Below are positions 1 through 64,000 of a stretch of 64,000 bases of DNA, one piece after another. The stretch lies in NCBI GenBank assembly GCA_963847625.1, contig CAWKAR010000019.1:105335-169334 (forward strand), read 5' to 3'. The notes under the pieces are model-generated. The model did not search any database and had not been told where the DNA came from. It was given only the letters and a program-made list of their open reading frames with translations. The stretch comes from a candidate division FCPU426 bacterium (GTDB lineage Bacteria > Oederibacteriota > Muellerivitia > Muellerivitales > Muellerivitaceae). The position numbers and the translations under genes were made by a program. Numbering within the stretch: position 1 is the first letter of the stretch; each line of letters starts with the position of its first letter.

Positions 1-269
1 GTTCTCCAAGGTGATCTTCGTGAACTTTTTGAATTTGTCGTGTTTGACGATGAAATGCGAGGAATTGGCCCGGATGAAATCATCGAATTCGGCGCTGGTA
101 AACTGCGGTGCCTCTTCCGCTGGTTGTGCGGCCGGTTGGACGCCGACCGGGGGGGAGGTATTTCGGTGGAAGTGGGCGAAGGCGCGGCGGAAGTCTGGTC
201 GTAGGCATACTGCCCCAAGGCCATGGCCGGCAATAGGGCGCACAAAAAGAGGAAAAGATTCATTTTCAC
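1..269 (-). CDS. Partial secreted protein (runs off window start) with an apparent frameshift at the G7 run 149-155
   Basis: GAGGTG RBS, then GTG-AAA-ATG and signal-like MNLFLFLCALLPAMALGQ. The protein-like frame PVGVQPAAQPAEEAPQFTSAEFDDFIRANSSHF resumes only after a 1-nt shift at the homopolymer. Confidence 0.5.
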   Translation of the reverse strand, partial: MKMNLFLFLCALLPAMALGQYAYDQTSAAPSPTSTEIPPPRSASNRPHNQRKRHRSLPAPNSMISSGPIPRISSSNTTNSKSSRRSPWR

Positions 270-393
270 GGCGGCACCTCGCAAATGAATTTTTATTAGT
301 ATAACGGGAGGCCCCACCCCGATTCAAAGGTTCTTATAAATGGCTATGCATATATACATATTATGTGTTTTCACACCTCTCCAAAATAATACC

Positions 394-532
394 TAGCCAC
401 GGATATGCCGATCATCCATAAAAACATAATGAGATCGGTATGATACCAGCCCCATTAAAAGCTTTATTGAAGGCTGGCATGCTTTTTATGAGTGTTTTTG
501 CTATCCCCATCCATCCCCTGAATCCGTGGCTA
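394..532. repeat. Dispersed palindromic element, copy A (TAGCCACGGAT...ATCCGTGGCTA)
   Basis: Perfect 11-bp terminal inverted repeat with nested pairs CATAAAAA/TTTTTATG and CCAGCC/GGCTGG. Confidence 0.75.
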
Positions 533-568
533 AGCCATGACTTTGTTTTACGACTTAAAAAATCTTTT

Positions 569-665
569 GCCACAGATGCATGGGATTCATGGGTTTTAAC
601 AAACACAAATATTTAAAGCCTTTTTTCTTAGCCCAATCTAAATGCATCCCCTGAATCCGTGGCTA
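569..665. repeat. Dispersed ~97-bp palindromic element, copy B
   Basis: GCCACAGATGCATGGGA...ATGCATCCCCTGAATCCGTGGCTA, closely similar to 3153-3250 and 48435-48530. Confidence 0.85.
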
Positions 666-780
666 AGTACTTGGTTTTGCTTAACGCCTTTAAGACCTAA
701 GAACACCTGATTTTATTTATCATTGTTTCTTGGAATTTGTTTTATGTGGACAGCTATGAAGTGATTTAATTCTTAAAAGC

Positions 781-2700
781 TTACGGACTGGCCGGAAGCA
801 TTTGGAGCATCTTTTTCGCCGATTCGTTTCCGCGGTCATTTTCCAAAACCTTTTGAATGCAAAGGCGCGCCTCCCCGGAACGGCCGGTAAAGTAATACAA
901 AACCCCCAGGTTGTTGTACAACTCGTTATAAAGGCCCTCGGAACGGCGGATAGCCTCCAGGAAAAACACTTCCGCCGCCTGGGGGCGCTTTTCAAGCAGG
1001 AAGAAAGTCCCCATCCGGTAAAGGCCGGGGGAATAATTGACATTTTTGTAAAACCCCTCCCAAAAGGCGTCCCAGGCCGTGTGGCGGGGCAGGCGCATAA
1101 GGGCGGGGGCCTGGGCCAAGATCCCTTCGGGGATTCCGTACTCAACCATGAGCCGATTTTCATCCAGGGCCGGTACCTGGGGCGCGTAGCCTTTCCTCAA
1201 ATAAATGACGGTGAATCCGTCCAGGTAAACCGGCCGCCAATCCTCGGTCTTTCGAAGGTCGGATACCCACTGCCGGGAAACCTCGGGACTGAAGAAAAGG
1301 ATGTCGGCCCCGTATTTTTCGGCCATTGAAAGCGCGCCCCCGGGGGCTTGTGAATGAATGTACTCACTGAAAAAATCCTCGCCCATCACTTCCAGGCGGC
1401 CGTCCATGAAGACTTTTTGGGGGCCCTGCCATTCCAGCCACCCGCCGGAATTCAACGAGTTCAAGATCCTTCCATCCAAATGGTTTTTGACCAGGAAATC
1501 CACGGCACCCAGCGGTTGGTTTTCCCCGTTCACCCCCAGCCCGAAAGTTTCCTGCCTCGCGCCATCCGTGTAGTAGGCGTTGGTGACGATCCTGAGGCAC
1601 AAGCCCAGGAGCAGGGCCGCAGCCAACCAGGCCGGCAGGGGCTTGGAAAAGAGGTTATCCATGATTCCCTTCAACCTGGCCCAGCCCAAGTCCGTCCAGC
1701 AGGAAGCCGCCAAGGGCAGGCAGGCGAGCAGGAAGATCGGAACGTTGCGCGCGGCTGCCGACGAAAACCAGAAGAAAGCCGCGGCCATGAGAAGTTCATG
1801 GGCTTTCCTGCGCCGAAGGGTTGCCAGCACTAGGATGAGCAGGAACAGACTGAAGAGTTTGTAAGCCAGGGTCGGCCCATCCGGCATGGGCTGGATCGCG
1901 GAATTTCCCCAGGGGGACATAAGCTCGACTATGTTTTTGGAAAAAGCCTCCGAGCGCATCGTATTCCAGTTCGTAAAGGGGTACGCCATTCCCCGGAAAA
2001 AATTGGGGTTCAAAAGGCTCGCCGCGAAAGACAAGCCGCTGTAAACCATTAATTTCTTGTCTAATTTGCGGCGATGGATCAATCCGGAAACGAGGAATAT
2101 GACCATAACAGCCCAACCCAGGACAAAAAGCCCCTCGACGTTGGCCCACAGAACCTGGATGAGTGGGAGAAGAAAAAGCAGGCCCTTCTTCCCTTTCTCA
2201 TTGCGTTCCAAAACGTACAGCATTCCCCCCAGGAAGACCCAGCTGAGGATTTCGGGCCTGACTTGGAACCGATGTTCACAGATATAAACCGCCAAAGCCA
2301 GCAAGGGAACTGTGATATAAGCGGGAGCGCCAGAGGAACGCGTTCGGATGAAGGTTATGACGAAAACCGTGACGATCAGGGTGATGTTAAAAACCGATAG
2401 GAGGGTATAACCGCCTGCCAAATACAGAAGATAAAGCAGGACCTGGTAAAGCCAGTGGATGTCCAGGTAATCCCGGCCGGTAACGGTGTAGGTATAGGTA
2501 TCCTGCGAAGGGACACAATGGTTTTGGATAATCCACTGTCCCCCTTTCAAATGGAAACCCAGATCCAGGTCCAGGATGTAGCGGGCACCCAGGAGAATGA
2601 TAAAGAGGAAACAGGATAGGAGCGCCCAAAACCAGGGCTGGCGGAAAAAAGATTCTTGCTTTGAAACTTTTAATGGATTTGAAGGAGGGCTTGGTATCAC
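781..2700 (-). CDS. Polytopic membrane protein (GT-C-like/ArnT-like) with C-terminal TPR
   Basis: Many TM segments; DLDLGFHLKGG, RPEI, WANVEG and FMDGRLEV motifs; TPR YNNLGVLY. GTG at 2700 chosen as start. Confidence 0.7.
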   Translation of the reverse strand: MIPSPPSNPLKVSKQESFFRQPWFWALLSCFLFIILLGARYILDLDLGFHLKGGQWIIQNHCVPSQDTYTYTVTGRDYLDIHWLYQVLLYLLYLAGGYTLLSVFNITLIVTVFVITFIRTRSSGAPAYITVPLLALAVYICEHRFQVRPEILSWVFLGGMLYVLERNEKGKKGLLFLLPLIQVLWANVEGLFVLGWAVMVIFLVSGLIHRRKLDKKLMVYSGLSFAASLLNPNFFRGMAYPFTNWNTMRSEAFSKNIVELMSPWGNSAIQPMPDGPTLAYKLFSLFLLILVLATLRRRKAHELLMAAAFFWFSSAAARNVPIFLLACLPLAASCWTDLGWARLKGIMDNLFSKPLPAWLAAALLLGLCLRIVTNAYYTDGARQETFGLGVNGENQPLGAVDFLVKNHLDGRILNSLNSGGWLEWQGPQKVFMDGRLEVMGEDFFSEYIHSQAPGGALSMAEKYGADILFFSPEVSRQWVSDLRKTEDWRPVYLDGFTVIYLRKGYAPQVPALDENRLMVEYGIPEGILAQAPALMRLPRHTAWDAFWEGFYKNVNYSPGLYRMGTFFLLEKRPQAAEVFFLEAIRRSEGLYNELYNNLGVLYYFTGRSGEARLCIQKVLENDRGNESAKKMLQMLPASP

Positions 2701-2760
2701 GCAAGAATTATAGCAAAAGGAACAACCGCCGAATTTCCCCATTGGACGAAGAATAAGAAA

Positions 2761-3048
2761 TCAGGTCTTTTCCACCTCGGCCATGAGTTGGATTTGCTTA
2801 AGGACACCTGCGACTTTAACGCAATCATCCTTTGAGCCGATATAAGCCACGGATTTTCCGTTCTTGTGGGCGCTCAGGGTGATCTGGGTGGCCCTTTCCA
2901 GGGAATAGCCCGTGGCCTTTTGCACCTGGAGGATGACCTCGTCGAAGGTATGGACCGAGTCGTTGAAAAGGACCACCTGCCAGGGATTGTCCAGTTCCAC
3001 CTGGGTCCCGTTCTCCTTCTCAGTTAAGGTGACATGGCCTTTTTTCAT
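2761..3048 (-). CDS. clpS: ATP-dependent Clp protease adaptor ClpS
   Basis: WQVVLFNDSVHTFDEVI...AHKNGKSV is the ClpS core motif. Confidence 0.88.
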   Translation of the reverse strand: MKKGHVTLTEKENGTQVELDNPWQVVLFNDSVHTFDEVILQVQKATGYSLERATQITLSAHKNGKSVAYIGSKDDCVKVAGVLKQIQLMAEVEKT

Positions 3049-3152
3049 TTGTCTAAACCCCAAAGCGTTTCTCCCTGTGGAGCCGCAATTATTTCAGGCT
3101 CCCCAAAAAAATATATCTTATAAGGGAATTCACACCTGTCCAAAACTATACC

Positions 3153-3250
3153 TAGCCACGGATATATGGGATTCCTGGGATTTAATAAACATAAATATTT
3201 AAAGTCTTTTGACTTTGGCCATCTGAATGCATCCCCTGAATCTGTGGCTA
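3153..3250. repeat. Dispersed palindromic element, copy C
   Basis: TAGCCACGGAT...ATCTGTGGCTA; left flank matches the flank of copy A, right flank matches the flank of copy B. Confidence 0.85.
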
Positions 3251-3352
3251 AGAACTTGGTTTTTACTTAACGCCTTTTACAAAAAAAATTCCTGATTTTA
3301 TTTATCTTTGTTTCAGGGAGTTAAGTAAGTAAATCTCTTTTATAATATTCCC

Positions 3353-4174
3353 ATGCAATGTCCTAATTGCCATTTGGAACAGCCGGAGGGGGCCGAAACC
3401 TGCGGGGGTTGCGGTTTGATATTCGCCAAATGGAAGGAACGCCACACTCCCCAGGAGCCCGCGGCTCCCCCGGAGAGCGTGTCCTCCGAGGCCGCCGCCC
3501 CCGAACAAGCCCCCAAACCCGCGCCGGCCCCTTGGCCGCCGCCCTCGGCCGAACCGAAATATTTCGAGTTCCCTCTCAAGAAACTCGTTTTAATATTTGG
3601 GCCCTTGCTTCTGGGTTTGGCTGTCCTCATTTTCTGGCCCTCGAAGGAGGAAAAACATATCCCCGCTGCCCTTCCCCGCCCAATTATGTTATACGGAAGC
3701 GCCACGGTCTATCCGACGGACACCCCCGAACCCAACACGCCCACTCCTATTTACACCCCCATGACCATCACAGGCCCGTCCTGGGTGTTCCACGGGAAGA
3801 TCCTGGATGGCCTCCGCCTCATGCCCCTCGGTGGTGTCATAATCGTCTTTTCGAATAACGGGGTCGCGGTGACCGCCACCACCACCGCCAATGGTCTCTA
3901 TCAAATATCCGTCCCCCCGCTATCCGGCATTGAGGCCTATGAGGTCCAGCTCAGCCATCCTTCTTGTAGGGAAAGCTATTGGGAAGGCGACCCATCGAAC
4001 TTGTCGCAGGAAGCGCGCCTGGCCCGCGCCTACGAATACCCGGAGAACGACCATTTGCGTGGAATGGTTGGAGGCGGCGGGGACAAGGAAGTGAATTTCG
4101 CCATGTTTCCAGCGCAATTGACCGAGCAGGAAGTAATGTGGCTGCGAAACGCCCGTCCCCGCGACCAGCAATAG
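3353..4174 (+). CDS. Zinc-ribbon membrane-anchored protein with Pro-rich linker and transthyretin/carboxypeptidase-regulatory-like domain
   Basis: CPNC...CGGC N-terminus, one TM helix, GKILDG...ATTTANGLYQI. Confidence 0.7.
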   Translation: MQCPNCHLEQPEGAETCGGCGLIFAKWKERHTPQEPAAPPESVSSEAAAPEQAPKPAPAPWPPPSAEPKYFEFPLKKLVLIFGPLLLGLAVLIFWPSKEEKHIPAALPRPIMLYGSATVYPTDTPEPNTPTPIYTPMTITGPSWVFHGKILDGLRLMPLGGVIIVFSNNGVAVTATTTANGLYQISVPPLSGIEAYEVQLSHPSCRESYWEGDPSNLSQEARLARAYEYPENDHLRGMVGGGGDKEVNFAMFPAQLTEQEVMWLRNARPRDQQ

Positions 4175-4278
4175 GTCAATGGAATAGGAATGAAGAACAA
4201 AGGGGTCCCCGGATTCAACGATTTGCGAATCGATATGAATGGCTCCCTGCCGTTTGGACGAAATAGTCCATCCTCGCT

Positions 4279-4800
4279 TTATCTTCGCCCGGAGTCATCC
4301 TTTGATTTGGATACCCTGAATTTATAAGGCCCGATGATTTCTTGAAGCATTTCCAATTTGGGTCCTTCCATCCAGATACCACCGCACTTCTCACATTGAT
4401 CCAATTCCGTCTTCCCCAACTTCACGGTTTCCATCCGCTTGCCGCAAAAGGGGCAAATGAGAAATGGCGGCTTTTTGCGGGGCTCAAAAAACGGAGGCGT
4501 TTTGTGGTTACGCTCTTCCGTCCCGGTCTGTAATTCCTTCTTCCCCTGTGGCTGTAGCTTCATCATCACTTCACGGCGGATGCCCAATCCCTCGCACTCG
4601 GCGCAATGAAGCACCTCCTGTGTGTCCAGGGCGGCGGTATAAACCGAGATTTTGCAAATGGGACAGGAAACCGTCTTCGCCGAAACACTGGCCAATCCCC
4701 CGGTTTTAGCCAATGGCAGCCTGCAAGCGGGGCAGACACGTTCCGTACCGTTCAGGGGTTGGTCGCAGCGGGGGCATTTGGCTGAAGTGGGTTCAGGCAT
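4279..4800 (-). CDS. Multi-zinc-ribbon (zf-TFIIB-like) protein
   Basis: Six CxxC motifs (three zinc ribbons); LDQCEKCGGIWME; AAGGGGGA RBS before MPEP. Confidence 0.75.
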   Translation of the reverse strand: MPEPTSAKCPRCDQPLNGTERVCPACRLPLAKTGGLASVSAKTVSCPICKISVYTAALDTQEVLHCAECEGLGIRREVMMKLQPQGKKELQTGTEERNHKTPPFFEPRKKPPFLICPFCGKRMETVKLGKTELDQCEKCGGIWMEGPKLEMLQEIIGPYKFRVSKSKDDSGRR

Positions 4801-4832
4801 GGAAGTAGGTTCCCCCTTGTGATTGTTCCATT

Positions 4833-4985
4833 TCACTCATGGCGTTCCAGGTGACGGTGGTCGCTGGCTTTTTCCTTGCCTGCCATCATTCGGACCCCGC
4901 CACAACGGTGGCACACGAACTTCCGTTTTTTATGGGCCGAATGGGGCATCTCCCTCATCTTGACCTTGTATTGCCTGCAGAACAC
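4833..4985 (-). CDS. Small Zn-ribbon protein, copy 1 (50 aa, second Cys replaced by Tyr); absent from ORF track
   Basis: GTG start after GGGGAGG; MFCRQYKVKMREMPHSAHKKRKFVCHRCGGVRMMAGKEK; paralog of 14002-14151. Confidence 0.65.
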   Translation of the reverse strand: MFCRQYKVKMREMPHSAHKKRKFVCHRCGGVRMMAGKEKASDHRHLERHE

Positions 4986-5007
4986 GCGGCCTCCCCGCAT
5001 TGGACGA
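4978..5007 (+). repeat. 30-bp cassette-boundary site R2 (degenerate)
   Basis: cagaacacgcgg-cctccc-cgcattggacga. Confidence 0.55.
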
Positions 5008-5095
5008 GTTTAGAGCTTGTCTCCCCAAGTGGGAATTTCTAGATTCCCACTAAGTTCCCACTTTTTCCCACTTTTGAAACCCTCTGATCCTCGTT

Positions 5096-5125
5096 ACGGT
5101 ACGAGGATCTCCCCTCCGTGGACGG
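5096..5125 (+). repeat. 30-bp cassette-boundary site R3 (degenerate left arm)
   Basis: acggtacgagga-tctccc-ctccgtggacgg. Confidence 0.5.
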
Positions 5126-5210
5126 CCTTTCAATGAAGAAATTATGAGAACCCGGCTCATTGACTATCGGACGCACACGGAATAATATCCCTCAAACAAG
5201 GAGGACCCAT

Positions 5211-5531
5211 ATGCGTTGGTATCACTACGTTTCTTACTTTTTTGGCGGCGCTTTCCTCGCCAATGCGGTACCCCACTTCGTCAGCGGTATCACCGGCCAC
5301 CCCTTCCAAAGCCCTTTCGCCTCCCCGCCTGGGGTGGGATTGTCCTCCTCCACCGTAAACGTGCTGTGGGGCTCCTTCAACCTCGCCGTGGCCTATTGGT
5401 TCTTGTGCCGAGTCGGGACGTTCGACCTGCGCCGGACGGTGCCTGTCCTGGTGGCGGGGCTGGGGGCGTTACTAATGGCCGTGATGCTGGCCCATGCGTT
5501 TGGCCGTTTCTACGGAGGGCTTCTCCCTTAA
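5211..5531 (+). CDS. Small membrane protein
   Basis: AGGAGG RBS; three hydrophobic segments; FLANAVPHFVSGITGHPFQSPFA. Confidence 0.8.
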   Translation: MRWYHYVSYFFGGAFLANAVPHFVSGITGHPFQSPFASPPGVGLSSSTVNVLWGSFNLAVAYWFLCRVGTFDLRRTVPVLVAGLGALLMAVMLAHAFGRFYGGLLP

Positions 5532-5634
5532 TTCGTTAAAAGTTCCCCCTTCCCACTTCTCAAGTTCCTTTTTTCCAATCCCCCTGTCACTTGCTTAAAA
5601 AATAAGGAATCAGGCACCAATATCCATTATTCCT

Positions 5635-5664
5635 TTGTCCACCTTGGGTCCCCATCGTGGACAA
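5635..5664 (+). repeat. 30-bp cassette-boundary site R4
   Basis: ttgtccaccttg-ggtccc-catcgtggacaa, 9 nt from the stop at 5674. Confidence 0.9.
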
Positions 5665-5673
5665 CTAAAATCT

Positions 5674-6450
5674 TTATTCTTTTGAACGCCATATACGTGC
5701 TATCAGCAATTCCATTCCCCTGATTAGCCAAAATACACAAAAAATAATTAATAAATAAACGAGAAAGATATTTGCTGAAAGAAACGGCAATCCAAGAAAA
5801 CTTCCATACGCCTCAACAATATTATCGAAAGGTTTAAATTTCGGAGATTCATAAGAAGTTGCATCTTTTAATGTTTCATATTTTTCAGAACTAAAATCCT
5901 TTTTCTCACTGGCTCGAATTTCTAAATCAAGATCCTTATAAAGCCATTCACCTTTAAACCCTTTATCTTTTCTCCAACTCCATCTGGTCCTTGATATATC
6001 GAGATAAACACCATTTTTTTCTAGTCTAAACGGACCCTTGGAATTGGGATAATGTTTGCTAAATTCTTCTTCCGTGTTATTGCTGTAATATCCCAAAGGC
6101 CCATAAAAGTATCTGGTAAAAACTTTAGGATACTTCTTTGCGCGTTCATCCGAATAATTGAGAAGATCAAAACCTACACTTGTTTCCCCACCCTCAATAC
6201 GGAAAATTAAAATCTCTTTTGATTTTTTCTTTAAGAAAACTGTTTGTATCCAATCACGTAATAAATTATTACCATTTTTTTCAACAAGAAACGTACATGG
6301 TAGGTCGTATGACCGGCTGGGAACGGTAGCTTTTTCCAATTCACTGCGTTTATCAAAATAGTTAGTGGTATTTGTCGCAATCCATAAAACCACAAATAGA
6401 AAACTTATTAAAACAAAAGCCCTCATTGCCGTTCTGAGAAATTTCTTCAC
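5674..6450 (-). CDS. AT-rich hypothetical membrane protein
   Basis: 258-aa ORF with N- and C-terminal TM segments; GGAG RBS before GTG. Confidence 0.7.
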   Translation of the reverse strand: MKKFLRTAMRAFVLISFLFVVLWIATNTTNYFDKRSELEKATVPSRSYDLPCTFLVEKNGNNLLRDWIQTVFLKKKSKEILIFRIEGGETSVGFDLLNYSDERAKKYPKVFTRYFYGPLGYYSNNTEEEFSKHYPNSKGPFRLEKNGVYLDISRTRWSWRKDKGFKGEWLYKDLDLEIRASEKKDFSSEKYETLKDATSYESPKFKPFDNIVEAYGSFLGLPFLSANIFLVYLLIIFCVFWLIRGMELLIARIWRSKE

Positions 6451-6553
6451 AATTACATCTCCAATTCAATAAAGCCGGTTTAAACATAAATAATTATGAA
6501 TACAAAAAAATGCCTTGCGGGTTTAACTCAAAATTTCGATACACAACCAACTA

Positions 6554-6583
6554 TCGTCCAATCAGGGTCCCCGTCGTGGACAA
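6554..6583 (+). repeat. 30-bp cassette-boundary site R5
   Basis: tcgtccaatcag-ggtccc-cgtcgtggacaa. Confidence 0.9.
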
Positions 6584-6673
6584 AGGAATAATGGTTAATG
6601 GTCTCTGCTCCACGGTGCGGAGAGTGGATCCTGACCCTGTATTTTCCGCATAGGGGCCTGCGGAACCTAGGGG

Positions 6674-7093
6674 CTAGGTTTTCCAGGGATTGATCAGGTG
6701 GATCCCAAGCCCTTGAAAATGCCGGGTATTGCGTGTGGCTAATGTAGCTTTGCAGGCTAAAGCGATCCCGGCGATCTGGAGATCTCGAATCTCAACCGGA
6801 CGCCCTATTTTTCTTTGTTGGGCCGCGATCGAGGCGGACGCCCGGGCCGCGGCAAGGTCAAATGGAAGGACCCGGCCTTCCAAATCCTCCTCCAAAGCTT
6901 GGTTAAAAAACTCCTCCAGCTGATGCCGCCTACGCCCCCCCGCCAGGTTCTCGATGCCAAACCGTATTTCAAATACCGTGATGGTCGTAGTCCAAACCGA
7001 TTCAACGGACTGGCGATCCAACCATGAAACGATCGCAGGAACCGGTTCCCGAAGCATCAATGTGGAAAGGATATTCGTATCGAGCAGGATCAT
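6674..7093 (-). CDS. vapC: VapC/FitB PIN-domain toxin
   Basis: MILLDTNILS...EIRFG...DLQIAGIA...LATRNTRHF...INPW. Confidence 0.93.
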   Translation of the reverse strand: MILLDTNILSTLMLREPVPAIVSWLDRQSVESVWTTTITVFEIRFGIENLAGGRRRHQLEEFFNQALEEDLEGRVLPFDLAAARASASIAAQQRKIGRPVEIRDLQIAGIALACKATLATRNTRHFQGLGIHLINPWKT

Positions 7094-7341
7094 GGGACCA
7101 GATCGGCGGGCTGGGCTTGTTGGCCCCCCAATTCGGGGATTTCCTGGGTCAGCCCTATCTTGGCAAACCGCGCCTTAAACCTGGCGCCCAATGGTGTGGG
7201 GACGCGGCCCCCATCCTTCCCTACCGCGTTTCTCAAGATATCCCGCACTTCTTCCTCCGTGCTGTGCCCATTCTTCCGGGCCCTTTGGCTCAGTTTCATC
7301 TTCACGCCGTCATCTAGATTCCGAACGATAATTTGGGCCAT
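7090..7341 (-). CDS. fitA: FitA/StbC-like ribbon-helix-helix antitoxin
   Basis: MAQIIVRNLDDGVKMKLSQRARKNGHSTEEEVRDIL; 4-nt overlap with the toxin. Confidence 0.9.
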   Translation of the reverse strand: MAQIIVRNLDDGVKMKLSQRARKNGHSTEEEVRDILRNAVGKDGGRVPTPLGARFKARFAKIGLTQEIPELGGQQAQPADLVP

Positions 7342-7368
7342 GGGTTCCCTCTGCGAAGTAGGGTTAAG

Positions 7369-7400
7369 TGATATGACGATATCATGATATCATGATATCA
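7369..7400. promoter_or_regulatory. Putative antitoxin operator (tandem TGATATCA palindromes)
   Basis: tgatatga-cgatatca-tgatatca-tgatatca just upstream of fitA; resembles the FitA half-site TGCTATCA. Confidence 0.6.
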
Positions 7401-7481
7401 ATTATTTGTTATTCCCGCAAGGGGTCCAAAAACCCCTTCATTCTATGCCCCGAAAAGGGGCTGCCCCCTTTCCGTTTTTAC

Positions 7482-7511
7482 CTGTCCACGATGGGTCCCC
7501 GCAGTGAACAA
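7482..7511 (+). repeat. 30-bp cassette-boundary site R6
   Basis: ctgtccacgatg-ggtccc-cgcagtgaacaa, 10 nt from the stop at 7522. Confidence 0.9.
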
Positions 7512-7521
7512 CTTTCATATT

Positions 7522-9291
7522 CTACTTCGTGTGTTTTTCAATCCAATCGGTTGTATTTTCCAGCACTTCCGGCGCAAATGTTCCAGGGTCATCAATCCAT
7601 TCCTCTGGATCGCCTGTAATGGTGTTTTGGAGAACGTGACTCAACCCCGGGAAGACTTTGGAAGTAAATTCGGGATTCTTCCCTTCCTTTAAAGCTTTTT
7701 CGATGGCTGGAAAATTAACGTCGGGGGGAACCATTAAATCTTTCTCACCGCTTAAAGCTAAAACAGGACAAATAACCTGTTCCAAGGCAGGCCTTGGATC
7801 GTATTTCTCCCAATGTTTGTAATAAGAAAATGGATAAGGATATTCAGCCCATTTCGGCAGTGTGGCTTGAAGTTTTATTAATTCTTTAGATTTGTATTTC
7901 TTCGCCATTTCTTCCTGGATGAACTTTCTTATTTTGGATTTGGCTTCATCTTCGTTCTTGGAGCTGACAACTTCATCCATAATTCGTTTATATATCCTTG
8001 TATTAAAAGCAATGAATTCGTCGCTACGCCTCTCCGTGTTCCAAAACCTTAGCCACTGAATAAGGTCTTGGCTTTTGCCATCCACACCGATTCCTCCCAT
8101 CAAGACGATAAAGGCAACATCCTTTGATCGCGACGCTACCAGGGGCGCACTATAACTCCCTTCGCTTTGGCCGATCACACCGGCTTTAAGGGGATTCACT
8201 TCTTTTCGATTCTTCAAATATTCAAAACCGGCAAGGGCGTCGTCGGCAAAATCCCCAACTGTGGCCTTATCGAAATCTCCCGAGGAGCTTCCCACCCCGC
8301 GTTTGTCGTAACGCAATACCGCGATGCCATGCCGTGTCAGGTAGTCCGAAAGAACAAGGTGGCTATGTGGCCAAATATAACCATCCCGGTTAGGTCTACC
8401 CGAACCAGTGATAAGTAATACCGCCGGGAAGGGTTCGCCATGCTTGGGAAGGGTCAGGGTTCCGGCCAAGGTGACACCGGCCTTTTCATTGGTAAAAGTA
8501 ACCTCTTCTTCCCGGTAAGGGAAAGGCCTTTTGGGCTCATAATTCGCCGGCTGTTGGACCACCTTCCGGTTAAACTCCACAGTGAAATCAAAAACCTTCT
8601 TTTCCCCGGCCTTCCATTCCCAGGTTTTATCGGTCGTTTCCTTGTGGGAGAGGGTGACATAGAATCGCTCTTTCCATTTCGAACTATAAACCGTCGCGTG
8701 AAGCCCTTGGGTCTTGAGCTGTACGGTTAAGTTCCCAAACGCGCGCGAAGGCCCCAGCCATAAAGGCCCGTCGGAATGCGCCAAATCAATTTCCTCGTCC
8801 AGGGGCTGAATCTCAGGCAGGGTCCCCGGGGTTGAGTCCAACTGGTATTTACTCCCCGCCCAGTCGTCGTATAAAAAATCTAATTGCGCCGCGACACGGA
8901 GGATTTCGACCGGCCCAGTGGGGATGAGTGTGTACCGGATATGAATTCCGGATTTCAGGACCTTAATCGAAGTTTTTAAGTTTGCCGATACATTATTCGG
9001 CAGGCTGGCCTTCACTTGGATATCGGGAGCTTTGCCGGTGATATCGAATGCTTGCCGGCCATTGAAGCACTGCCAGTCTTGAGATAAGTAAATCAATGGT
9101 TTTATATACATGACTTGCTTCATGTTTTCCAAAATGTTGATCGAGCCGTTGTCCAAAATTTGAACATGAAGGGGCTTATCATCAACGGTCATGGCGCTGT
9201 TGACGGAATCCGCCCACATAAGGCTGGGGAAAAATAGGATTGTCCCGAAAAACAATATTAAAACGTATGTGAATTTTTTATAACTTTTCAT
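7522..9291 (-). CDS. Secreted alpha/beta hydrolase with extra N-terminal domain
   Basis: Signal peptide; LAGTLTLP, LITGSG, RYDKRGVG, nucleophile GQSEG, GEKDLMV, GLSH. Confidence 0.88.
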   Translation of the reverse strand: MKSYKKFTYVLILFFGTILFFPSLMWADSVNSAMTVDDKPLHVQILDNGSINILENMKQVMYIKPLIYLSQDWQCFNGRQAFDITGKAPDIQVKASLPNNVSANLKTSIKVLKSGIHIRYTLIPTGPVEILRVAAQLDFLYDDWAGSKYQLDSTPGTLPEIQPLDEEIDLAHSDGPLWLGPSRAFGNLTVQLKTQGLHATVYSSKWKERFYVTLSHKETTDKTWEWKAGEKKVFDFTVEFNRKVVQQPANYEPKRPFPYREEEVTFTNEKAGVTLAGTLTLPKHGEPFPAVLLITGSGRPNRDGYIWPHSHLVLSDYLTRHGIAVLRYDKRGVGSSSGDFDKATVGDFADDALAGFEYLKNRKEVNPLKAGVIGQSEGSYSAPLVASRSKDVAFIVLMGGIGVDGKSQDLIQWLRFWNTERRSDEFIAFNTRIYKRIMDEVVSSKNEDEAKSKIRKFIQEEMAKKYKSKELIKLQATLPKWAEYPYPFSYYKHWEKYDPRPALEQVICPVLALSGEKDLMVPPDVNFPAIEKALKEGKNPEFTSKVFPGLSHVLQNTITGDPEEWIDDPGTFAPEVLENTTDWIEKHTK

Positions 9292-9326
9292 AAAGCCACC
9301 CCTTTACTGTCAGAAATTGATTGCTT

Positions 9327-9356
9327 TTGTCCACTCCGGCTCCCCGCCGTGGACAA
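9327..9356 (+). repeat. 30-bp cassette-boundary site R7
   Basis: ttgtccactccg-gctccc-cgccgtggacaa. Confidence 0.9.
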
Positions 9357-9375
9357 ATATTAGTACCGGCCATTT

Positions 9376-10395
9376 TTATGGGCTGAATTTTTCCACCCGA
9401 TTGTTGCCCGTATCCGAAACATAAATGTAACCAGCGCCATCCACCGCGATGAAGGTGGGAGCGTTGAAAAAACCGGGCGCGAGCCCATAGGTCCCGAATT
9501 GGGAAAGGTAGCGCCCCGAACTATCGAATACTTCCACCCGGTCATTGCCCGAATCCACCACATAGACCTTGGCGTTGTCCGGGCTGAGGGCGACGCCGAT
9601 GGGCCCGTTGAGTTGGCCGTTCCCCGCGCCTGTCCCGGTATTCCCGCCCAAATAGCCCAAGGAGACGCCGGTGGCGCTGAAAATTTCCACACAGTTGTAT
9701 CCACCGGTCGAGACGTAAAGGGTCGTGCCGGCGGAGTTCACCGCGATGTCCGGGGAGTTATAGAGGTCGCTATAGCACGACCATTGGGCCAGGTAGGTGC
9801 CCCCGCCGTTAAAGGCTTTCACCAGGTAATTGCCGGGATCCACCACATAAATGGTCGTGCCCGCCGAGTTCACCGCGATTCCCTCGGGCCCCCAATAGAA
9901 CTGTCCGTTCCCGGTCCCATAAGACCCCCACTGGCCTTCAAAGGCGCCTAAGCCGCTGAAGGCCTCCACGCGATAGTTGCCGTTGTCCGCCACATAAACC
10001 GTCGTGCCGGAGGAATTCAGGGCGATGCACTGGAAACCGTTACATCCAGAAAAATTCCCGGGCCCCGACCCATAGCCGCCCCACTGGGTAAGGTAGGCAC
10101 CGGAACCGTTGAGGACTTCCACCCGGCCGTTACCCTCATCCACCACGTAAAGGGTCGTGCCAGCCGAATTCACAGCGATACCCTGGGGATTGATGAACTG
10201 CCCATTGCCTGAACCCCGCGTGCCCCATTCGGCCAGATAATTGGAAGGTATGGCGGGTGTGTTGAAGGGACCTCCCGGTGACGTGTTCTTGGCGCAGGAG
10301 GAGAGTTCCAATGCCGTCCATCCCCCGCATAATAAGAGGAGCCCGGTGAATACCCGCATCATTTCATTTCCTTTCTTGAAGTGTTCCATATTCAA
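9376..10395 (-). CDS. NHL-repeat beta-propeller (lipo)protein
   Basis: Six repeats of GQF..P.GIAVNSAGTTLYVVD.GN.RV; overlaps the upstream gene. Confidence 0.9.
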   Translation of the reverse strand: MNMEHFKKGNEMMRVFTGLLLLCGGWTALELSSCAKNTSPGGPFNTPAIPSNYLAEWGTRGSGNGQFINPQGIAVNSAGTTLYVVDEGNGRVEVLNGSGAYLTQWGGYGSGPGNFSGCNGFQCIALNSSGTTVYVADNGNYRVEAFSGLGAFEGQWGSYGTGNGQFYWGPEGIAVNSAGTTIYVVDPGNYLVKAFNGGGTYLAQWSCYSDLYNSPDIAVNSAGTTLYVSTGGYNCVEIFSATGVSLGYLGGNTGTGAGNGQLNGPIGVALSPDNAKVYVVDSGNDRVEVFDSSGRYLSQFGTYGLAPGFFNAPTFIAVDGAGYIYVSDTGNNRVEKFSP

Positions 10396-12380
10396 TTAAA
10401 CCCAAAACGGATGCCCGCCAAAAGGGGGATATCCTGCCCGATGACGCCGTCGGCGAAGATAAAATTATATTTCCCCTCCACGAACAGGGAATCCAAGGGG
10501 TCAAAGGGCACTTCCAAACCCGCCCCCAGAGCCATGTCGAAGTTGCCCACTTGGACGGGGCCGAAAACGCCGCCCCAGGAGACTTCCACATCCAGCCCCG
10601 CGCCCGCCGACAGGTATGGCCTGATCCCCTTTTGAAGGAGCAGGTACCGGACCGTCGGAAGGAACAAGAGCTCGTGGTCCCCGATGGACCCCACGTAATT
10701 GGTGCCGGAATAATCGAAATCCTCCACGTCCAACTGGAGGGCCCAGCCGTCGTTGAATCCATAGCCGACGCTGAATTTCCCGCCGCTTCCCAGGCCATAG
10801 GCCGTTTGCCAATTTTGGGTTGGAAGGTCGATTCCCCCCGCCAGTTCCACGAATATATGCCCCGGGGCCGAAACCTCAAGTTGAGGCCCAAGATTTGGGG
10901 TGGTTTGGTCCCGGGATCCGGAGAAGTTGAATTTCAAACCCGTCTCTAAAACCGCATAACCGTTCTGATAGGGGTTGGTGAAATTACGGAGGTTGGACGC
11001 GTTATAGTCCTTCAGTTCAATGAATAGGTCCAAGGTTGGGTTCAAATATAAAGCCATGCCGGCCCCAAATTGCGCGGCATTATTCTCTCCATAAAAATCG
11101 GGGCCATCGGGGAATTCCAGCCCAAGCCCGCCGAACAGGTAAGGCTGGAATGGGTCGGAGATGACAAGGGTGTATTGAAGGTTCGCCAGGACCGCCCAAT
11201 CCCCCGGGAATCTTTCCAAATTGGTGTAAAAGGAAAAATGATTCAGAAAGTCGTATCCGGCCGCGATGGAAGTGGTATTGACCTGCATATCGTTGACCGT
11301 CGAATAATAGTCGCCCGAAGCTAAAGTGAATCCCAAACCCATTTTAATGAAAAAATTACCGTTGGACGGGGGCGTTCCGCTCTTGTTATCCCCGCCGTGA
11401 TCGCCCCCAAGGTCGAGGATCACCCCGGCGTTGATGGGATAATCGATGGCGATCACCTGTTTGTTCGGGTAAAAGTAGTTGGGATTACCCATGTAAAATT
11501 GGTTCTGGGCGAAGGATTCAAGAATAAAGTTGCCTTTCGCCTCGACGAATGTGCTCCAGCCCCCGCCCAGCTTTAACTGCGCACCCAGGCTTCCCTGTAA
11601 CAGGTGATCGGTATTGTAGAAACTATTATCAGCAAAGACACCGACACCGGCTCCCAAATAAGGCCTGAAGGGTCCGTCTCCGAACGCATAGCGGGCCGAG
11701 AAGGTCGTTTCTAAACACTTGACCTCGTAGTTGCGTCTATAGAAAGAATCATATTGTGATAAGAAATACATGGCTTCCGTCAACCAAAGGGACCAGTGGT
11801 CATCCCAGGCGTAACCGAAACCTAGTTCCCCTCCCAAACCCACCGTGCCGGGGTTTTTAAAGTTTTGACCGAAGAATTCCAAGCCTGGGCCCAGTTGGAA
11901 CTGAAAATTTTTAAAAGGATCGTTCGGGGCCTTCGGCGTGGGAGTCGGGACCGCCAAGTCCTCAAGGGTTCCATTCGGTTTCCGATCCGGGTCCAGGTCC
12001 GGCGGTGGCGGCATTTGGGCTTCAGCCTTTCCCTCAAAATAAGCGCCATCATCGTTTCTCGGCTTCCTCGGCTCCGGTGTTTTCAGCCAATCCACGAAGC
12101 TTTTCAACCGGGGATTGTCCCCGTTTAGTTTCAGGCTCTCTTGGCATTGCGCCAGGGCATCCTGGTTATCATTCATCTGGTATGCGCAATAACCCAGCAA
12201 TTGGTGGGCTTTCCAATTGCCGGGGCTCAACTGGATGGCCCGTTTCAGGTTTGTGACGGCGGCCGAATAGTCATTGCCGTAGTATTGGCTCAAAGCCAAA
12301 TTGAAATAGTCCCCGGCATCGGCCGCGAAAACATTTAAGGCCGATAGGTAGAAAAGCACCGCCCAAACGAACCTTCTCAT
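10392..12380 (-). CDS. TPR plus three tandem outer-membrane beta-barrel domains
   Basis: Signal peptide, TPRs, then three units containing RPYLGAGVG / QPYLFGGLG / RPYLSAGAG; terminal IRFGF. Confidence 0.75.
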   Translation of the reverse strand: MRRFVWAVLFYLSALNVFAADAGDYFNLALSQYYGNDYSAAVTNLKRAIQLSPGNWKAHQLLGYCAYQMNDNQDALAQCQESLKLNGDNPRLKSFVDWLKTPEPRKPRNDDGAYFEGKAEAQMPPPPDLDPDRKPNGTLEDLAVPTPTPKAPNDPFKNFQFQLGPGLEFFGQNFKNPGTVGLGGELGFGYAWDDHWSLWLTEAMYFLSQYDSFYRRNYEVKCLETTFSARYAFGDGPFRPYLGAGVGVFADNSFYNTDHLLQGSLGAQLKLGGGWSTFVEAKGNFILESFAQNQFYMGNPNYFYPNKQVIAIDYPINAGVILDLGGDHGGDNKSGTPPSNGNFFIKMGLGFTLASGDYYSTVNDMQVNTTSIAAGYDFLNHFSFYTNLERFPGDWAVLANLQYTLVISDPFQPYLFGGLGLEFPDGPDFYGENNAAQFGAGMALYLNPTLDLFIELKDYNASNLRNFTNPYQNGYAVLETGLKFNFSGSRDQTTPNLGPQLEVSAPGHIFVELAGGIDLPTQNWQTAYGLGSGGKFSVGYGFNDGWALQLDVEDFDYSGTNYVGSIGDHELLFLPTVRYLLLQKGIRPYLSAGAGLDVEVSWGGVFGPVQVGNFDMALGAGLEVPFDPLDSLFVEGKYNFIFADGVIGQDIPLLAGIRFGFN

Positions 12381-12428
12381 AATATTCTTCCCCTCAATAA
12401 CGAACTACGTTTTATGAGCTATTAATCT

Positions 12429-12458
12429 TTGTCCACTTTGGCTCCCCGTCGCGGACAG
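12429..12458 (+). repeat. 30-bp cassette-boundary site R8
   Basis: ttgtccactttg-gctccc-cgtcgcggacag, directly abutting the stop at 12459. Confidence 0.9.
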
Positions 12459-13448
12459 CTATTTTTTATGTTTCATCCAACGTTTCACCGAATTCACATT
12501 TTCATTATGGGCTAGGTCGCCGTTCAATTCTTTTATTCGATCTCTGCACAATTGCGTCACGACCGAATTTTCGATAACGACGTTATCTTTGACGCCCTTG
12601 GTTTTTACCATCTCCAGAAGTCGTACCCAGGCATCGCGGTAAAGCTCCCAACCCTTCTGGTCTTCTTCTAAACCGGGATCATACTTTGGATAATTTGAAA
12701 ACCCCTTATTTTGGGTTTCGAACAATTCTTTTTCTTCTATAATCTTTTTAAACGCGGTCTGGAGAGATTTATTCAAATTTCTTCTCGCTTCTTGGCATTC
12801 CTTTAAGGTCGACACATTCAATTGACCCTTCAGCAACCAATCTTTGATCTTGTCTTGATGAAGGGCTTTCCCATAAGTATGTCTCGGGTGTTCATCGCTT
12901 ATACCCAAGATATCTTCTTCCATAAGGTCCAATACAGCCCTTTTTCCATCGTTTATCTCCAGAGTTTCGGCTTCATCTTCTATGATTTTCAATTCTTTCT
13001 TCTCCATGTCATTCAAGCGGCCCTTGAAAGTTTCGACCTTTCGGTTTAATTCCTGGTCATTGAGATCCGTTTGGATGTCGTTGCAATCATATGATTCATC
13101 ACTATCCATGGGGATGTCGTTACAGGTCAATCGAGGATAGATTTTTTGGGGGGTTTTCAACCTCTCCTGAATGATCTTCTCTAGATTTTGGTATCCAACT
13201 CCCCAATAGTTGAGCTTATTGTCTGCCTCTTCGAATAGTTCCTGGGCTTTTTGGGGATTTCTTTCCACGCCATCCCCGTTGAGATACATCAAGATGAGGA
13301 AGGGGTAACCTTTCCCAATATCATCTTTTTGGAAACAATCCATGGCTTTGGAATAATCAACAGGCACACCGATCCCGTAATAATATTTCAAACATTCCTT
13401 ATCCAGGGCTTGGAGTTTGGTCGTGACAAGAAAAAAGACCATTATCAA
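12459..13448 (-). CDS. Sel1-repeat / LprI (DUF1311)-like secreted protein
   Basis: YYYGIGVPVDYSKA and MYLNGDGVERNPQKA (Sel1); LEEDQKGWELYRDA...RDRIKEL (LprI-like). Confidence 0.75.
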   Translation of the reverse strand: MIMVFFLVTTKLQALDKECLKYYYGIGVPVDYSKAMDCFQKDDIGKGYPFLILMYLNGDGVERNPQKAQELFEEADNKLNYWGVGYQNLEKIIQERLKTPQKIYPRLTCNDIPMDSDESYDCNDIQTDLNDQELNRKVETFKGRLNDMEKKELKIIEDEAETLEINDGKRAVLDLMEEDILGISDEHPRHTYGKALHQDKIKDWLLKGQLNVSTLKECQEARRNLNKSLQTAFKKIIEEKELFETQNKGFSNYPKYDPGLEEDQKGWELYRDAWVRLLEMVKTKGVKDNVVIENSVVTQLCRDRIKELNGDLAHNENVNSVKRWMKHKK

Positions 13449-13482
13449 AAAAAGTGTTATTTTGGATTTCGTAAATAGCTCC

Positions 13483-13512
13483 TTGACTACGAAGGCTCCC
13501 CGTCGTGGACAA
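13483..13512 (+). repeat. 30-bp cassette-boundary site R9
   Basis: ttgactacgaag-gctccc-cgtcgtggacaa. Confidence 0.9.
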
Positions 13513-13523
13513 ATATCCTAAGT

Positions 13524-13901
13524 TTAAAAAGTAAAGCGTTCCTTCAACCAGGGTGGGCTCTTTTCCGTCAGGCACTGGATCACAATGACATGTCCTTCAG
13601 GGTCTTCAAAAGATACAGCCTGTAAACCCAAATGGGAGTCCGTGGGGCCGGTGAACCGGATTCCTTTTTGCTTTAGACTTGCTACCAGAGCCGGGAGGTC
13701 ATCCGTGATGAAGGAAACCTGGGACTTGCCGGGTTGATGAACCGATGTATCGAAATCCACTCCAGGCCAACCCGAGTCAAAGACATTTAACCCGGCTGGT
13801 TCAGTTAGATTGAGTTTGAAGCCCAATACTTCCTCATAGAATTTCCTGCTCCCGCTTGGATCTTTTGTATAAAGCTCAACCTCATGAAGTTTGAAACGCA
13901 T
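13524..13901 (-). CDS. VOC/glyoxalase family protein
   Basis: LHEVELYTKD...SRKFYEEVLG...FEDPEGH; GGAGG RBS. Confidence 0.9.
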   Translation of the reverse strand: MRFKLHEVELYTKDPSGSRKFYEEVLGFKLNLTEPAGLNVFDSGWPGVDFDTSVHQPGKSQVSFITDDLPALVASLKQKGIRFTGPTDSHLGLQAVSFEDPEGHVIVIQCLTEKSPPWLKERFTF

Positions 13902-13956
13902 ATTCCCTCCTCACAAATACTTTCCCATTCATGAAAGCTTCTTCCCGACTTTTTCC

Positions 13957-13986
13957 TTGTCCACGATGACTCTCCGCCGCGGACAA
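13957..13986 (+). repeat. 30-bp cassette-boundary site R10
   Basis: ttgtccacgatg-actctc-cgccgcggacaa. Confidence 0.88.
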
Positions 13987-14001
13987 CTTTAAAACCTTAT
14001 A

Positions 14002-14151
14002 TCAAACCCGCTCCCGGCGACGCCGGTCGCCGGCTTTTTCTTTGCCAGCCATCATGCGGGCTCCCCCGCACCGGGGGCACACGAACTTTCTTTGTTTATG
14101 GGCCGAATGGGCCATTTCCCTCATCTTGATCTTGCATCGCCTGCAGAACAT
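14002..14151 (-). CDS. Small Zn-ribbon protein, copy 2 (49 aa); absent from ORF track
   Basis: MFCRRCKIKMREMAHSAHKQRKFVCPRCGGARMMAGKEKAGDRRRRERV; RBS GGTGAGG lies inside site R11. Confidence 0.7.
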   Translation of the reverse strand: MFCRRCKIKMREMAHSAHKQRKFVCPRCGGARMMAGKEKAGDRRRRERV

Positions 14152-14173
14152 ACCCTCACCCCGTCGCGGATAA
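14144..14173 (+). repeat. 30-bp cassette-boundary site R11
   Basis: cagaacataccc-tcaccc-cgtcgcggataa, 1 nt from the stop at 14175. Confidence 0.7.
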
Positions 14174-14174
14174 C

Positions 14175-14603
14175 CTATATTTTCTTTTTCAAATAATATC
14201 TCACATGCCGTTTTTGAAAAGGTGCCAGTTGCCCGAAAAGACGATATCCCTGTTTTTTATAAAATCCCGGGGCTTGGAAACTAAAAGTGCTTAAATAAAC
14301 CTGCTTACAGCCCTTTTTTTTTGCTATAGCTTCCGCTTTGCGAAGAAGCCGTTTTCCTAATCCTTGGCCACGATATTTTCGATCGACACATAGGATATCC
14401 ACACAAAGCCATCCCAAATAGGTATATCCGGTCACCCCCCCTACGAGCATTCCCTTTCCGTTTTTGGCCTCAAGGCCAACTGCCTTCCAATTTGAAATCC
14501 CGCTTTTTTTACTATTGAAAGGGCTGATTTTGCTGATGAGCTTATTTCGTAATTCCGTATATTTCCGGGGGCCAACTTGAATGATGGCGGAGGATGGCTT
14601 CAA
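14175..14603 (-). CDS. GNAT family N-acetyltransferase
   Basis: LCVDRKYRGQGLGKRLL; STFSFQAPGFYKKQGY. Confidence 0.92.
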   Translation of the reverse strand: MKPSSAIIQVGPRKYTELRNKLISKISPFNSKKSGISNWKAVGLEAKNGKGMLVGGVTGYTYLGWLCVDILCVDRKYRGQGLGKRLLRKAEAIAKKKGCKQVYLSTFSFQAPGFYKKQGYRLFGQLAPFQKRHVRYYLKKKI

Positions 14604-14691
14604 AAGATTTCTCTTTAATTTGGAATTTATCGTTTTGAATGGGTATCAAGAACCTGGATTTTGCCGCGGGCACCCCAAAGGGCTATTGCCC

Positions 14692-16764
14692 TTATTTAAC
14701 GCCTGAACTTTTCTTGGCTTTTTCAAAATCGTCCTTGGACCAGACTTCCGCCACCCAATGGTTTCCGATTTTCCTGAAGGCTTTTTTGGCGTCCTTGCCC
14801 TTTTTGTTCTGGTAATCCAGCCAGGCCAGGCGGTTCCAAATATCCCAATTGTGGGGGTCCAGTTTTAAAAGCGTCTGGTAGGCTTTCACCCGTTCCTTGA
14901 ACACCTTCGGTTTTTTCACGAATTCCTTCTTTTCGGAATCCTTGGAAAGCCCGTTTTGGGCCGTGTCGGAGGAGGCCAAAACCACGTAAGGATAAAGGGC
15001 CCTTAATTCCTTGTCTTTCCCGGAAATCTTCTTGGCCAAATCCAGGACAGGTTTTGTTTTTCCCGCCAGCGCCGCCCAGGCCAGATAGTTTTTCCACTCG
15101 CCGAGATCTCCCGGCGATGCGGTCAGGTAATTCCCGTAGCTCTTGGCGAAATCTTTCCAATAGGGCGAATTTTTCACTTTCTCCCGCGTCTCTTTCCGCC
15201 ATTGAGCCAGTCCCGCCTCCGACTGTTCCAAGCAAAGCACGTGGAAATCAGCGGCGCATGGAATGAAAAACAAGGCGGGAAACCTTTTGTTGAACTTTCG
15301 GGCGAACTCGAACATTTCCTTCAAGGAGCCGTTCCATTTCGGATTGAGGTAATCCATGTAAACGGTGTAAGCCTCATAATCGTTGGGATCCAGCCGCAGG
15401 ACTTTTCCGAAGTCATCTTTCATGGTTTCCTTGGCCAGTTCCGCCGCGTTGCCGTAGGCCACCAGTTGGCCCCAGGCCCTTCCGTAATGCGGGGTCAGGT
15501 CGACAGCCTTCTGGGCGTATTTCAAACTCTCCTCGACACGCTTTTTAAAAAGTTTCAACGCCTTCGGCGGGACGTCCCTGGTCCAATCAGTGCCCCGAGC
15601 CTCCCAGGCCAAGGAAAGCGTCAGTTGGGCCAGTTGAATCCAGGCGTTGGGGTTTTCCGGATGCGATTGGGTCCAGTTTTTCAACAGCGTGACGGCTTCA
15701 TCGTTATAGCCTTTGCCCTCCAAGGAGTAGGCGGCATAACGGTACCAATCGGGATTGTCGTTGTCCCTTTGCAACTCCTCCAGGGACAGTTTCAGGGCTT
15801 CGTCGTACTTTTTCAGCGCGTAAAGCTCGTAAACGTAGTCGAACTTGTAAAAGGAGTTATCCGGGTATTTCCGGACGAGCGGTTCGATCATGTCCAGATG
15901 GTTGGTCCGCTCCCGGAAGTCCGAAATTCCAAGCCAACGGTCGACCAAATAGTGGCACTTGGAGTTCTTGGCGAGGATATTGTCCCACTGGTTCACTAAT
16001 GAATATCCGCCCTGCCGGATCAGGCTTTCCAGGAAGGCTGTGCGTTCCAAATCCTTGTCGTTTAAGAACACGGGGCGCTTCAAGAAAGCCGCCTGTCGCG
16101 CGTTGGGTTTGAACCCAACCCAGTCATGGAGGCGGGAAGCCATCCAGCCCGGCGCCGAATGAAGCTGATTGGCCGTGAATTTTTTCTTGTATTTTTTCAG
16201 TGGATGGGAGCCGGTAAAACTCAAAGTGATGGTGTAACCCGTTTTCGCCCGGACCAAGGTTCCACTCGCGTTATCCGGGGTCGCGAACATGTAAGCCAGT
16301 TGTTTGGAAAATTGCTCGTGATATTGCCCGAGCGCCGAGTCGAACAGCCTGAAGTTCTGGAAAAGGGTGCCGGCGTTGGGCAGGTCAAAAATAGATTCAG
16401 GAAGGTAGGTCGCCTGCTCCATGGCCAAGTAACTCAGAAAACTTCCCAGGGCGTTAATCCGGCCCATTTTGTCCTTGAGGGGGAAAATCAAGGGGCAATG
16501 CGGGAGGGTTTGCCCTTTAACCCGGATGTCTTCGATCATATTGATTATTTCTTGGCTGGGGCGCTGACCCTCGGGCGCGGCTTCTTCTTGCTTCTTTTTT
16601 ACCAGTTCCCTCTCACGAATGGCCTGATCCTTTTCCCTGGCGGATTTCAAAATTCTGGCCGCTTTTTTCTCGATTAGAACTTGCTTTTGATGGATGTAAC
16701 CAAGCTCGGCGGCTATAACGATGGCGCCAATTCCCACGGCGATAAAAATGAGTTTCCAATCCAT
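14692..16764 (-). CDS. Membrane-anchored TPR / DUF4034-like protein
   Basis: N-terminal TM; TPR helices; AWEARGTDW and PKWNGSLKEM motifs. Confidence 0.7.
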   Translation of the reverse strand: MDWKLIFIAVGIGAIVIAAELGYIHQKQVLIEKKAARILKSAREKDQAIRERELVKKKQEEAAPEGQRPSQEIINMIEDIRVKGQTLPHCPLIFPLKDKMGRINALGSFLSYLAMEQATYLPESIFDLPNAGTLFQNFRLFDSALGQYHEQFSKQLAYMFATPDNASGTLVRAKTGYTITLSFTGSHPLKKYKKKFTANQLHSAPGWMASRLHDWVGFKPNARQAAFLKRPVFLNDKDLERTAFLESLIRQGGYSLVNQWDNILAKNSKCHYLVDRWLGISDFRERTNHLDMIEPLVRKYPDNSFYKFDYVYELYALKKYDEALKLSLEELQRDNDNPDWYRYAAYSLEGKGYNDEAVTLLKNWTQSHPENPNAWIQLAQLTLSLAWEARGTDWTRDVPPKALKLFKKRVEESLKYAQKAVDLTPHYGRAWGQLVAYGNAAELAKETMKDDFGKVLRLDPNDYEAYTVYMDYLNPKWNGSLKEMFEFARKFNKRFPALFFIPCAADFHVLCLEQSEAGLAQWRKETREKVKNSPYWKDFAKSYGNYLTASPGDLGEWKNYLAWAALAGKTKPVLDLAKKISGKDKELRALYPYVVLASSDTAQNGLSKDSEKKEFVKKPKVFKERVKAYQTLLKLDPHNWDIWNRLAWLDYQNKKGKDAKKAFRKIGNHWVAEVWSKDDFEKAKKSSGVK

Positions 16765-17114
16765 TGTTAAAGAGTCCTTTTTTTTGGACGCATAGGCACC
16801 CCCGGTTCAAAAGCCTTGTTAATGAAATTCTCTCAAATGCGGGTTGAAAGGTGGGAAAAAAGTATTGGGGTTTTTATCTGAAAAACAGGCTCTTTTAGCG
16901 CATCAGGATTTAGGTTTACTCTATCCATCAGGAATTGGGAAATTCTAAAACGGTTTGGAAAAACAGGATGGCGGTATAATAAAAATTGAAGTCAGTATTA
17001 TACCCACTAGAACGGCAAAGCCGTTCCCTCTTTGAATGCTTAATGGAAGGACGGCTCTTCTTTTTCAGATGGATAAGGCTAATCGTGAATCCCCATATAA
17101 GTAAAAGGTATTTC

Positions 17115-18668
17115 ATGACTCGAAACACTCTTTTCCGAACCGCGCTTCTCCCCTTTTTCCTGATGCCTGTTTTCGCTTACCCCCAAGCTTCCACTCCAAC
17201 GCCCAATTGCTGCGAGGGTTTGTCATCTATTACAGGCGGATTTATCGAACCCACCGGATTGGCCATTGACTATGGCAGAAACCTTATTTACATTTCCGAT
17301 CCGAACACTCATAGTTTTTTCGTTTTCACAACGGGTGGGAGTCCCGTCACCAATTTGGTGTCATGGCCCGGAGGTGGTTTTAATACTCCGATGGACGTTG
17401 CGTTGGACAACCAAGGCAATGTCTTCGTGCCGGATTACAACGGTCAAACTGTTTATGAATTTAACGCCACTACTTTTTCCAATATGGCTGCAATCGGCGT
17501 CAGTGCGGTTGGCTTGCCGAGGGGCGTTTGGTTGGACACCCAGGGAGTCACGACGTCCCTCTATATCACCTCCCAAAATGACAATGTTTACCGGTATGAC
17601 AGCATCTCCGGCGGGCCTTTTAACGCGGCGGCCACTTTCGGGGGCAGTTCGGTATTGAACGTGCCCACTGAAATCATGTTGCAGGGAAACACAATCTACG
17701 TAGTGGATGATGGAAAGCACCTGGTGGAGTTTTCCGTTCCCGGTTATATCCCCACCACTCTGTATACCGGATCCAGCGACCTAAAGGGCATCCGGACGGA
17801 TCTGGCGGGGAATTTCTACGCGACAGAGGGCAACGGCTGTAAATTGGATATGTTCCTGTCAGGGTTGGCAAACGCGCCGATCCAATGCTCGATACCTACC
17901 AACCCCTGGGGGGTGGTATTGGACTCCGCTGGAAAAATATACGTTTGCGAGCAAAACGGGGATTCGGTGACGGTACTGCAAGGATGCGTAGTGGAAACCA
18001 CATTGACCCCCGTCTTAACACCGACTTCCACCAATACTTTGGCACCGACTTTGACTCCAACTGTCACCCAAACCACGACACCCACCCCAATGCCGGCCGA
18101 AACCTATACTCCCACGATGTCTTTCACACCAACGGACACCAAGACTCCCACGCCCACCCGCACGCCGACCTATTCCCCCACGATCACCGATACATTTACC
18201 GGCACCAACACCCCCACCCCGACCCCGACTGAAACCTATACACCCACAATCACAAATACCTTCACGGTCACTAACACTCCCACGATAATCCCCACGCCCA
18301 CTTCCACTGCCACCCCTACCGCCACGGGCACCCCTTGCGGTTATCCGGGCAACACCTGCACCCCCACCCCAACCCCTCTCTGCACCGACATCTTTTACTT
18401 GTCCAAAAACGTCTTCAACCCCTCGGGTCCTGTTTCCATTTTCGCGGGCAATTCCATCTACCCCGGCCCCTTTTCCCTGAATATTTACAACTCGGCGGGC
18501 GAACACATCAAAACGCTTGATTCCCAATATCTTGAAGCTCCGTTCAGCCAGTCGTACCAATGGGATGGGACCAATAAGTATGGGAACCCCTGTGCCAGTG
18601 GGGTTTACCTCATTTACTTGTCGGACCCACATAGCTCCAAGTTGAAGAGGATCATCCTCGTCAAGTAA
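17115..18668 (+). CDS. Secreted NHL beta-propeller with Thr/Pro linker and C-terminal FlgD-Ig-like sorting domain
   Basis: P.DVALD repeats; long TPT stretch; [10 protein letters not shown]...[12 protein letters not shown]...WDGTN...ASGVY. Confidence 0.85.
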
Positions 18669-18793
18669 ATAAATTCAAACCTGAAAAAATCTGAAACTTC
18701 CAAGATTTATGAATTTTTAATGAACCCGGCCGGTTTTGGCGGATAACCCTTTGGGGCATATCCCGCCAAACTATCCCCCTGAGTCGGGACGTT

Positions 18794-19276
18794 CTATTTC
18801 ACGATGGTGAATTCTCGCGAATACGCTTTCTGCGGTTTTTCGGCTCCTGAAAAAAAGGAATAATTTTTATAATAGGTAGCGATAAATTTAAATCGCCCTA
18901 TGGGCATGGGTCCCATCTTTATTTTTTTCTTGGGAATATTTTTAGTCTTATTCGGATCCGGCGGCCAGGTGATAGTTCTAACTTCAGCGGGTTTTAATTT
19001 GTGAACCATGACTGTTTTAATGAGATCTGGCCCTTCAATATCAAAAGGCCCAATGGAATCCCATTTGCCATCCGAATACTTCATGGCTTCCACCCAATAG
19101 CCCATTACCGCGGGTGAAGTATTTGTAATTTGAAAAGTTATTCTTTTTTCTGCCGATTGATAGGTATTTTTTATTCCCGAGAATTGAATGGGCGGCGGTT
19201 CCTTTTTGGCGAACCCGCAGAAAACCATAAAGAGAATAATGAGCGGAATATATTTTCTGACGGTGAATTGGCGCAT
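18794..19276 (-). CDS. Hypothetical secreted Ig-like protein
   Basis: GGAAGG RBS before MRQF; signal-like segment; ITFQITNTS. Confidence 0.6.
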   Translation of the reverse strand: MRQFTVRKYIPLIILFMVFCGFAKKEPPPIQFSGIKNTYQSAEKRITFQITNTSPAVMGYWVEAMKYSDGKWDSIGPFDIEGPDLIKTVMVHKLKPAEVRTITWPPDPNKTKNIPKKKIKMGPMPIGRFKFIATYYKNYSFFSGAEKPQKAYSREFTIVK

Positions 19277-19467
19277 GACAGCCTTCCATGAAGCATTTAA
19301 GGAGACTGGTATTGTACCGATTACCGAATTTTTTTCTTTTATGAAAATCGGCATATACTCCAAGGAGATTATCATTTATCCGGAGTCAAGAAGACAGATC
19401 CGGCATGGAAACGCGGGGCTGGCTGTATAATAATCAGCAATTTATCCGGCTGATTTAAGGAGAATTC

Positions 19468-20196
19468 ATGAAAAATTCTATTCTTCGTGGAATCCTGGTT
19501 TTGACGATGGCCATGATTTTGCAGTCGCCCAGGCCATCCCTGGCTAAAACGGATGAGAATCCATCCCGGGAAAGAACGATCAAAGTGGAAGGCGAGGGCA
19601 AAGTTTGGGCTGTCCCGGACCAGGCCGAAATGGAAGTGGAGGTCCAAGAGGAAGGGCAGGACATCGATGAATTGTCTTCCTTGGCCCAAACTAAAATGGA
19701 AAAGATTTTTAACGCGGTCAAATCCATAGGCATACCGGAAAAAGACATACAATCCACGACATATAACGTCCAGCCGAAGGTCAGGTATTACAAAGGGGAA
19801 ACTCAAAAGGAAGGATACATCGTTTCCCATAAAATCAGGGTCGTCATAAAAAACGTCGATTCGGCCGGGAAAGTCCTCAACGAGGTCCTCAAAGACGGGG
19901 CTACGAACGTGAATGGGCCTAATTCCAGTTTTTCCGACCCGGCCAAGCTGAAAATCGAAGCGTTAAAATCTGCGGTGGATGACGCGCATGCCAAGGCCGA
20001 GGCCATGGCGCAGTCGGCGGGCGTGGGAGTGGGGCCGGTTTATTCCATCACCCAAATCAACGTCAGCATGCCCTATAGGCCGGCCGGAAGGGTCATGAGC
20101 GGCTTAGCCGCCTCCGCGGAGGGAGCCGAAGTTTCCCTCGCGACTGGCCAGAATGAGGTGACCGCCCAGGTGGAAGTGATCTACTCGTTGAAGTGA
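19468..20196 (+). CDS. SIMPL (DUF541) domain protein
   Basis: RTIKVEGEGKVWAVPDQA...ALKSAVDDAHAKAEAMA...VEVIYSL. Confidence 0.92.
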   Translation: MKNSILRGILVLTMAMILQSPRPSLAKTDENPSRERTIKVEGEGKVWAVPDQAEMEVEVQEEGQDIDELSSLAQTKMEKIFNAVKSIGIPEKDIQSTTYNVQPKVRYYKGETQKEGYIVSHKIRVVIKNVDSAGKVLNEVLKDGATNVNGPNSSFSDPAKLKIEALKSAVDDAHAKAEAMAQSAGVGVGPVYSITQINVSMPYRPAGRVMSGLAASAEGAEVSLATGQNEVTAQVEVIYSLK

Positions 20197-20317
20197 CCGG
20201 CGTGGTAACCCGGCAGAAATAACAAGACCATCCTTGAAATTCCGGTTGAGGTATAATTTGTTTTTAACAACCCTCTAATTGCGGTAAGAGTAAAAGCTTA
20301 ACAATACGGGGAATGCA

Positions 20318-21328
20318 ATGGATTCTTTACACGGACGGTTTACCGGATTTATCTTTGCCTTGGTTGTTTGTTCTTTTGCGTTTTTAGGTTGTACTCGGCA
20401 AATTGCGACTCCCGTCCCGCCCTCAACATTTTACGGCCAGGTCTGGTACCAAGCCCCCACGACCTTAGGTTTCCCAGCCAGGTATTTTCAGTCCAGTGTT
20501 GTATATAACGGGGCCATGTGGGTTATCGGGGGAAACGCCGGAAATGGGAATTACTTGAACGATGCCTGGTCCTCCACAAACGGTAACACCTGGTACAGGG
20601 CCACGGGACCGGCAGGAGCGGCCTTTTCCGCGAGGTACGCTCAATCCTCTCTGGTTTACAATGGGAAAATGTGGGTCATCGGCGGTTATGACGGCTCTTT
20701 TAAGAACGATGTTTGGTCTTCCAGTGACGGCGCCACCTGGTCCCCTGTGACGGCCACGGCGGCTTTCAGCCCCAGGGCCGCGACGGCTTGCGTGGTTTTT
20801 AACAACGCCATGTACCTCATCGGGGGTTATTCCTCGTCGGCGGGCGGCGAGCAAAACGACGTCTGGACCTCGACGGACGGCGCTGTTTGGTCGCCGGTCA
20901 CCCTGACAGCGAATTTCACGGCCCGGGACATCTTCTCCAGCGTCGTGGATAACGGCATGATCTGGTTGTTCGCCGGCCTGAACACCAAGAATTATACCGC
21001 CACTGTTTTTGACGACGTTTGGGATTCCTCCGACGGGGCCAACTGGTCCCCGGTTACGGTGACGAATATTTTCCCGGCGCGTTACGGGCAGTCATCGGTA
21101 GTTTGCAACGGGCGCCTTTGGGTCATCGCGGGTGATAACGGAAATCCCCCCTTTCTCAATGACGTGTGGTCTTCCACGAACGGGGCTGATTGGTCCCAAG
21201 TTTCTACAGGCGCCGCTTTCTCCGGCAGATATGCCCATACCAGCCTGGTTTTTAAAAGCAAAATATGGGTGATCGCCGGCCTCGATTCAAATCTTAACCC
21301 TTTAAGCGATGTCTGGTATTCGCCATAA
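20318..21328 (+). CDS. Kelch-repeat lipoprotein
   Basis: FLGC lipobox; six repeats of AR...SSVV.NG.MWVIGG...NDVWSS.DG..W. Confidence 0.9.
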   Translation: MDSLHGRFTGFIFALVVCSFAFLGCTRQIATPVPPSTFYGQVWYQAPTTLGFPARYFQSSVVYNGAMWVIGGNAGNGNYLNDAWSSTNGNTWYRATGPAGAAFSARYAQSSLVYNGKMWVIGGYDGSFKNDVWSSSDGATWSPVTATAAFSPRAATACVVFNNAMYLIGGYSSSAGGEQNDVWTSTDGAVWSPVTLTANFTARDIFSSVVDNGMIWLFAGLNTKNYTATVFDDVWDSSDGANWSPVTVTNIFPARYGQSSVVCNGRLWVIAGDNGNPPFLNDVWSSTNGADWSQVSTGAAFSGRYAHTSLVFKSKIWVIAGLDSNLNPLSDVWYSP

Positions 21329-22179
21329 AACCCGGATTGCCGTGAGAAGTCTTTCCTGATAATCCCAATAAAAACATTCCCTTCAACCGTGTTTTCCGAG
21401 CCCAAATAGAAAAATAGGATTGGCGGTATAATTGGCTTGGTGGATAGATTCATCCGAAAAACCCATTAAATGAAGACACATTAATCGTTTCAAGCAGGTG
21501 TCATTTGAGGAATTTTTATTGGTTTTTTGTTTTTACGGCCTGCCTATGGCGGGCCTTTGGGGATGCCAAAAAACCTATACCGTGCCCCCAAAATCCGCAC
21601 CAACCAAGACCCCAACGTCCACCCTGACCACGACCCCAACAATTACTAACACCTCGACTGATACTCCCACCTTTACCCCGACTATTACGGCAACCCCTAC
21701 AAACCCGCCCACTTCCACGCCCACCATTGTTTGTTCAGGCAGTATGTGCTGTCCTGTTTTCGCCCAGATTTGCGTTTCCAGCGACGACTGGTCCCAGGTC
21801 TACGTCGGCGGTGTTTCCCTGGGCCAAGTCAATTATTGCGATTCAAACGGTACCGGATCTTGTCCTCCAGGCTGCCTCGACGTTCCCATGTCCCTTTTAT
21901 CAGTCACGCAACTTTATGTCGCCGTTTATACCCAAAACACCTCCTGCAATAACCTTTACGCCTCCTGGGACCTGGACATCACCTGTTCCAACGGCTTTCA
22001 TTCTGAAATCACCAGCGCGAACGGCAACGTGTTGATGGATTATGTCAGCTCCGGGAATCCTTCCACTCCCCCCGCCAGCAACTGGTACGCAACCAATTAC
22101 AACAGCTCGGGCGGCACTTGGACTGCTCCTGTAAGCGTCAACACCACTTCCGCCTATTGTTGTGCAGCGCAACCCATTC

Positions 22180-23231
22180 GCTGAATTCAACCAGTAAGTG
22201 CAACACCTTGACTAAAGACCTGCTCCGGCGTTTTGAAACGAAGGCACTTGCGAGGACGATGGTTTAGGATCCGTTCCACGCGTCGTACATTCGCTGGGGT
22301 TATAGTAGCAAAATCCGTTTTCTTGGGATAGAAGCGACGAACAAGACCTGCAGTATTTTCAACACAACCTTTCTCCCAACTGTGGAAGGGCAAACAAAAG
22401 AATGAACGAGTGCCTGAAACACGATTCACCTGGAGATGTTCGACGTTTTCGGAGCCATTGTCGTATGTGATGGTACGGCGGAGGCCTTTTGAAATCCGAA
22501 CCAACCGACGGTTGATTGCGGCTCTAGTGTGGAAAGCTGATTTTTGAGGTAGCCAAGCCAGTTTCACCAGACGACTTTTGCGCTCGACCATAACCAGAAG
22601 TGAGGGTTTGCTTTTCCGGGAGATGATGGTGTCGGCCTCCCAGTGCCCGAATTGCTGTCTTGTTTCAACGATAGCTGGTCGTTGGGTAATGGGAGTACGT
22701 TGAGGAATATGGCTTTTGCGATGTTTTTGAGTGTGCCAACGTCGCAAACGTTTTCGATGGGCCCGGGCTAGATGAGGAATGAGGTTTCGAGCTTCGCAGT
22801 AGATGAATTGATAGATGGCTTCATGGGAAACGGAAAGTTTTGGTTTCTCCCGGCGAAGAAAACCGGCAATTTGCTCGGGCGAGAGTCCACGAGGTATTTC
22901 TCGCAGTACTAAACGGCGAATCTCAGGATTTTTAAGCCTTAAATGAGTACGTGAAAGACGGTTTCGGTGTTCTGCACGCATGTGAGCTCTGGCGGGCAGG
23001 TAGCGGCGAGATCGTATAGGAGGGGCGTTGCGCTTCAGTTCTCGGGAAATGCTGGATACATCACGGCCCAGACGGCGTGCGATTTCCCGAAGGGAGAGGC
23101 CTTCAGCATTCCAAACTGAAATTTCTTCACGTTCGGCTAACGACAGATGCTTGTAGGATGATTTCATAGCACTTAGGATAACCCCCGGGTTCTGCCGGGT
23201 CTAAGTGTTGCACTTCGTTATTGAACTGGGG
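22180..23231 (-). mobile_element. IS30-family insertion sequence (1052 bp) with 3-bp TTC target duplication
   Basis: Imperfect IRs GCTGAATTCAACCAGTAAGTGCAACAC / GTGTTGCACTTCGTTATTGAACTGGGG; TTC at 22177-22179 and 23232-23234. Confidence 0.93.
22187..23167 (-). CDS. IS30-family transposase
   Basis: HTH YKHLSLAERE..SISRELKRN; GHWEADT, TYDNGSE, WEKGCVEN, LNHRPRKCL. Confidence 0.97.
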   Translation of the reverse strand: MKSSYKHLSLAEREEISVWNAEGLSLREIARRLGRDVSSISRELKRNAPPIRSRRYLPARAHMRAEHRNRLSRTHLRLKNPEIRRLVLREIPRGLSPEQIAGFLRREKPKLSVSHEAIYQFIYCEARNLIPHLARAHRKRLRRWHTQKHRKSHIPQRTPITQRPAIVETRQQFGHWEADTIISRKSKPSLLVMVERKSRLVKLAWLPQKSAFHTRAAINRRLVRISKGLRRTITYDNGSENVEHLQVNRVSGTRSFFCLPFHSWEKGCVENTAGLVRRFYPKKTDFATITPANVRRVERILNHRPRKCLRFKTPEQVFSQGVALTG

Positions 23232-23508
23232 TTCTCAATCCCGTAACGGGCCAGACGGTACCTTTCCTGTCCTCGGACAGCAACGGCGCCTATAGCACCA
23301 GCAACTGCGGAGGCGCCCTTTTCTTTATCTATACATTCCCATAACCAGGACCGGTTTGATCCTAGAAGACTTTAGGCCGGCCAACTTTGTCCCTCGGCTA
23401 TCCGGTAAATTCCGGTCAAAAGGGTGATTTAAACATTTTTTGGAATAGTTTATCCTCACGAGGACACTATATAATGTTAAACATCCTATCGATTTCAAGG
23501 GGGCTTTT

Positions 23509-24181
23509 ATGAGGTCTTTTATTTGTTTCATGGCATTAATGGTTTCCTGCCTGTTTTTGGCTTCCTGTTCAAGCCCAAGCACGTCTCCGTCGCCCACGGG
23601 TAACACCACCATCTCGTTATACGGTCCCGAAATCGAGGCGAGCATTGCCATGCAAGGAGGCTTTACCCAGCCGGTGCAAGTGTTGATAGATACGACCACC
23701 CAGGCCGTGACCAACGCCGCCATCACCCTGACCGGACCCTCGCTGAGCCTGCCCGTTACTTACAACTATAACGCCACCGCCGGCGGGTATTACCTGGCCT
23801 ATTACAATTCGATCTCTAGCTGGGGATACACCGCAAACCAGAACTATACCATGACGATTTCCTATGGCGGCCATACATACCAATGCACGGTCACCTCGGT
23901 GGGAAATGTTACCTGGGCCCCCGGAACCTCGGGCGTGACTATCTCCTGGGCCGGCCGGGGGCAACGAGAATACCGCAATGGCAATAGGCCCTAACGACTA
24001 CACCTATGGGCCCAACGTGACATCGCCCTACAAGATCGCGGCGTCCAGCCTGGTGGGTCACACATCGGGAAATTACGATATTGAGATGAACTGTACAGCG
24101 TTGAAAGCCTCCGCTTTCTCCGGCGGTGCCTATATGGGGTCCTTCTTCACGGCCAGCGACCAGGAATCCACCACCTACTAA
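23509..24181 (+). pseudogene. Lipoprotein split by a +1 frameshift near 23956 (or a sequencing error)
   Basis: LASC lipobox; deleting one C in GCCGGCCGGGGG joins ISWAGGGNENTAMAIGPNDY with ORF 23978-24181. Confidence 0.65.
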
Positions 24182-24260
24182 CCATTGGGTTCCCTCGTCA
24201 CAAAGTCACTCGCAAATCCTTATGCCTTCGGGTTTCTTGGCAACTCGACTCTCAGCCGCC

Positions 24261-24521
24261 TTAATAGACATTTAACGAATAATTAACCCGGAGGACTACC
24301 GCTGTTATCACCGCGAAAATCACAGCCAGAATAATCAATTCCCGCCTATGTTGATCCCGGATCAATGTCCCTAAAACTAAAAATATTCCCCCTAAAAACA
24401 CCCAATCCCAATTAAATGAAGGAAAGCCCAAAAAAGCGGCGCAAATGGTCAAGAAGCCAAGCAACAACATCAACCATCCGACGATGATCGCGGCCTTGGA
24501 ATTTTTTCGAATTTTCGCCAA
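24261..24521 (-). CDS. Small membrane protein
   Basis: GAGG RBS, TTG start, three hydrophobic helices; follows the GT gene. Confidence 0.6.
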   Translation of the reverse strand: MAKIRKNSKAAIIVGWLMLLLGFLTICAAFLGFPSFNWDWVFLGGIFLVLGTLIRDQHRRELIILAVIFAVITAVVLRVNYSLNVY

Positions 24522-24535
24522 TCTATACCTCTCCG

Positions 24536-27319
24536 CTAGTTCAGGAGGCCCTTTTCCCCCAAATACTTATGCCGCTCGGCGACAAAGGCGTCCAGGTTGG
24601 CGGGGGTGATGGTGCGCATGATGTCGCGGTTGATCCCCTTCACGTAATCATCCGAACCCAGGAGCTTGAGGATCCGCTCCCGCGGGACCGTTTCCACCTT
24701 CTTGAAGAAGTAAACCCGGGGATGGTCGTAAACCGAGAAGGTTTCCTCCGCCATGTCGTCGGGAAATTCCAAGCCCAGCAATTTTGGAAAATTGTGGAAT
24801 TCCCCGATCATCTTGAACCCCAACTGGCCCGACCAGAGCAGGCGGTAATAGCGGGAGGTGACCGGGTAGACGTTGAAACCGTGGGGGCGGAACCCGGGGC
24901 TGGCGTCGGTCAGGGTGTACCAGAGTTTTTTGGAGTCGATGCTGATGCAGTCGCATTTCTGGACGGCGTTCGCGTAGTACTCCTTCTTGGCCGGCAAGTC
25001 ATCCGTGGGGGAATTGAACATTTCATAGGGGCTGATGTCGGCGTGGCCGAAACAAGTTTCGGAGGTCAGGAACTTGTCCATCCGGGGGTCCTGCCGGGGC
25101 CCCACCGGCTTCGGCAATCCGTCGGCCCAGACTTCCGTGCCGATGACGGATTTAAAGGGGACGTTCTTGAAGATCCAGACCGAGGACTCGATCCAGGGAT
25201 GGGGAAAGCGGTAAACATGCATGTAGGCGGCCGAGTAAAAAAGGCTGAAGCCCACGGTCGCCGTTAGAAGGGCCGGTTTCAGGGCGCGTCCGAGGGGTCC
25301 TTTCGTACGGGCCCATTGGAACAGCCGGTACAGGAAAGCCGCCGCGAAGACGCAAAAAGCGGGATAGGTGGGCACCATGTAGCGGATGAACTTGGTGTTC
25401 CAGGCGCCGATGAAGCCGAAATAAGGGATGAACCAGCACAGGATCAGGAGGTCTGGCGCCGAGAAGGCGAAGGCCTTCTTGGGAACAAAGGGCACGGGTA
25501 AAAGACCTCCCTTGCGCGCGGGGCGCGCCAGCCCCAGGAGAAACCTGTAAAGAAACCAAACCATTCCCAGCACGGCCATGATCCCCAGGGGCCAGCCCAT
25601 CTCCACCCGCACCAGGTTCTCAAGCTGGTACCAATAGCGCGGCGTGTCCCTGAATTGGAGAACGTAAGGAGCGTCCGCCCGCGAAACCACGCTCCATTCA
25701 TACTGCTGCCTTTGCATGAAACCCTGGTAATCCAAAAGAGACCAGGGGTCGAAGAGGAAAAAAATGAAAAAGGCCAGGCCGCAAGCCGCCGCCAGCTTTA
25801 CCCACTGCGGCATTTGGGCGCGCAGAACCCTGAGTCGGATTGCTCCCCAAGTGGTGAAAACAATACCCGCTGTGGCCAAAACCAGGAATAAGACGAACCA
25901 CAGGCCCATGGCAAGGGCTGAATTTCCTCCAAAAAGGTCCTGGAGGACGCCGTTGAAATTGAACCCTACCGCAAGGAAACCCGCCAGGACTACAACTAAA
26001 AGCGCCCCGGCCAAAAGGCTGTAGACCTTCCGCTGTTTCTTGAGTTTCATGTCCTCCCTCTCCCAGACAACGGCGCTCTTGCGCGACAGCAGGATCAGGT
26101 GGGCGGTCAAAAGGATTAAAAGGTAATAAAGGGAGCTGGTCTTGGCCGCCATAGCCAGCCCGAAGGCCGCACCCGCCCAGAGGTAACTTTTCCAGGAACC
26201 CTCCCGGAGAATCCCGAGGGAACAAAGGGCGACCACCACGAACATGAAAGTGATGAAGGATTCGGTGATGGAATAATGGGCTTGTTCGATGTCCGCCACG
26301 GTAAAGGCGAAGAAGGCGGCCGTCAGGAGGGCCATGCCGGTATTTTGGTAAAGCCTTTTGACCAGCAGGTAAAGGGCCCCGATGGTCAGGGTGGAAAAGA
26401 CGGCTGACCACAGGCGGCCGATGACCAGCATGGATCCGCCGTCGGTATAGGCGGACCAGCCGTGGCTCAGGGAAGCGGAAAAAGCCCAAAGGGACAGGAG
26501 CGCGATCAAGACCCTTCCCCACTTCCAAATCCAGGCCAGCCAGGCGCCAGCAAGTGCGACCAGCAGGAGGAAAGCGAACCCGGAAATAAAACGCGGCAGG
26601 TGGAAAGACTCGGGGAAAAAAGGCGGGAGAACCCCCAAAAGGAAAACCGCGGCGCAGGCGGCGTAAAAAGGCGGACCTATCCATTGTTTCTCAAAAATCC
26701 TGGAAATCAGGACCGATAACCCGAAGGAAAGCACACACACCAGGAAAAAATTGACCGCGGGAAGGAATGAAAAACCCAGGGCCGAATGGAACAGGGATGA
26801 TATTAAGGGCAGCCTGGCCCTTTGGTTCTCCAGGAAACCAAACCAAATGTCGAAGGCATCCGAGAATATTTTAAGCAGGGCGTACTGGAACAAAATAAAG
26901 GACAGGCCGAAGGCGGGTATTTTCCATTTCTCCCGGGAAAAACAAAAAACCACGGCGCCGATCAGGAGCAGGAGGAGGAGATAATAGGCCCCTTGGGCCC
27001 AAACCGGGCCAGCTCGTAAATAACGGGTGAAAAAATCAACTAAAGCTTGGGGCGGCGAAGCCAGCGCTCCCGTGGCCATGTAAAGATAAGCGGGCAGCTG
27101 GCCGTAGGCGAAAAAGGAAACCTTGAAACCCGGTTGGCTCTTCGACTCATCGCAGGCGTTCAGGATATTGCGCTCGTCCGGATGGAAGGATTCCATGAAA
27201 TCCCAATTGGGGTTGTAAAAGCGGAAACAGCCCCCCAGGAAGATGACGAGGAGAAGCCAAAAGAGGGGTTTTTGAATAAGGCCTTTGGCTATAGATTTAT
27301 TGGTTTTAGGAGCCATCAA
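24536..27319 (-). CDS. GT39/PMT_2-like (GT-C) membrane glycosyltransferase
   Basis: FHPDERNI, FFAYGQLP, GRLWSAVF, HYSITES, GLAMAAK, KFIRYMVP, AEETFSVYDHP. Confidence 0.85.
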   Translation of the reverse strand: MMAPKTNKSIAKGLIQKPLFWLLLVIFLGGCFRFYNPNWDFMESFHPDERNILNACDESKSQPGFKVSFFAYGQLPAYLYMATGALASPPQALVDFFTRYLRAGPVWAQGAYYLLLLLLIGAVVFCFSREKWKIPAFGLSFILFQYALLKIFSDAFDIWFGFLENQRARLPLISSLFHSALGFSFLPAVNFFLVCVLSFGLSVLISRIFEKQWIGPPFYAACAAVFLLGVLPPFFPESFHLPRFISGFAFLLLVALAGAWLAWIWKWGRVLIALLSLWAFSASLSHGWSAYTDGGSMLVIGRLWSAVFSTLTIGALYLLVKRLYQNTGMALLTAAFFAFTVADIEQAHYSITESFITFMFVVVALCSLGILREGSWKSYLWAGAAFGLAMAAKTSSLYYLLILLTAHLILLSRKSAVVWEREDMKLKKQRKVYSLLAGALLVVVLAGFLAVGFNFNGVLQDLFGGNSALAMGLWFVLFLVLATAGIVFTTWGAIRLRVLRAQMPQWVKLAAACGLAFFIFFLFDPWSLLDYQGFMQRQQYEWSVVSRADAPYVLQFRDTPRYWYQLENLVRVEMGWPLGIMAVLGMVWFLYRFLLGLARPARKGGLLPVPFVPKKAFAFSAPDLLILCWFIPYFGFIGAWNTKFIRYMVPTYPAFCVFAAAFLYRLFQWARTKGPLGRALKPALLTATVGFSLFYSAAYMHVYRFPHPWIESSVWIFKNVPFKSVIGTEVWADGLPKPVGPRQDPRMDKFLTSETCFGHADISPYEMFNSPTDDLPAKKEYYANAVQKCDCISIDSKKLWYTLTDASPGFRPHGFNVYPVTSRYYRLLWSGQLGFKMIGEFHNFPKLLGLEFPDDMAEETFSVYDHPRVYFFKKVETVPRERILKLLGSDDYVKGINRDIMRTITPANLDAFVAERHKYLGEKGLLN

Positions 27320-27417
27320 TATCCCTTTTGCCGGGCATCGGATGAGAAAGCGGTCAACACTAAATCGGGGCTAGTGTAACTAACGGTTATCTCGCAAAAG
27401 CCAAAGTTAATCACACA

Positions 27418-27867
27418 CTAACCCTGGCCTAGTAATAATTCATGTTCCTTAACGCATTCAGGGCCCCTCATCAACTTGCCGGAATCATCCACGACCAGGA
27501 GCTTTTCATCATTCGCGATATCGATCAGTAATTTCCAAGCGATGACCGACATTCGCGCATTATAGGACAATGAGAAAACAGCCACTTCCTTTTGGCAGCC
27601 GAACATCCGTTTAAAAAAATCAATGTCGGCCGGGGTTTCCATGAGAAAATCTTCGGTTTCATTACCGTTAGCTTCAATGAATTTCGATGATTCCTTTTTC
27701 AAGCAAAAGTCCAAAAAAACAACAAGATGATTGTTGCCTTTGCGCTGGACTCCATGTCTCCTTTTATCCACCTCGAAACATTCCAAAGCCGGATTTTTTA
27801 TCCCCGGAAGAAAATAATTCATAAATGTATATTCCCCCGGAACGAATATTTTGAATTTTTTCGGCAT
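27418..27867 (-). CDS. Hypothetical protein
   Basis: 149-aa ORF with GAGG RBS. Confidence 0.6.
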   Translation of the reverse strand: MPKKFKIFVPGEYTFMNYFLPGIKNPALECFEVDKRRHGVQRKGNNHLVVFLDFCLKKESSKFIEANGNETEDFLMETPADIDFFKRMFGCQKEVAVFSLSYNARMSVIAWKLLIDIANDEKLLVVDDSGKLMRGPECVKEHELLLGQG

Positions 27868-28017
27868 AAAAACCTCTTTATACGGCCTTCACCTTTCACA
27901 CCTAGTTAACCCCGGCTCTCGCGGACAACTTCAGGACTGTAATTCTTTTGGATATTATTGTATGAAAAACTGGTGGTTTTGGCGGCGCTTGCCCCAGCCC
28001 GGGAATAGTCGGCGGGA

Positions 28018-29004
28018 TCAGGCTGAGTCCCGGATGACCAGGTGGGTCTTCAACTGAAGGGTGCTGTGGACTTTCTCCTCACCGCGCACCCTTTGCATCA
28101 GCTTATGGACGGCCTGGCTGCCCAACTCGAAAAGGTCGTAGCCCACGGTGGTCAGGGCCGGCCTGACGAAGGCCGCCATCTCGATGTCGTCAAAACCCAG
28201 CACCGCGAACGCCCCCTCGCGCTTTTCAGACTCGAGGATTTTAAGGACCCCGATGGCCATGGCGTCGTTGGCGGCGAAAACCGCGGTCGGGGGATCGGAC
28301 ATGGCGAGGAACTTTTTGGCGGCCTCTTCCCCGGCGGGGATCGTGTAATTCCCCGGCAAAACAAGGCTTGGATCCGTTTGGATGCCCGCTTCCTGAAGGG
28401 CCTGCTCATAGCCCTGCTGGCGGTCTTGCGAGTCGCTGAGTTCGGGCCAGCCGGTGATAAAACCGATCCGGCGGTGTCCCTTCCCGATCAGGTATTCGGT
28501 GGCCTGCTTGGCGCCGTTGAAATTGTCGATGATGACCGAGGAGACCATGTTCTCGAACCGCCGCTCGCTCGCCACCACCAAGGGAAAATTCACTTGCAAC
28601 AGCGACTTGATGAGGCCTTCCATCGGGGCCGTCGGCAGGAAGAACAAAAGACCGTCCACGACGGGGGGATCGGTCAAGGCGCGGATGGCCTCCCGGTTCT
28701 CATTATCGCCTGAGGAAAAAACCCCCAGGGTGATCAGCTTACCTTGCCGGCGGGCCTCATCCTCCATGCCGGTGAGCACCGCGGCCACGAAGGGGTTCAG
28801 CGAAGGGGTCACCACCCCCAAAAAACCCGTCTTGTGGGAAGCCAGGCCGCGCGCAAAACGGTGGGGACGGTATTGCAATTTTTCCATGACCGCCTTCACC
28901 TTTTGTTCGGTCTCGGGCTTCACCCCCAGGCCGTTCAAGACGCGGGAAACTGTTGCCTTGGAAACCCCCGCCATGTCAGCTACCTGTTGCATCGTCGACC
29001 CCAT
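28018..29004 (-). CDS. LacI-family transcriptional regulator
   Basis: TMQQVADMAGVSKATVSRVLN; GHRRIG; FAANDAMAIG; GFDDI; LVIRDS. Confidence 0.96.
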   Translation of the reverse strand: MGSTMQQVADMAGVSKATVSRVLNGLGVKPETEQKVKAVMEKLQYRPHRFARGLASHKTGFLGVVTPSLNPFVAAVLTGMEDEARRQGKLITLGVFSSGDNENREAIRALTDPPVVDGLLFFLPTAPMEGLIKSLLQVNFPLVVASERRFENMVSSVIIDNFNGAKQATEYLIGKGHRRIGFITGWPELSDSQDRQQGYEQALQEAGIQTDPSLVLPGNYTIPAGEEAAKKFLAMSDPPTAVFAANDAMAIGVLKILESEKREGAFAVLGFDDIEMAAFVRPALTTVGYDLFELGSQAVHKLMQRVRGEEKVHSTLQLKTHLVIRDSA

Positions 29005-29023
29005 GGTTCCCCCTTCAGGAATT

Positions 29024-29041
29024 ATTGTAAGGTGTAACAAT
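29024..29041. promoter_or_regulatory. Putative LacI-family operator
   Basis: ATTGTAAGGTGTAACAAT dyad about 20 bp upstream of the LacI start. Confidence 0.55.
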
Positions 29042-29198
29042 GATCTTTCCGTATTTTTTTATATATCAGCATCAATAATTCCGCCTCCCAAGACCGTAAA
29101 TAGTGGAACAAGTGTCAAATATCAGCCTGAACCCCGATCCACCAAGCGTACCTTTGCCTTTTGTGGTGAAATATCGAATATTCCCATAAAATAGCGTC

Positions 29199-31442
29199 AT
29201 GTACAGTATCACGACCGTGCTCTTTATTCTTTTTGCCGGTATTTTTTTCTATACCGGCGTCAACTACCTGCTCAACATCAGGGGTTACAAGAAGGATTAT
29301 CTTTTCATTCTTTACGGCCTCATGTGCATATTCAGCTCCGGCTACGCCTTCTCCAGTATCTTCGTTTATCACTTATCTGATGTCGCATCCAACATAGCGG
29401 CCGTAAAATTCCAGAGCACCTTCGCGCGGCTGATCATGGTGATCCTGCCCTGGTTCATCGGGTTATACGCGAATTTCATTCCCAAGCGACTCCTTGCCGC
29501 CATTTCGATCCTGGCTTTCATGCTGGGAGCCGCCAAACTGGTCCTGCCCGATTCGTTTATTTTCCCAAACCTGACGGGCATCCATTATCTGATAACCCCC
29601 TGGGGTGAACACCTAATGGACTTATCCTGTGACCTTTGCCCGCTGACTTATGTTCTTTACGCCGTCTACCTGGCCTTGATGATCTTCGGCGCAGAAGCCA
29701 CGCGCCGCCTCCTTAAACGCGGCAAAAAAAGCCAGGCCTGGCCCTTTATATTCCCCCTGTCTTTCGCGGTGGTAGCCTTCGTGAACGACGTACTTTTGGA
29801 CGCGGGCGCCATTCGAAGCATGTACCTGGAGGAATACGCGATTTTTATTTTCATCCTGGTGATAGGTTCCTGGATGAACGCCCAGCGCATGCACGCCGAG
29901 GGAAACTATCGAGCGCTTTTCCACTCCGTGAATGACGCCATTTTCGTGCACGACGCGCTCACGGGAAAAGTTCTGGACGTGAACGAGGCCGCCGCGCGAA
30001 TGTTCGGAGCCACCAGCCAGGACCTTATTTCCGGCGATTTCAAACGCACCTGCGCCGAAACGCCCCCCTATACCATGGCCGATGCGCTCGTGCTGGTACA
30101 TCAAGCCGCGGCGAAAGGCCCTCAGGTTTACGAATGGCGGTCCCGGCGCGTGGACGACAGCCGGCTTTTCCACACCGAGGTCTCGCTGCGTAGTGATGTC
30201 ATTGACGACCGCCCCGTGGTTTTGGCCGCCGTGCGCGACATTTCGAAGCGAAAAAAAGCCGAGGAGGAAAAGGAGGCAATCGAGAGCCAGCTTCAACAGG
30301 CGCAAAAGCTGGAAAGCCTAGGTCTCCTGGCCGGAAGCGTGGCGCACGACTTCAACAATCTATTAATGGTCATACTCGGCAATGCCGCTTTGGCCCACAA
30401 GGACCTGCCGCCGGACTCGCTTTCCCATTCCCATTTGGATCACATCGGCACCGCCGCTCAACGGGCGGCTTCCCTATGCCAGCAGCTTTTGGCCTATTCC
30501 GGCAGGGGGGGATTTGTCATCGAGCACCTCGGCCTCAAGGATGTCGTGGAGGACATCACGCGCATCCTGGAAGTGTCGATTCCCAAGAAGATCCAATTGA
30601 ACCTGCGTTATGATCCGGACCTGCCGCGAATCCTGGCCGACGCGACTCAGATCCGGCAAGTGGTCATGAACCTCATTACAAACGCCGCGGAAGCCATTGG
30701 GGATGGGGAGGGTATCATCACGCTTTCGACATTCTCGCGCCCCATGGACCGCGCGGCTTTCAAGGAGTACATGTCGGACCCCGGCCTGCCGGAAGGCCCC
30801 TACGTGGCGCTCAAGGTGGCTGACACGGGTTGCGGTATGGACGAGAAAACAGTCGCCCGTGTTTTCGAGCCTTTTTTCACCACCAAGTTCACAGGCAGGG
30901 GCCTGGGCATGGCCGTTGTGCTGGGCATCGTGCGGGGACACAAGGGAGCCATCCGAATCAACAGCGAAATGAAAAAAGGCACCACCGTGACGGTCTTGTT
31001 TCCTATCGCGCCGGAAGGGGTCCAGAATATTGCGCCGGCCCCCAAAGCGCCCCCTTCACCCCCGGCCGCCCGGGAAATGGTCTTACTGGTGGACGACGAT
31101 AAACCCGTCCTGATGACCGTCGCGAAACTGGTGGAAATGCTGGGGCACCGGACCCTGACCGCCGAAAGCGGGAGAAAAGCCTTGGAGATTTTTAAGAAAC
31201 AGCATGGGGATATTTCCTGCGTTCTGCTGGACCTGACCATGCCGGACATGGACGGCGGCGAGACCCTGCAGGAGATGAAGCGCATCGACCCCAAAGCGAG
31301 GGTCGTCCTCACGAGCGGATATAGTGAGCGGGATTTGAAGGACCGTTTCAAGGGCCAAGGGGTAGCGGGCTTCCTGCAAAAGCCTTACATGCTGGAGGAT
31401 TTAAAAGCGGTTATTGAGTCAGCCCTCAACGGCTCATCCTAA
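29199..31442 (+). CDS. 7TM-PAS hybrid sensor histidine kinase / response regulator
   Basis: TM region; PAS; LAGSVAHDFNNLL; NLITNAAEA, DTGCGM, FFTTK, GRGLG; receiver LLVDD...LLDLTMP...FLQKP. Confidence 0.95.
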   Translation: MYSITTVLFILFAGIFFYTGVNYLLNIRGYKKDYLFILYGLMCIFSSGYAFSSIFVYHLSDVASNIAAVKFQSTFARLIMVILPWFIGLYANFIPKRLLAAISILAFMLGAAKLVLPDSFIFPNLTGIHYLITPWGEHLMDLSCDLCPLTYVLYAVYLALMIFGAEATRRLLKRGKKSQAWPFIFPLSFAVVAFVNDVLLDAGAIRSMYLEEYAIFIFILVIGSWMNAQRMHAEGNYRALFHSVNDAIFVHDALTGKVLDVNEAAARMFGATSQDLISGDFKRTCAETPPYTMADALVLVHQAAAKGPQVYEWRSRRVDDSRLFHTEVSLRSDVIDDRPVVLAAVRDISKRKKAEEEKEAIESQLQQAQKLESLGLLAGSVAHDFNNLLMVILGNAALAHKDLPPDSLSHSHLDHIGTAAQRAASLCQQLLAYSGRGGFVIEHLGLKDVVEDITRILEVSIPKKIQLNLRYDPDLPRILADATQIRQVVMNLITNAAEAIGDGEGIITLSTFSRPMDRAAFKEYMSDPGLPEGPYVALKVADTGCGMDEKTVARVFEPFFTTKFTGRGLGMAVVLGIVRGHKGAIRINSEMKKGTTVTVLFPIAPEGVQNIAPAPKAPPSPPAAREMVLLVDDDKPVLMTVAKLVEMLGHRTLTAESGRKALEIFKKQHGDISCVLLDLTMPDMDGGETLQEMKRIDPKARVVLTSGYSERDLKDRFKGQGVAGFLQKPYMLEDLKAVIESALNGSS

Positions 31443-31631
31443 TAACGGCGGCCCCTCAAAAAGCCTCTTTCGAACGATGATTTTCAGACTAGATCAAGTC
31501 TCTGGATTAGGCCGCTTGGATTCGGCAAATGCGGAAATAAGTCCCATCTCGTACGATTTGCGAACCAGTAAAATTGAAGCCTTTCGTCGATAATGCCCTG
31601 GGGTTGTCAACACTTGCCGTCCAGATTCGAG

Positions 31632-31952
31632 CTATTTTCCCGCGTTTTCATTCTGAAGGCGTCTCGCCCGTCGATTCCAAGCTGGAGCAAACAGGAATTT
31701 AAACGTTAAGAAAGAAAGCACCCAGACCATAACCAAAAAAATCCCAAAGTAAACCCAATCGATTATTTTTCCCGTTAAATTGATAAACAATACGAAAAAC
31801 ACAAGAGCGTACAACTCGGTAATCGCCGTTAATTTGAGAACCAACACCGTTTTGAAATCATCTTTTTGGGAAGGACGCCAGCTCAAGAATGGCCACCACC
31901 CCCAATCCACGTCACTTACCCAATTTGAAATTTTTTCCAATTGATCGTTCAT
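31632..31952 (-). CDS. Small membrane protein
   Basis: GGAGG RBS; DWGWWPFLSWRP; two TM helices. Confidence 0.7.
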   Translation of the reverse strand: MNDQLEKISNWVSDVDWGWWPFLSWRPSQKDDFKTVLVLKLTAITELYALVFFVLFINLTGKIIDWVYFGIFLVMVWVLSFLTFKFLFAPAWNRRARRLQNENAGK

Positions 31953-32170
31953 CTTTTCCTCCCCGCGTTGGTTTTGAACCAGTCCATTGTAGTATTTGAC
32001 TCGGTCTTATTTTAGCTCTTTAAGGTAAACCGCGGGAATTCTTTGGAAAATGGGAGTATTTGCGGTGGTTATTTATTCCGAATACGGTATTTATTTATTG
32101 GCATCCATTTCCCTGGATATCCCGCCGGGAGCAGATAGATATGCCATTTCTTTTATCTTATGACAAGCAC

Positions 32171-34297
32171 TCAGGGCACTGCATTTTCCAGGCGAAGCCC
32201 CTTTTGGGCCGCTTCAATATCCGACTTGGGAATTAGAATCATATTCTCGTAAGGTTTGTTCCATGGATCCCTGAATTGGGTCAAGGTGGCATGAGGATAA
32301 TACTTCGAAAATATCTGCAGGCCATTTTCTATATTGAAAGTCGCGTAAAAGACGGCTACATCCTTGGTGACCTTGTTTCGAATGGGCAAAAAGCGGCATT
32401 CATCGTTAATTCCAAACACGTCCCATGGCTGAATTCCGGAATAAAAGAAGATAATCGGGGAATAGGAATCCGGATCCAAAAACAAATGATAATAGGGTTT
32501 CATCTTAGAATAGACTTTCGCCAGCACCTCATGATGATATCCCTGCAAACGCCAGACCTCCGGGCGGGCGTTAAACCGGAAAAAATACATATCCACGTTG
32601 AAAAACAAGGCGCCGGCTAATCCCAGCGCCAACCAGACCTTGGCCTCCGTTTTCATTCCCCAGCTGCTTTGGTCAACCATCTCCCACAACCATTCGATAC
32701 CCCTGGCCGCTATCAGCATCAAAAACGGAAAAGTTATGAACGACCGCATGGGGTTCAGGTATTCCGGCGGTACATACGGATTTTCCATCGCTAAAGCGTT
32801 GGCGGCGATTCCGAACAGGACCCCCCCCAGCGGCGCCCAGCTGACTCTTTTGTTGAGGGAAAAAAGGGTGAGAACCAACCCCACCAGAAGCAGGAACCCG
32901 GTGAAAGGATCCAGGATGGGATTGTTGGGAACCATTAAATTCGGGTCAACCGCGCTCGTCCAAAAATACGAAAACATTGTCCAGAGGGTGGTCTTGACCG
33001 GCAGCAAATAACGGCCGGACGCGGACATCGCGTCTAAAATATTTAAATCCCGGGCGCGTCCGAGGAACTCATAAGGGCGGTGGATGATAAGACGTATATA
33101 AACGCTCAAAATCCAAAGAAACCCCAGGAAGGAAAGGAACAAGTGCCGGCTGTAAGTCTTCACGAAAGCCATTCCGCCCGCAAAAAGCCCGCATCCTAAA
33201 ACAAAAACCAACACCATGGCAGGAGTCAGCCGGCCCGCGTGATAGGTCATCACGGTAGCGGCGGCAAAAACACCCGCCCACCAATAATCGGCCCGGGCTC
33301 CTTTTTGGAATGCCTTCTCGTAAAAATAAAAAGTGCACACTACAAAGAGAATCATGCTCATGGTATTAAACGGGGAAAAGGCGAAAAACAAATGCCACCA
33401 GGAGATGCTGAAAAGAAAGGCCGCCAGCAAACTGGCGCGCGGGCTGAAATATAACCTGCACCAGAGGTAGAAAACAAAAATCGACAACATGGACAAAGTC
33501 AAAGAGACGATCCGGAAAGAGACGATTTTGACTCCGAAAAGTTTAACTCCGATGTTGGTCAAAAAGATCCCCCTCGAAATGGACCATGGGGTCACGGCGT
33601 CCATGCTCTCGTCACAACGAAAGCCGGCGAAAACTTCGCGAATGAAGGGATAACGCATGAGCGCCGCCAAACTTAAAACCAGAAACAGCCATTTCCATTC
33701 GCCATTCATTCGGGAAGCGCTGAGGGTTTCCCGCCGATTCCATCTCAAGACGGCGAGGATTAAAAAGGTAGCGGCCATGGCAACCAGGCCCAACGGCAAA
33801 TTGTAGTCATAGAACAAACTGTACATGGCCAAACAGGTCAAAGGCAGGAGGAAGAGCAGTAATACAAAGGGGCTTTTATCAGTGGAATCGGCCGCGGGAA
33901 AGCCGGAAACTTCTAAAACCTTCGAGTTTTCCGGGAAGGATTCCAATAGAATCCACCCCGATAGAATCATGAAGAACATTCCGGTGGCGTAGTTGAACAA
34001 CGAATCCTTTATATAAGGGCTTCCCCACCAACCATCATTCACGTTGAATGGAAAGCCAACCAACGGCAGAGTCACAAAAAAGGTACTCACCAAGCACGCC
34101 ACCAAACCGGCAGGAACGCCAACCCATCGCAGAAGGGTCACAAACGGATTCTTGCCGGCATCCGATACTTTTTTTCGCCAATAATAAAGAAAAGCCGCGA
34201 GAGCCAAAAAAGCTACCGCGGATACGAACCTTCCCATAACGAAATAATAAATCGCCAACAAAGCCGACATAGAAAACAAAAGAATATCGGTGCTCAT
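32171..34297 (-). CDS. ArnT/GT39-like membrane glycosyltransferase, paralog 1
   Basis: Polytopic; RYPF..GFRCDES; SWWHLFF; NPMRS. Confidence 0.8.
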   Translation of the reverse strand: MSTDILLFSMSALLAIYYFVMGRFVSAVAFLALAAFLYYWRKKVSDAGKNPFVTLLRWVGVPAGLVACLVSTFFVTLPLVGFPFNVNDGWWGSPYIKDSLFNYATGMFFMILSGWILLESFPENSKVLEVSGFPAADSTDKSPFVLLLFLLPLTCLAMYSLFYDYNLPLGLVAMAATFLILAVLRWNRRETLSASRMNGEWKWLFLVLSLAALMRYPFIREVFAGFRCDESMDAVTPWSISRGIFLTNIGVKLFGVKIVSFRIVSLTLSMLSIFVFYLWCRLYFSPRASLLAAFLFSISWWHLFFAFSPFNTMSMILFVVCTFYFYEKAFQKGARADYWWAGVFAAATVMTYHAGRLTPAMVLVFVLGCGLFAGGMAFVKTYSRHLFLSFLGFLWILSVYIRLIIHRPYEFLGRARDLNILDAMSASGRYLLPVKTTLWTMFSYFWTSAVDPNLMVPNNPILDPFTGFLLLVGLVLTLFSLNKRVSWAPLGGVLFGIAANALAMENPYVPPEYLNPMRSFITFPFLMLIAARGIEWLWEMVDQSSWGMKTEAKVWLALGLAGALFFNVDMYFFRFNARPEVWRLQGYHHEVLAKVYSKMKPYYHLFLDPDSYSPIIFFYSGIQPWDVFGINDECRFLPIRNKVTKDVAVFYATFNIENGLQIFSKYYPHATLTQFRDPWNKPYENMILIPKSDIEAAQKGLRLENAVP

Positions 34298-34643
34298 CTA
34301 TTTTTCTCCTCACGGTTTATATTATATCGATAAAAGAAACCGGCGTATTTTAACACAGGCTCCTTTGACCCGCTTTTCTTTTCCACCTCTTCAATAGCAT
34401 TGCCCGCTCACAACAATTTTTCCGGATATTTTCAAAAACAATCAGGAACAATACGATTTTCTTAACAATCCCGGCAAAAAGAGCCGGGCAACCCTCATCA
34501 TTTTTCTTACAACCGGCCTATTATCGGGCGGAGATTTTGGCCCTTCTTTCCTTTGGCCGCTTTACAGTACCGAAAACCCGCTTCTCATTTAAACATTTTA
34601 AAATAACCAATTTCAATCCCCTTGGTCCTGCCCAAGCGGAAAA

Positions 34644-36761
34644 TCAGGGGGCTTCATTACCCGGGGGAAGCCCCTTTTGGGCCGCTTCAACATCCGCCTT
34701 GGGAATTCGAACTATTCTCTCGTAAATGACGTTCCAAGGGTCCCTGAGTTCGGTAATGGTGGCATGGGGATAATAATTCAAGAATAGCCTCAAGTCTTTA
34801 CGCAATTCCCTCGGCGCGAAGAAAACGGCCACATTCTTGTTGACCTTGTTTCGAATAGGCAGGAAGAGGCAATCATCGTTAATTCCAACCACGTCCACAT
34901 CCCGAATTCCCGTAAGAAAGGTAATAACATTGGAAAAGGAATCCTCATCCAAAAACAAATGGCATTCGGGTCTGATGCGGGTATAGATTTTCGCCAGTTC
35001 CAAATGAGGATAACCCACCAACGGCCAGATCCCAGGGCGGTCCTTAAACCGGAAAAAATACATATCCACGTTGAAAAACAAGGCGCCGGCCAATCCGAGC
35101 GCCAGCCAAACCTTGGCCCCCGTTTTCATGACCGGGCGGCTTCGGTCAACCATTTCCCAAAACCATTCAATGCCCCTTGCCGCCATCAACATTAAAAAGG
35201 GGAAAGCAATAAACAACCGCATGGGGTTCAGGTATTCCGGCGGCACATAAGGATTTTCCCTCGCGAAAGCGTTGGCGGCAATGCCGAATAAGACGCCCCC
35301 CAGCGCCGCCCAGCTGACTCTTTTGCGGAGGGAGAAAAGGGTGAGAACCATTCCCGCCAGAAGCAGAATGCCGGTGAAAGGATCCAGGATGGGATTGTTA
35401 GGAACCATTAACCGCTCGTCAACCCCGCTCGTCCAAAAAAACGAAAGGATTGACCAGAAAGTGGTCTTGATCGGCAGCCAATAATCACCCGAAGCGGCCA
35501 CCATGGCGAAAATATTTAAATTCACAGCGCGCCCGGTGAACTCGATTGGGTGCTGGATAATGAAACATATAAAGGGTCCTATAAACCAGAGAAACCCCAG
35601 GAAAGAAAGGAACAAGTGCCGGCTGTAAGTCTTCACGAAAGCCATTCCGCCCGCAAAAAGCCCGCATCCCATTATAAACACCAGCACCATGGCCGGGGTC
35701 AGCCGGCCCGCGATATAGGTCATCACGCTGGCCGCGGCAAAAACACCTCCCCACCAATAATCGGCCCGGGCTCCTCTTTGGAGGGCTTTCTCGTAAAAAT
35801 AAAAGGTGCAAACCACAAAGAGAATCATGCACATGGTATTAAACGGGGAAAAGGCGAAAAACAAATGCCACCAGGAGACGCTGGAAAGGAAGGCAGCCAG
35901 CAAACAGGCGCGCGGGCTGAAATATAACCTGCACCAGCGGTAGAAAACAAAAATCGACAACATGGACAAAGTCAAAGTGGCCATCCGAAGGCCCGTCAGA
36001 TTGACCCCGAAAATTTTAAGGCCGATGGCATTTAAAAAACATGGTAATGTTGGCGAACCCCAGACCCCCGTCTGGAAAGGAGTGGCCCACTCCCCTTTCA
36101 AGGCGCCCACTGCGGTCATGGCCTCTACGCTCTCGTCACTCCGAAAACCGGCAAAAAGGCTATGAAGGAAGGGATAACGCAGGAGCGCAGCCAATCCCAA
36201 AATGAACAAAACCCATTTCCACTCGCCTTTCAGTTGGGCGACCCCAAGGGTTTCCTGCCGTTTACACCTTAAAAAACCAATGATTAAAACGGTGGCGGCC
36301 AGGGCGAAAAATGCCAGCGGTGAATGATCGCTATAGAAAAAAGTAATCATGGCCAGCCAGGTCAAAGGTAAGAGGAGGGGCAGTATTTCAAAACGGCTCT
36401 TGTCCTTGGGCTTGGGCCGGGGAAAACCGGAAACTTTTAAAACCTTCGAAGTTTCCGGAAAAGCTTCCAAAAGAAACCATCCCGATATAATTAAAAGGGG
36501 TAGACCGGTGGCCCAGTTATAGACCGGCTCCGTCACCAGGTAGCTTCCCCATCCGCCAGCCGCCAAGCCGGCCGGAATGCCGGCCCAACGAAGAATGGGG
36601 GCAATCCATTTTTTCTTGAAGGCATCCGTTAAAAATTTCCGCCAAAAATACAGGAATGCCGCAATAGCCAAAAAAGCAATCGCGGATTTAAACCTCCCCA
36701 AGGCGATATAACTGATCGCCGATAAAACTGATATGGAGAACAAAACGATATCAGTGCTCAT
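34644..36761 (-). CDS. ArnT/GT39-like membrane glycosyltransferase, paralog 2
   Basis: Tandem paralog of 32171-34297; GFRSDES. Confidence 0.8.
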   Translation of the reverse strand: MSTDIVLFSISVLSAISYIALGRFKSAIAFLAIAAFLYFWRKFLTDAFKKKWIAPILRWAGIPAGLAAGGWGSYLVTEPVYNWATGLPLLIISGWFLLEAFPETSKVLKVSGFPRPKPKDKSRFEILPLLLPLTWLAMITFFYSDHSPLAFFALAATVLIIGFLRCKRQETLGVAQLKGEWKWVLFILGLAALLRYPFLHSLFAGFRSDESVEAMTAVGALKGEWATPFQTGVWGSPTLPCFLNAIGLKIFGVNLTGLRMATLTLSMLSIFVFYRWCRLYFSPRACLLAAFLSSVSWWHLFFAFSPFNTMCMILFVVCTFYFYEKALQRGARADYWWGGVFAAASVMTYIAGRLTPAMVLVFIMGCGLFAGGMAFVKTYSRHLFLSFLGFLWFIGPFICFIIQHPIEFTGRAVNLNIFAMVAASGDYWLPIKTTFWSILSFFWTSGVDERLMVPNNPILDPFTGILLLAGMVLTLFSLRKRVSWAALGGVLFGIAANAFARENPYVPPEYLNPMRLFIAFPFLMLMAARGIEWFWEMVDRSRPVMKTGAKVWLALGLAGALFFNVDMYFFRFKDRPGIWPLVGYPHLELAKIYTRIRPECHLFLDEDSFSNVITFLTGIRDVDVVGINDDCLFLPIRNKVNKNVAVFFAPRELRKDLRLFLNYYPHATITELRDPWNVIYERIVRIPKADVEAAQKGLPPGNEAP

Positions 36762-36960
36762 CCATTTTTCTCCTCGCGGTTTATATCGCCATTCTTTCCT
36801 TTAGCAGCTTGAACAACTCTTCCCTTGGTCAACAGTTAAAGTAATCTGAAATATTATTGCTTCAAGCGATGTAAAAAAGAAAAGAGACCTAGTCATTGAC
36901 GGTTTGTTTGTTCTTGTGTTAGAAAAATTTTGATTTTCCCTTAAGTCCAGCCGGCTCGCT

Positions 36961-38106
36961 TCATTTTTCCGAGTGATAAATGCTCCTCACCGCCAGCAAA
37001 ATCTTCTTGTAAACATCGCGCAAAACATCCACCCCGCTCCGGGCCTTTAGAAAATTCGGGTTGACTTCCATGGCCTTGCTCGCCTCTCTCAAAGACCGAT
37101 TGACTATAAAACTGGACTTGACCAGTTGGGCGATTCCATAGTGAAACCGGATGTCCGCGTAATTTGGGTATGTCTCAACGAGTTCTTCCAATTGACGGAT
37201 ATAAGTTTCTGTTTCCTTCATCCCGACACCCTTGTCCTCGTAAATAAGTTTCAGGGTATAAAAACAGATCATTTCCAAGGCCGTCTTCGGCATGTATTTC
37301 GGCCTCGCGTTCATGAAACCCGTAAAAGCCAACTGGTATTTCCCGTCACGCAGGTAAGCCATGGCGGTCAATAACGTCGCGTTAACAATCTTCGGGTTCA
37401 ATTCCTTGGCGGTCTTTGCCTCCCGCTGGGCCTCCTCCGCGTATCCTTGAAGCGTCGTTTCGGCTAGATTCTCATTCTCGTTAACCAGAATCCCGACATC
37501 GGTGGTCGCTAGTTTTAAGCGCGCCTCGGCGTAGTCGGGGTTGATCTGAAGCGCCTGCACGTAACATTGCCGCGCTTCCTCAAATTGCCTTTGATATAAA
37601 TAGACATTCCCCAAATAAAAAAGAATGTCGGGATAATTCGGGGCGGTCTTTAACGCCTCGGTAAGCACGACTTTGGCTCCGTCAAAATCCTGGAGCAGGA
37701 TCAAGGAAATGCCGTAATACTTGATAGCTTGGATGTGATGGGGGTCTATTTTCAAGGCGTTTTGAAATTGATCCCGCCCATCCCCGTAAAAACCATAGGA
37801 AAGGAGGATAACCCCCATCATGAAACACTTGTCGGAGGAGGGTTTCTCGCTGATTTTGTCCCGGATACGGAAAACAGACTCAAGTTCGGCGATGAAGGCG
37901 TTATGTTTTTCCGATAGGTTTTTTTCCAGTTCGGACTCGCCGCTACTTACTATTTCATCCGAAACACTGCAATCTCGTTGGATGACGAGTTGGCCCTCGG
38001 AATGAACGGAGGAATTCATTTGTTTTTTCGAGGGATCAATGTAAGTTTCCACGGTTAATTTTTTATCACCGATCTCAACCATGGTCCGTAAGGATTGCGT
38101 CTTCAT
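36961..38106 (-). CDS. TPR protein
   Basis: Multiple TPRs (PNYPDILFYLGNVY, NPDYAEARLKLA, PNYADIRFHYG). Confidence 0.85.
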   Translation of the reverse strand: MKTQSLRTMVEIGDKKLTVETYIDPSKKQMNSSVHSEGQLVIQRDCSVSDEIVSSGESELEKNLSEKHNAFIAELESVFRIRDKISEKPSSDKCFMMGVILLSYGFYGDGRDQFQNALKIDPHHIQAIKYYGISLILLQDFDGAKVVLTEALKTAPNYPDILFYLGNVYLYQRQFEEARQCYVQALQINPDYAEARLKLATTDVGILVNENENLAETTLQGYAEEAQREAKTAKELNPKIVNATLLTAMAYLRDGKYQLAFTGFMNARPKYMPKTALEMICFYTLKLIYEDKGVGMKETETYIRQLEELVETYPNYADIRFHYGIAQLVKSSFIVNRSLREASKAMEVNPNFLKARSGVDVLRDVYKKILLAVRSIYHSEK

Positions 38107-38252
38107 ACAGATACCCCTCCATCAATCGGGATTCCCCAAATGAAAAACTCCACCATTAATATAATAGTGTATCTTCTGGCCTAATAAGCAACAAATTACC
38201 CGGCGGCGTGGGCAAGGCCCTCCGGCAAACCCGGGTTTAAGGAGTAATCGCA

Positions 38253-38567
38253 ATGGAATTATTGACCGGACAAGAGGAAAAATTTTTATTAAAGAGGGAA
38301 AAGTTCCAGAAGAAATATCGGCGAACGCTGATGTCCATCATTGTGGTTTTTTCGAGCTGTTTACTAATTCTTTGGAATATCACACGTGTTTTAAAAACCT
38401 ACTCAAATATCCCTAAGGAAATGTGGATGGGGATGATCATCAAGTTGGAATTCGTCTTGGGGTTTTGGATCCTATTGACCCTTTTCATTTTTGTCCGGAA
38501 TTCGTTAAATGAAAAAAGGTTAATCCATATTATTAATAAATTAAGGGCTAAAAATCCGGTCCCCTGA
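38253..38567 (+). CDS. Small two-TM hypothetical protein
   Basis: AAGGAG RBS; two hydrophobic helices. Confidence 0.65.
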   Translation: MELLTGQEEKFLLKREKFQKKYRRTLMSIIVVFSSCLLILWNITRVLKTYSNIPKEMWMGMIIKLEFVLGFWILLTLFIFVRNSLNEKRLIHIINKLRAKNPVP

Positions 38568-38942
38568 ATACGCCTCAAGGTTCGCGATATCGAGTTCAGC
38601 CGGGCCATCCAATGAACCCAGGATGTCCAGTAAACGGGGTCGGGCTCTTATAGCGGAGCGCAAAACGCACCTAATAGCTGAGTCTTGAGGATATGCTACT
38701 GGGCTTTCATTCGATTATCCGCATGAGTATCGTCCTGAATAAATCATGGTTATTTCTCTGGCAATCAAATACATCACTCTCGAAAACCGGGTTCTCATTT
38801 AACCAATATAAAATTCACTCGTATCAAATGTGTTTTTCCCGACCCATTGAGGTTCCAATTTACAACCTCAAAACCCCAAGTGGCGTTATAGTCGCTTTTA
38901 TTAAATTGACGGTGTTAAAGCTGTTGTTTTAAGATAACCCCC

Positions 38943-39938
38943 ATGAAGAAAGCCCTATTCATTGTCCTAGCCGTGGCAATAACACAAACCCTGCACCCGC
39001 TGGTGGCTTCCGCCCAGGTCACCCAAGCCGACCTCATCCAGGCCTACAATTACGCCTACACGCTTTTCAAGGCCGAGCATTTCCAGGAAGCCAAGGACAT
39101 TTACAAGAAAGTCGCCGCCATCTCCTCGGATACCGACCTCTGCGCCAATGCCCTCTATTATTACTCCCAGTGCTCCTTCCGCACCGAAGACTATGACGAA
39201 TGCGTCAAGGCTCTTAGCGTCATGGCCGTCAAGTTCCCCCAATCGGCGCCCATCGTCAAGGGTTACGTGGCCCGCTTCTGCGTGTTTTTGATCGGCCAGG
39301 TGGCCCAGCTCCAGACCCACTGGGATTATTTCCGTTACGCCGAGGGCACGGACGAGAAGAATCAGATTGTCTGGAAGGAAAGCATACCGCCCGGCTTTAA
39401 GATTAAGCGCATCAACTTCAAGCTGGGTTTCGGCCTTTATGGGATCATGAACCGCATCATGCCCAGCTCCCCCTACACCGTCAACTGCAAGAAGGAACTG
39501 GATACCATGCTGGACAGCACCATCACCATGACCTGGGTGGATGAAAAGGCCGCCGTAAATAAATGGGGCCACCCGAACGATTTCCTCTCCATTTTCAGCC
39601 AGAAGGAAATGAAGGCTTTCTCCAAGGTTATCTGCGATAGGATGTTCTTCAACTGGACAACCGACAAGTTTTACCTGTTCCTGAACATGTACGACGATAT
39701 CCGGAACATAAAGCCGCGCTTTGTCGCCAAGACCAAGCAGGGAAGCGGCAATATCTATGCCGGGGCCTCCACGGGCGCGGTCAACAGTTCCACCCAGAAG
39801 AATATGACCCCCGCGGCCCAGCAGGACCCTACGACCGTGCTCACCTTGAGGAAACTATTGCAGGTGGCCGGTTATAATCCCTGGAACGACACCTATTCCA
39901 GCGTGATCGAATCCTCCCCTTCTGACCTCTCTCTATAA
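38943..39938 (+). CDS. Secreted TPR-containing protein
   Basis: Signal peptide; YNYAYTLFKAEHFQEA..ANALYY. Confidence 0.75.
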   Translation: MKKALFIVLAVAITQTLHPLVASAQVTQADLIQAYNYAYTLFKAEHFQEAKDIYKKVAAISSDTDLCANALYYYSQCSFRTEDYDECVKALSVMAVKFPQSAPIVKGYVARFCVFLIGQVAQLQTHWDYFRYAEGTDEKNQIVWKESIPPGFKIKRINFKLGFGLYGIMNRIMPSSPYTVNCKKELDTMLDSTITMTWVDEKAAVNKWGHPNDFLSIFSQKEMKAFSKVICDRMFFNWTTDKFYLFLNMYDDIRNIKPRFVAKTKQGSGNIYAGASTGAVNSSTQKNMTPAAQQDPTTVLTLRKLLQVAGYNPWNDTYSSVIESSPSDLSL

Positions 39939-39939
39939 G

Positions 39940-40335
39940 ATGTCAAGCACCCATGCGGCCTTGTTGACCGGTGCGCTTCTTTTTTCCTGCAGCGCCCCGG
40001 TCCTCGCGAAAAATGCCGGCGTACCCGAGGCCATCGATTCAGCATCAGCGACTCCCGCGGCCACAGTCACAGCCGAACCTGCAGCCACCCCGGTTCCCAA
40101 GCGTGTCATTAAAAAGGCTCCGGATTTAAAGCGGGTTATCGAAATCCACAAACCCATGCCCGACCCCGCCTGGGGAAAGGTTCTCCAATACCATATGGAA
40201 CATGCGCCGGACGGCAAAGAAACACTTCACGAGTTTCTTTTCCAGGACGACCAGGGCATCATCCGTACCGCGATATACCATGAGGGAAACTCGGGGGAGG
40301 ATTATTGGGAAGTGTTGGCATGGGACCTTCCTTAG
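39940..40335 (+). CDS. Secreted hypothetical protein
   Basis: Signal peptide; starts 1 nt after the upstream stop. Confidence 0.65.
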   Translation: MSSTHAALLTGALLFSCSAPVLAKNAGVPEAIDSASATPAATVTAEPAATPVPKRVIKKAPDLKRVIEIHKPMPDPAWGKVLQYHMEHAPDGKETLHEFLFQDDQGIIRTAIYHEGNSGEDYWEVLAWDLP

Positions 40336-42362
40336 GAAAAAAACCTAAAACCTTCTGTTTCCTGGGCTCCAAGGGGGGCGTGGGAACTTCGCTCGCCGCG
40401 TCCCTGGTCGCCCGCGTGGCGGCGGGGAAATTTTCCAAGAAAATCGCCCTCATCGATGCCATCCCCTCGCATTATTCCCACCTTCCTTATTTCCTTTCAC
40501 TTTCAGCCCCCCAACACCACCTGACCCAGCTCCAGCCCTACGCCGGTCACTTGAACCCCAAAATGGTGGAAACCTTCTTTTCCGCCTCGCCTGAGGGAGT
40601 GGTTTACGCGCCCCTGCGGGACACCGATAACACTAGCCCTTCCCTGCCGGAATTTTTCCCCCTCCTGGACCAGTTCTCGTCCTTCTTCGACTGCCTCTTC
40701 CTCGACCTTTCCTCCTTTCCGAACGACCGGATCTTTCAACTGACAGAGAAGTATCCAGATGTCGTGGTGGTTTCCTCCCTGGACCCCGTCTCCTTGGCTT
40801 GCCTCAGCCTTTGGGAAAAAAGGTTCCTGGCCCAGCACATGGATCTAGGGCGTTTTTCTGTGATTTTCAACCATAACGGTCCTTCCCAAGCCCTTCCCAA
40901 GGACTCCACGGCCTGGGTGAAACATTTGAAAACACTAGGCTCTTTTCCTTTCCTGGGTGAAGGGTTCGCTATGGGCCTGATGGAATCCAACGCCCTCCTC
41001 CCCGATGTGGAAAAAACCCTGGTCCCCCTTTGCGGGAAATTCCTCGAACTGGAGGTAAAAGCAGGCACCCCTGCGGAAACCCCAGCGGCCCCGGGGAAGG
41101 ACTCCACGGAAACTACGCCCTATACCTTGGAGGACATCCACCAGCTCCACCAAAAGCTTTTGGAACGCTTGAGGGCCAAGGGATTCCTAAAAGAACAAAA
41201 AACCAACGAGTCCTTGGAGCGCCGGTCCCTGGAGCCCAAGGCCCGGGAAATCCTCGACCAGATCATCCAAGACATGAAGTTGCCGGGCCGGGAGGTCCGC
41301 CAAAAGCTGTCCGCTGAAACCATGGACTTGGCTTTCGGGCTGGGTCCTTTGGAGCCGCTCCTGGAGGATTCTGCGGTCACCGAGATCATGGTCAACGGAC
41401 CCTCCCTGGTTTATGTCGAGAAAAAAGGCCTGCTGGAGAAATCCCTCGCCCGGTTCCTGGACGACCAGCAACTCCGCACCGTGATCGAGAGGATTCTAGC
41501 GCCCATTGGGAGGAGAATCGACGAGAGCCAGCCCTACGTGGACGGGCGCCTTTTGGACGGCTCCCGGGTCAACGCGGTAATTCCTCCCTTGAGCTTGATC
41601 GGCCCTGTCTTGACCATCCGAAAATTCTCCAAGAAGAAGTTGACGGTGGAGGACCTTATTCAGTTCGGCTCCCTCACCCGTGAAGCGGCGGATTTCCTGG
41701 GCGCCTGCGTGAAAGCCCGTAAGAACATCGTGGTTTCCGGCGGCACCGGGTCGGGCAAGACCACACTCCTGAACGTGCTTTCGAACTTCATCCCCCCCGG
41801 CGAGCGCATCGTCACCATCGAGGACTCGGCTGAGCTTCAACTCTCTCAAGAACACGTGGTGCGCCTGGAAGCCCGTCCGGCCAACTTGGAGGGCAAGGGC
41901 CAAGTGACCATCCGCGACCTGGTCATCAACGCGCTTCGCATGAGACCCGACCGCATCGTAGTGGGCGAGGTGCGCGGCGGTGAGGCCCTGGACATGCTTC
42001 AGGCCATGAACACGGGCCATGACGGCTCCCTCACTACCGCCCATGCCAACGCGCCCCGGGATGCGCTGTCCCGCCTGGAAACCATGGCGCTTTTCACCGG
42101 ACTGGAGCTGCCCCTCAAGGCCATCCGGGAGCAGATCGCCCGGGCCATCCATCTGGTCGTCCAGCAGAGCCGGCTTCCCAGCGGCAAGAGGTCGGTCACG
42201 CAGGTCTCGGAAGTACAGGGAATGGAGGGGGACGTGATTACCACATTGGATTTGTTCGTTTACGAAGAGGGCCAGGGTCTCGTGAGAAAACCCTTCCCGC
42301 CTTCCTTCATCGCCGGCTTGAAGGCTGTCGGCTATCAATGGCCCGCGAAAGGGCCAAAGTAA
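40320..42362 (+). CDS. CpaE/TadZ-like (MinD-type) domain fused to CpaF/TadA ATPase
   Basis: N-terminal [14 protein letters not shown]-terminal [55 protein letters not shown]. Confidence 0.88.
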
Positions 42363-42380
42363 AAGTTCTTTTGAGGAAAG

Positions 42381-42875
42381 CTATTTCTTTTTCTTTTGTT
42401 CCTTGGCGGGCTTTTCCTTCTCGAATGTCGTCGGAGGCGCTGGTTGGTAGGAAGTATCCCCGACCGGAGTGATGGCCGCGATTTCGGCTTTGTATTTTTC
42501 GTAATCGTTCGGCTGTTGGTTGCGCTCCGTCATCGTCCGAAGGTCCGCGTCCAAAGGCCCCTCCGGCGGCACGAAATCCCCCAGGTAAGCCCGGCAGATC
42601 CATTCCTTCTCCGCCGCCATGTCAACGTAATGGGTGTGGGGCAGGTAGTAGAATTCCTGGACTTCCTGGTAGTCCCACATGGCTTCCTTGTATTTCTGCT
42701 GTTTGAAGTGCTCTTCCCCCCTCAAGTAGGACGCCCGGGCCCGCCGGATCACTTCCAGGTTGGCCATGCCATAGGCGATCAAAAGGGTGATGACGACCAC
42801 CAGGGTGGTTTTCACCCCCTGCTTGGTGATGAAGGGTTTGCTTTCCTTGATGACTTTATTTTCAGTCTCGCTCAC
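42381..42875 (-). CDS. Membrane-anchored hypothetical protein with one TPR-like motif
   Basis: GGAGG RBS, GTG start, TM helix; directly downstream of pheS. Confidence 0.75.
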   Translation of the reverse strand: MSETENKVIKESKPFITKQGVKTTLVVVITLLIAYGMANLEVIRRARASYLRGEEHFKQQKYKEAMWDYQEVQEFYYLPHTHYVDMAAEKEWICRAYLGDFVPPEGPLDADLRTMTERNQQPNDYEKYKAEIAAITPVGDTSYQPAPPTTFEKEKPAKEQKKKK

Positions 42876-42887
42876 AACCGCCTCCGG

Positions 42888-43901
42888 TTAAAACTGGTTT
42901 AGGAACCTCAAATCGTTCTGGTAAAAGAGCCGTATATCGTCAATATCATACTTAAAGAGGGCGATGCGCTCCACCCCCATTCCAAAGGCGAAACCGGTCC
43001 ATTTTTCCGCGTCAATCCCGCAATTCTGGAATACCGCCGGGTCGATCATGCCGCAACCCAGCAATTCCACCCAGCCGGATTGCTTGCAAATCCGGCACCC
43101 CTTCCCCTCGCAAAAAATGCAGGAAATATCCATTTCAGCGCTCGGCTCGGTGAAGGGGAAAAAACTGGGTCTGAACCGGGTTTTGACCTGGGAACCGAAA
43201 AATTTCTTGATAAAAACATCCAAAGTCCCCTTCAAATGACCGAAATGGACCCCCTCGTCCACTAAAAAGCCCTCCACTTGGTGAAATATGTGGTGGTGGG
43301 TGGCGTCGATCGCCTCGTGGCGGTAAACCCGGCCCGGAGCGATGAACTTGAAGGGAGGCTTATTCTTTTCCATGATCCGCACCTGGATGGGCGAGGTATG
43401 CGTGCGAAGGAGCAGTTCATTGCTGACGTAAAAGGTGTCCTGGGCGTCCCGGGCGGGATGGTCAGGGGGAAAATTCAGGGCCAGAAAGTTGTAATAATCC
43501 GTCTCCACATCGGGCCCTTCGGCGATATCGAAACCCATTTCCCTGAAGATGGAGCGGATCTCATCCAAAACCTTGGTCAGGGGGTGGGTCTTTCCATAGG
43601 GGAGGGCTCGACCTGGTAGGGTTGGGTCGAATTCGGGGTTGGACTGTAGGGAGGAGTTGATCTCCAAATCCGACTTCTTCCCCTCCAACAAAGTGGCGAT
43701 CCGGTTCTTGGCGTCGTTGCAAGCCTTACCAGCCTGGGGCCGTTCTTCCGGCGGTACTTGGCCCAGGCCCTTCAAGATTTCGGTGACCAGCCCGTTCTTT
43801 CCAAGGAATTTAACACGAATTTCCTCGATGGTTTTCAAATCCGGGGCTTGGAGGACGGCCCGCTCGGCTTCCTGGATGATAGTTGTTATGCGTTCTTGCA
43901 T
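42888..43901 (-). CDS. pheS: Phenylalanine-tRNA ligase alpha subunit
   Basis: HPARDAQDTF, LLRTHTSP, FHQVEG, FPFTEPS, FAFGMGVER. Confidence 0.98.
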   Translation of the reverse strand: MQERITTIIQEAERAVLQAPDLKTIEEIRVKFLGKNGLVTEILKGLGQVPPEERPQAGKACNDAKNRIATLLEGKKSDLEINSSLQSNPEFDPTLPGRALPYGKTHPLTKVLDEIRSIFREMGFDIAEGPDVETDYYNFLALNFPPDHPARDAQDTFYVSNELLLRTHTSPIQVRIMEKNKPPFKFIAPGRVYRHEAIDATHHHIFHQVEGFLVDEGVHFGHLKGTLDVFIKKFFGSQVKTRFRPSFFPFTEPSAEMDISCIFCEGKGCRICKQSGWVELLGCGMIDPAVFQNCGIDAEKWTGFAFGMGVERIALFKYDIDDIRLFYQNDLRFLNQF

Positions 43902-44189
43902 CCGTTTTCCATTATGGATTTGATGATGAAACGGCTAAGAAGACCATATTATTTATTTTTCGGGGGTAAATTGCATCAAGAAAAGGAAAAACTAGCGGTC
44001 TTTCGGGGAAAAAGTCTCAAGGGTGGAGGGTTCTTTGGCTTTCCGCAAGTAAAGGTATAAAAGGAAGGCCTCAACGGAACCGGTCTGCTCGAATTTTCGC
44101 CAGCATATTTCCGTGCGTTTTGTTTCCGGCAGGGTTTGCGTAGGTTGGGAGAATTCTTTGTTCATTTTTTCCAGCTTTTTGTTCAGTTT

Positions 44190-45020
44190 TCAAAGTTTAT
44201 CACCCACCCCCGGGGGAGTCAAGAAACGGGCCCGAAATTGTGCGAAAAAAAGGGCCAAACTCGCTGCGACTCCCGCGTTCAGGGATTCCACCTTCCCTTT
44301 CATCGGAATGCTCGCCCTTTCCCAGGCCCGCGCCGACAAGGCCTCGGGCAGGCCGGTTCCTTCGGTCCCGATCCAAAAAGCCGTGGGCCCGGTAAGGTCC
44401 AATTCGAATAACGTTTTCGGTGCCGTCCCGGTCAAGGCTACGGACCTGAAAACGTTCTCATCCAACCAAGCCATGTGGTCCTCCCAGGATTTTCCGCCCA
44501 TGAAAGGAATCCTGAATAGGGAGCCCATGGATGCGCGCACGGCCTTGGGGTTGAACGGATCGCAGCATCCTTCAGTCAAGAGAATCCCACCCGCTCCAAA
44601 AGCCTCCGCCGAGCGGAATAGTGTCCCTAAATTCCCGGCGTCTTGGATTTGGAAGGCGGCAAGCAGCAGGGCGGGAGTAGTCGCCGGCCATTCCGGCGCC
44701 GGTTTTTTGACGACGGCCAAGATGCCCTGGGGGGTCACTGTATCGGCAAGGTACGAAACGATTTTGGAGGGGATTTCAAAGCACCGGATCTTGTGCTGAT
44801 GGGCCGTTTCCAGGATCTGGCTTCCCTCGGCCGTGGCGTAAGCCTGGGCTGTGGCGAAAAGATACCTGACGGTCAGGCCGGTTTCCAACGCTTCCTTGAC
44901 CAGGTGGAAACCCTCGCAAAGGAAATCCTCGGCTTGTTTGGCTTTTTTCGGGACTTTGAGGGAATAGGCGTGTTTCACCATGGAATTGGAAACACTTTGC
45001 ACGACGGGAATTTCCCTCAT
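44190..45020 (-). CDS. TrmH/SpoU family RNA methyltransferase
   Basis: QDAGNLGTLFRSA; GTEGTGL; IPMKGKVESLNAGVA. Confidence 0.95.
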   Translation of the reverse strand: MREIPVVQSVSNSMVKHAYSLKVPKKAKQAEDFLCEGFHLVKEALETGLTVRYLFATAQAYATAEGSQILETAHQHKIRCFEIPSKIVSYLADTVTPQGILAVVKKPAPEWPATTPALLLAAFQIQDAGNLGTLFRSAEAFGAGGILLTEGCCDPFNPKAVRASMGSLFRIPFMGGKSWEDHMAWLDENVFRSVALTGTAPKTLFELDLTGPTAFWIGTEGTGLPEALSARAWERASIPMKGKVESLNAGVAASLALFFAQFRARFLTPPGVGDKL

Positions 45021-45094
45021 AGGGAAGGCCTTCCGTTACAGGTCAAAGAAACACCCATTCCCCGGGGGAAAGGATGCGGAGCTTTAAAACCACA

Positions 45095-45454
45095 TCAGGA
45101 GGCTTTCGCGCCCTTCGCCATTTCCACCAGTTGCGCGAAGGCTTTCGCGTCGGCAACGGCCAAATCCGCCAGCATTTTCCGGTCCAAGTCCACCGAGGCG
45201 TTCTTCAAACCGTTCATCAACTGGCTGTAGGACATTCCGTGCAGGCGGGCCGCGGCGTTGATGCGGGTAATCCAAAGCCTCCGGAACTCCCGTTTGCGGG
45301 CTTTCCGGTCGCGAAACGCGTAGTTTCCGGATCGTTTGGAAGCTTCCCGGACGGTCCGGTATTGGCGGCTTTTTGCCCCCCAATATCCCTTGGTAAGCTT
45401 GAAAAATTTCTTTTTCCTTTTCCTTTTCGCGACTGCCCTTTTGATCCTTGCCAT
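45095..45454 (-). CDS. rplT: 50S ribosomal protein L20
   Basis: MARIKR...[21 protein letters not shown]...[10 protein letters not shown]. Confidence 0.98.
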
Positions 45455-45533
45455 TTTTCAACTCCACTGTTTTATTTAGTCATCCTCGCGAAAAAGGTGC
45501 TTGACGGGCTTTCAAATTCGCGGGATTGAGTCT

Positions 45534-45734
45534 TTAAATCCCTATCATCTTCTTGATTCGCTTGGTATGGGTCGCCCCCAGGAGCGGATGCCGTTTCAAT
45601 TGCCGCTTGCGCTTGGAGGACTTATGGGCCATAAGATGGCTGCGGTTGTTTTGTCTCTTGATTTTCAACTTGCCGGTGGCAGTGACCTTGAACCGCTTCA
45701 AGATGCTCTTTTTCGTCTTGAACCCCTTACCCAT
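45534..45734 (-). CDS. rpmI: 50S ribosomal protein L35
   Basis: KTKKSILKRFKVTATGKL...HLMAHKSSKRKRQL. Confidence 0.95.
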   Translation of the reverse strand: MGKGFKTKKSILKRFKVTATGKLKIKRQNNRSHLMAHKSSKRKRQLKRHPLLGATHTKRIKKMIGI

Positions 45735-46353
45735 TTTCCACGTCCTTTTTTTCGATTTCTTTTTCTTCAGTGTCCTTTTCTTCAGTGTCTTTTTTTTCGG
45801 TTTCTTTTTTCTCAGTGTTTTGCTTCTGCCCCGGCTTCGCGGGCCTGGGATTAAACACGGCTACGATCTGCATACCCTCATCCTTGGGAGGCGAATCGAT
45901 CTCAGCCATATCGTCCAGGTCCTGCACCACCCGTTCCATGAGTTGTTTGCCCAGTTCCTTGTGGCTGAGTTCCCTTCCGCGAAACATCAGCGTGACCTTG
46001 ACCTTGTCCCCGCGCTCGAAAAAGTTCCAGGCCATCCTCAGCTTCGTCTGGTAATCATGCTCGTCGATTTTGGGACGGATCTTGATTTCCTTGACCTTCA
46101 CCACCTTTTGCCGCTTTTGGGCTTCCTTTTCCCTCTTTCGTTGGGCGTATTTGAACTTGCCGTAATTCAGGATGCGGCAGACCGGTGGGACACCCTCCGG
46201 CGCGACTTCCACCAAATCCAGGTTCCTTTCGCGGGCGGTGGCCAGTGCCTTGGTCAAATCCACGATGCCGAGTTGTTCCCCGGCGTCGCCGACCAACCTT
46301 ACCTGCCTGGCGCGGATTTGATGGTTGATCCTTAATTCTTTTGTGGAAGAAAT
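45727..46353 (-). CDS. infC: Translation initiation factor IF-3 (ATT start)
   Basis: AGGAGG then ATT at 46353; RINHQIRARQVRLV, PPVCRILNYGKF, KVTLMFRGRE. Confidence 0.96.
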   Translation of the reverse strand: MSSTKELRINHQIRARQVRLVGDAGEQLGIVDLTKALATARERNLDLVEVAPEGVPPVCRILNYGKFKYAQRKREKEAQKRQKVVKVKEIKIRPKIDEHDYQTKLRMAWNFFERGDKVKVTLMFRGRELSHKELGKQLMERVVQDLDDMAEIDSPPKDEGMQIVAVFNPRPAKPGQKQNTEKKETEKKDTEEKDTEEKEIEKKDVENG

Positions 46354-46379
46354 GTTGAGGTACCTCCTGAATTTTGGAT

Positions 46380-46500
46380 AAAAAAAAACGGACCCAAGAA
46401 GGGGCCCGTCGGGAAGAAAAAGATATCCCCTGGGAAAGCGGATATTCTTCGAACCCGTTCGCCGGAGGCTTAGGGTGAGGGACGGAGCCCTGCTTGAGGT
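46380..46500 (-). promoter_or_regulatory. L20 leader-like attenuator with intrinsic terminator
   Basis: AAGCAGGGCTCCGTCCCTCACCC motif, then hairpin ACGGGCCC-CTTCTT-GGGTCCGT followed by a U-run, upstream of infC-rpmI-rplT. Confidence 0.65.
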
Positions 46501-46549
46501 AGGAATACTAACTTCGTGGGTTTTCTTTGTCAAACCTTTTTGGGGGGTT

Positions 46550-48376
46550 TTACAGGGGCAGATCCACGTCGGCGAAATTGTCCATCAACCGGCCCTGGAC
46601 CATGGCCAGCAAGGCGGCCTGGGCCCGGTCGGCCGGGACCTGGGCTTGTTTTTCCACGGCGTACCTTCGCCAGGTCACGGTGCGGTCCCGCGATTCGTTC
46701 GCCCCGACGATCCAGACGTTGGGGATCTTCCGCGTGATGGCGTTTCGCACTTTCTTGGAGAAGGAGTCGGTGGAGGAATCCACCTCGGCCCGGATCATTT
46801 TCTCCCTCAGGCTCCCCGCCAATTCCTGCGCGTAGGGGAGGAAATCCTCGGCCACCGGGATCACCTTCAATTGGACGGGCGCCATCCAGGCCGGGAAAGC
46901 CCCACCCCACCTTTCGATCAGGAAGGAGATAAAGCGCTCATGGGTGCTCAAGGGCGCCCGGTGGATGATGAACGGCCTTTGTTTGGTTCCGTCCGGGGCC
47001 GCGTACTCGAGGTTGAACCGCTCGGCGGAGGTGAAATCCAGTTGGATGGTGGAAAGGGTCTCCTCGCGCCCCAGGACGTTCTCGGTCTGGTAGTCGATCT
47101 TGGGGCCGTAAAAAGCCGCCTCGCCTTGGACCTCTTCGTACTCCACCCCCATTTCCCTTAAAACTTTTCTCAGCATGTCCTCGGTCTTGATCCAAAGATC
47201 CTCATTCTCGACGAATTTCTCCTTGTCCTGGTCGTGCAGGGACAGCCGCACCCAGATCTTGTCCATGCGGAATTTCTCATAATAAAGCTTGTGCATGGCG
47301 GCGATCTTTTTCACCTCTGAGGATATCTGGTCCAGGGTGCAATAGAGGTGCGCGTCGTTCATGGCCATCCCCCTCACCCTCAGGAGCCCGGCCAACTGGC
47401 CGGATTTCTCGAACCGGTAAACCGACCCGTACTCGGCGAGCCTCAAGGGGAGTTCCCGGTAGCTCCGGGGGCGGTTCAGGTAAATCATGTGGTGGTGGGG
47501 GCAGTTCATGGGCTTGAGGTAGAACTCCTCCGGGGGCGAGTCCGGGTCCTTCTCCACGCTTCGCATCGGGGGAAACATGGAATCCTTGTAAAGTTGGAGG
47601 TGGCCCGAGAGCTTGTAAAGCTCGCCGTTGGCGATGTGGGGGGTGGCGACCCGGACATACCCGTCCTTGAATTCCAGTTCCTTGGCGAATTTCTCCAGTT
47701 CCTCCCGGATGACCGTCCCGTTGGGAAGCCAGAGTGGAAGGCCTTTCCCCACCCGCTCCTCGATGGAAAAAATCTCCAGTTCCTGGCCCAATTTCCGGTG
47801 GTCGCGTTTCAAGGCCAGTTCCCGGTCCTTGATGAATTCCTTTAATTCTTTTTCTGTCGGATAGGCCAAACCGTAAATGCGGGTGAGCATGGGTTTTTTG
47901 GAGTCACCGCGCCAGTAGCTTCCGGCGATGGAATCCAGCTTGAAGCTGTTCACGGGGATTTTGGAGCTTTCTTCCACGTGGGGCCCCTCGCACATGTCCA
48001 CGAAGGGTCCGCAGGTGTAAAAGCTGAGGGACTCCCCCGCCTCCAGCAGTTCCTGGGCGTATTCCGCCTTGAGTTTCTGGCCCATCCCGTCGAGTTTCTT
48101 CAGGGCCTGCTCCTTGGGAAGGTCCTCGCGCGTGAACTTCTGCTTTCCCTGGATGATCTTGCGCATGCGCTTTTCCAGGTCGGGCAGGTCGGCTTCGGTG
48201 AGGGGTGATTCCAGGAGGAAATCGTAATAAAAGCCCGTGCGGACGGGGGGGCCGAAACCCATTTGGGCCTTGGGGCGCACCTGCAGGACCGCCTCGGCCA
48301 GGATATGGGCCAGGGAATGGCGCATCCGGTAAAGCGATTCATCCATTTTGTGTTTAGGTTCGTATTTTTCGGACAT
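46550..48376 (-). CDS. thrS: Threonine-tRNA ligase
   Basis: RHSLAHILA, DMCEGPH, RDHRKLG, KPMNCP, GEAAFYGPKID, IHRA. Confidence 0.98.
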   Translation of the reverse strand: MSEKYEPKHKMDESLYRMRHSLAHILAEAVLQVRPKAQMGFGPPVRTGFYYDFLLESPLTEADLPDLEKRMRKIIQGKQKFTREDLPKEQALKKLDGMGQKLKAEYAQELLEAGESLSFYTCGPFVDMCEGPHVEESSKIPVNSFKLDSIAGSYWRGDSKKPMLTRIYGLAYPTEKELKEFIKDRELALKRDHRKLGQELEIFSIEERVGKGLPLWLPNGTVIREELEKFAKELEFKDGYVRVATPHIANGELYKLSGHLQLYKDSMFPPMRSVEKDPDSPPEEFYLKPMNCPHHHMIYLNRPRSYRELPLRLAEYGSVYRFEKSGQLAGLLRVRGMAMNDAHLYCTLDQISSEVKKIAAMHKLYYEKFRMDKIWVRLSLHDQDKEKFVENEDLWIKTEDMLRKVLREMGVEYEEVQGEAAFYGPKIDYQTENVLGREETLSTIQLDFTSAERFNLEYAAPDGTKQRPFIIHRAPLSTHERFISFLIERWGGAFPAWMAPVQLKVIPVAEDFLPYAQELAGSLREKMIRAEVDSSTDSFSKKVRNAITRKIPNVWIVGANESRDRTVTWRRYAVEKQAQVPADRAQAALLAMVQGRLMDNFADVDLPL

Positions 48377-48434
48377 GGGACACCTGGTGAAGAAGTTGCG
48401 TACTTTACATTAAAGATACTCAAAATAAAACTTT

Positions 48435-48530
48435 GCCACAGATGCATGGGATACATGGGATTTAATAAACATAAATATTTAAAGCCTTTTTTCTTCGGTC
48501 ATCTAAATGCATCCCCTGAATCCGTGGCTA
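48435..48530. repeat. Dispersed palindromic element, copy D
   Basis: Closely similar to 569-665 and 3153-3250. Confidence 0.85.
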
Positions 48531-48558
48531 AGACGATGGTTTTTTCTTTACATTTTTT

Positions 48559-49016
48559 TGACCGGCGTAACGAACGTCGAACCGTGCTTCGCACTCAAGG
48601 GTGAAACTTATGTTTCCCCCTTGCGCCCCCTTCTTGAATGAGCGAGGAAACGCGTACGCTCTTCCTCGCGCTCCATCCTGTTTCTCGTCCAGTTCTATAT
48701 TTTATAAAAATGGTGGGCGTAACGAACGTCGAACCGCGCAAAGCGCTCACGGGGAAAAAACCCCGTGTACCCCTTTGAACAGCCGGGAAAACTTCCGTTT
48801 TCCCGCACCTTTTCCCCTGGTTCTCGTCCAGGGTCCTTTACCCACTTTTCGCTTCGCGAAAAATGGTGGGCGTAACGGGCGTCGAACCGCGCAAAGCGCT
48901 CACGGGGAAAAAACCCCGTGTACCCCTTTGAACAGCCGGGAAAACTTCCGTTTTCCCGCACCTTTTCCCCTGGTTCTCGTCCAGGGTCCTTTACCCACTT
49001 TTCGCTTCGCGAAAAA
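48559..49016 (-). repeat. tRNA-Val-linked tandem repeats (two near-identical 153-bp units plus one degenerate unit)
   Basis: TGGTGGGCGTAAC at 48711, 48864 and 49017 (period 153); degenerate unit from 48559. Confidence 0.9.
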
Positions 49017-49093
49017 TGGTGGGCGTAACTGGACTCGAACCAGTGACCCCTTCCATGTCAAGGAAGTACTCTAACCAGCTGAGCTATACGCCC
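49017..49093 (-). tRNA. tRNA-Val(GAC)
   Basis: GGGCGTATAGCTCAGCTGGTTAGAG...TTGACAT...GGTTCGAGTCC...CGCCCACCA. Confidence 0.97.
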
Positions 49094-49154
49094 CCGTAAA
49101 CCGGCTAAAAAAACGAATCACCAGCCGTCAAAAACATGACCGCCGGCACAAATA

Positions 49155-49230
49155 TGGAGGCGGCAGGCGGATTTGAACCGCCGAATCGCGGTTTTGCAGA
49201 CCGCTCCCTTAACCACTTGGGTATGCCGCC
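49155..49230 (-). tRNA. tRNA-Cys(GCA)
   Basis: GGCGGCATACCCAAGTGG...CTGCAAA...GGTTCAAATCC...GCCTCCA. Confidence 0.97.
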
Positions 49231-49390
49231 CCGTTCATCGCGTTCGTCAGAGGATAAACCCCTTGGCCTTCCCTTTTCCATAGGTAATCCGGGGGTAAAA
49301 ACATAACGCCCATGCATAAGCATGGGCGGCCGGGTAAACCCACTTTTCAACGAAAACAGCTTTTAAAGCCTCCCGAAGGAGGAACGAGGA

Positions 49391-49465
<75 letters not shown>

Positions 49466-49485
49466 ACAATGATTTCCGGATGCTC

Positions 49486-50739
49486 CTAAGCCGGTGGCAC
49501 AGATTTGGCACAGTCCCCGATGGTCATTCCTTCGGCAGTCCGTGCCACTTCGACCAATTGCTCATCCGAAAACTGAACGTACACATCGGTCGATTTTCTG
49601 CTCCTATGGCCCGCAAAGCTACCTAAAAGCCTGTCTCCCACCCCCTGCAAGGCCAGCCGGGTGAGACAAAGATGCCGCGTATCATAAAAACGCAGTTTTT
49701 TCTGTTTTAAACCGGGCAACTTGACCGACGCCAAGGCGATAGTTTTACCAAAAATGGAGCGCATGTTGCAAGTCTTAAGGCGCCTGCCCATTACCGAGAA
49801 AAGGAAGTCATCAGACCCCTTTTTCGCGGCATTTCTCAAGACGATTTCTTCGACAGTCTTGAGTATTGGTATTGTCCTCCCATGGCCGGTCTTTCCCGGT
49901 TTGATAAAAACAAATAACCTGCCTTCCGTTCCTTGTTTTGTCGGCACTTCTCTTCTTGAAATATCCCGAATTTGGATATCAAGAGCCTCTTGTACCCTCG
50001 TCCCTTGATGGAGTCTGAAAAGAAAGACATCCCGGAAGAGTTCCGCCGGCACCCTGAAACGGACTGTGGGAAACCGCTTATAGCGTTTCTCAATTTCCCC
50101 CAGGGCTTCCAAAATGGCTTCGAATTCCTCTTCCGACAAGGTAATTGCTTTAGGCTCTGGCGGCTTTGGGAAAAAGTTTGGATTCTGGTCCAAGATTGCC
50201 CTGATCGGATTTTTGTCCGCGAAACCCTTCTTTATCGCGAACTTGAAAATCCGGTCAATGTGCCCCTTGTAGTCCAGCTGATTCCATCCATTAACTATTA
50301 CCCGCCGCCCACTCCTATCCTCCGCGTATTTGTTCCGGCTGTTAAACCAGTCGGCCAAGACGCTGGTAGTGATTTCTCCAACCAGCTTGTCTCCAAATAC
50401 GCTTCGTAGAAGCTCGATTTTTTGCTTGATGTTCCTTTCAAAGGACGGTTTTGAACGCATCTTCAAAACCGGGTCCTCCAGGTAACAATCCAGCACTTCC
50501 TTAAACGGGACAGTTCCAACCGGCCTTTTCCGTGGGTCGTATCCCTCATTAAGCCGCATCTGTAGCTCAGTACGGCTCCTCTCAAGGTCCTTGATTTTCT
50601 TAAGTTCCCTGAGTTCGGGGTATTCCGCCACCGGAAAACGGGTCGATAGATAACGGGAATTCCCCGTTCCATCGACCCAGTAAAAATACCAGTTGGCCCT
50701 ATTCGAACGCTGCTTAATCTCGACGAGAATTGGCATCAC
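49486..50739 (-). CDS. Tyrosine recombinase / site-specific integrase
   Basis: QGTRVQE, KTG, RFYDTRH (Y in place of H), FAGH, TDVY catalytic motifs. Confidence 0.92.
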   Translation of the reverse strand: MMPILVEIKQRSNRANWYFYWVDGTGNSRYLSTRFPVAEYPELRELKKIKDLERSRTELQMRLNEGYDPRKRPVGTVPFKEVLDCYLEDPVLKMRSKPSFERNIKQKIELLRSVFGDKLVGEITTSVLADWFNSRNKYAEDRSGRRVIVNGWNQLDYKGHIDRIFKFAIKKGFADKNPIRAILDQNPNFFPKPPEPKAITLSEEEFEAILEALGEIEKRYKRFPTVRFRVPAELFRDVFLFRLHQGTRVQEALDIQIRDISRREVPTKQGTEGRLFVFIKPGKTGHGRTIPILKTVEEIVLRNAAKKGSDDFLFSVMGRRLKTCNMRSIFGKTIALASVKLPGLKQKKLRFYDTRHLCLTRLALQGVGDRLLGSFAGHRSRKSTDVYVQFSDEQLVEVARTAEGMTIGDCAKSVPPA

Positions 50740-50986
50740 TGCCCTCCCTCGTCCCGCTTCCCTGACTCCTCAATGATAACAAAACAGGATTTCTTTGGCG
50801 AGATTCTTTGACGGTCGGCATATGTTCAATGGCCCACTTAAGGGACGTCATGCTGATCCTCGGGTTCCTCCCGAAAATATACTTCGCCTTAATTTTTCCC
50901 ATCTTCACCCACCGGATGATCGTTCTCGTTGAAACGTGGGCGTAAAGGGCAGCCTCTTGATATGTAAATATTTTCTCCCCTTCCAT
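50714..50986 (-). CDS. Excisionase-like HTH protein
   Basis: FTYQEAALYAHVSTRTIIRWVKMGKIKA; overlaps the integrase start. Confidence 0.85.
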   Translation of the reverse strand: MEGEKIFTYQEAALYAHVSTRTIIRWVKMGKIKAKYIFGRNPRISMTSLKWAIEHMPTVKESRQRNPVLLSLRSQGSGTREGSDANSRRD

Positions 50987-51085
50987 GCCAAGCCCCCGCC
51001 TTCGCTCGGCTTTCCTTCGTTGTTCCTTTCTTTGATTAACCATTTCGCGCTCCCAAAGGCGGGGTTCCTTATAAAACCTTTATCT

Positions 51086-51388
51086 TCAGCCCTTCCCAGC
51101 AGCTTGTTCTTTTTCCTTGGCTTTTTTCTTATATTCGTCCACCGCAGCCTTTTCGATTTCCGCCTTCGCCTTCTTGTTGGCGTTACAAAAGTGGAAATAC
51201 TCCCCATCCTTTTTGCCTGGGCGGGATGGGAAACCCACGAACAACCCATCCCCATCCTTCTTCTTCACCAATGTCAGGTCGTTGAAATAGAACTCATAAC
51301 TGGCGATGGCAACCTTCACGTCGAAAAACGCCTGCGTGTTCTCCCCTTCGTAGGGGTACATCCTCGTAACCTTGACCTTTAAAGCCAT
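51086..51388 (-). CDS. spoVG: SpoVG family protein
   Basis: KVTRM...AFFDV...NDLTLV...GLFVGFPSR...GEYFHFC; AAGGAGG RBS. Confidence 0.8.
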   Translation of the reverse strand: MALKVKVTRMYPYEGENTQAFFDVKVAIASYEFYFNDLTLVKKKDGDGLFVGFPSRPGKKDGEYFHFCNANKKAKAEIEKAAVDEYKKKAKEKEQAAGKG

Positions 51389-51419
51389 TTGCTTCCTCCT
51401 TTGATTTTTATCCTGCCCG

Positions 51420-51761
51420 TCACCTTTTCACTTTTCTCCTTTCCTCCCTCGGTCCTTGGTTATCCTCTATAGGCACCTGTGCGCTTTCCTTGATTTTCTT
51501 CTCGTACTCGGCGATTGCGACTTTCTCAATGTCTTTCCGGGTATTTGCGTCCATGTAGCAAATATCGTGGTACTCTCCCTCCTGCCTTCCAGGCCTAGAA
51601 GGAAGGCCCAAGAAAAAACCATCCCCGTCTTTCTTCTTCACAAGCGTTAATTCGTTGTAACCAAAGACACGACCAGATATTTGGACCTTTGCTCCGACAA
51701 AAACCTTCGTGTGTTCCCCGTCATATGGAAACATCCTGGTAATCCTGACTTTTAAACCCAT
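51420..51761 (-). CDS. spoVG: SpoVG family protein (paralog)
   Basis: GFFLGLPSR..GEYHDIC; AAGGAG RBS. Confidence 0.8.
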   Translation of the reverse strand: MGLKVRITRMFPYDGEHTKVFVGAKVQISGRVFGYNELTLVKKKDGDGFFLGLPSRPGRQEGEYHDICYMDANTRKDIEKVAIAEYEKKIKESAQVPIEDNQGPREERRKVKR

Positions 51762-51798
51762 GCTCCTTCTCCTTTTGAATTTAATGACCAATGCAAAA

Positions 51799-53271
51799 TT
51801 ATTTTTTCGTTGGCACCTCCTTGTCGGCCAGGGTGTTCCTGGCAAATTCCAAAGCATCGTTTTTCCCCTTCTCATTAGCTGTTTCCAAATAAACCCACCA
51901 ATTGGCGGAACCTTTCTTGGTGGAATACTCGTGGAGGATTTCGAGAAGTTCTGGTGTGTATTTGACGGGTTTTGGCCCTGCGCTCTTGGGAGTTCCCCGG
52001 AAAACCACTGTGTTCCTTCCACTATCCTTGGCGGTGTATAGGCCGTGATCCGCCGCCGTAATAATTCCTTCCAGGTTGGTCCCGTCTTCCCCCCATTCCA
52101 CGAGGGCTTGGCTAATAGTCACCGGATAGTGAATAAGAAACAGATCGTCCTTCTTGTGGTCAAATCCATCCGTAAAGTGCCGGATGTCCTCTTTCTGGAT
52201 GATTTCATTCGTCTCCGTCACGACCTTTTCTTCGCAGTGCTTCCTGAATTCCTCCGCTTTTTCCACCGCTTCTTCTTCAGTCCCGTCCAGCACCCAAACA
52301 AGCTCCTCACCGCCATACCTCCATATCCTGTTTTTGGTGAAGATTTGCTGGCCCGCTTTCGCCAATGCTTTCAAAACGGCATTCCCGACCTGGTGGTTGT
52401 AGTGGACATCGTTAAAGGATTTGAAAAAGTCGATATCAGCCATAGCCAGGAAAAATTGGTTTTTTCTACGGGCAGCCAAGGCGGGTATTTGCTGCACAGC
52501 CGCCCGGTCGTTCAAAAGCCCCGTTCGGTGGTCCACCAGGGTTTCCTGTACCAAATCCTCCTGGGTGGTCTGTGTTTCCGATTCGGCCCTCATCTCCTTT
52601 TCCAGGAAGGGGTCGAAGATTTGGGCGAAAAGCCATTTGAGGGGTTTGACTTTCTTTAGCTTTCCCAAGGCTTCGTGCCGTCTTTTCTTTTTGGCCATTT
52701 CATATAGCCGGGTGATTTTGTTGTCAGTAACTCCTGCCTGCATGAGAGTCGTGCAAAGGGTGATGGTGCGGTGGAATTGGCTACAGGCGTAATGGGAAAC
52801 GGCCAAAAGCGTCAAATAGTTGTAGTTCTTGGGGTACCTAAGGCTTAAGGTTTCGAACTTCTCCACAGCGGTCTCATATTTCCCGGTGCGGATACACAAT
52901 TCAGCCTCCAAAGCCACGGCGTCGGGAAAATCCCTCTTCATGGCGAAAATCTCCCCTAAACTTTCACGGCAATCGGAATTGAGGCCCATTTGGTATTGGG
53001 CACGCGCAAGCAATACGAGGCTTTCAGGTGTCTTGGGAGAGAAGTTGTGGAGCCTGTTGATCACTTTGAGAATGGAATGGGGTTGCTTGTACCTGGCGTA
53101 AATTTTGGCCGCTTCCAGGTGAGCTTCAACGTTCTGGGGTTGGTGCCAGGAGATGACCTCATCAAAGAGCTTCAAGGCTTCCTTGAATCGGTTCGTCTCC
53201 ATGCACAAATGCGCTGATTGAAGGCACCGCCTGGCCAACTCCGGGTTTATCTGCAATACGTTTTCTTCCAT
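51799..53271 (-). CDS. TPR-domain diguanylate cyclase (GGEEL)
   Basis: TPRs; DHRTGLLN, MADIDFFKSFND, RYGGEEL, ADHGLYTAKDSGRN. Confidence 0.9.
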   Translation of the reverse strand: MEENVLQINPELARRCLQSAHLCMETNRFKEALKLFDEVISWHQPQNVEAHLEAAKIYARYKQPHSILKVINRLHNFSPKTPESLVLLARAQYQMGLNSDCRESLGEIFAMKRDFPDAVALEAELCIRTGKYETAVEKFETLSLRYPKNYNYLTLLAVSHYACSQFHRTITLCTTLMQAGVTDNKITRLYEMAKKKRRHEALGKLKKVKPLKWLFAQIFDPFLEKEMRAESETQTTQEDLVQETLVDHRTGLLNDRAAVQQIPALAARRKNQFFLAMADIDFFKSFNDVHYNHQVGNAVLKALAKAGQQIFTKNRIWRYGGEELVWVLDGTEEEAVEKAEEFRKHCEEKVVTETNEIIQKEDIRHFTDGFDHKKDDLFLIHYPVTISQALVEWGEDGTNLEGIITAADHGLYTAKDSGRNTVVFRGTPKSAGPKPVKYTPELLEILHEYSTKKGSANWWVYLETANEKGKNDALEFARNTLADKEVPTKK

Positions 53272-53275
53272 ATGG

Positions 53276-53872
53276 CTAAAACCTCTGGAAATCCGTCACG
53301 ATCAATTTCCCGTTTTCCTTCTTCACCACCACCACGAGGTGGAAGGGCAACTCGATCTGGGAACCAGGCCCCCTGGCGTCCGAGTTGTAAAGGTTCTTCC
53401 CTATGACCTTCACCCAATAGTGGGTCCCGTCCGTGTTCTCCACGCTTGAGCGGTCGATCTGCTGGTAGGAGACATAAGCCTTGGTGTCCGTAAGGAAGCC
53501 GACCCATTTAGGGTCGAGGAATGCTTCCTGGTAATAGGACATCATGTTGTCGCTCATGAGGTTCGCCACCTTGTCCACTTGGCGGTTGATGTCGGTGTAA
53601 CTGATGTTGAAAGCCATGATGGAAAACTTCTCAGCAAAGTCTGTTATCTCCCTGGTTTGGGGGTCCTTATCAACTACCTGGGATTTCTCCCCAGAAACTT
53701 CTTTCTTGGAATCCGCAACATGGCCTGACCTTCCCCAAAAGAGGGTGGAACCAAAACCAACCAGGGCAATAACGATTCCAAAAATGATTTTCCCGGCATA
53801 ACCCTTTTTCTCAGGTTCCTTATCGAGGAGATCAAGAATGTCATGCCCGTCCTCCTTTTTCGGTTCTGTCAT
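53276..53872 (-). CDS. VirB8/TcpC-like conjugation protein
   Basis: Single TM then NTF2-like pattern (FAEKFSIMAFNISY...KLIVTDF); adjacent to virB4. Confidence 0.6.
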   Translation of the reverse strand: MTEPKKEDGHDILDLLDKEPEKKGYAGKIIFGIVIALVGFGSTLFWGRSGHVADSKKEVSGEKSQVVDKDPQTREITDFAEKFSIMAFNISYTDINRQVDKVANLMSDNMMSYYQEAFLDPKWVGFLTDTKAYVSYQQIDRSSVENTDGTHYWVKVIGKNLYNSDARGPGSQIELPFHLVVVVKKENGKLIVTDFQRF

Positions 53873-53916
53873 TTCATGCCGACCTTCCATAAACCTTTAA
53901 GGGAGGTCGGTATAGT
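53872..53916 (-). promoter_or_regulatory. Conserved RBS-overlapping hairpin, copy 1
   Basis: CCGACCT-N18-AGGTCGG; near-identical to 62111-62155. Confidence 0.7.
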
Positions 53917-53948
53917 CCTAATATCCTTTAAAATCTTTTTATGGATCA

Positions 53949-56519
53949 TTAGGACATCTCCACCTCAGGTTTATTTACGACCATCTGGGCTTCTTTTTCC
54001 TTTGGGGCTGGCTTCAAGACGGTTTTGTTCTCCTTGTCCTCAATCCACTTGGCGATGGCCCCCAAAGTCGTAACCGGGTCTTCGTCAGGAGCGTAAGTTT
54101 CCAGGTATTGGTCGCGGATGGCGGCTTCTGGGCCGTAAGTGGTGGCGATGTGGTAGGCCAATTCGTCGGGATAGATGTTCACGATTCCCTGGCGTAGGGT
54201 CTGGTGGATCAGGGCTTGGGAATAGACACCTTTGACCAAGTGCAGATTCATGACCTTTTCCACTTGATTGGGGTTCAATTGGAGAAGGCCTTTGGCGTGG
54301 TCGATATCATCCCCGACCAACTTCAAAAGAATTTTGGTAGAGGTGTTTTTCAATATGGCTTCAACACCCTTCACCCCGAAAAACTCCCCGATTTCCTGTG
54401 TGGCGAAAATGGGCTGGAGCCTCAAATGCCGGGCAGTCTTGGCGATACGGAGTAAAAAAGCTAATCCAGCAGGGTATTGGGCCAGGTACCAGCACTCATC
54501 CATTGCAAGTTGGGATAACCGGTTTAGTTCCTTGTTCTTTTTTGCTTTCGATAGGCAGTAATTGGAAATGACGAATACGGCCAATCCCACGGCCTTCTTG
54601 TCGTTATCGCTGATGCCCGACGTATCGAAAACAATGAAGGAATTGTCAGCTTTGACGGTGGATTCACGATCCGTCAGGTTGGCATACATTCCCTTGCCCG
54701 TGAAAAGCTTCAAGACCTCGGCTTGCTTGCGGCAAATGTATTGGAACTCAGCAGGAACTTTCTTGTCGTCCGCAGTCTTTAAGAGTGTTTCCTTTAGGTC
54801 GGTTAATAGGGGCACCCGCCCCTCTCCAATAGTGTTCCGGTAGGTTTGCTTGACGGCCTCCTGGAGCAAGGCCTTGTCCAATTCCTCCGATTCCTCGATA
54901 CGGTTGTCCTTGATATTGGCCAGCACCACCCCCAGGTACATGATGATGCTGGAAATATGCTCCGAATCTATTTCCGCCTCCTTTTCCTTTATCTCATCCA
55001 AGGGATAATCAAAGATGTTTAGGTGGTGTTTGCTGTCCAAGTCGTAATTAAGGTACCTGCCTCCCGCTAACCTACAAAGGGTCTTATACGATTGGGACTT
55101 GTCGATGATCATGATGTAGGGATTCATGGGAAGGTTCTTGATGAGAAGCTGGTTAATGGAAAATGACTTTCCTGTGCCGGATGAACCTACTACAAGCACG
55201 TTCCAGTTTTCCGTTTCCCTTCCCCAAAGGTTCAAATGAACCATTTCACCCGATAGGGTTTTCCCCAAAGGAACCCCATCGGTATCTGCTAGGGGCTCAA
55301 ACAAACAAGGAACCGCGTTGGCCATAACCGCCGTGGCCTGGAGATGCTCATGGCCTGCTAAATCCGTGGCTTGTGGAATAGTTGAAAGAAACAATCGTTT
55401 CTGTTCCGCGTATCCTGAAAGGGGATGAACGTTCTTGAACATCCGGGAAAGGCTTTCATAACTTGAGGAAAGTTCCTTTAGGCTTTTGGAAAACAAGGTG
55501 ATGTAGAGGGAGAACTTGGCGAGTGATGTTTTCCTCTCGGAAACGAGCGAAAGAACACTTTGGCGGTAATCCAGCGCCGCCTGGGCTTCAAAGTTCATGA
55601 CGTTCTGGCGTTTCCACAAGGCCCCCTGGTCGCTCTGGATCTGTTTTTCAACTATTGATTGGGCACGGAACAGGTCCACCCCCTTGATATAGAAGGAAAC
55701 CTTGAAATCATCCGTTCGTTCGTAAAGTTCCTGGAAAAATAGGTTCTGCTCGTTGAAAGACGGAAATTCCGTCACATATAGGGTTTTTCCAAAGGTTTCC
55801 CCCACCTTGAAAAACTTCGGATCGCTAAAATCCCAAGGGGTGGTGGAAAGCATTTCCCGCAAGGTTTGAATCCCGTATTCACCCCCTGAGTAACCTGATG
55901 TTTTCTTGAACCTTTCTGGATTCCCTTGGAATCTTTCGAGGGATAATTCCTCATATAAGAGGGTAAAGATTTCTTCTTCAGTGGCCTCCTGGGGTTCCAA
56001 CCCCACGATGTTGAGCTGTGAAACCCAGGATTTCCCCCGCCTGAGGACTTCCTCAATGGGGGTAACGTTCGTTACCTTTTTTCTATTCGAAACCGTTCGT
56101 GGTTGAACTGTAAAAAGGACATACGACCTGAAATGGCAAATCCTTTCATCCGCGTAAAACCGCCTGAGCCAATTCCCCAGGAATTCCGGGTATTGGTTCC
56201 TGAAAATTTCTGGTGCGTTCTCATGAATTCTTTCGTTATATCGGCCAATGACGTCTTCCACATCGGCCAGAACCCTTTTGGTAAGAAATTGGACTTCCTC
56301 CCCGCTCCTCAAATCGGCCAATACCGAGTCCAGCTTTCTGACCTTTTCCCCCAACACTTCCGGGTCCTCCATCCATGGGTTCAACCCACCGGCTAATTTG
56401 AATAGGCAGGCGTATTGGTCCGGGTTCCTCAAAGCGAGGTAACCCGGCCCAACGGATCGAATTCTCAATAACCCGGCAACTGGATTGTTCTTAGCCCTCG
56501 ATTTGAAAAAGCCGCTCAT
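53949..56519 (-). CDS. virB4: VirB4-family type IV secretion ATPase
   Basis: N-terminal TraC/TrsE-like domain; GSSGTGKS, IIDK, AMDECW, ARH, FATQE, NTSTKILL. Confidence 0.9.
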   Translation of the reverse strand: MSGFFKSRAKNNPVAGLLRIRSVGPGYLALRNPDQYACLFKLAGGLNPWMEDPEVLGEKVRKLDSVLADLRSGEEVQFLTKRVLADVEDVIGRYNERIHENAPEIFRNQYPEFLGNWLRRFYADERICHFRSYVLFTVQPRTVSNRKKVTNVTPIEEVLRRGKSWVSQLNIVGLEPQEATEEEIFTLLYEELSLERFQGNPERFKKTSGYSGGEYGIQTLREMLSTTPWDFSDPKFFKVGETFGKTLYVTEFPSFNEQNLFFQELYERTDDFKVSFYIKGVDLFRAQSIVEKQIQSDQGALWKRQNVMNFEAQAALDYRQSVLSLVSERKTSLAKFSLYITLFSKSLKELSSSYESLSRMFKNVHPLSGYAEQKRLFLSTIPQATDLAGHEHLQATAVMANAVPCLFEPLADTDGVPLGKTLSGEMVHLNLWGRETENWNVLVVGSSGTGKSFSINQLLIKNLPMNPYIMIIDKSQSYKTLCRLAGGRYLNYDLDSKHHLNIFDYPLDEIKEKEAEIDSEHISSIIMYLGVVLANIKDNRIEESEELDKALLQEAVKQTYRNTIGEGRVPLLTDLKETLLKTADDKKVPAEFQYICRKQAEVLKLFTGKGMYANLTDRESTVKADNSFIVFDTSGISDNDKKAVGLAVFVISNYCLSKAKKNKELNRLSQLAMDECWYLAQYPAGLAFLLRIAKTARHLRLQPIFATQEIGEFFGVKGVEAILKNTSTKILLKLVGDDIDHAKGLLQLNPNQVEKVMNLHLVKGVYSQALIHQTLRQGIVNIYPDELAYHIATTYGPEAAIRDQYLETYAPDEDPVTTLGAIAKWIEDKENKTVLKPAPKEKEAQMVVNKPEVEMS

Positions 56520-56806
56520 ATTTCCAACTCGCTTGGTTCTCCACCTGGGAAATAACACTTGGGTTCTCTGTTGTACCGGATGATGTTTTCCAGGTGCCTT
56601 TCGGGCCAAAAACTTTTCATCACGAAATAGAGGGTGGCGAGAATCAGGATTCCAAAAAAACTAACAAGGGAGCCTTCCAGACCCCAGAAGATCATGAAAC
56701 CCACGAAGGCAATGGCGTCCCCGATGAAAACAAACATCAATTTGTGGAAATCGGAGGAATAGAAAAGCCCCCACATTTTGGATTCCTTCTCAAGGGGTAT
56801 CGCCAT
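56516..56806 (-). CDS. VirB3/PrgI-like two-TM protein
   Basis: IPLEKESKMWG..two TM..IRY; overlaps the virB4 start. Confidence 0.6.
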   Translation of the reverse strand: MAIPLEKESKMWGLFYSSDFHKLMFVFIGDAIAFVGFMIFWGLEGSLVSFFGILILATLYFVMKSFWPERHLENIIRYNREPKCYFPGGEPSELEI

Positions 56807-58693
56807 TTAAACCGTCCTTTTCCCCTGGGGTCCTTGGGGTCCCTTCCATGGCCTTTTGTAGTCCTTCCCTTGTTGAAGCTTTTTGGCGTAATCCCCGACA
56901 AGTTTTCTTTTCTCATTTTCATTGGTCGAAAATATCCCACTACCCTGGGCGTCCCTCTTGAGGCTTCCCGCAATGACATTTCCCGAAAATTTCTTGAGAA
57001 AACCAGAAACCGGGTTGTCCGGGTCTTCTCTCTTTGGCTTACCGCCAAGGCCTCCCAATTTCGCGATTGTGTTTAATCCCTGCATGGACTTTTGCCCGGC
57101 CAAGGCTCCCCCGGCTGTCCCAATCCCCGGAATGATGGAGCCCACCGCCGCACCCGTTGCGGCTGCCATGGCCTGGCTGGTTTCGCCTGTCATCGTCTTC
57201 ATGGCCCCAAATCCCCCAAGCCTTGCCTTATTAGCCCCTAAAACAGCCCCTTTGGTGTCACGGGCGAATTCATTGATCCCTTCCCCTTTCAAATTCCCTC
57301 CCTTGAAGGAAGTGAAAAGCGCTGCGAATTCCTGTGCATTGGAGATCAATTGAAGGCCGGCAAGTACCGCCACCGCAGTCAGAAGGCTGTTCACGCCGAT
57401 GGTTTCCACCCCCCAATTGATATTTGGTATCAGGTAAAGGCCGACCAAAGTGATGGCCCATATGATTGAATAGAGAAGGAGTTTCACGAAGTACTTGGTC
57501 GCCGCCCCAAAGATGGGAGCAGTCGCTGGGTGACCCAAACAGCCGATAAAGATGGGACCAAGGATGAACAAAACCCACAGGTTCAACACCTGGAAGAACT
57601 TCGCGAAAATGACCGCAAAACAAGTAATGAGTCCCCAGATGGCGACCCCACACTTGAGCAACCCGGCTGAAAACTCAGCCAACCGGCTCGTCGACGCTGC
57701 CGCCGTCGTGTTTCCCGCCGTCCCGATATTGGTGGAAGCCTGTCCTGATTGTTGGGGATATTGGGTCCCGTTATCCTGGACTAATCCTTGGAGTGAAAAG
57801 ATGCCTGGTGTTTGATTACTAATGGTGTCGGCACCCTTTGAGATCAGCACATGGACTAATGTGGGCATTCCAAGGATTAAGATGATCCCACCCATAGCCT
57901 GGAAAAACCTGGAATTCCCTTTTTGGGAATCCCCCGCCGAAATCGCCGAATAGCAGTTATAAAAACCAATCACCACCAGCCCCAACGCAACCAGGTAAAT
58001 CAGGTTCCAAATGACCCCTTGGACCGTGATGAAATTTCCCCGAAAGTCGTACTGGGACAATTGGAAAGTGCTGGCCCCACCATCCGCGTTCAAGTCGATA
58101 TTCTGAAAACCTTCCAATACCCCCGAAGTCCTCAAGGTGTTCTGGTTGTAGATGTAGTAACCCATAGCCGTCACGCCGGTCGTTAAATAAGAAAAAATCG
58201 TCGGCCAGGCGAAAAGACACAGAAACGCCGCCACGAATCCGATGACAAGGCTTGGGTCCACAAACCTGTTCCAAAGGCCGGATGACCTCTGTCCCGTATC
58301 GATCACGAATCCCACAATGAGGATGAAAAGCCCCGTACCACTGCTGATCTTCAGGAGATTCAATACCACTTGGACGGCGTTGGCCCCCATATTGTTGGTC
58401 AATGCGTTGTAGGTATTGGGTGAGGCTAAATTCGGGATATAGATCAGGAAGGTGCCAATGTATTTGTCATAAATCTTGAAGAGGGTTTGTAAGGCCCAAT
58501 CCCCGATTTTATCCATCCCCTGTGCGACCCAATCCCCCGCGTGTTTGGCCATGGCATCAAAAATCCCTCCCGACACCCCTTGCTCGATGGTCTGTGAGGA
58601 TGGGCCGCTGTCGGTGGATAGGAGCGAAATAGCTTCAGCCCTTGTGGCTCCCAAAAGGCATATGAAGATGAGGGGTAGGAGCCGCTTGACCAT
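56807..58693 (-). CDS. VirB6/TrbL-like polytopic protein
   Basis: Multiple TM; LWVLFILGPIFIGC; Gly/Ala-rich C-terminal tail. Confidence 0.7.
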   Translation of the reverse strand: MVKRLLPLIFICLLGATRAEAISLLSTDSGPSSQTIEQGVSGGIFDAMAKHAGDWVAQGMDKIGDWALQTLFKIYDKYIGTFLIYIPNLASPNTYNALTNNMGANAVQVVLNLLKISSGTGLFILIVGFVIDTGQRSSGLWNRFVDPSLVIGFVAAFLCLFAWPTIFSYLTTGVTAMGYYIYNQNTLRTSGVLEGFQNIDLNADGGASTFQLSQYDFRGNFITVQGVIWNLIYLVALGLVVIGFYNCYSAISAGDSQKGNSRFFQAMGGIILILGMPTLVHVLISKGADTISNQTPGIFSLQGLVQDNGTQYPQQSGQASTNIGTAGNTTAAASTSRLAEFSAGLLKCGVAIWGLITCFAVIFAKFFQVLNLWVLFILGPIFIGCLGHPATAPIFGAATKYFVKLLLYSIIWAITLVGLYLIPNINWGVETIGVNSLLTAVAVLAGLQLISNAQEFAALFTSFKGGNLKGEGINEFARDTKGAVLGANKARLGGFGAMKTMTGETSQAMAAATGAAVGSIIPGIGTAGGALAGQKSMQGLNTIAKLGGLGGKPKREDPDNPVSGFLKKFSGNVIAGSLKRDAQGSGIFSTNENEKRKLVGDYAKKLQQGKDYKRPWKGPQGPQGKRTV

Positions 58694-59056
58694 TCAACTC
58701 CCCGACAGGACGGAACTGACAGGTTTCGCCCCGAATTCGCCCGCCTTGAGGATGACAACGTTCAAAACAACTCCCGCCATGAGAATTCCCACGATGGCAA
58801 GAACACTTCCCCAAACCCGGTCCTTAGCTGTCGTGTCCCCCTTGCTGGATTCGGCCAGATGGTCCAGGACGTTCTTGACGCACATCAAAATCTTCCAAAG
58901 GCCATAGGCGTCCAGGAGAAACAGGATGATCATCTTGAGGGGGGACAATTCCGGCATACTCGCCAATGCCTGGGAACGAACGTTATCCGCGCACATGAAA
59001 ACTAAAGCCGTAATCCAGACCGTCTTTATCCAAACCAACTTGCTTCTTATCCTCAT
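58694..59056 (-). CDS. VirB2/TrbC-like pilin
   Basis: Signal plus two hydrophobic helices flanking GDTTAKDR; directly upstream of the virB6-like gene. Confidence 0.55.
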   Translation of the reverse strand: MRIRSKLVWIKTVWITALVFMCADNVRSQALASMPELSPLKMIILFLLDAYGLWKILMCVKNVLDHLAESSKGDTTAKDRVWGSVLAIVGILMAGVVLNVVILKAGEFGAKPVSSVLSGS

Positions 59057-59072
59057 GTTCTACTCCTTCAAT

Positions 59073-59933
59073 TTATTGGGCTGACGGTGCCCCGCCAGCG
59101 TTAGCCGACCCCTGGGATTGCAGTTGCTTGACGTTGACGCCCCCCAATTGTTGGAGGGCGACGCTTCCCCCGGTTTGATTCGTGTTGGTTCCTGCTGTAT
59201 TTAGGGCTGTTCCAGAACTCTGTCCCGACCCAAGGGATGTCCCCAATTGCTGTCCCGTCCCCAAGAGGGAACTTAAATTCGGTATCCCAAGGGCCTGCAA
59301 AAGCTGGGAAACAACCAAGGTTCCTAGGATTCCACCCAAGCTGGCGATGACCGTCCCGACAACCTGGTTGAAGACTTGGGCCAATTGGCTTTCACTTTGG
59401 GTGGGCTGATAGCCGGGGGCGACATATGGTTGGGGCAGGGCCGCGACCTGGTTGGCCGCCTGGTCGGCTCCCTGGATGTTCCCCGACTGCAAGGCCTGGG
59501 CTTCTTGGGTGTAAAGACTTCCCGCCTGCTGGAACTGCGGGTCATCGCTTTGCTGTAACTGGACCGCGTATTGCTGGAGTTGGTTGGCGCTCTGGGGCGC
59601 GAAAGCAGTCCCCGCCGTATTGGCTAATTGCTGGCTCAAGAGGGAAAGGCCCTGCATGACCTGGCACTTCACCCAATTGGAATGACTCGCCTGGTTGTAC
59701 TGGTTGGCCGTAAAGATGTGGAGTTTCCTGGGGACAGCGGCATAACTCCTCACAACCGCCTTTGCTGGATCGGCCTTGGGAAACTGGGAAAGTTGTTTCA
59801 TGAGCCAGTCCCTAAAATCTACAACGTTTGCCTTCAAGGCCTCCTCTATTTTGGGGTCATCGGGAACGGGACTAGCGATAACCGGAAGGTGGACCAGGGA
59901 CAAAATAAGCAAAGAAAAGAAAATCCCTTTCAT
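59073..59933 (-). CDS. Secreted Gln/Gly-rich helical protein (possibly VirB5-like)
   Basis: Signal peptide; Q-rich helices; hydrophobic C-terminal helix. Confidence 0.55.
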   Translation of the reverse strand: MKGIFFSLLILSLVHLPVIASPVPDDPKIEEALKANVVDFRDWLMKQLSQFPKADPAKAVVRSYAAVPRKLHIFTANQYNQASHSNWVKCQVMQGLSLLSQQLANTAGTAFAPQSANQLQQYAVQLQQSDDPQFQQAGSLYTQEAQALQSGNIQGADQAANQVAALPQPYVAPGYQPTQSESQLAQVFNQVVGTVIASLGGILGTLVVSQLLQALGIPNLSSLLGTGQQLGTSLGSGQSSGTALNTAGTNTNQTGGSVALQQLGGVNVKQLQSQGSANAGGAPSAQ

Positions 59934-60373
59934 ATCTCACCCTTTTTCTTGAGGGTGAAAAACAGTTCCGCTAGTTCCTCATGTCTTTCAACACCTGATA
60001 AGGCGACTCCAAATGGTTCCACACCGGGGATTTCAATAAAAAGGTCACCAATATTGAAAAGCTTTTGGACAAGGTTTTGTTTGCAAGTGATGTTGATGAT
60101 CTTGTCGTAAGGAATGGATCTGGAGCGTCTCACCAAGATTCCGGTGCGGATTTCAAACCAATCAGGTTTTATGATGAACTTGGTAGTAGCTAGGAATAAC
60201 CAAACGCAAAGGAATAGGAAAACTTCAAGAATCCAAAATCCCCTGAGGACATAGACAAGCCTCACTCCCTGGGGAACCAAAAGGAACAAGGCCACGGGAA
60301 CAATGAAAACGGAAAGGTATTGAAAAAAGGATGGATGCAGTACCCTGAAATTTTCAGAAATGTTCTGTTCCAA
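59930..60373 (-). CDS. Bacterial PH-domain (bPH_2) membrane protein
   Basis: Two TM; IRTGILVRRSRSIPYDKIINITCKQNLVQKLFNIGDL. Confidence 0.85.
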   Translation of the reverse strand: MEQNISENFRVLHPSFFQYLSVFIVPVALFLLVPQGVRLVYVLRGFWILEVFLFLCVWLFLATTKFIIKPDWFEIRTGILVRRSRSIPYDKIINITCKQNLVQKLFNIGDLFIEIPGVEPFGVALSGVERHEELAELFFTLKKKGEI

Positions 60374-60386
60374 AGTTCACCTTTGA

Positions 60387-60896
60387 TTAATAGAGTTGAA
60401 CGAATGCCGGGTCGCTGTCCTGGGTGACATAAACGGTCAACCCGAAATCCTTGATATAGGGCCGGTCCACCCTGATCCGGCATTTGTAGGGGTTATCCGT
60501 GGGCGTTCCCCCTTTCAAAAACACTTCCCTGTTGGATTGGCGTTTCAAAAGCCATCCCTGGATGGTTTGGTCGCTTGAAATATCGATAATGAAATTGGGG
60601 CCGAAATTCGTAACCAATGCGCTGACCTTGGCCACGTCGGTTTCGGTTTGGAAGTTGTAGGTTTGGGTCTGGAAAGGGATTCCGGTTGGAAGTGCCTTCG
60701 GCATGGCCCTCTTTGCCCGGTGGGTGCCTGAAGTTTCCCCGCTTGGATTCCCAGCCCAAGAATCATCCGGAGCCTTATGTTCCATTACCTGTTCAATGGC
60801 CCATTGATCCCTTTCCCGGACAGCAATAAATGGGTTTTCCTCTGCTATTGCGGGGGTAATGATTAAAAAAAACATAAATGGTACGAAGTACCTCAA
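60387..60896 (-). CDS. Secreted hypothetical protein
   Basis: Signal peptide; overlaps the upstream stop. Confidence 0.65.
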   Translation of the reverse strand: MRYFVPFMFFLIITPAIAEENPFIAVRERDQWAIEQVMEHKAPDDSWAGNPSGETSGTHRAKRAMPKALPTGIPFQTQTYNFQTETDVAKVSALVTNFGPNFIIDISSDQTIQGWLLKRQSNREVFLKGGTPTDNPYKCRIRVDRPYIKDFGLTVYVTQDSDPAFVQLY

Positions 60897-62116
60897 AACT
60901 GAACCCCTGTATCAATGCTGAAGGCATAGGTGTTGTAACCGGGTGAAAGAAGAGGAATTTCAAGCCCGTTAGTCTCGTTCCCGCCCCCGACCGGCATGGG
61001 CAAAGGCGTATTGATGTTGTAGGGGTTCAACCGGGCAAAGGTGAAATCGCCCATGGAATCGGTGACATTGAAATCGATGAAAATGGAACGGATTCGTATC
61101 CGCGCCTGTCCATACAAGGCCCTTTGGGGAAGCTGCGCGGATGGAGGGTCGATCCCATTTCCCCCGGTGAAGGGATTATCGGGATTGTTGGCAATCGGGA
61201 TTTGGGCCTCCAGGATGATCCGGTCCAGGGATAGGAAATGCCAGGTGAAAAGGTGCTCTCCCCTGGCCCCAAAGGCGAAAGCGTTCGTATCGCCTGAGTG
61301 GGCGGAATCCTGCACCCCGTACTCGAAGTAAAGGGTGTAGTCCCTGGCGAAATTAGCCTCGCCGCAAATGGAATAGGCCGGGTTCCCGCTCATGGAGGAA
61401 TATTGGAAATCATCCGCCGCGCTGGCCCCCAGGTTGAAAAGAAGAACCGTCCTCAAATCCCCGAAATTGAGTTTCATCCGGAGCTGGCCCATGAAATATC
61501 CCTGGGAGCCGTCAATAACGGCGTCCTGGGCGGAAAGGAGCGTCGGGAAATAAAAGAAGCTCAACGAAGTCGGAGGGCTGGAAACGCTCTTGTAATCTTC
61601 CACCCCGAAAAAGAACTTAAAGGGAATATAAAGCTTTATCCCGTCCAGCCTTCTCAAACCCATCAAGGGATAACGCCCGAAAAAGTGGGTGGTACTGACA
61701 ATATCCGATAAATCCATCCGCCCGATCCGCGCCTCCATCCAAGGTTCCGACAGGGAGAAATTTGCCTCCCTTAATTGAAGGCCTACCCCGTCGTCGGACG
61801 AGGAAAAGAATTTGGTAACCCTGACTGTTCCTTGAGCCGAAACGTCGTTCTCGTCAAGTTTTCGGACAGCTGAAAGGTCGAGCAAGGAAAACCCAAGGTT
61901 CCCGGACGCGTCACTGCCATAATGGGCTACGACGTTCGCGTTGAGTGCCTTGGATTCGTTGTCCACGTAAGGCGGCGGAACCCAGTTTGGCTTGGGTGTC
62001 GCAGTGGGACTAGGGGTGGGAGTTGGTGTTTTCTTCCCCTTGGGTTTTGCATATACGGAAGAAACGTTTATAAAAATCAGCAGACAGAAAATACAAAATG
62101 CCATTTTCATTTTCAT
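60893..62116 (-). CDS. Putative outer-membrane beta-barrel / porin-like protein
   Basis: Signal, TP linker, amphipathic strands (LREANFS, ARIGRM), terminal DTGVQF. Confidence 0.6.
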   Translation of the reverse strand: MKMKMAFCIFCLLIFINVSSVYAKPKGKKTPTPTPSPTATPKPNWVPPPYVDNESKALNANVVAHYGSDASGNLGFSLLDLSAVRKLDENDVSAQGTVRVTKFFSSSDDGVGLQLREANFSLSEPWMEARIGRMDLSDIVSTTHFFGRYPLMGLRRLDGIKLYIPFKFFFGVEDYKSVSSPPTSLSFFYFPTLLSAQDAVIDGSQGYFMGQLRMKLNFGDLRTVLLFNLGASAADDFQYSSMSGNPAYSICGEANFARDYTLYFEYGVQDSAHSGDTNAFAFGARGEHLFTWHFLSLDRIILEAQIPIANNPDNPFTGGNGIDPPSAQLPQRALYGQARIRIRSIFIDFNVTDSMGDFTFARLNPYNINTPLPMPVGGGNETNGLEIPLLSPGYNTYAFSIDTGVQF

Positions 62117-62155
62117 ACCGACCTTCCATAAATCTTTAAATGAGGTCGGTATAGT
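62111..62155 (-). promoter_or_regulatory. Conserved RBS-overlapping hairpin, copy 2
   Basis: ATACCGACCT-N18-AGGTCGGTAT covering the GGAAGG RBS and ATG. Confidence 0.7.
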
Positions 62156-62206
62156 GCCGATTACCTTGTAATTTTTTATCAATGAAAATCGGTACATATA
62201 ACCCCC

Positions 62207-62952
62207 TCACGGTATGGTGTAAGAGACCAACATCTTCGGTTTTTGCTGGCTGTTCCCCGTGTTGTCCCAAAACGATATGAAGCCAGAAAGCGACGCGCTT
62301 GTTTCCGGCTCCGGCGAGATTAAAACCCCGTAATTGTTGTTGGCCTTGTTCACCCAAACCTGGGCAAGGGATGGCGTGATGTTCCAGGCAAGGAGAACTT
62401 GGGTCGCGTTCATCTGGGAGGCGGTAACAGTCACCGCGTCCATGAAAGATGAGTTGTAATCCACCCCTGCCGTAATGGGTGAACTGGCTCCCCCATCCCA
62501 TCCATATGGGGATACAAGCACGTTCCAGGTACTTGAGTCGTTCCAAGGTACTTGGCCGGCTGGGGGTGGTATGACTTGGTGGATGCCGAAAACGTAAGTG
62601 CCCGTGGAAAGGTTCGTGGTGGTTTCCGTGGCCAATTGGAGGCTCGCGGCTGTGATGGTGGCGTTGGAGGGTATGCCGTAGGACAGGTCGAACCTCAACA
62701 AACCCAATGCCACGTTTGCTGTGTTTGATCCTGTGGCCACCAAGATTTCCCCTGTACCAGGGGCGATATTGGGGAAGCTTCCATCGATCCAATGGGTGTC
62801 CGACCCGCCATATCCCGAATCGGGATAAATCCCATTTTCAAATACCGTTGAATAAGTCGGAATGGTCGGTCCGGCTGGGCCTTGGGACCCGGTTGGGCCG
62901 GAAGGCCCTTTTTCACAACCGGCTAATAAAAAAGCAATCGCCAGAATCGAAA
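62207..62952 (-). pseudogene. Lipoprotein with collagen-like linker and DNRLRE-like domain; signal peptide cut by IS30
   Basis: Frame reads SILAIAFLLAGC-EKGPSGPTGSQGPAGPT...LLRFDLS..IPSNATITAASLQL..NNYGVLI..PKMLVSY up to the IS end. Confidence 0.8.
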
Positions 62953-64000
62953 GCTGAATTCAACCAGTAAGTGCAACACCTTGACTAAAGACCTGCTCCG
63001 GCGTTTTAAAACGAAGGCACTTGCGAGGACGATGGTTTAGGATCCGTTCCACGCGTCGTACATTCGCTGGGGTTATAGTAACAAAGTCCGTTTTCTTGGG
63101 ATAGAAGCGACGAACAAGACCTGCAGTATTTTCAACACAACCTTTCTCCCAACTGTGGAAGGGCAAACAAAAGAATGAACGAGTGCTGAACACGATTCAC
63201 CTGGAGATGTTCGACGTTTTCGGAGCCATTGTCGTATGTGATGGTACGGCGGAGGCCTTTTGAAATCCGAACCAACCGACGGTTGATTGCGGCTCTAGTG
63301 TGGAAAGCTGATTTTTGAGGTAGCCAAGCCAGTTTCACCAGACGACTTTTGCGCTCGACCATAACCAGAAGTGAGGGTTTGCTTTTCCGGGAGATGATGG
63401 TGTCGGCCTCCCAGTGCCCGAATTGCTGTCTTGTTTCAACGATAGCTGGTCGTTGGGTAATGGGAGTACGTTGAGGAATATGGCTTTTGCGATGTTTTTG
63501 AGTGTGCCAACGTCGCAAACGTTTTCGATCTGGGCCCGGGCTAGATGAGGAATGAGGTTTCGAGCTTCGCAGTAGATGAATTGATAGATGGCTTCATGGG
63601 AAACGGAAAATTTTGGTTCCTGCCGGCGAAGAAAACCGGCAATTTGCTCCGGCCAGAGTCCACGAGGTATTTCTCGCAGTACTAAACGGCGAATCTCAGG
63701 ATTTTTAAGCCTTCAATGAGTACGTGAAAGACGGTTTCGGTGTTCTGCACGCATGTGAGCTCTGGCGGGCAGGTAGCGGCGAGATCGTATAGGAGGGGCG
63801 TTGCGCTTCAGTTCTCGGGAAATGCTGGATACATCACGGCCCAGACGGCGTGCGATTTCCCGAAGGGAGAGGCCTTCAGCATTCCAAACTGAAATTTCTT
63901 CACGTTCGGCTAACGACAGATGCTTGTAGGATGATTTCATAGCACTTAGGATAACCCCCGGGTTCTGCCGGGTCTAAGTGTTGCACTTCGTTATTGAACT
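62953..64000 (-). mobile_element. Second IS30 copy with disrupted transposase (window ends just inside the IR)
   Basis: Near-identical to 22180-23231 but with indels near 63186 and 63530, a premature TGA at 63713-63715, and substitutions. Confidence 0.9.

Follow-up and report, generated by a model that had tools for sequence, protein, structure and literature searches.

Polar arrays of exchangeable gene cassettes bounded by a 30-bp palindromic site that is linked to a truncated serine recombinase gene

The window analyzed here is a 64,000-nt stretch of DNA from a candidate division FCPU426 bacterium. Near its left end, genes on the minus strand alternate with short sites on the plus strand. 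The features are listed below, with PWM scores for the full sites where available and with reference to a genome of the same genus, G001.

4240..4269, plus strand: weak degenerate right-half-like site; GGCTCCCTGCCGTTTGGACGAA is similar to a right half carrying an insertion; recovered by no scan
4279..5000, minus strand: two zinc-ribbon ORFs at the left array edge, 185 aa (4279-4836) and 55 aa (4833-5000)
4978..5007, plus strand: right half of a site next to an unrelated left half (...GCCTCCCCGCATTGGACGA), with 4 mismatches to the 19-nt core
5096..5125, plus strand: right-half-only site belonging to the recurrent GCGGTRCGAGGA-TCCCC class, read from the window sequence
5635..5664, plus strand: full 30-bp site (40.8)
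5674..6450, minus strand: cassette gene, 258-aa orphan; no Pfam family and no G001 match
6554..6583, plus strand: full site with an AATCA-type left arm (39.1)
6674..7341, minus strand: cassette of VapC (PIN, 6674-7093) and a FitA-like RHH antitoxin (7090-7341), by Pfam
7482..7511, plus strand: full site (sequence and PWM scan); alternative junction found in a metagenome
7522..9291, minus strand: cassette gene, 589-aa alpha/beta hydrolase, by Pfam
9327..9356, plus strand: full site (42.5)
9376..12380, minus strand: two-gene cassette, NHL beta-propeller (9376-10395) and TPR protein (10392-12380), by Pfam
12429..12458, plus strand: full site (41.2)
12459..13448, minus strand: cassette gene, Sel1/LprI protein, by Pfam; its stop abuts the site
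13483..13512, plus strand: full site (39.9)
13524..13901, minus strand: cassette gene, VOC/glyoxalase-fold protein, by Pfam
13957..13986, plus strand: full site, core variant GACTCTCC (39.2); G001 keeps a right-half remnant
14002..14151, minus strand: small cassette ORF, 49-aa CxxC...CxxC zinc ribbon, from its translation
14144..14173, plus strand: degenerate right-half site overlapping the start of the 49-aa ORF; G001 keeps only CACCCCGTC
14175..14603, minus strand: GNAT acetyltransferase, by Pfam, the last cassette-like gene
14692..16764, minus strand: flanking 690-aa TPR gene, by Pfam, outside the array; 72% identical ortholog in G001

A sequence-only reading of this DNA had proposed seven co-oriented 30-bp sites, and a reading of the window sequence found all seven where it had placed them. 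An unguided repeat search also recovered the site family, as repeats D9 (6 copies) and D15 (5 copies). They all fit the pattern TTGTCCAC-NNNN-GG[G/C]TCCCCG[T/C]CGTGGACAA. The consensus proposed earlier describes a real family, but its literal form, with ≤3 mismatches allowed, recovers only two of the seven (5635 and 13483), because the left inner arm is variable; 100 shuffled windows gave no match to it. A table of 266 sites bore out the inverted arms and shifted their boundary, so that the proposed 12-6-12 architecture with an asymmetric 6-bp spacer is better described as a 14-2-14 palindrome, TTGTCCACGACGGG-TC-CCCGTCGTGGACAA, with symmetry reaching the central TC. This dinucleotide is non-palindromic and the site therefore has a direction. 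In the same table the right arm is better conserved than the left, and no covariation between arm positions was detected (Watson-Crick counts at expectation, mutual information ≤0.04). When folded, three of the seven window sites form good hairpins and four do no better than shuffles. Four further degenerate sites had been suggested at about 4240, 4978, 5096 and 14144. None of them is a full site: three retain only the right half (TCCCC...GGAC..) next to an unrelated left half, and the one at 4240 is weak. The GCGGTRCGAGGA-TCCCC left-half class recurs on contigs C3, C13, C33, C34 and C63. From the right end of a site to the next minus-strand stop codon, the ORF list gives 9, 90, 10, 19, 0, 11, 15 and 1 nt, of which the 90 nt belong to vapC and the 15 nt to the 49-aa zinc-ribbon ORF, and the site-to-site intervals range from 118 to 3102 bp; both sets of values had been given correctly.

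The cargo named earlier was also correct according to Pfam (PIN/FitA-like antitoxin, alpha/beta hydrolase, NHL plus TPR, Sel1/LprI, VOC and GNAT). At the left edge, the 185-aa ORF matches Zn_ribbon_TFIIB, and a 155-nt repeat (D12) at the two zinc-ribbon ORFs has a second copy at 14009-14163. The cassette content of the window differs from that of G001. The NHL-TPR cassette is absent from G001, the VapC/antitoxin cassette has an 87% identical copy elsewhere in that genome (C4:681930) with homology confined to 6671-7458, and the hydrolase cassette has an 83% identical copy on a different G001 contig without sites, with homology only across 7522-9300. The 49-aa zinc ribbon is 84% identical in G001, where it adjoins the ortholog of the flanking TPR gene. 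The GNAT gene is missing from the orthologous place in G001, and its homolog in genome G002 is an in-array cassette.

A PWM scan of the genome gave 84 strand-hits, clustered on about 20 contigs, and the region described here would be one of about a dozen chromosomal cassette arrays in this genome. Each cassette would consist of one gene or a small operon with half a 30-bp site at each side. As the sequence-only reading had anticipated, the sites are clustered and co-oriented and not dispersed ahead of conserved genes. Across 41 genomes searched with an 18-mer core (≤1 mismatch), the core was present in 21 of the 24 other genomes of the family and in the one sister-family genome, and in none of 15 genomes elsewhere in the phylum, whereas a reversed-pattern control had no match in any of the 41. 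Within this uncultured soil/peat lineage, the site family occurs in a single order only. In a partly redundant set, 340 neighbouring site pairs less than 5 kb apart have the same orientation and 11 the opposite one, and the median site spacing is 798 bp. A gene stop adjoins the right arm at 116 of 126 sites. The in-array ORFs (n = 118) include PIN/VapB, BrnT/A, MazF, ParE/Phd, GNAT and WapI/SUFU/DUF4265 immunity proteins, and about half of them have no Pfam family. In addition, 32 of 306 right-half-anchored matches are right-half-only junctions with unrelated left halves, and these look like site-specific events at secondary sites.

The earlier reading had expected cassette content to vary among relatives and rearrangements to break at the sites, and both were observed. 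Near-identical cassettes occur in different arrays, genomes and genera, up to 99% identical and with different neighbours, so that the cassettes behave as modules. Genera g2 and g11 share an 858-bp cassette at 99.2% identity, with homology that stops at the sites, g2 and g3 share one of 1300 bp at 99.3%, and a further one of 781 bp reaches 96.8%. Breakpoints were mapped at 9 left and 7 right informative cassette boundaries. On the left, the only mismatched site positions are 1-14, 20 and, in a single case, 22; on the right they are 11, 12, 20, 24, 29 and 30. Therefore, the two arms of a site segregate with different cassettes. Homology breaks inside the site, whose left arm travels with one cassette while its right arm travels with the adjacent one. 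This brackets the exchange point to positions 12-20, and it is not placed on the TC itself because the invariant core offers no markers. Position 20 differs at five of the nine left boundaries, even between 99% identical cassettes, which a simple central cut does not predict. A peat-metagenome contig (X1) provides an alternative junction at the window's site 7482: it matches 7260-7500, to position 19 of the site, beyond which its right arm and flank are different. No circular cassette contigs were found among 65 metagenome loci.

The sole recombinase gene that is physically tied to the site encodes a truncated serine recombinase, not a tyrosine recombinase as the earlier loxP/dif-like reading would have it. 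This candidate has 276-283 aa, contains PF00239 and PF07508 but not PF13408, and lacks the zinc ribbon and coiled coil. All short forms share an invariant YVRVSSKEQ and terminate within a few residues of one another, before the zinc ribbon of the long paralog. Across the catalytic and recombinase domains, the candidate shares 55-56% identity with a large serine recombinase encoded in the same genome. A database search delimits a discrete group of 19 clusters (275-283 aa, 70-81% identity). Short-type genes or 3' fragments occur at 10 loci in seven genomes, and at nine of these a co-oriented site lies 10-54 nt beyond the alignment end, although the loci are related by descent and thus do not represent ten independent events. 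At the tenth locus a left arm is followed by a 458-aa ORF and then by a right-arm-only site. The long paralog (507-570 aa) has a site at none of five loci. Some arrays have the short recombinase gene at their left end, oriented toward the array and closely followed by a site after its stop codon, and other array ends carry remnants, namely the last recombinase codons and the left arm GTGTTCCTTTTG. In the six genomes counted that carry the gene or a fragment of it, core matches number 24-91 each, whereas in the 25 that lack it the median is 4 and the highest count 35. The short recombinase is present in only 7 of the 32 genomes of the order; it was not found in the site-rich genomes G023 (35 matches), G022 (30), G006 (30) and G011 (28), nor in the 65 metagenome loci, which hold 209 sites. 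Assembly breaks at repeats may conceal copies; in G000, fragments of the gene lie at the ends of contigs C24 and C63.

The palindrome that reaches the central TC, the sites at all 10 assessable ends of short recombinase genes and the presence of this gene in the most site-rich genomes therefore point to chromosomal mobile-cassette arrays that are analogous to integrons but use a truncated serine recombinase, and we regard this as the probable explanation. The short serine recombinase is most likely the array enzyme, and we infer that it cuts at the central TC. It derives from a large serine recombinase, whose catalytic and "recombinase" domains it retains. Because all sites in an array point one way, recombination between two of them would excise the intervening DNA as a circle with one site; cassettes would thus move as circles, which could re-enter at any other site. 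An end-located recombinase gene with its site would be the counterpart of integron intI-attI. As no recombinase gene was found by Pfam within the window's array, consistent with the earlier proposal of a recombinase acting in trans, this array, as is the case for CALINs, would depend on a recombinase supplied in trans, namely the copy that the same genome carries on contig C61.

Alternatively, the sites might be dif-like targets of the single divergent Xer-type tyrosine recombinase of the clade, with cassettes resembling IMEX/pdif modules and a crossover in a 6-8-bp spacer. Canonical XerC/XerD reach 320-367 bits in the eight remaining families but are missing from the family and the sister family; one conserved 345-aa Xer-like gene is present in 23 of 24 family genomes and the one sister-family genome, that is, in the same clade as the site. 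A palindromic site would fit an Xer-like homodimer, the exchange at the site centre is compatible with one, and the right arm is conserved above the left, as in dif and pdif sites (PMC13141974). However, in 15 genomes the surroundings of the xer gene, out to about 2.5 kb, contain no site, none was found in G017 and G020 although both carry the gene, and the gene has no specific tie to the arrays, unlike that of the short serine recombinase. The three G004 sites occupy a low-GC island, GC skew does not switch there over 400 kb, and so they do not represent a terminus dif; the skew of the window's own contig is too noisy to interpret. Spacers of tyrosine-recombinase sites are not typically symmetric up to the central 2 bp, and the loxP/dif-like label originally given to the site is not supported in that form, given this symmetry, the missing canonical XerC/XerD and the linked serine recombinase. 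We consider the Xer explanation unlikely. We see still less room for the view that the palindromes are REP-like or structural self-spreading repeats, mere hot spots of homologous recombination with no dedicated enzyme. As such repeats would be, the sites are short extragenic palindromes at gene 3' ends, present in dozens of copies and conserved within the family, and the three good hairpins in the window would be in keeping. Yet the copies are clustered and strictly polar, the covariation that would maintain a hairpin is absent, IS200-type (RAYT) transposases do not track the sites (none in G019, with 91 sites, G018, G021 or G023), and the right-half-only junctions also speak against it; 30 bp is very short for homologous exchange, and still the breaks always fall inside the site. 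Least credible, at a very small probability, is that one of the 370-aa phage-type tyrosine integrases of the clade moves the cassettes, since this multi-copy family (seven intact in G000, copies in 20 of 24 family genomes) has some members 5-19 kb from arrays (G002:C2:1185612, G004:C1:1321819, G000:C3:95902) but none adjoining a site and most far from any array, is absent from the 65 metagenome loci, has copies in G029 and G033, both without the site, and belongs to a type that usually serves whole islands at tRNA genes.

The cassette arrays share features with several known systems. The pdif modules of Acinetobacter plasmids, moved by XerC/XerD, are small, often carry toxin-antitoxin genes and are bounded by sites of about 28 bp, with one arm better conserved and exchange within the site, as here (PMC13141974). 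The pdif sites have distinct XerC and XerD arms with variable 6-bp spacers and alternate in orientation (C and D modules) on plasmids, whereas the present arrays are chromosomal, with direct repeats of one palindrome with an invariant core, in a clade that lacks canonical XerC/XerD. REP/BIME elements with RAYT (REPINs) are likewise short, family-specific extragenic palindromes past stop codons in many copies; in contrast to them, the sites described here have no link to an IS200-type gene and lie in polar arrays bounding exchangeable cassettes.

Large serine recombinases, such as phage integrases and the CcrAB enzymes of SCC composite islands, use an inverted-repeat site with a central asymmetric dinucleotide, and repeated insertion at one kind of site produces arrays bounded by direct repeats, both as observed here. 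These enzymes contact the outer att arms and control direction through a zinc ribbon and a coiled coil. The short recombinase lacks both, and its presumed site is, accordingly, short, at 2 x 14 bp, with all sites alike and no attP/attB pair; moreover, the mobile units consist of single genes and carry no recombinase of their own.

Integrons differ in that attC has 57-141 nt, whereas the 30-bp site has no R/L boxes, conserved hairpin or covariation; exchange takes place at the foot of a folded strand in integrons and at the centre of a double-strand palindrome here; and cassette genes read away from the recombinase end in integrons and toward it here. A dozen arrays per genome is also unlike integrons. 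The tyrosine integrase IntI is absent (best TIGR02249 scores of 45 bits for this genome and 92.5 bits across the 41 genomes, cut-off 265), which, together with the lack of attC structure, upholds the earlier designation as a non-integron system. Integrons, above all sedentary chromosomal integrons and CALINs, nevertheless resemble these arrays in their co-oriented single-gene cassettes with one recombination site each, in their cargo of toxin-antitoxin pairs, GNAT, immunity proteins and orphans, in the terminal recombinase gene with its special first site that some arrays possess, and in having many recombinase-less arrays and cassettes common to distant hosts. The window's array, with no recombinase of its own, is CALIN-like.

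The seven co-oriented 30-bp sites that the sequence-only reading had reported were all present on the plus strand when the window sequence was read at the respective start positions.

Full 30-bp sites in the window (start, strand, feature)
5635, plus strand, full 30-bp site
6554, plus strand, full 30-bp site
7482, plus strand, full 30-bp site
9327, plus strand, full 30-bp site
12429, plus strand, full 30-bp site
13483, plus strand, full 30-bp site
13957, plus strand, full 30-bp site

These sites share the pattern TTGTCCAC-NNNN-GG[G/C]TCCCCG[T/C]CGTGGACAA, and an unaided repeat search of the window recovered the same family (repeats D9 and D15). The literal consensus proposed earlier, searched with up to three mismatches, gave no matches in 100 shuffles; it held for two of the seven sites and failed for the other five, because the left inner arm is variable. 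Four further sites had been described as degenerate: those at 4978, 5096 and 14144 consist of the right half only and are not full sites, and the one at 4240 is weak. Every gene of the array lies on the minus strand, and according to the ORF list the stops of the array genes lie 0–19 nt (90 nt for vapC) away from a site's right end, as had been read from the sequence; the names assigned to the cassette cargo were borne out by Pfam. Two small CxxC...CxxC zinc-ribbon ORFs on the minus strand (14002–14151 and 4833–5000) lie on an 81%-identical 155-nt repeat. Both start within a degenerate right-half site, and one of the two is kept beside a TPR gene in the same-genus genome G001. Rfam and tRNA scans of window positions 1–20 kb yielded no match.

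The window also harbors other repeats and elements. A short interspersed repeat (families D7/D18; 368–482, 555–760, 3130–3279, 19273–19356 and 48421–48558) has more than 40 matches of 70–94% identity scattered over G001 and resembles a small mobile repeat such as a MITE. An insertion sequence encoding a 326-aa ORF occurs twice (22174–23238 and 62953–63830), and contigs C13 (two), C21 and C3 carry further near-identical copies. Three to four copies of a 153-nt tandem repeat (48554–49041 and 49017–49465) adjoin a tRNA-Val/Cys/Gly cluster, and positions 32171–36786 are occupied by a tandem pair of ~2.47-kb paralogous segments that are 72–79% identical.

For the analysis of site structure, 266 sites were gathered via their outer arms only. 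In this set, the variability of the inner left arm far exceeds that of the inner right arm, and the symmetry reaches the central TC, so that the site has a 14-2-14 organization in which the arms form one inverted repeat. The paired positions do not covary across the 266 sites (Watson-Crick counts are as expected, and mutual information does not exceed 0.04), and of the seven window sites, four show no folding advantage over shuffled versions. On reading the 30-bp sites, no attC boxes (GTTRRRY/RYYYAAC) were found. Judged from these sequence properties, the site is a double-strand site and not a hairpin.

The seven window sites were turned into a position matrix, with which the source genome (4.43 Mb, 63 contigs) was scanned; with palindromes counted twice, this gave 84 strand-hits clustered on about 20 contigs. 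The clustering that the earlier reading expected was thus seen in the source genome, and it was seen also in the arrays of family relatives. The distribution across the phylum was assessed with an 18-nt core, allowing at most one mismatch, in the 41 genomes of the phylum sample.

Genomes containing the 18-nt core
Remaining genomes of the source genome's family: 21 of 24
The sister family within the order: 1 of 1
Eight further families in the phylum: 0 of 15
Control with the reversed pattern: 0 of 41

Relaxing the search added one further site, in G024, and still none in G017 and G020. Viral, phage and plasmid collections contained no site, the plasmids giving only one weak 24-nt match. A conserved 'primary' site was untraceable across the low-copy genomes G024, G025 and G013.

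The arrays are strongly polar. Among neighboring sites from the arrays of eight genomes and 65 metagenome contigs, some of them redundant, 340 pairs have the same orientation versus 11 with opposite orientation, at a median spacing of 798 bp. A gene stop adjoins the conserved right arm at 116 of 126 sites (21 array regions, six genomes), and for the 439 sites with a left neighbor, the gene on that side points away from the site in 312 cases and toward it in 60, whereas in 67 the distance exceeds 300 nt. The 118 in-array ORFs of six genomes include PIN/VapB, BrnT/BrnA, MazF and ParE/Phd pairs, GNAT proteins, immunity proteins of the WapI, SUFU and DUF4265 types, as well as Hsp20, PilZ, GGDEF and HAD proteins; about half belong to no Pfam family. 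The flanks of 16 arrays are heterogeneous, consisting of unrelated chromosomal housekeeping genes with no neighbor in common. One cassette array, in G002 (L033:13062–14369), harbors a group II intron reverse transcriptase/maturase; group II introns are known inside integron arrays.

Cassette content, whose comparison between strains had been proposed, differs between the window and G001. The hydrolase cassette of the window (83% identical) and its TA cassette (87%) are both located elsewhere in G001, with homology confined to the segment between the sites, and the orphan, NHL-TPR, Sel1/LprI, VOC and GNAT cassettes are absent. The two flanks of the window's array are 81 kb apart in G001, so that there is no clean empty site for this array. 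Much closer matches were observed between genera: an 858-bp cassette is 99.2% identical between G002 and G022, and a 1300-bp stretch and a 781-bp cassette are 99.3% and 96.8% identical, respectively, between G002 and G019, in all three cases with different neighbors on both sides. As a yardstick, the conserved single-copy Xer-like recombinase protein is only 63–76% identical between the same genera. Therefore, these cassettes have been exchanged recently. No circular cassette contigs were detected among 65 metagenome loci; in the peat data, which comprise four sequencing runs, the window stretch is present only as low-depth short contigs, and parts of it without coverage are uninformative. We are highly confident that the sites are real and that they delimit cassettes swapped by site-specific events.

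Where within the site the exchange occurs was approached with a table of boundaries, that is, of the sites at both ends of cassette pairs at least 94% identical. At nine left boundaries, the mismatches fall at positions 1–14, at position 20 (five of nine) and, once, at position 22. At seven right boundaries, positions 1–10 are identical, and mismatches occur at positions 11, 12, 20, 24, 29 and 30. Therefore, the left arm goes with the left cassette and the right arm with the right cassette. From these alignments, the exchange falls within the invariant core, bracketed to positions 12–20; with no variation in this core, it is not placeable on the TC. One peat-metagenome contig matches the window through position 19 of site 7482, beyond which both the right arm and the flank are different. 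Half-site junctions are of two kinds: left-half-only junctions are rare (about 4–6, versus 32 right-half-only), one of them being conserved through position 18, and right-half-only junctions are conserved from position 15 on. Both the metagenome contig and the half-site junctions agree with an exchange in the core. The idea of a crossover placed off centre, toward the palindrome's right end, was dropped, as positions 24, 29 and 30 are unlinked to the left cassette. Across all arrays, the mirror positions 11 and 20, both in CpG, vary independently of both flanks and differ even between otherwise 99%-identical cassette copies; this variation may mark a hot spot of mutation or be a footprint of the way in which exchange takes place.

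A PF00239 search combined with a protein search in 32 genomes of the order revealed a short type of serine recombinase in seven genomes; it is intact or reduced to a 3' fragment, and the gene end is assessable at 10 loci. At nine of these loci, which are related by descent, a co-oriented site begins 10–54 nt past the alignment end, no more than about 35 nt beyond the stop. At the tenth (G018), the left arm occupies this place, followed by a 458-aa ORF and then a right-arm-only site. None of the five loci of a long paralog (507–570 aa) has a site. The last codons of the gene, together with the characteristic left arm (GTGTTCCTTTTG), also remain at other array ends where the gene itself is gone. 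The 276-aa short protein contains the resolvase and recombinase domains (PF00239, 80.7 bits; PF07508, 44.1 bits) and no PF13408 zinc ribbon; six aligned short forms end at one point, just ahead of the zinc ribbon of the paralog, and the catalytic YVRVSSKEQ is invariant across eight aligned sequences. In the database, 19 clusters of 275–283 aa and 70–81% identity form a discrete group, the next matches being at most 60% identical.

Serine recombinases in general cross over at a 2-bp overlap in the middle of an inverted repeat. Large serine integrases contact about the inner 13 bp of each half-site with the recombinase domain, and the outer part with the zinc ribbon. An enzyme reduced to the inner domain would be in keeping with a 14-2-14 site. 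Core matches number 24–91 in the six counted genomes that carry the gene or a fragment of it; in the 25 without, the median is 4 and the maximum 35. As related genomes are not independent, this is only a tendency. The short recombinase was not found in 25 of the 32 genomes of the order, four of which have 28–35 sites, nor in the 65 metagenome loci. This counts against its being the cassette enzyme, as do the shared descent of the linked loci, the variation at position 20, an exchange point that is bracketed more widely than the TC, and the lack of circles. The window likewise contains no such gene; the intact copy of the source genome is located on contig C61 (35485–36312), followed by an array of its own.

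The strongest competing candidate is a single divergent Xer-like recombinase, whose distribution coincides exactly with the site-bearing clade (23 of 24 genomes of the family and the one genome of the sister family), where canonical XerC/XerD are missing. However, no site lies in the neighborhood of this gene, and we consider it improbable that it is the cassette enzyme. It scores 146–161 bits, versus cut-offs of about 330 for canonical XerC/XerD, and no canonical pair was found in the family. The original interpretation of the site as a loxP/dif-like tyrosine-recombinase site with a 6-bp spacer is not supported in that form: the symmetry extends up to the central 2 bp, and canonical XerC/XerD were not found. 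In the source genome the Xer-like gene lies outside the window (G000:C60:99802–100836). The other families of the phylum keep the usual XerC/XerD pair, and one divergent gene in its place throughout the order gives the impression that this lineage has switched its chromosome-dimer system.

A 370-aa phage-type integrase family is multi-copy and never adjacent to a site. A 367-aa phage-type integrase (G002:C2:1185612–1186712) is 88–90% identical at the protein level in six other genera, far above the vertical marker (63–76%), which suggests that this element has spread recently between genera. The remaining candidates were rejected: IS200-type (RAYT) genes are distributed differently from the sites, PF01797 not being found in G018, G019, G021 and G023 (7–91 sites); a 690–809-aa ParB_N-like protein near four arrays has no homolog in the source genome and does not track the sites either; a chromosomal dif, which is single-copy and marks the replication terminus with its GC-skew switch, is at odds with dozens of copies per genome and with the lack of a GC-skew switch at the G004 sites over 400 kb; and IntI (TIGR02249) reaches at best 45 bits in the source genome versus a cut-off of 265. 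The GC skew of the source genome is too noisy to be of use, and its apparent change from plus to minus near the window's array rests on few spiky bins. With no IntI above the cut-off in any of the 41 genomes and no attC boxes, the earlier classification as a non-integron system was upheld.

A truncated serine recombinase is thus the probable cassette enzyme. In the mechanism that we propose, a large serine recombinase reduced to its catalytic and inner DNA-binding domains would recombine identical 30-bp double-strand sites at the central TC. Single-gene cassettes would thereby be kept in store, cut out and passed between the genera of a so far uncultured lineage of soil and peat, and most arrays would be served in trans. 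That these elements combine into a second, independently evolved kind of integron, with a truncated large serine recombinase acting at the central TC and mostly in trans, is the reading that we favor, if by a narrower measure than the identity of the enzyme.

The proposed parts, a 276-aa recombinase and a 30-bp site without attP/attB asymmetry, are small and directly testable, and the pair, if active, would be of interest to builders of recombinase tools. The cassettes provide a ready catalogue of accessory genes (toxin-antitoxin systems, immunity proteins, orphans) recently moved between genera. The sites should be invisible to searches of the IntegronFinder type, and therefore the cassette pools of poorly known phyla may be under-counted.

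A search of open-access papers and preprints retrieved neither an account of cassette arrays with a serine recombinase nor one of this site. These arrays differ from ordinary large-serine-recombinase elements, and the short enzyme has the resolvase and recombinase domains without the zinc ribbon and its embedded coiled coil. REP/RAYT systems (REPIN) have dispersed copies and a Y1 transposase (PF01797), whereas the sites described here are clustered and are not tracked by IS200-type genes. The pdif modules are described as plasmid-borne, with sites that alternate in orientation and have separate arms for XerC and for XerD (PMC13141974). In contrast to such alternating C and D modules, on which XerC/XerD act at arms flanking a 6-bp spacer, 340 of 351 neighbor pairs are direct here, and the arrays lie amid chromosomal housekeeping genes. 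There is a likeness to integrons, with co-oriented cassettes and one ORF or small operon per site, a likeness that bears on the way of working and not on membership. Integrons are the textbook device for stockpiling and trading single bacterial genes and are regarded as one invention, IntI plus attC. The attC site spans 57–141 nt, carries R''/L''...L'/R' boxes and is recombined as a folded single strand of conserved structure, whereas the site described here comprises 30 bp, lacks the boxes and has paired positions without covariation. Thus, the function is alike and the parts, with neither IntI nor attC, are not; if the proposed mechanism is true, integron logic has been built from unrelated parts, and gene-cassette platforms are a convergent solution.
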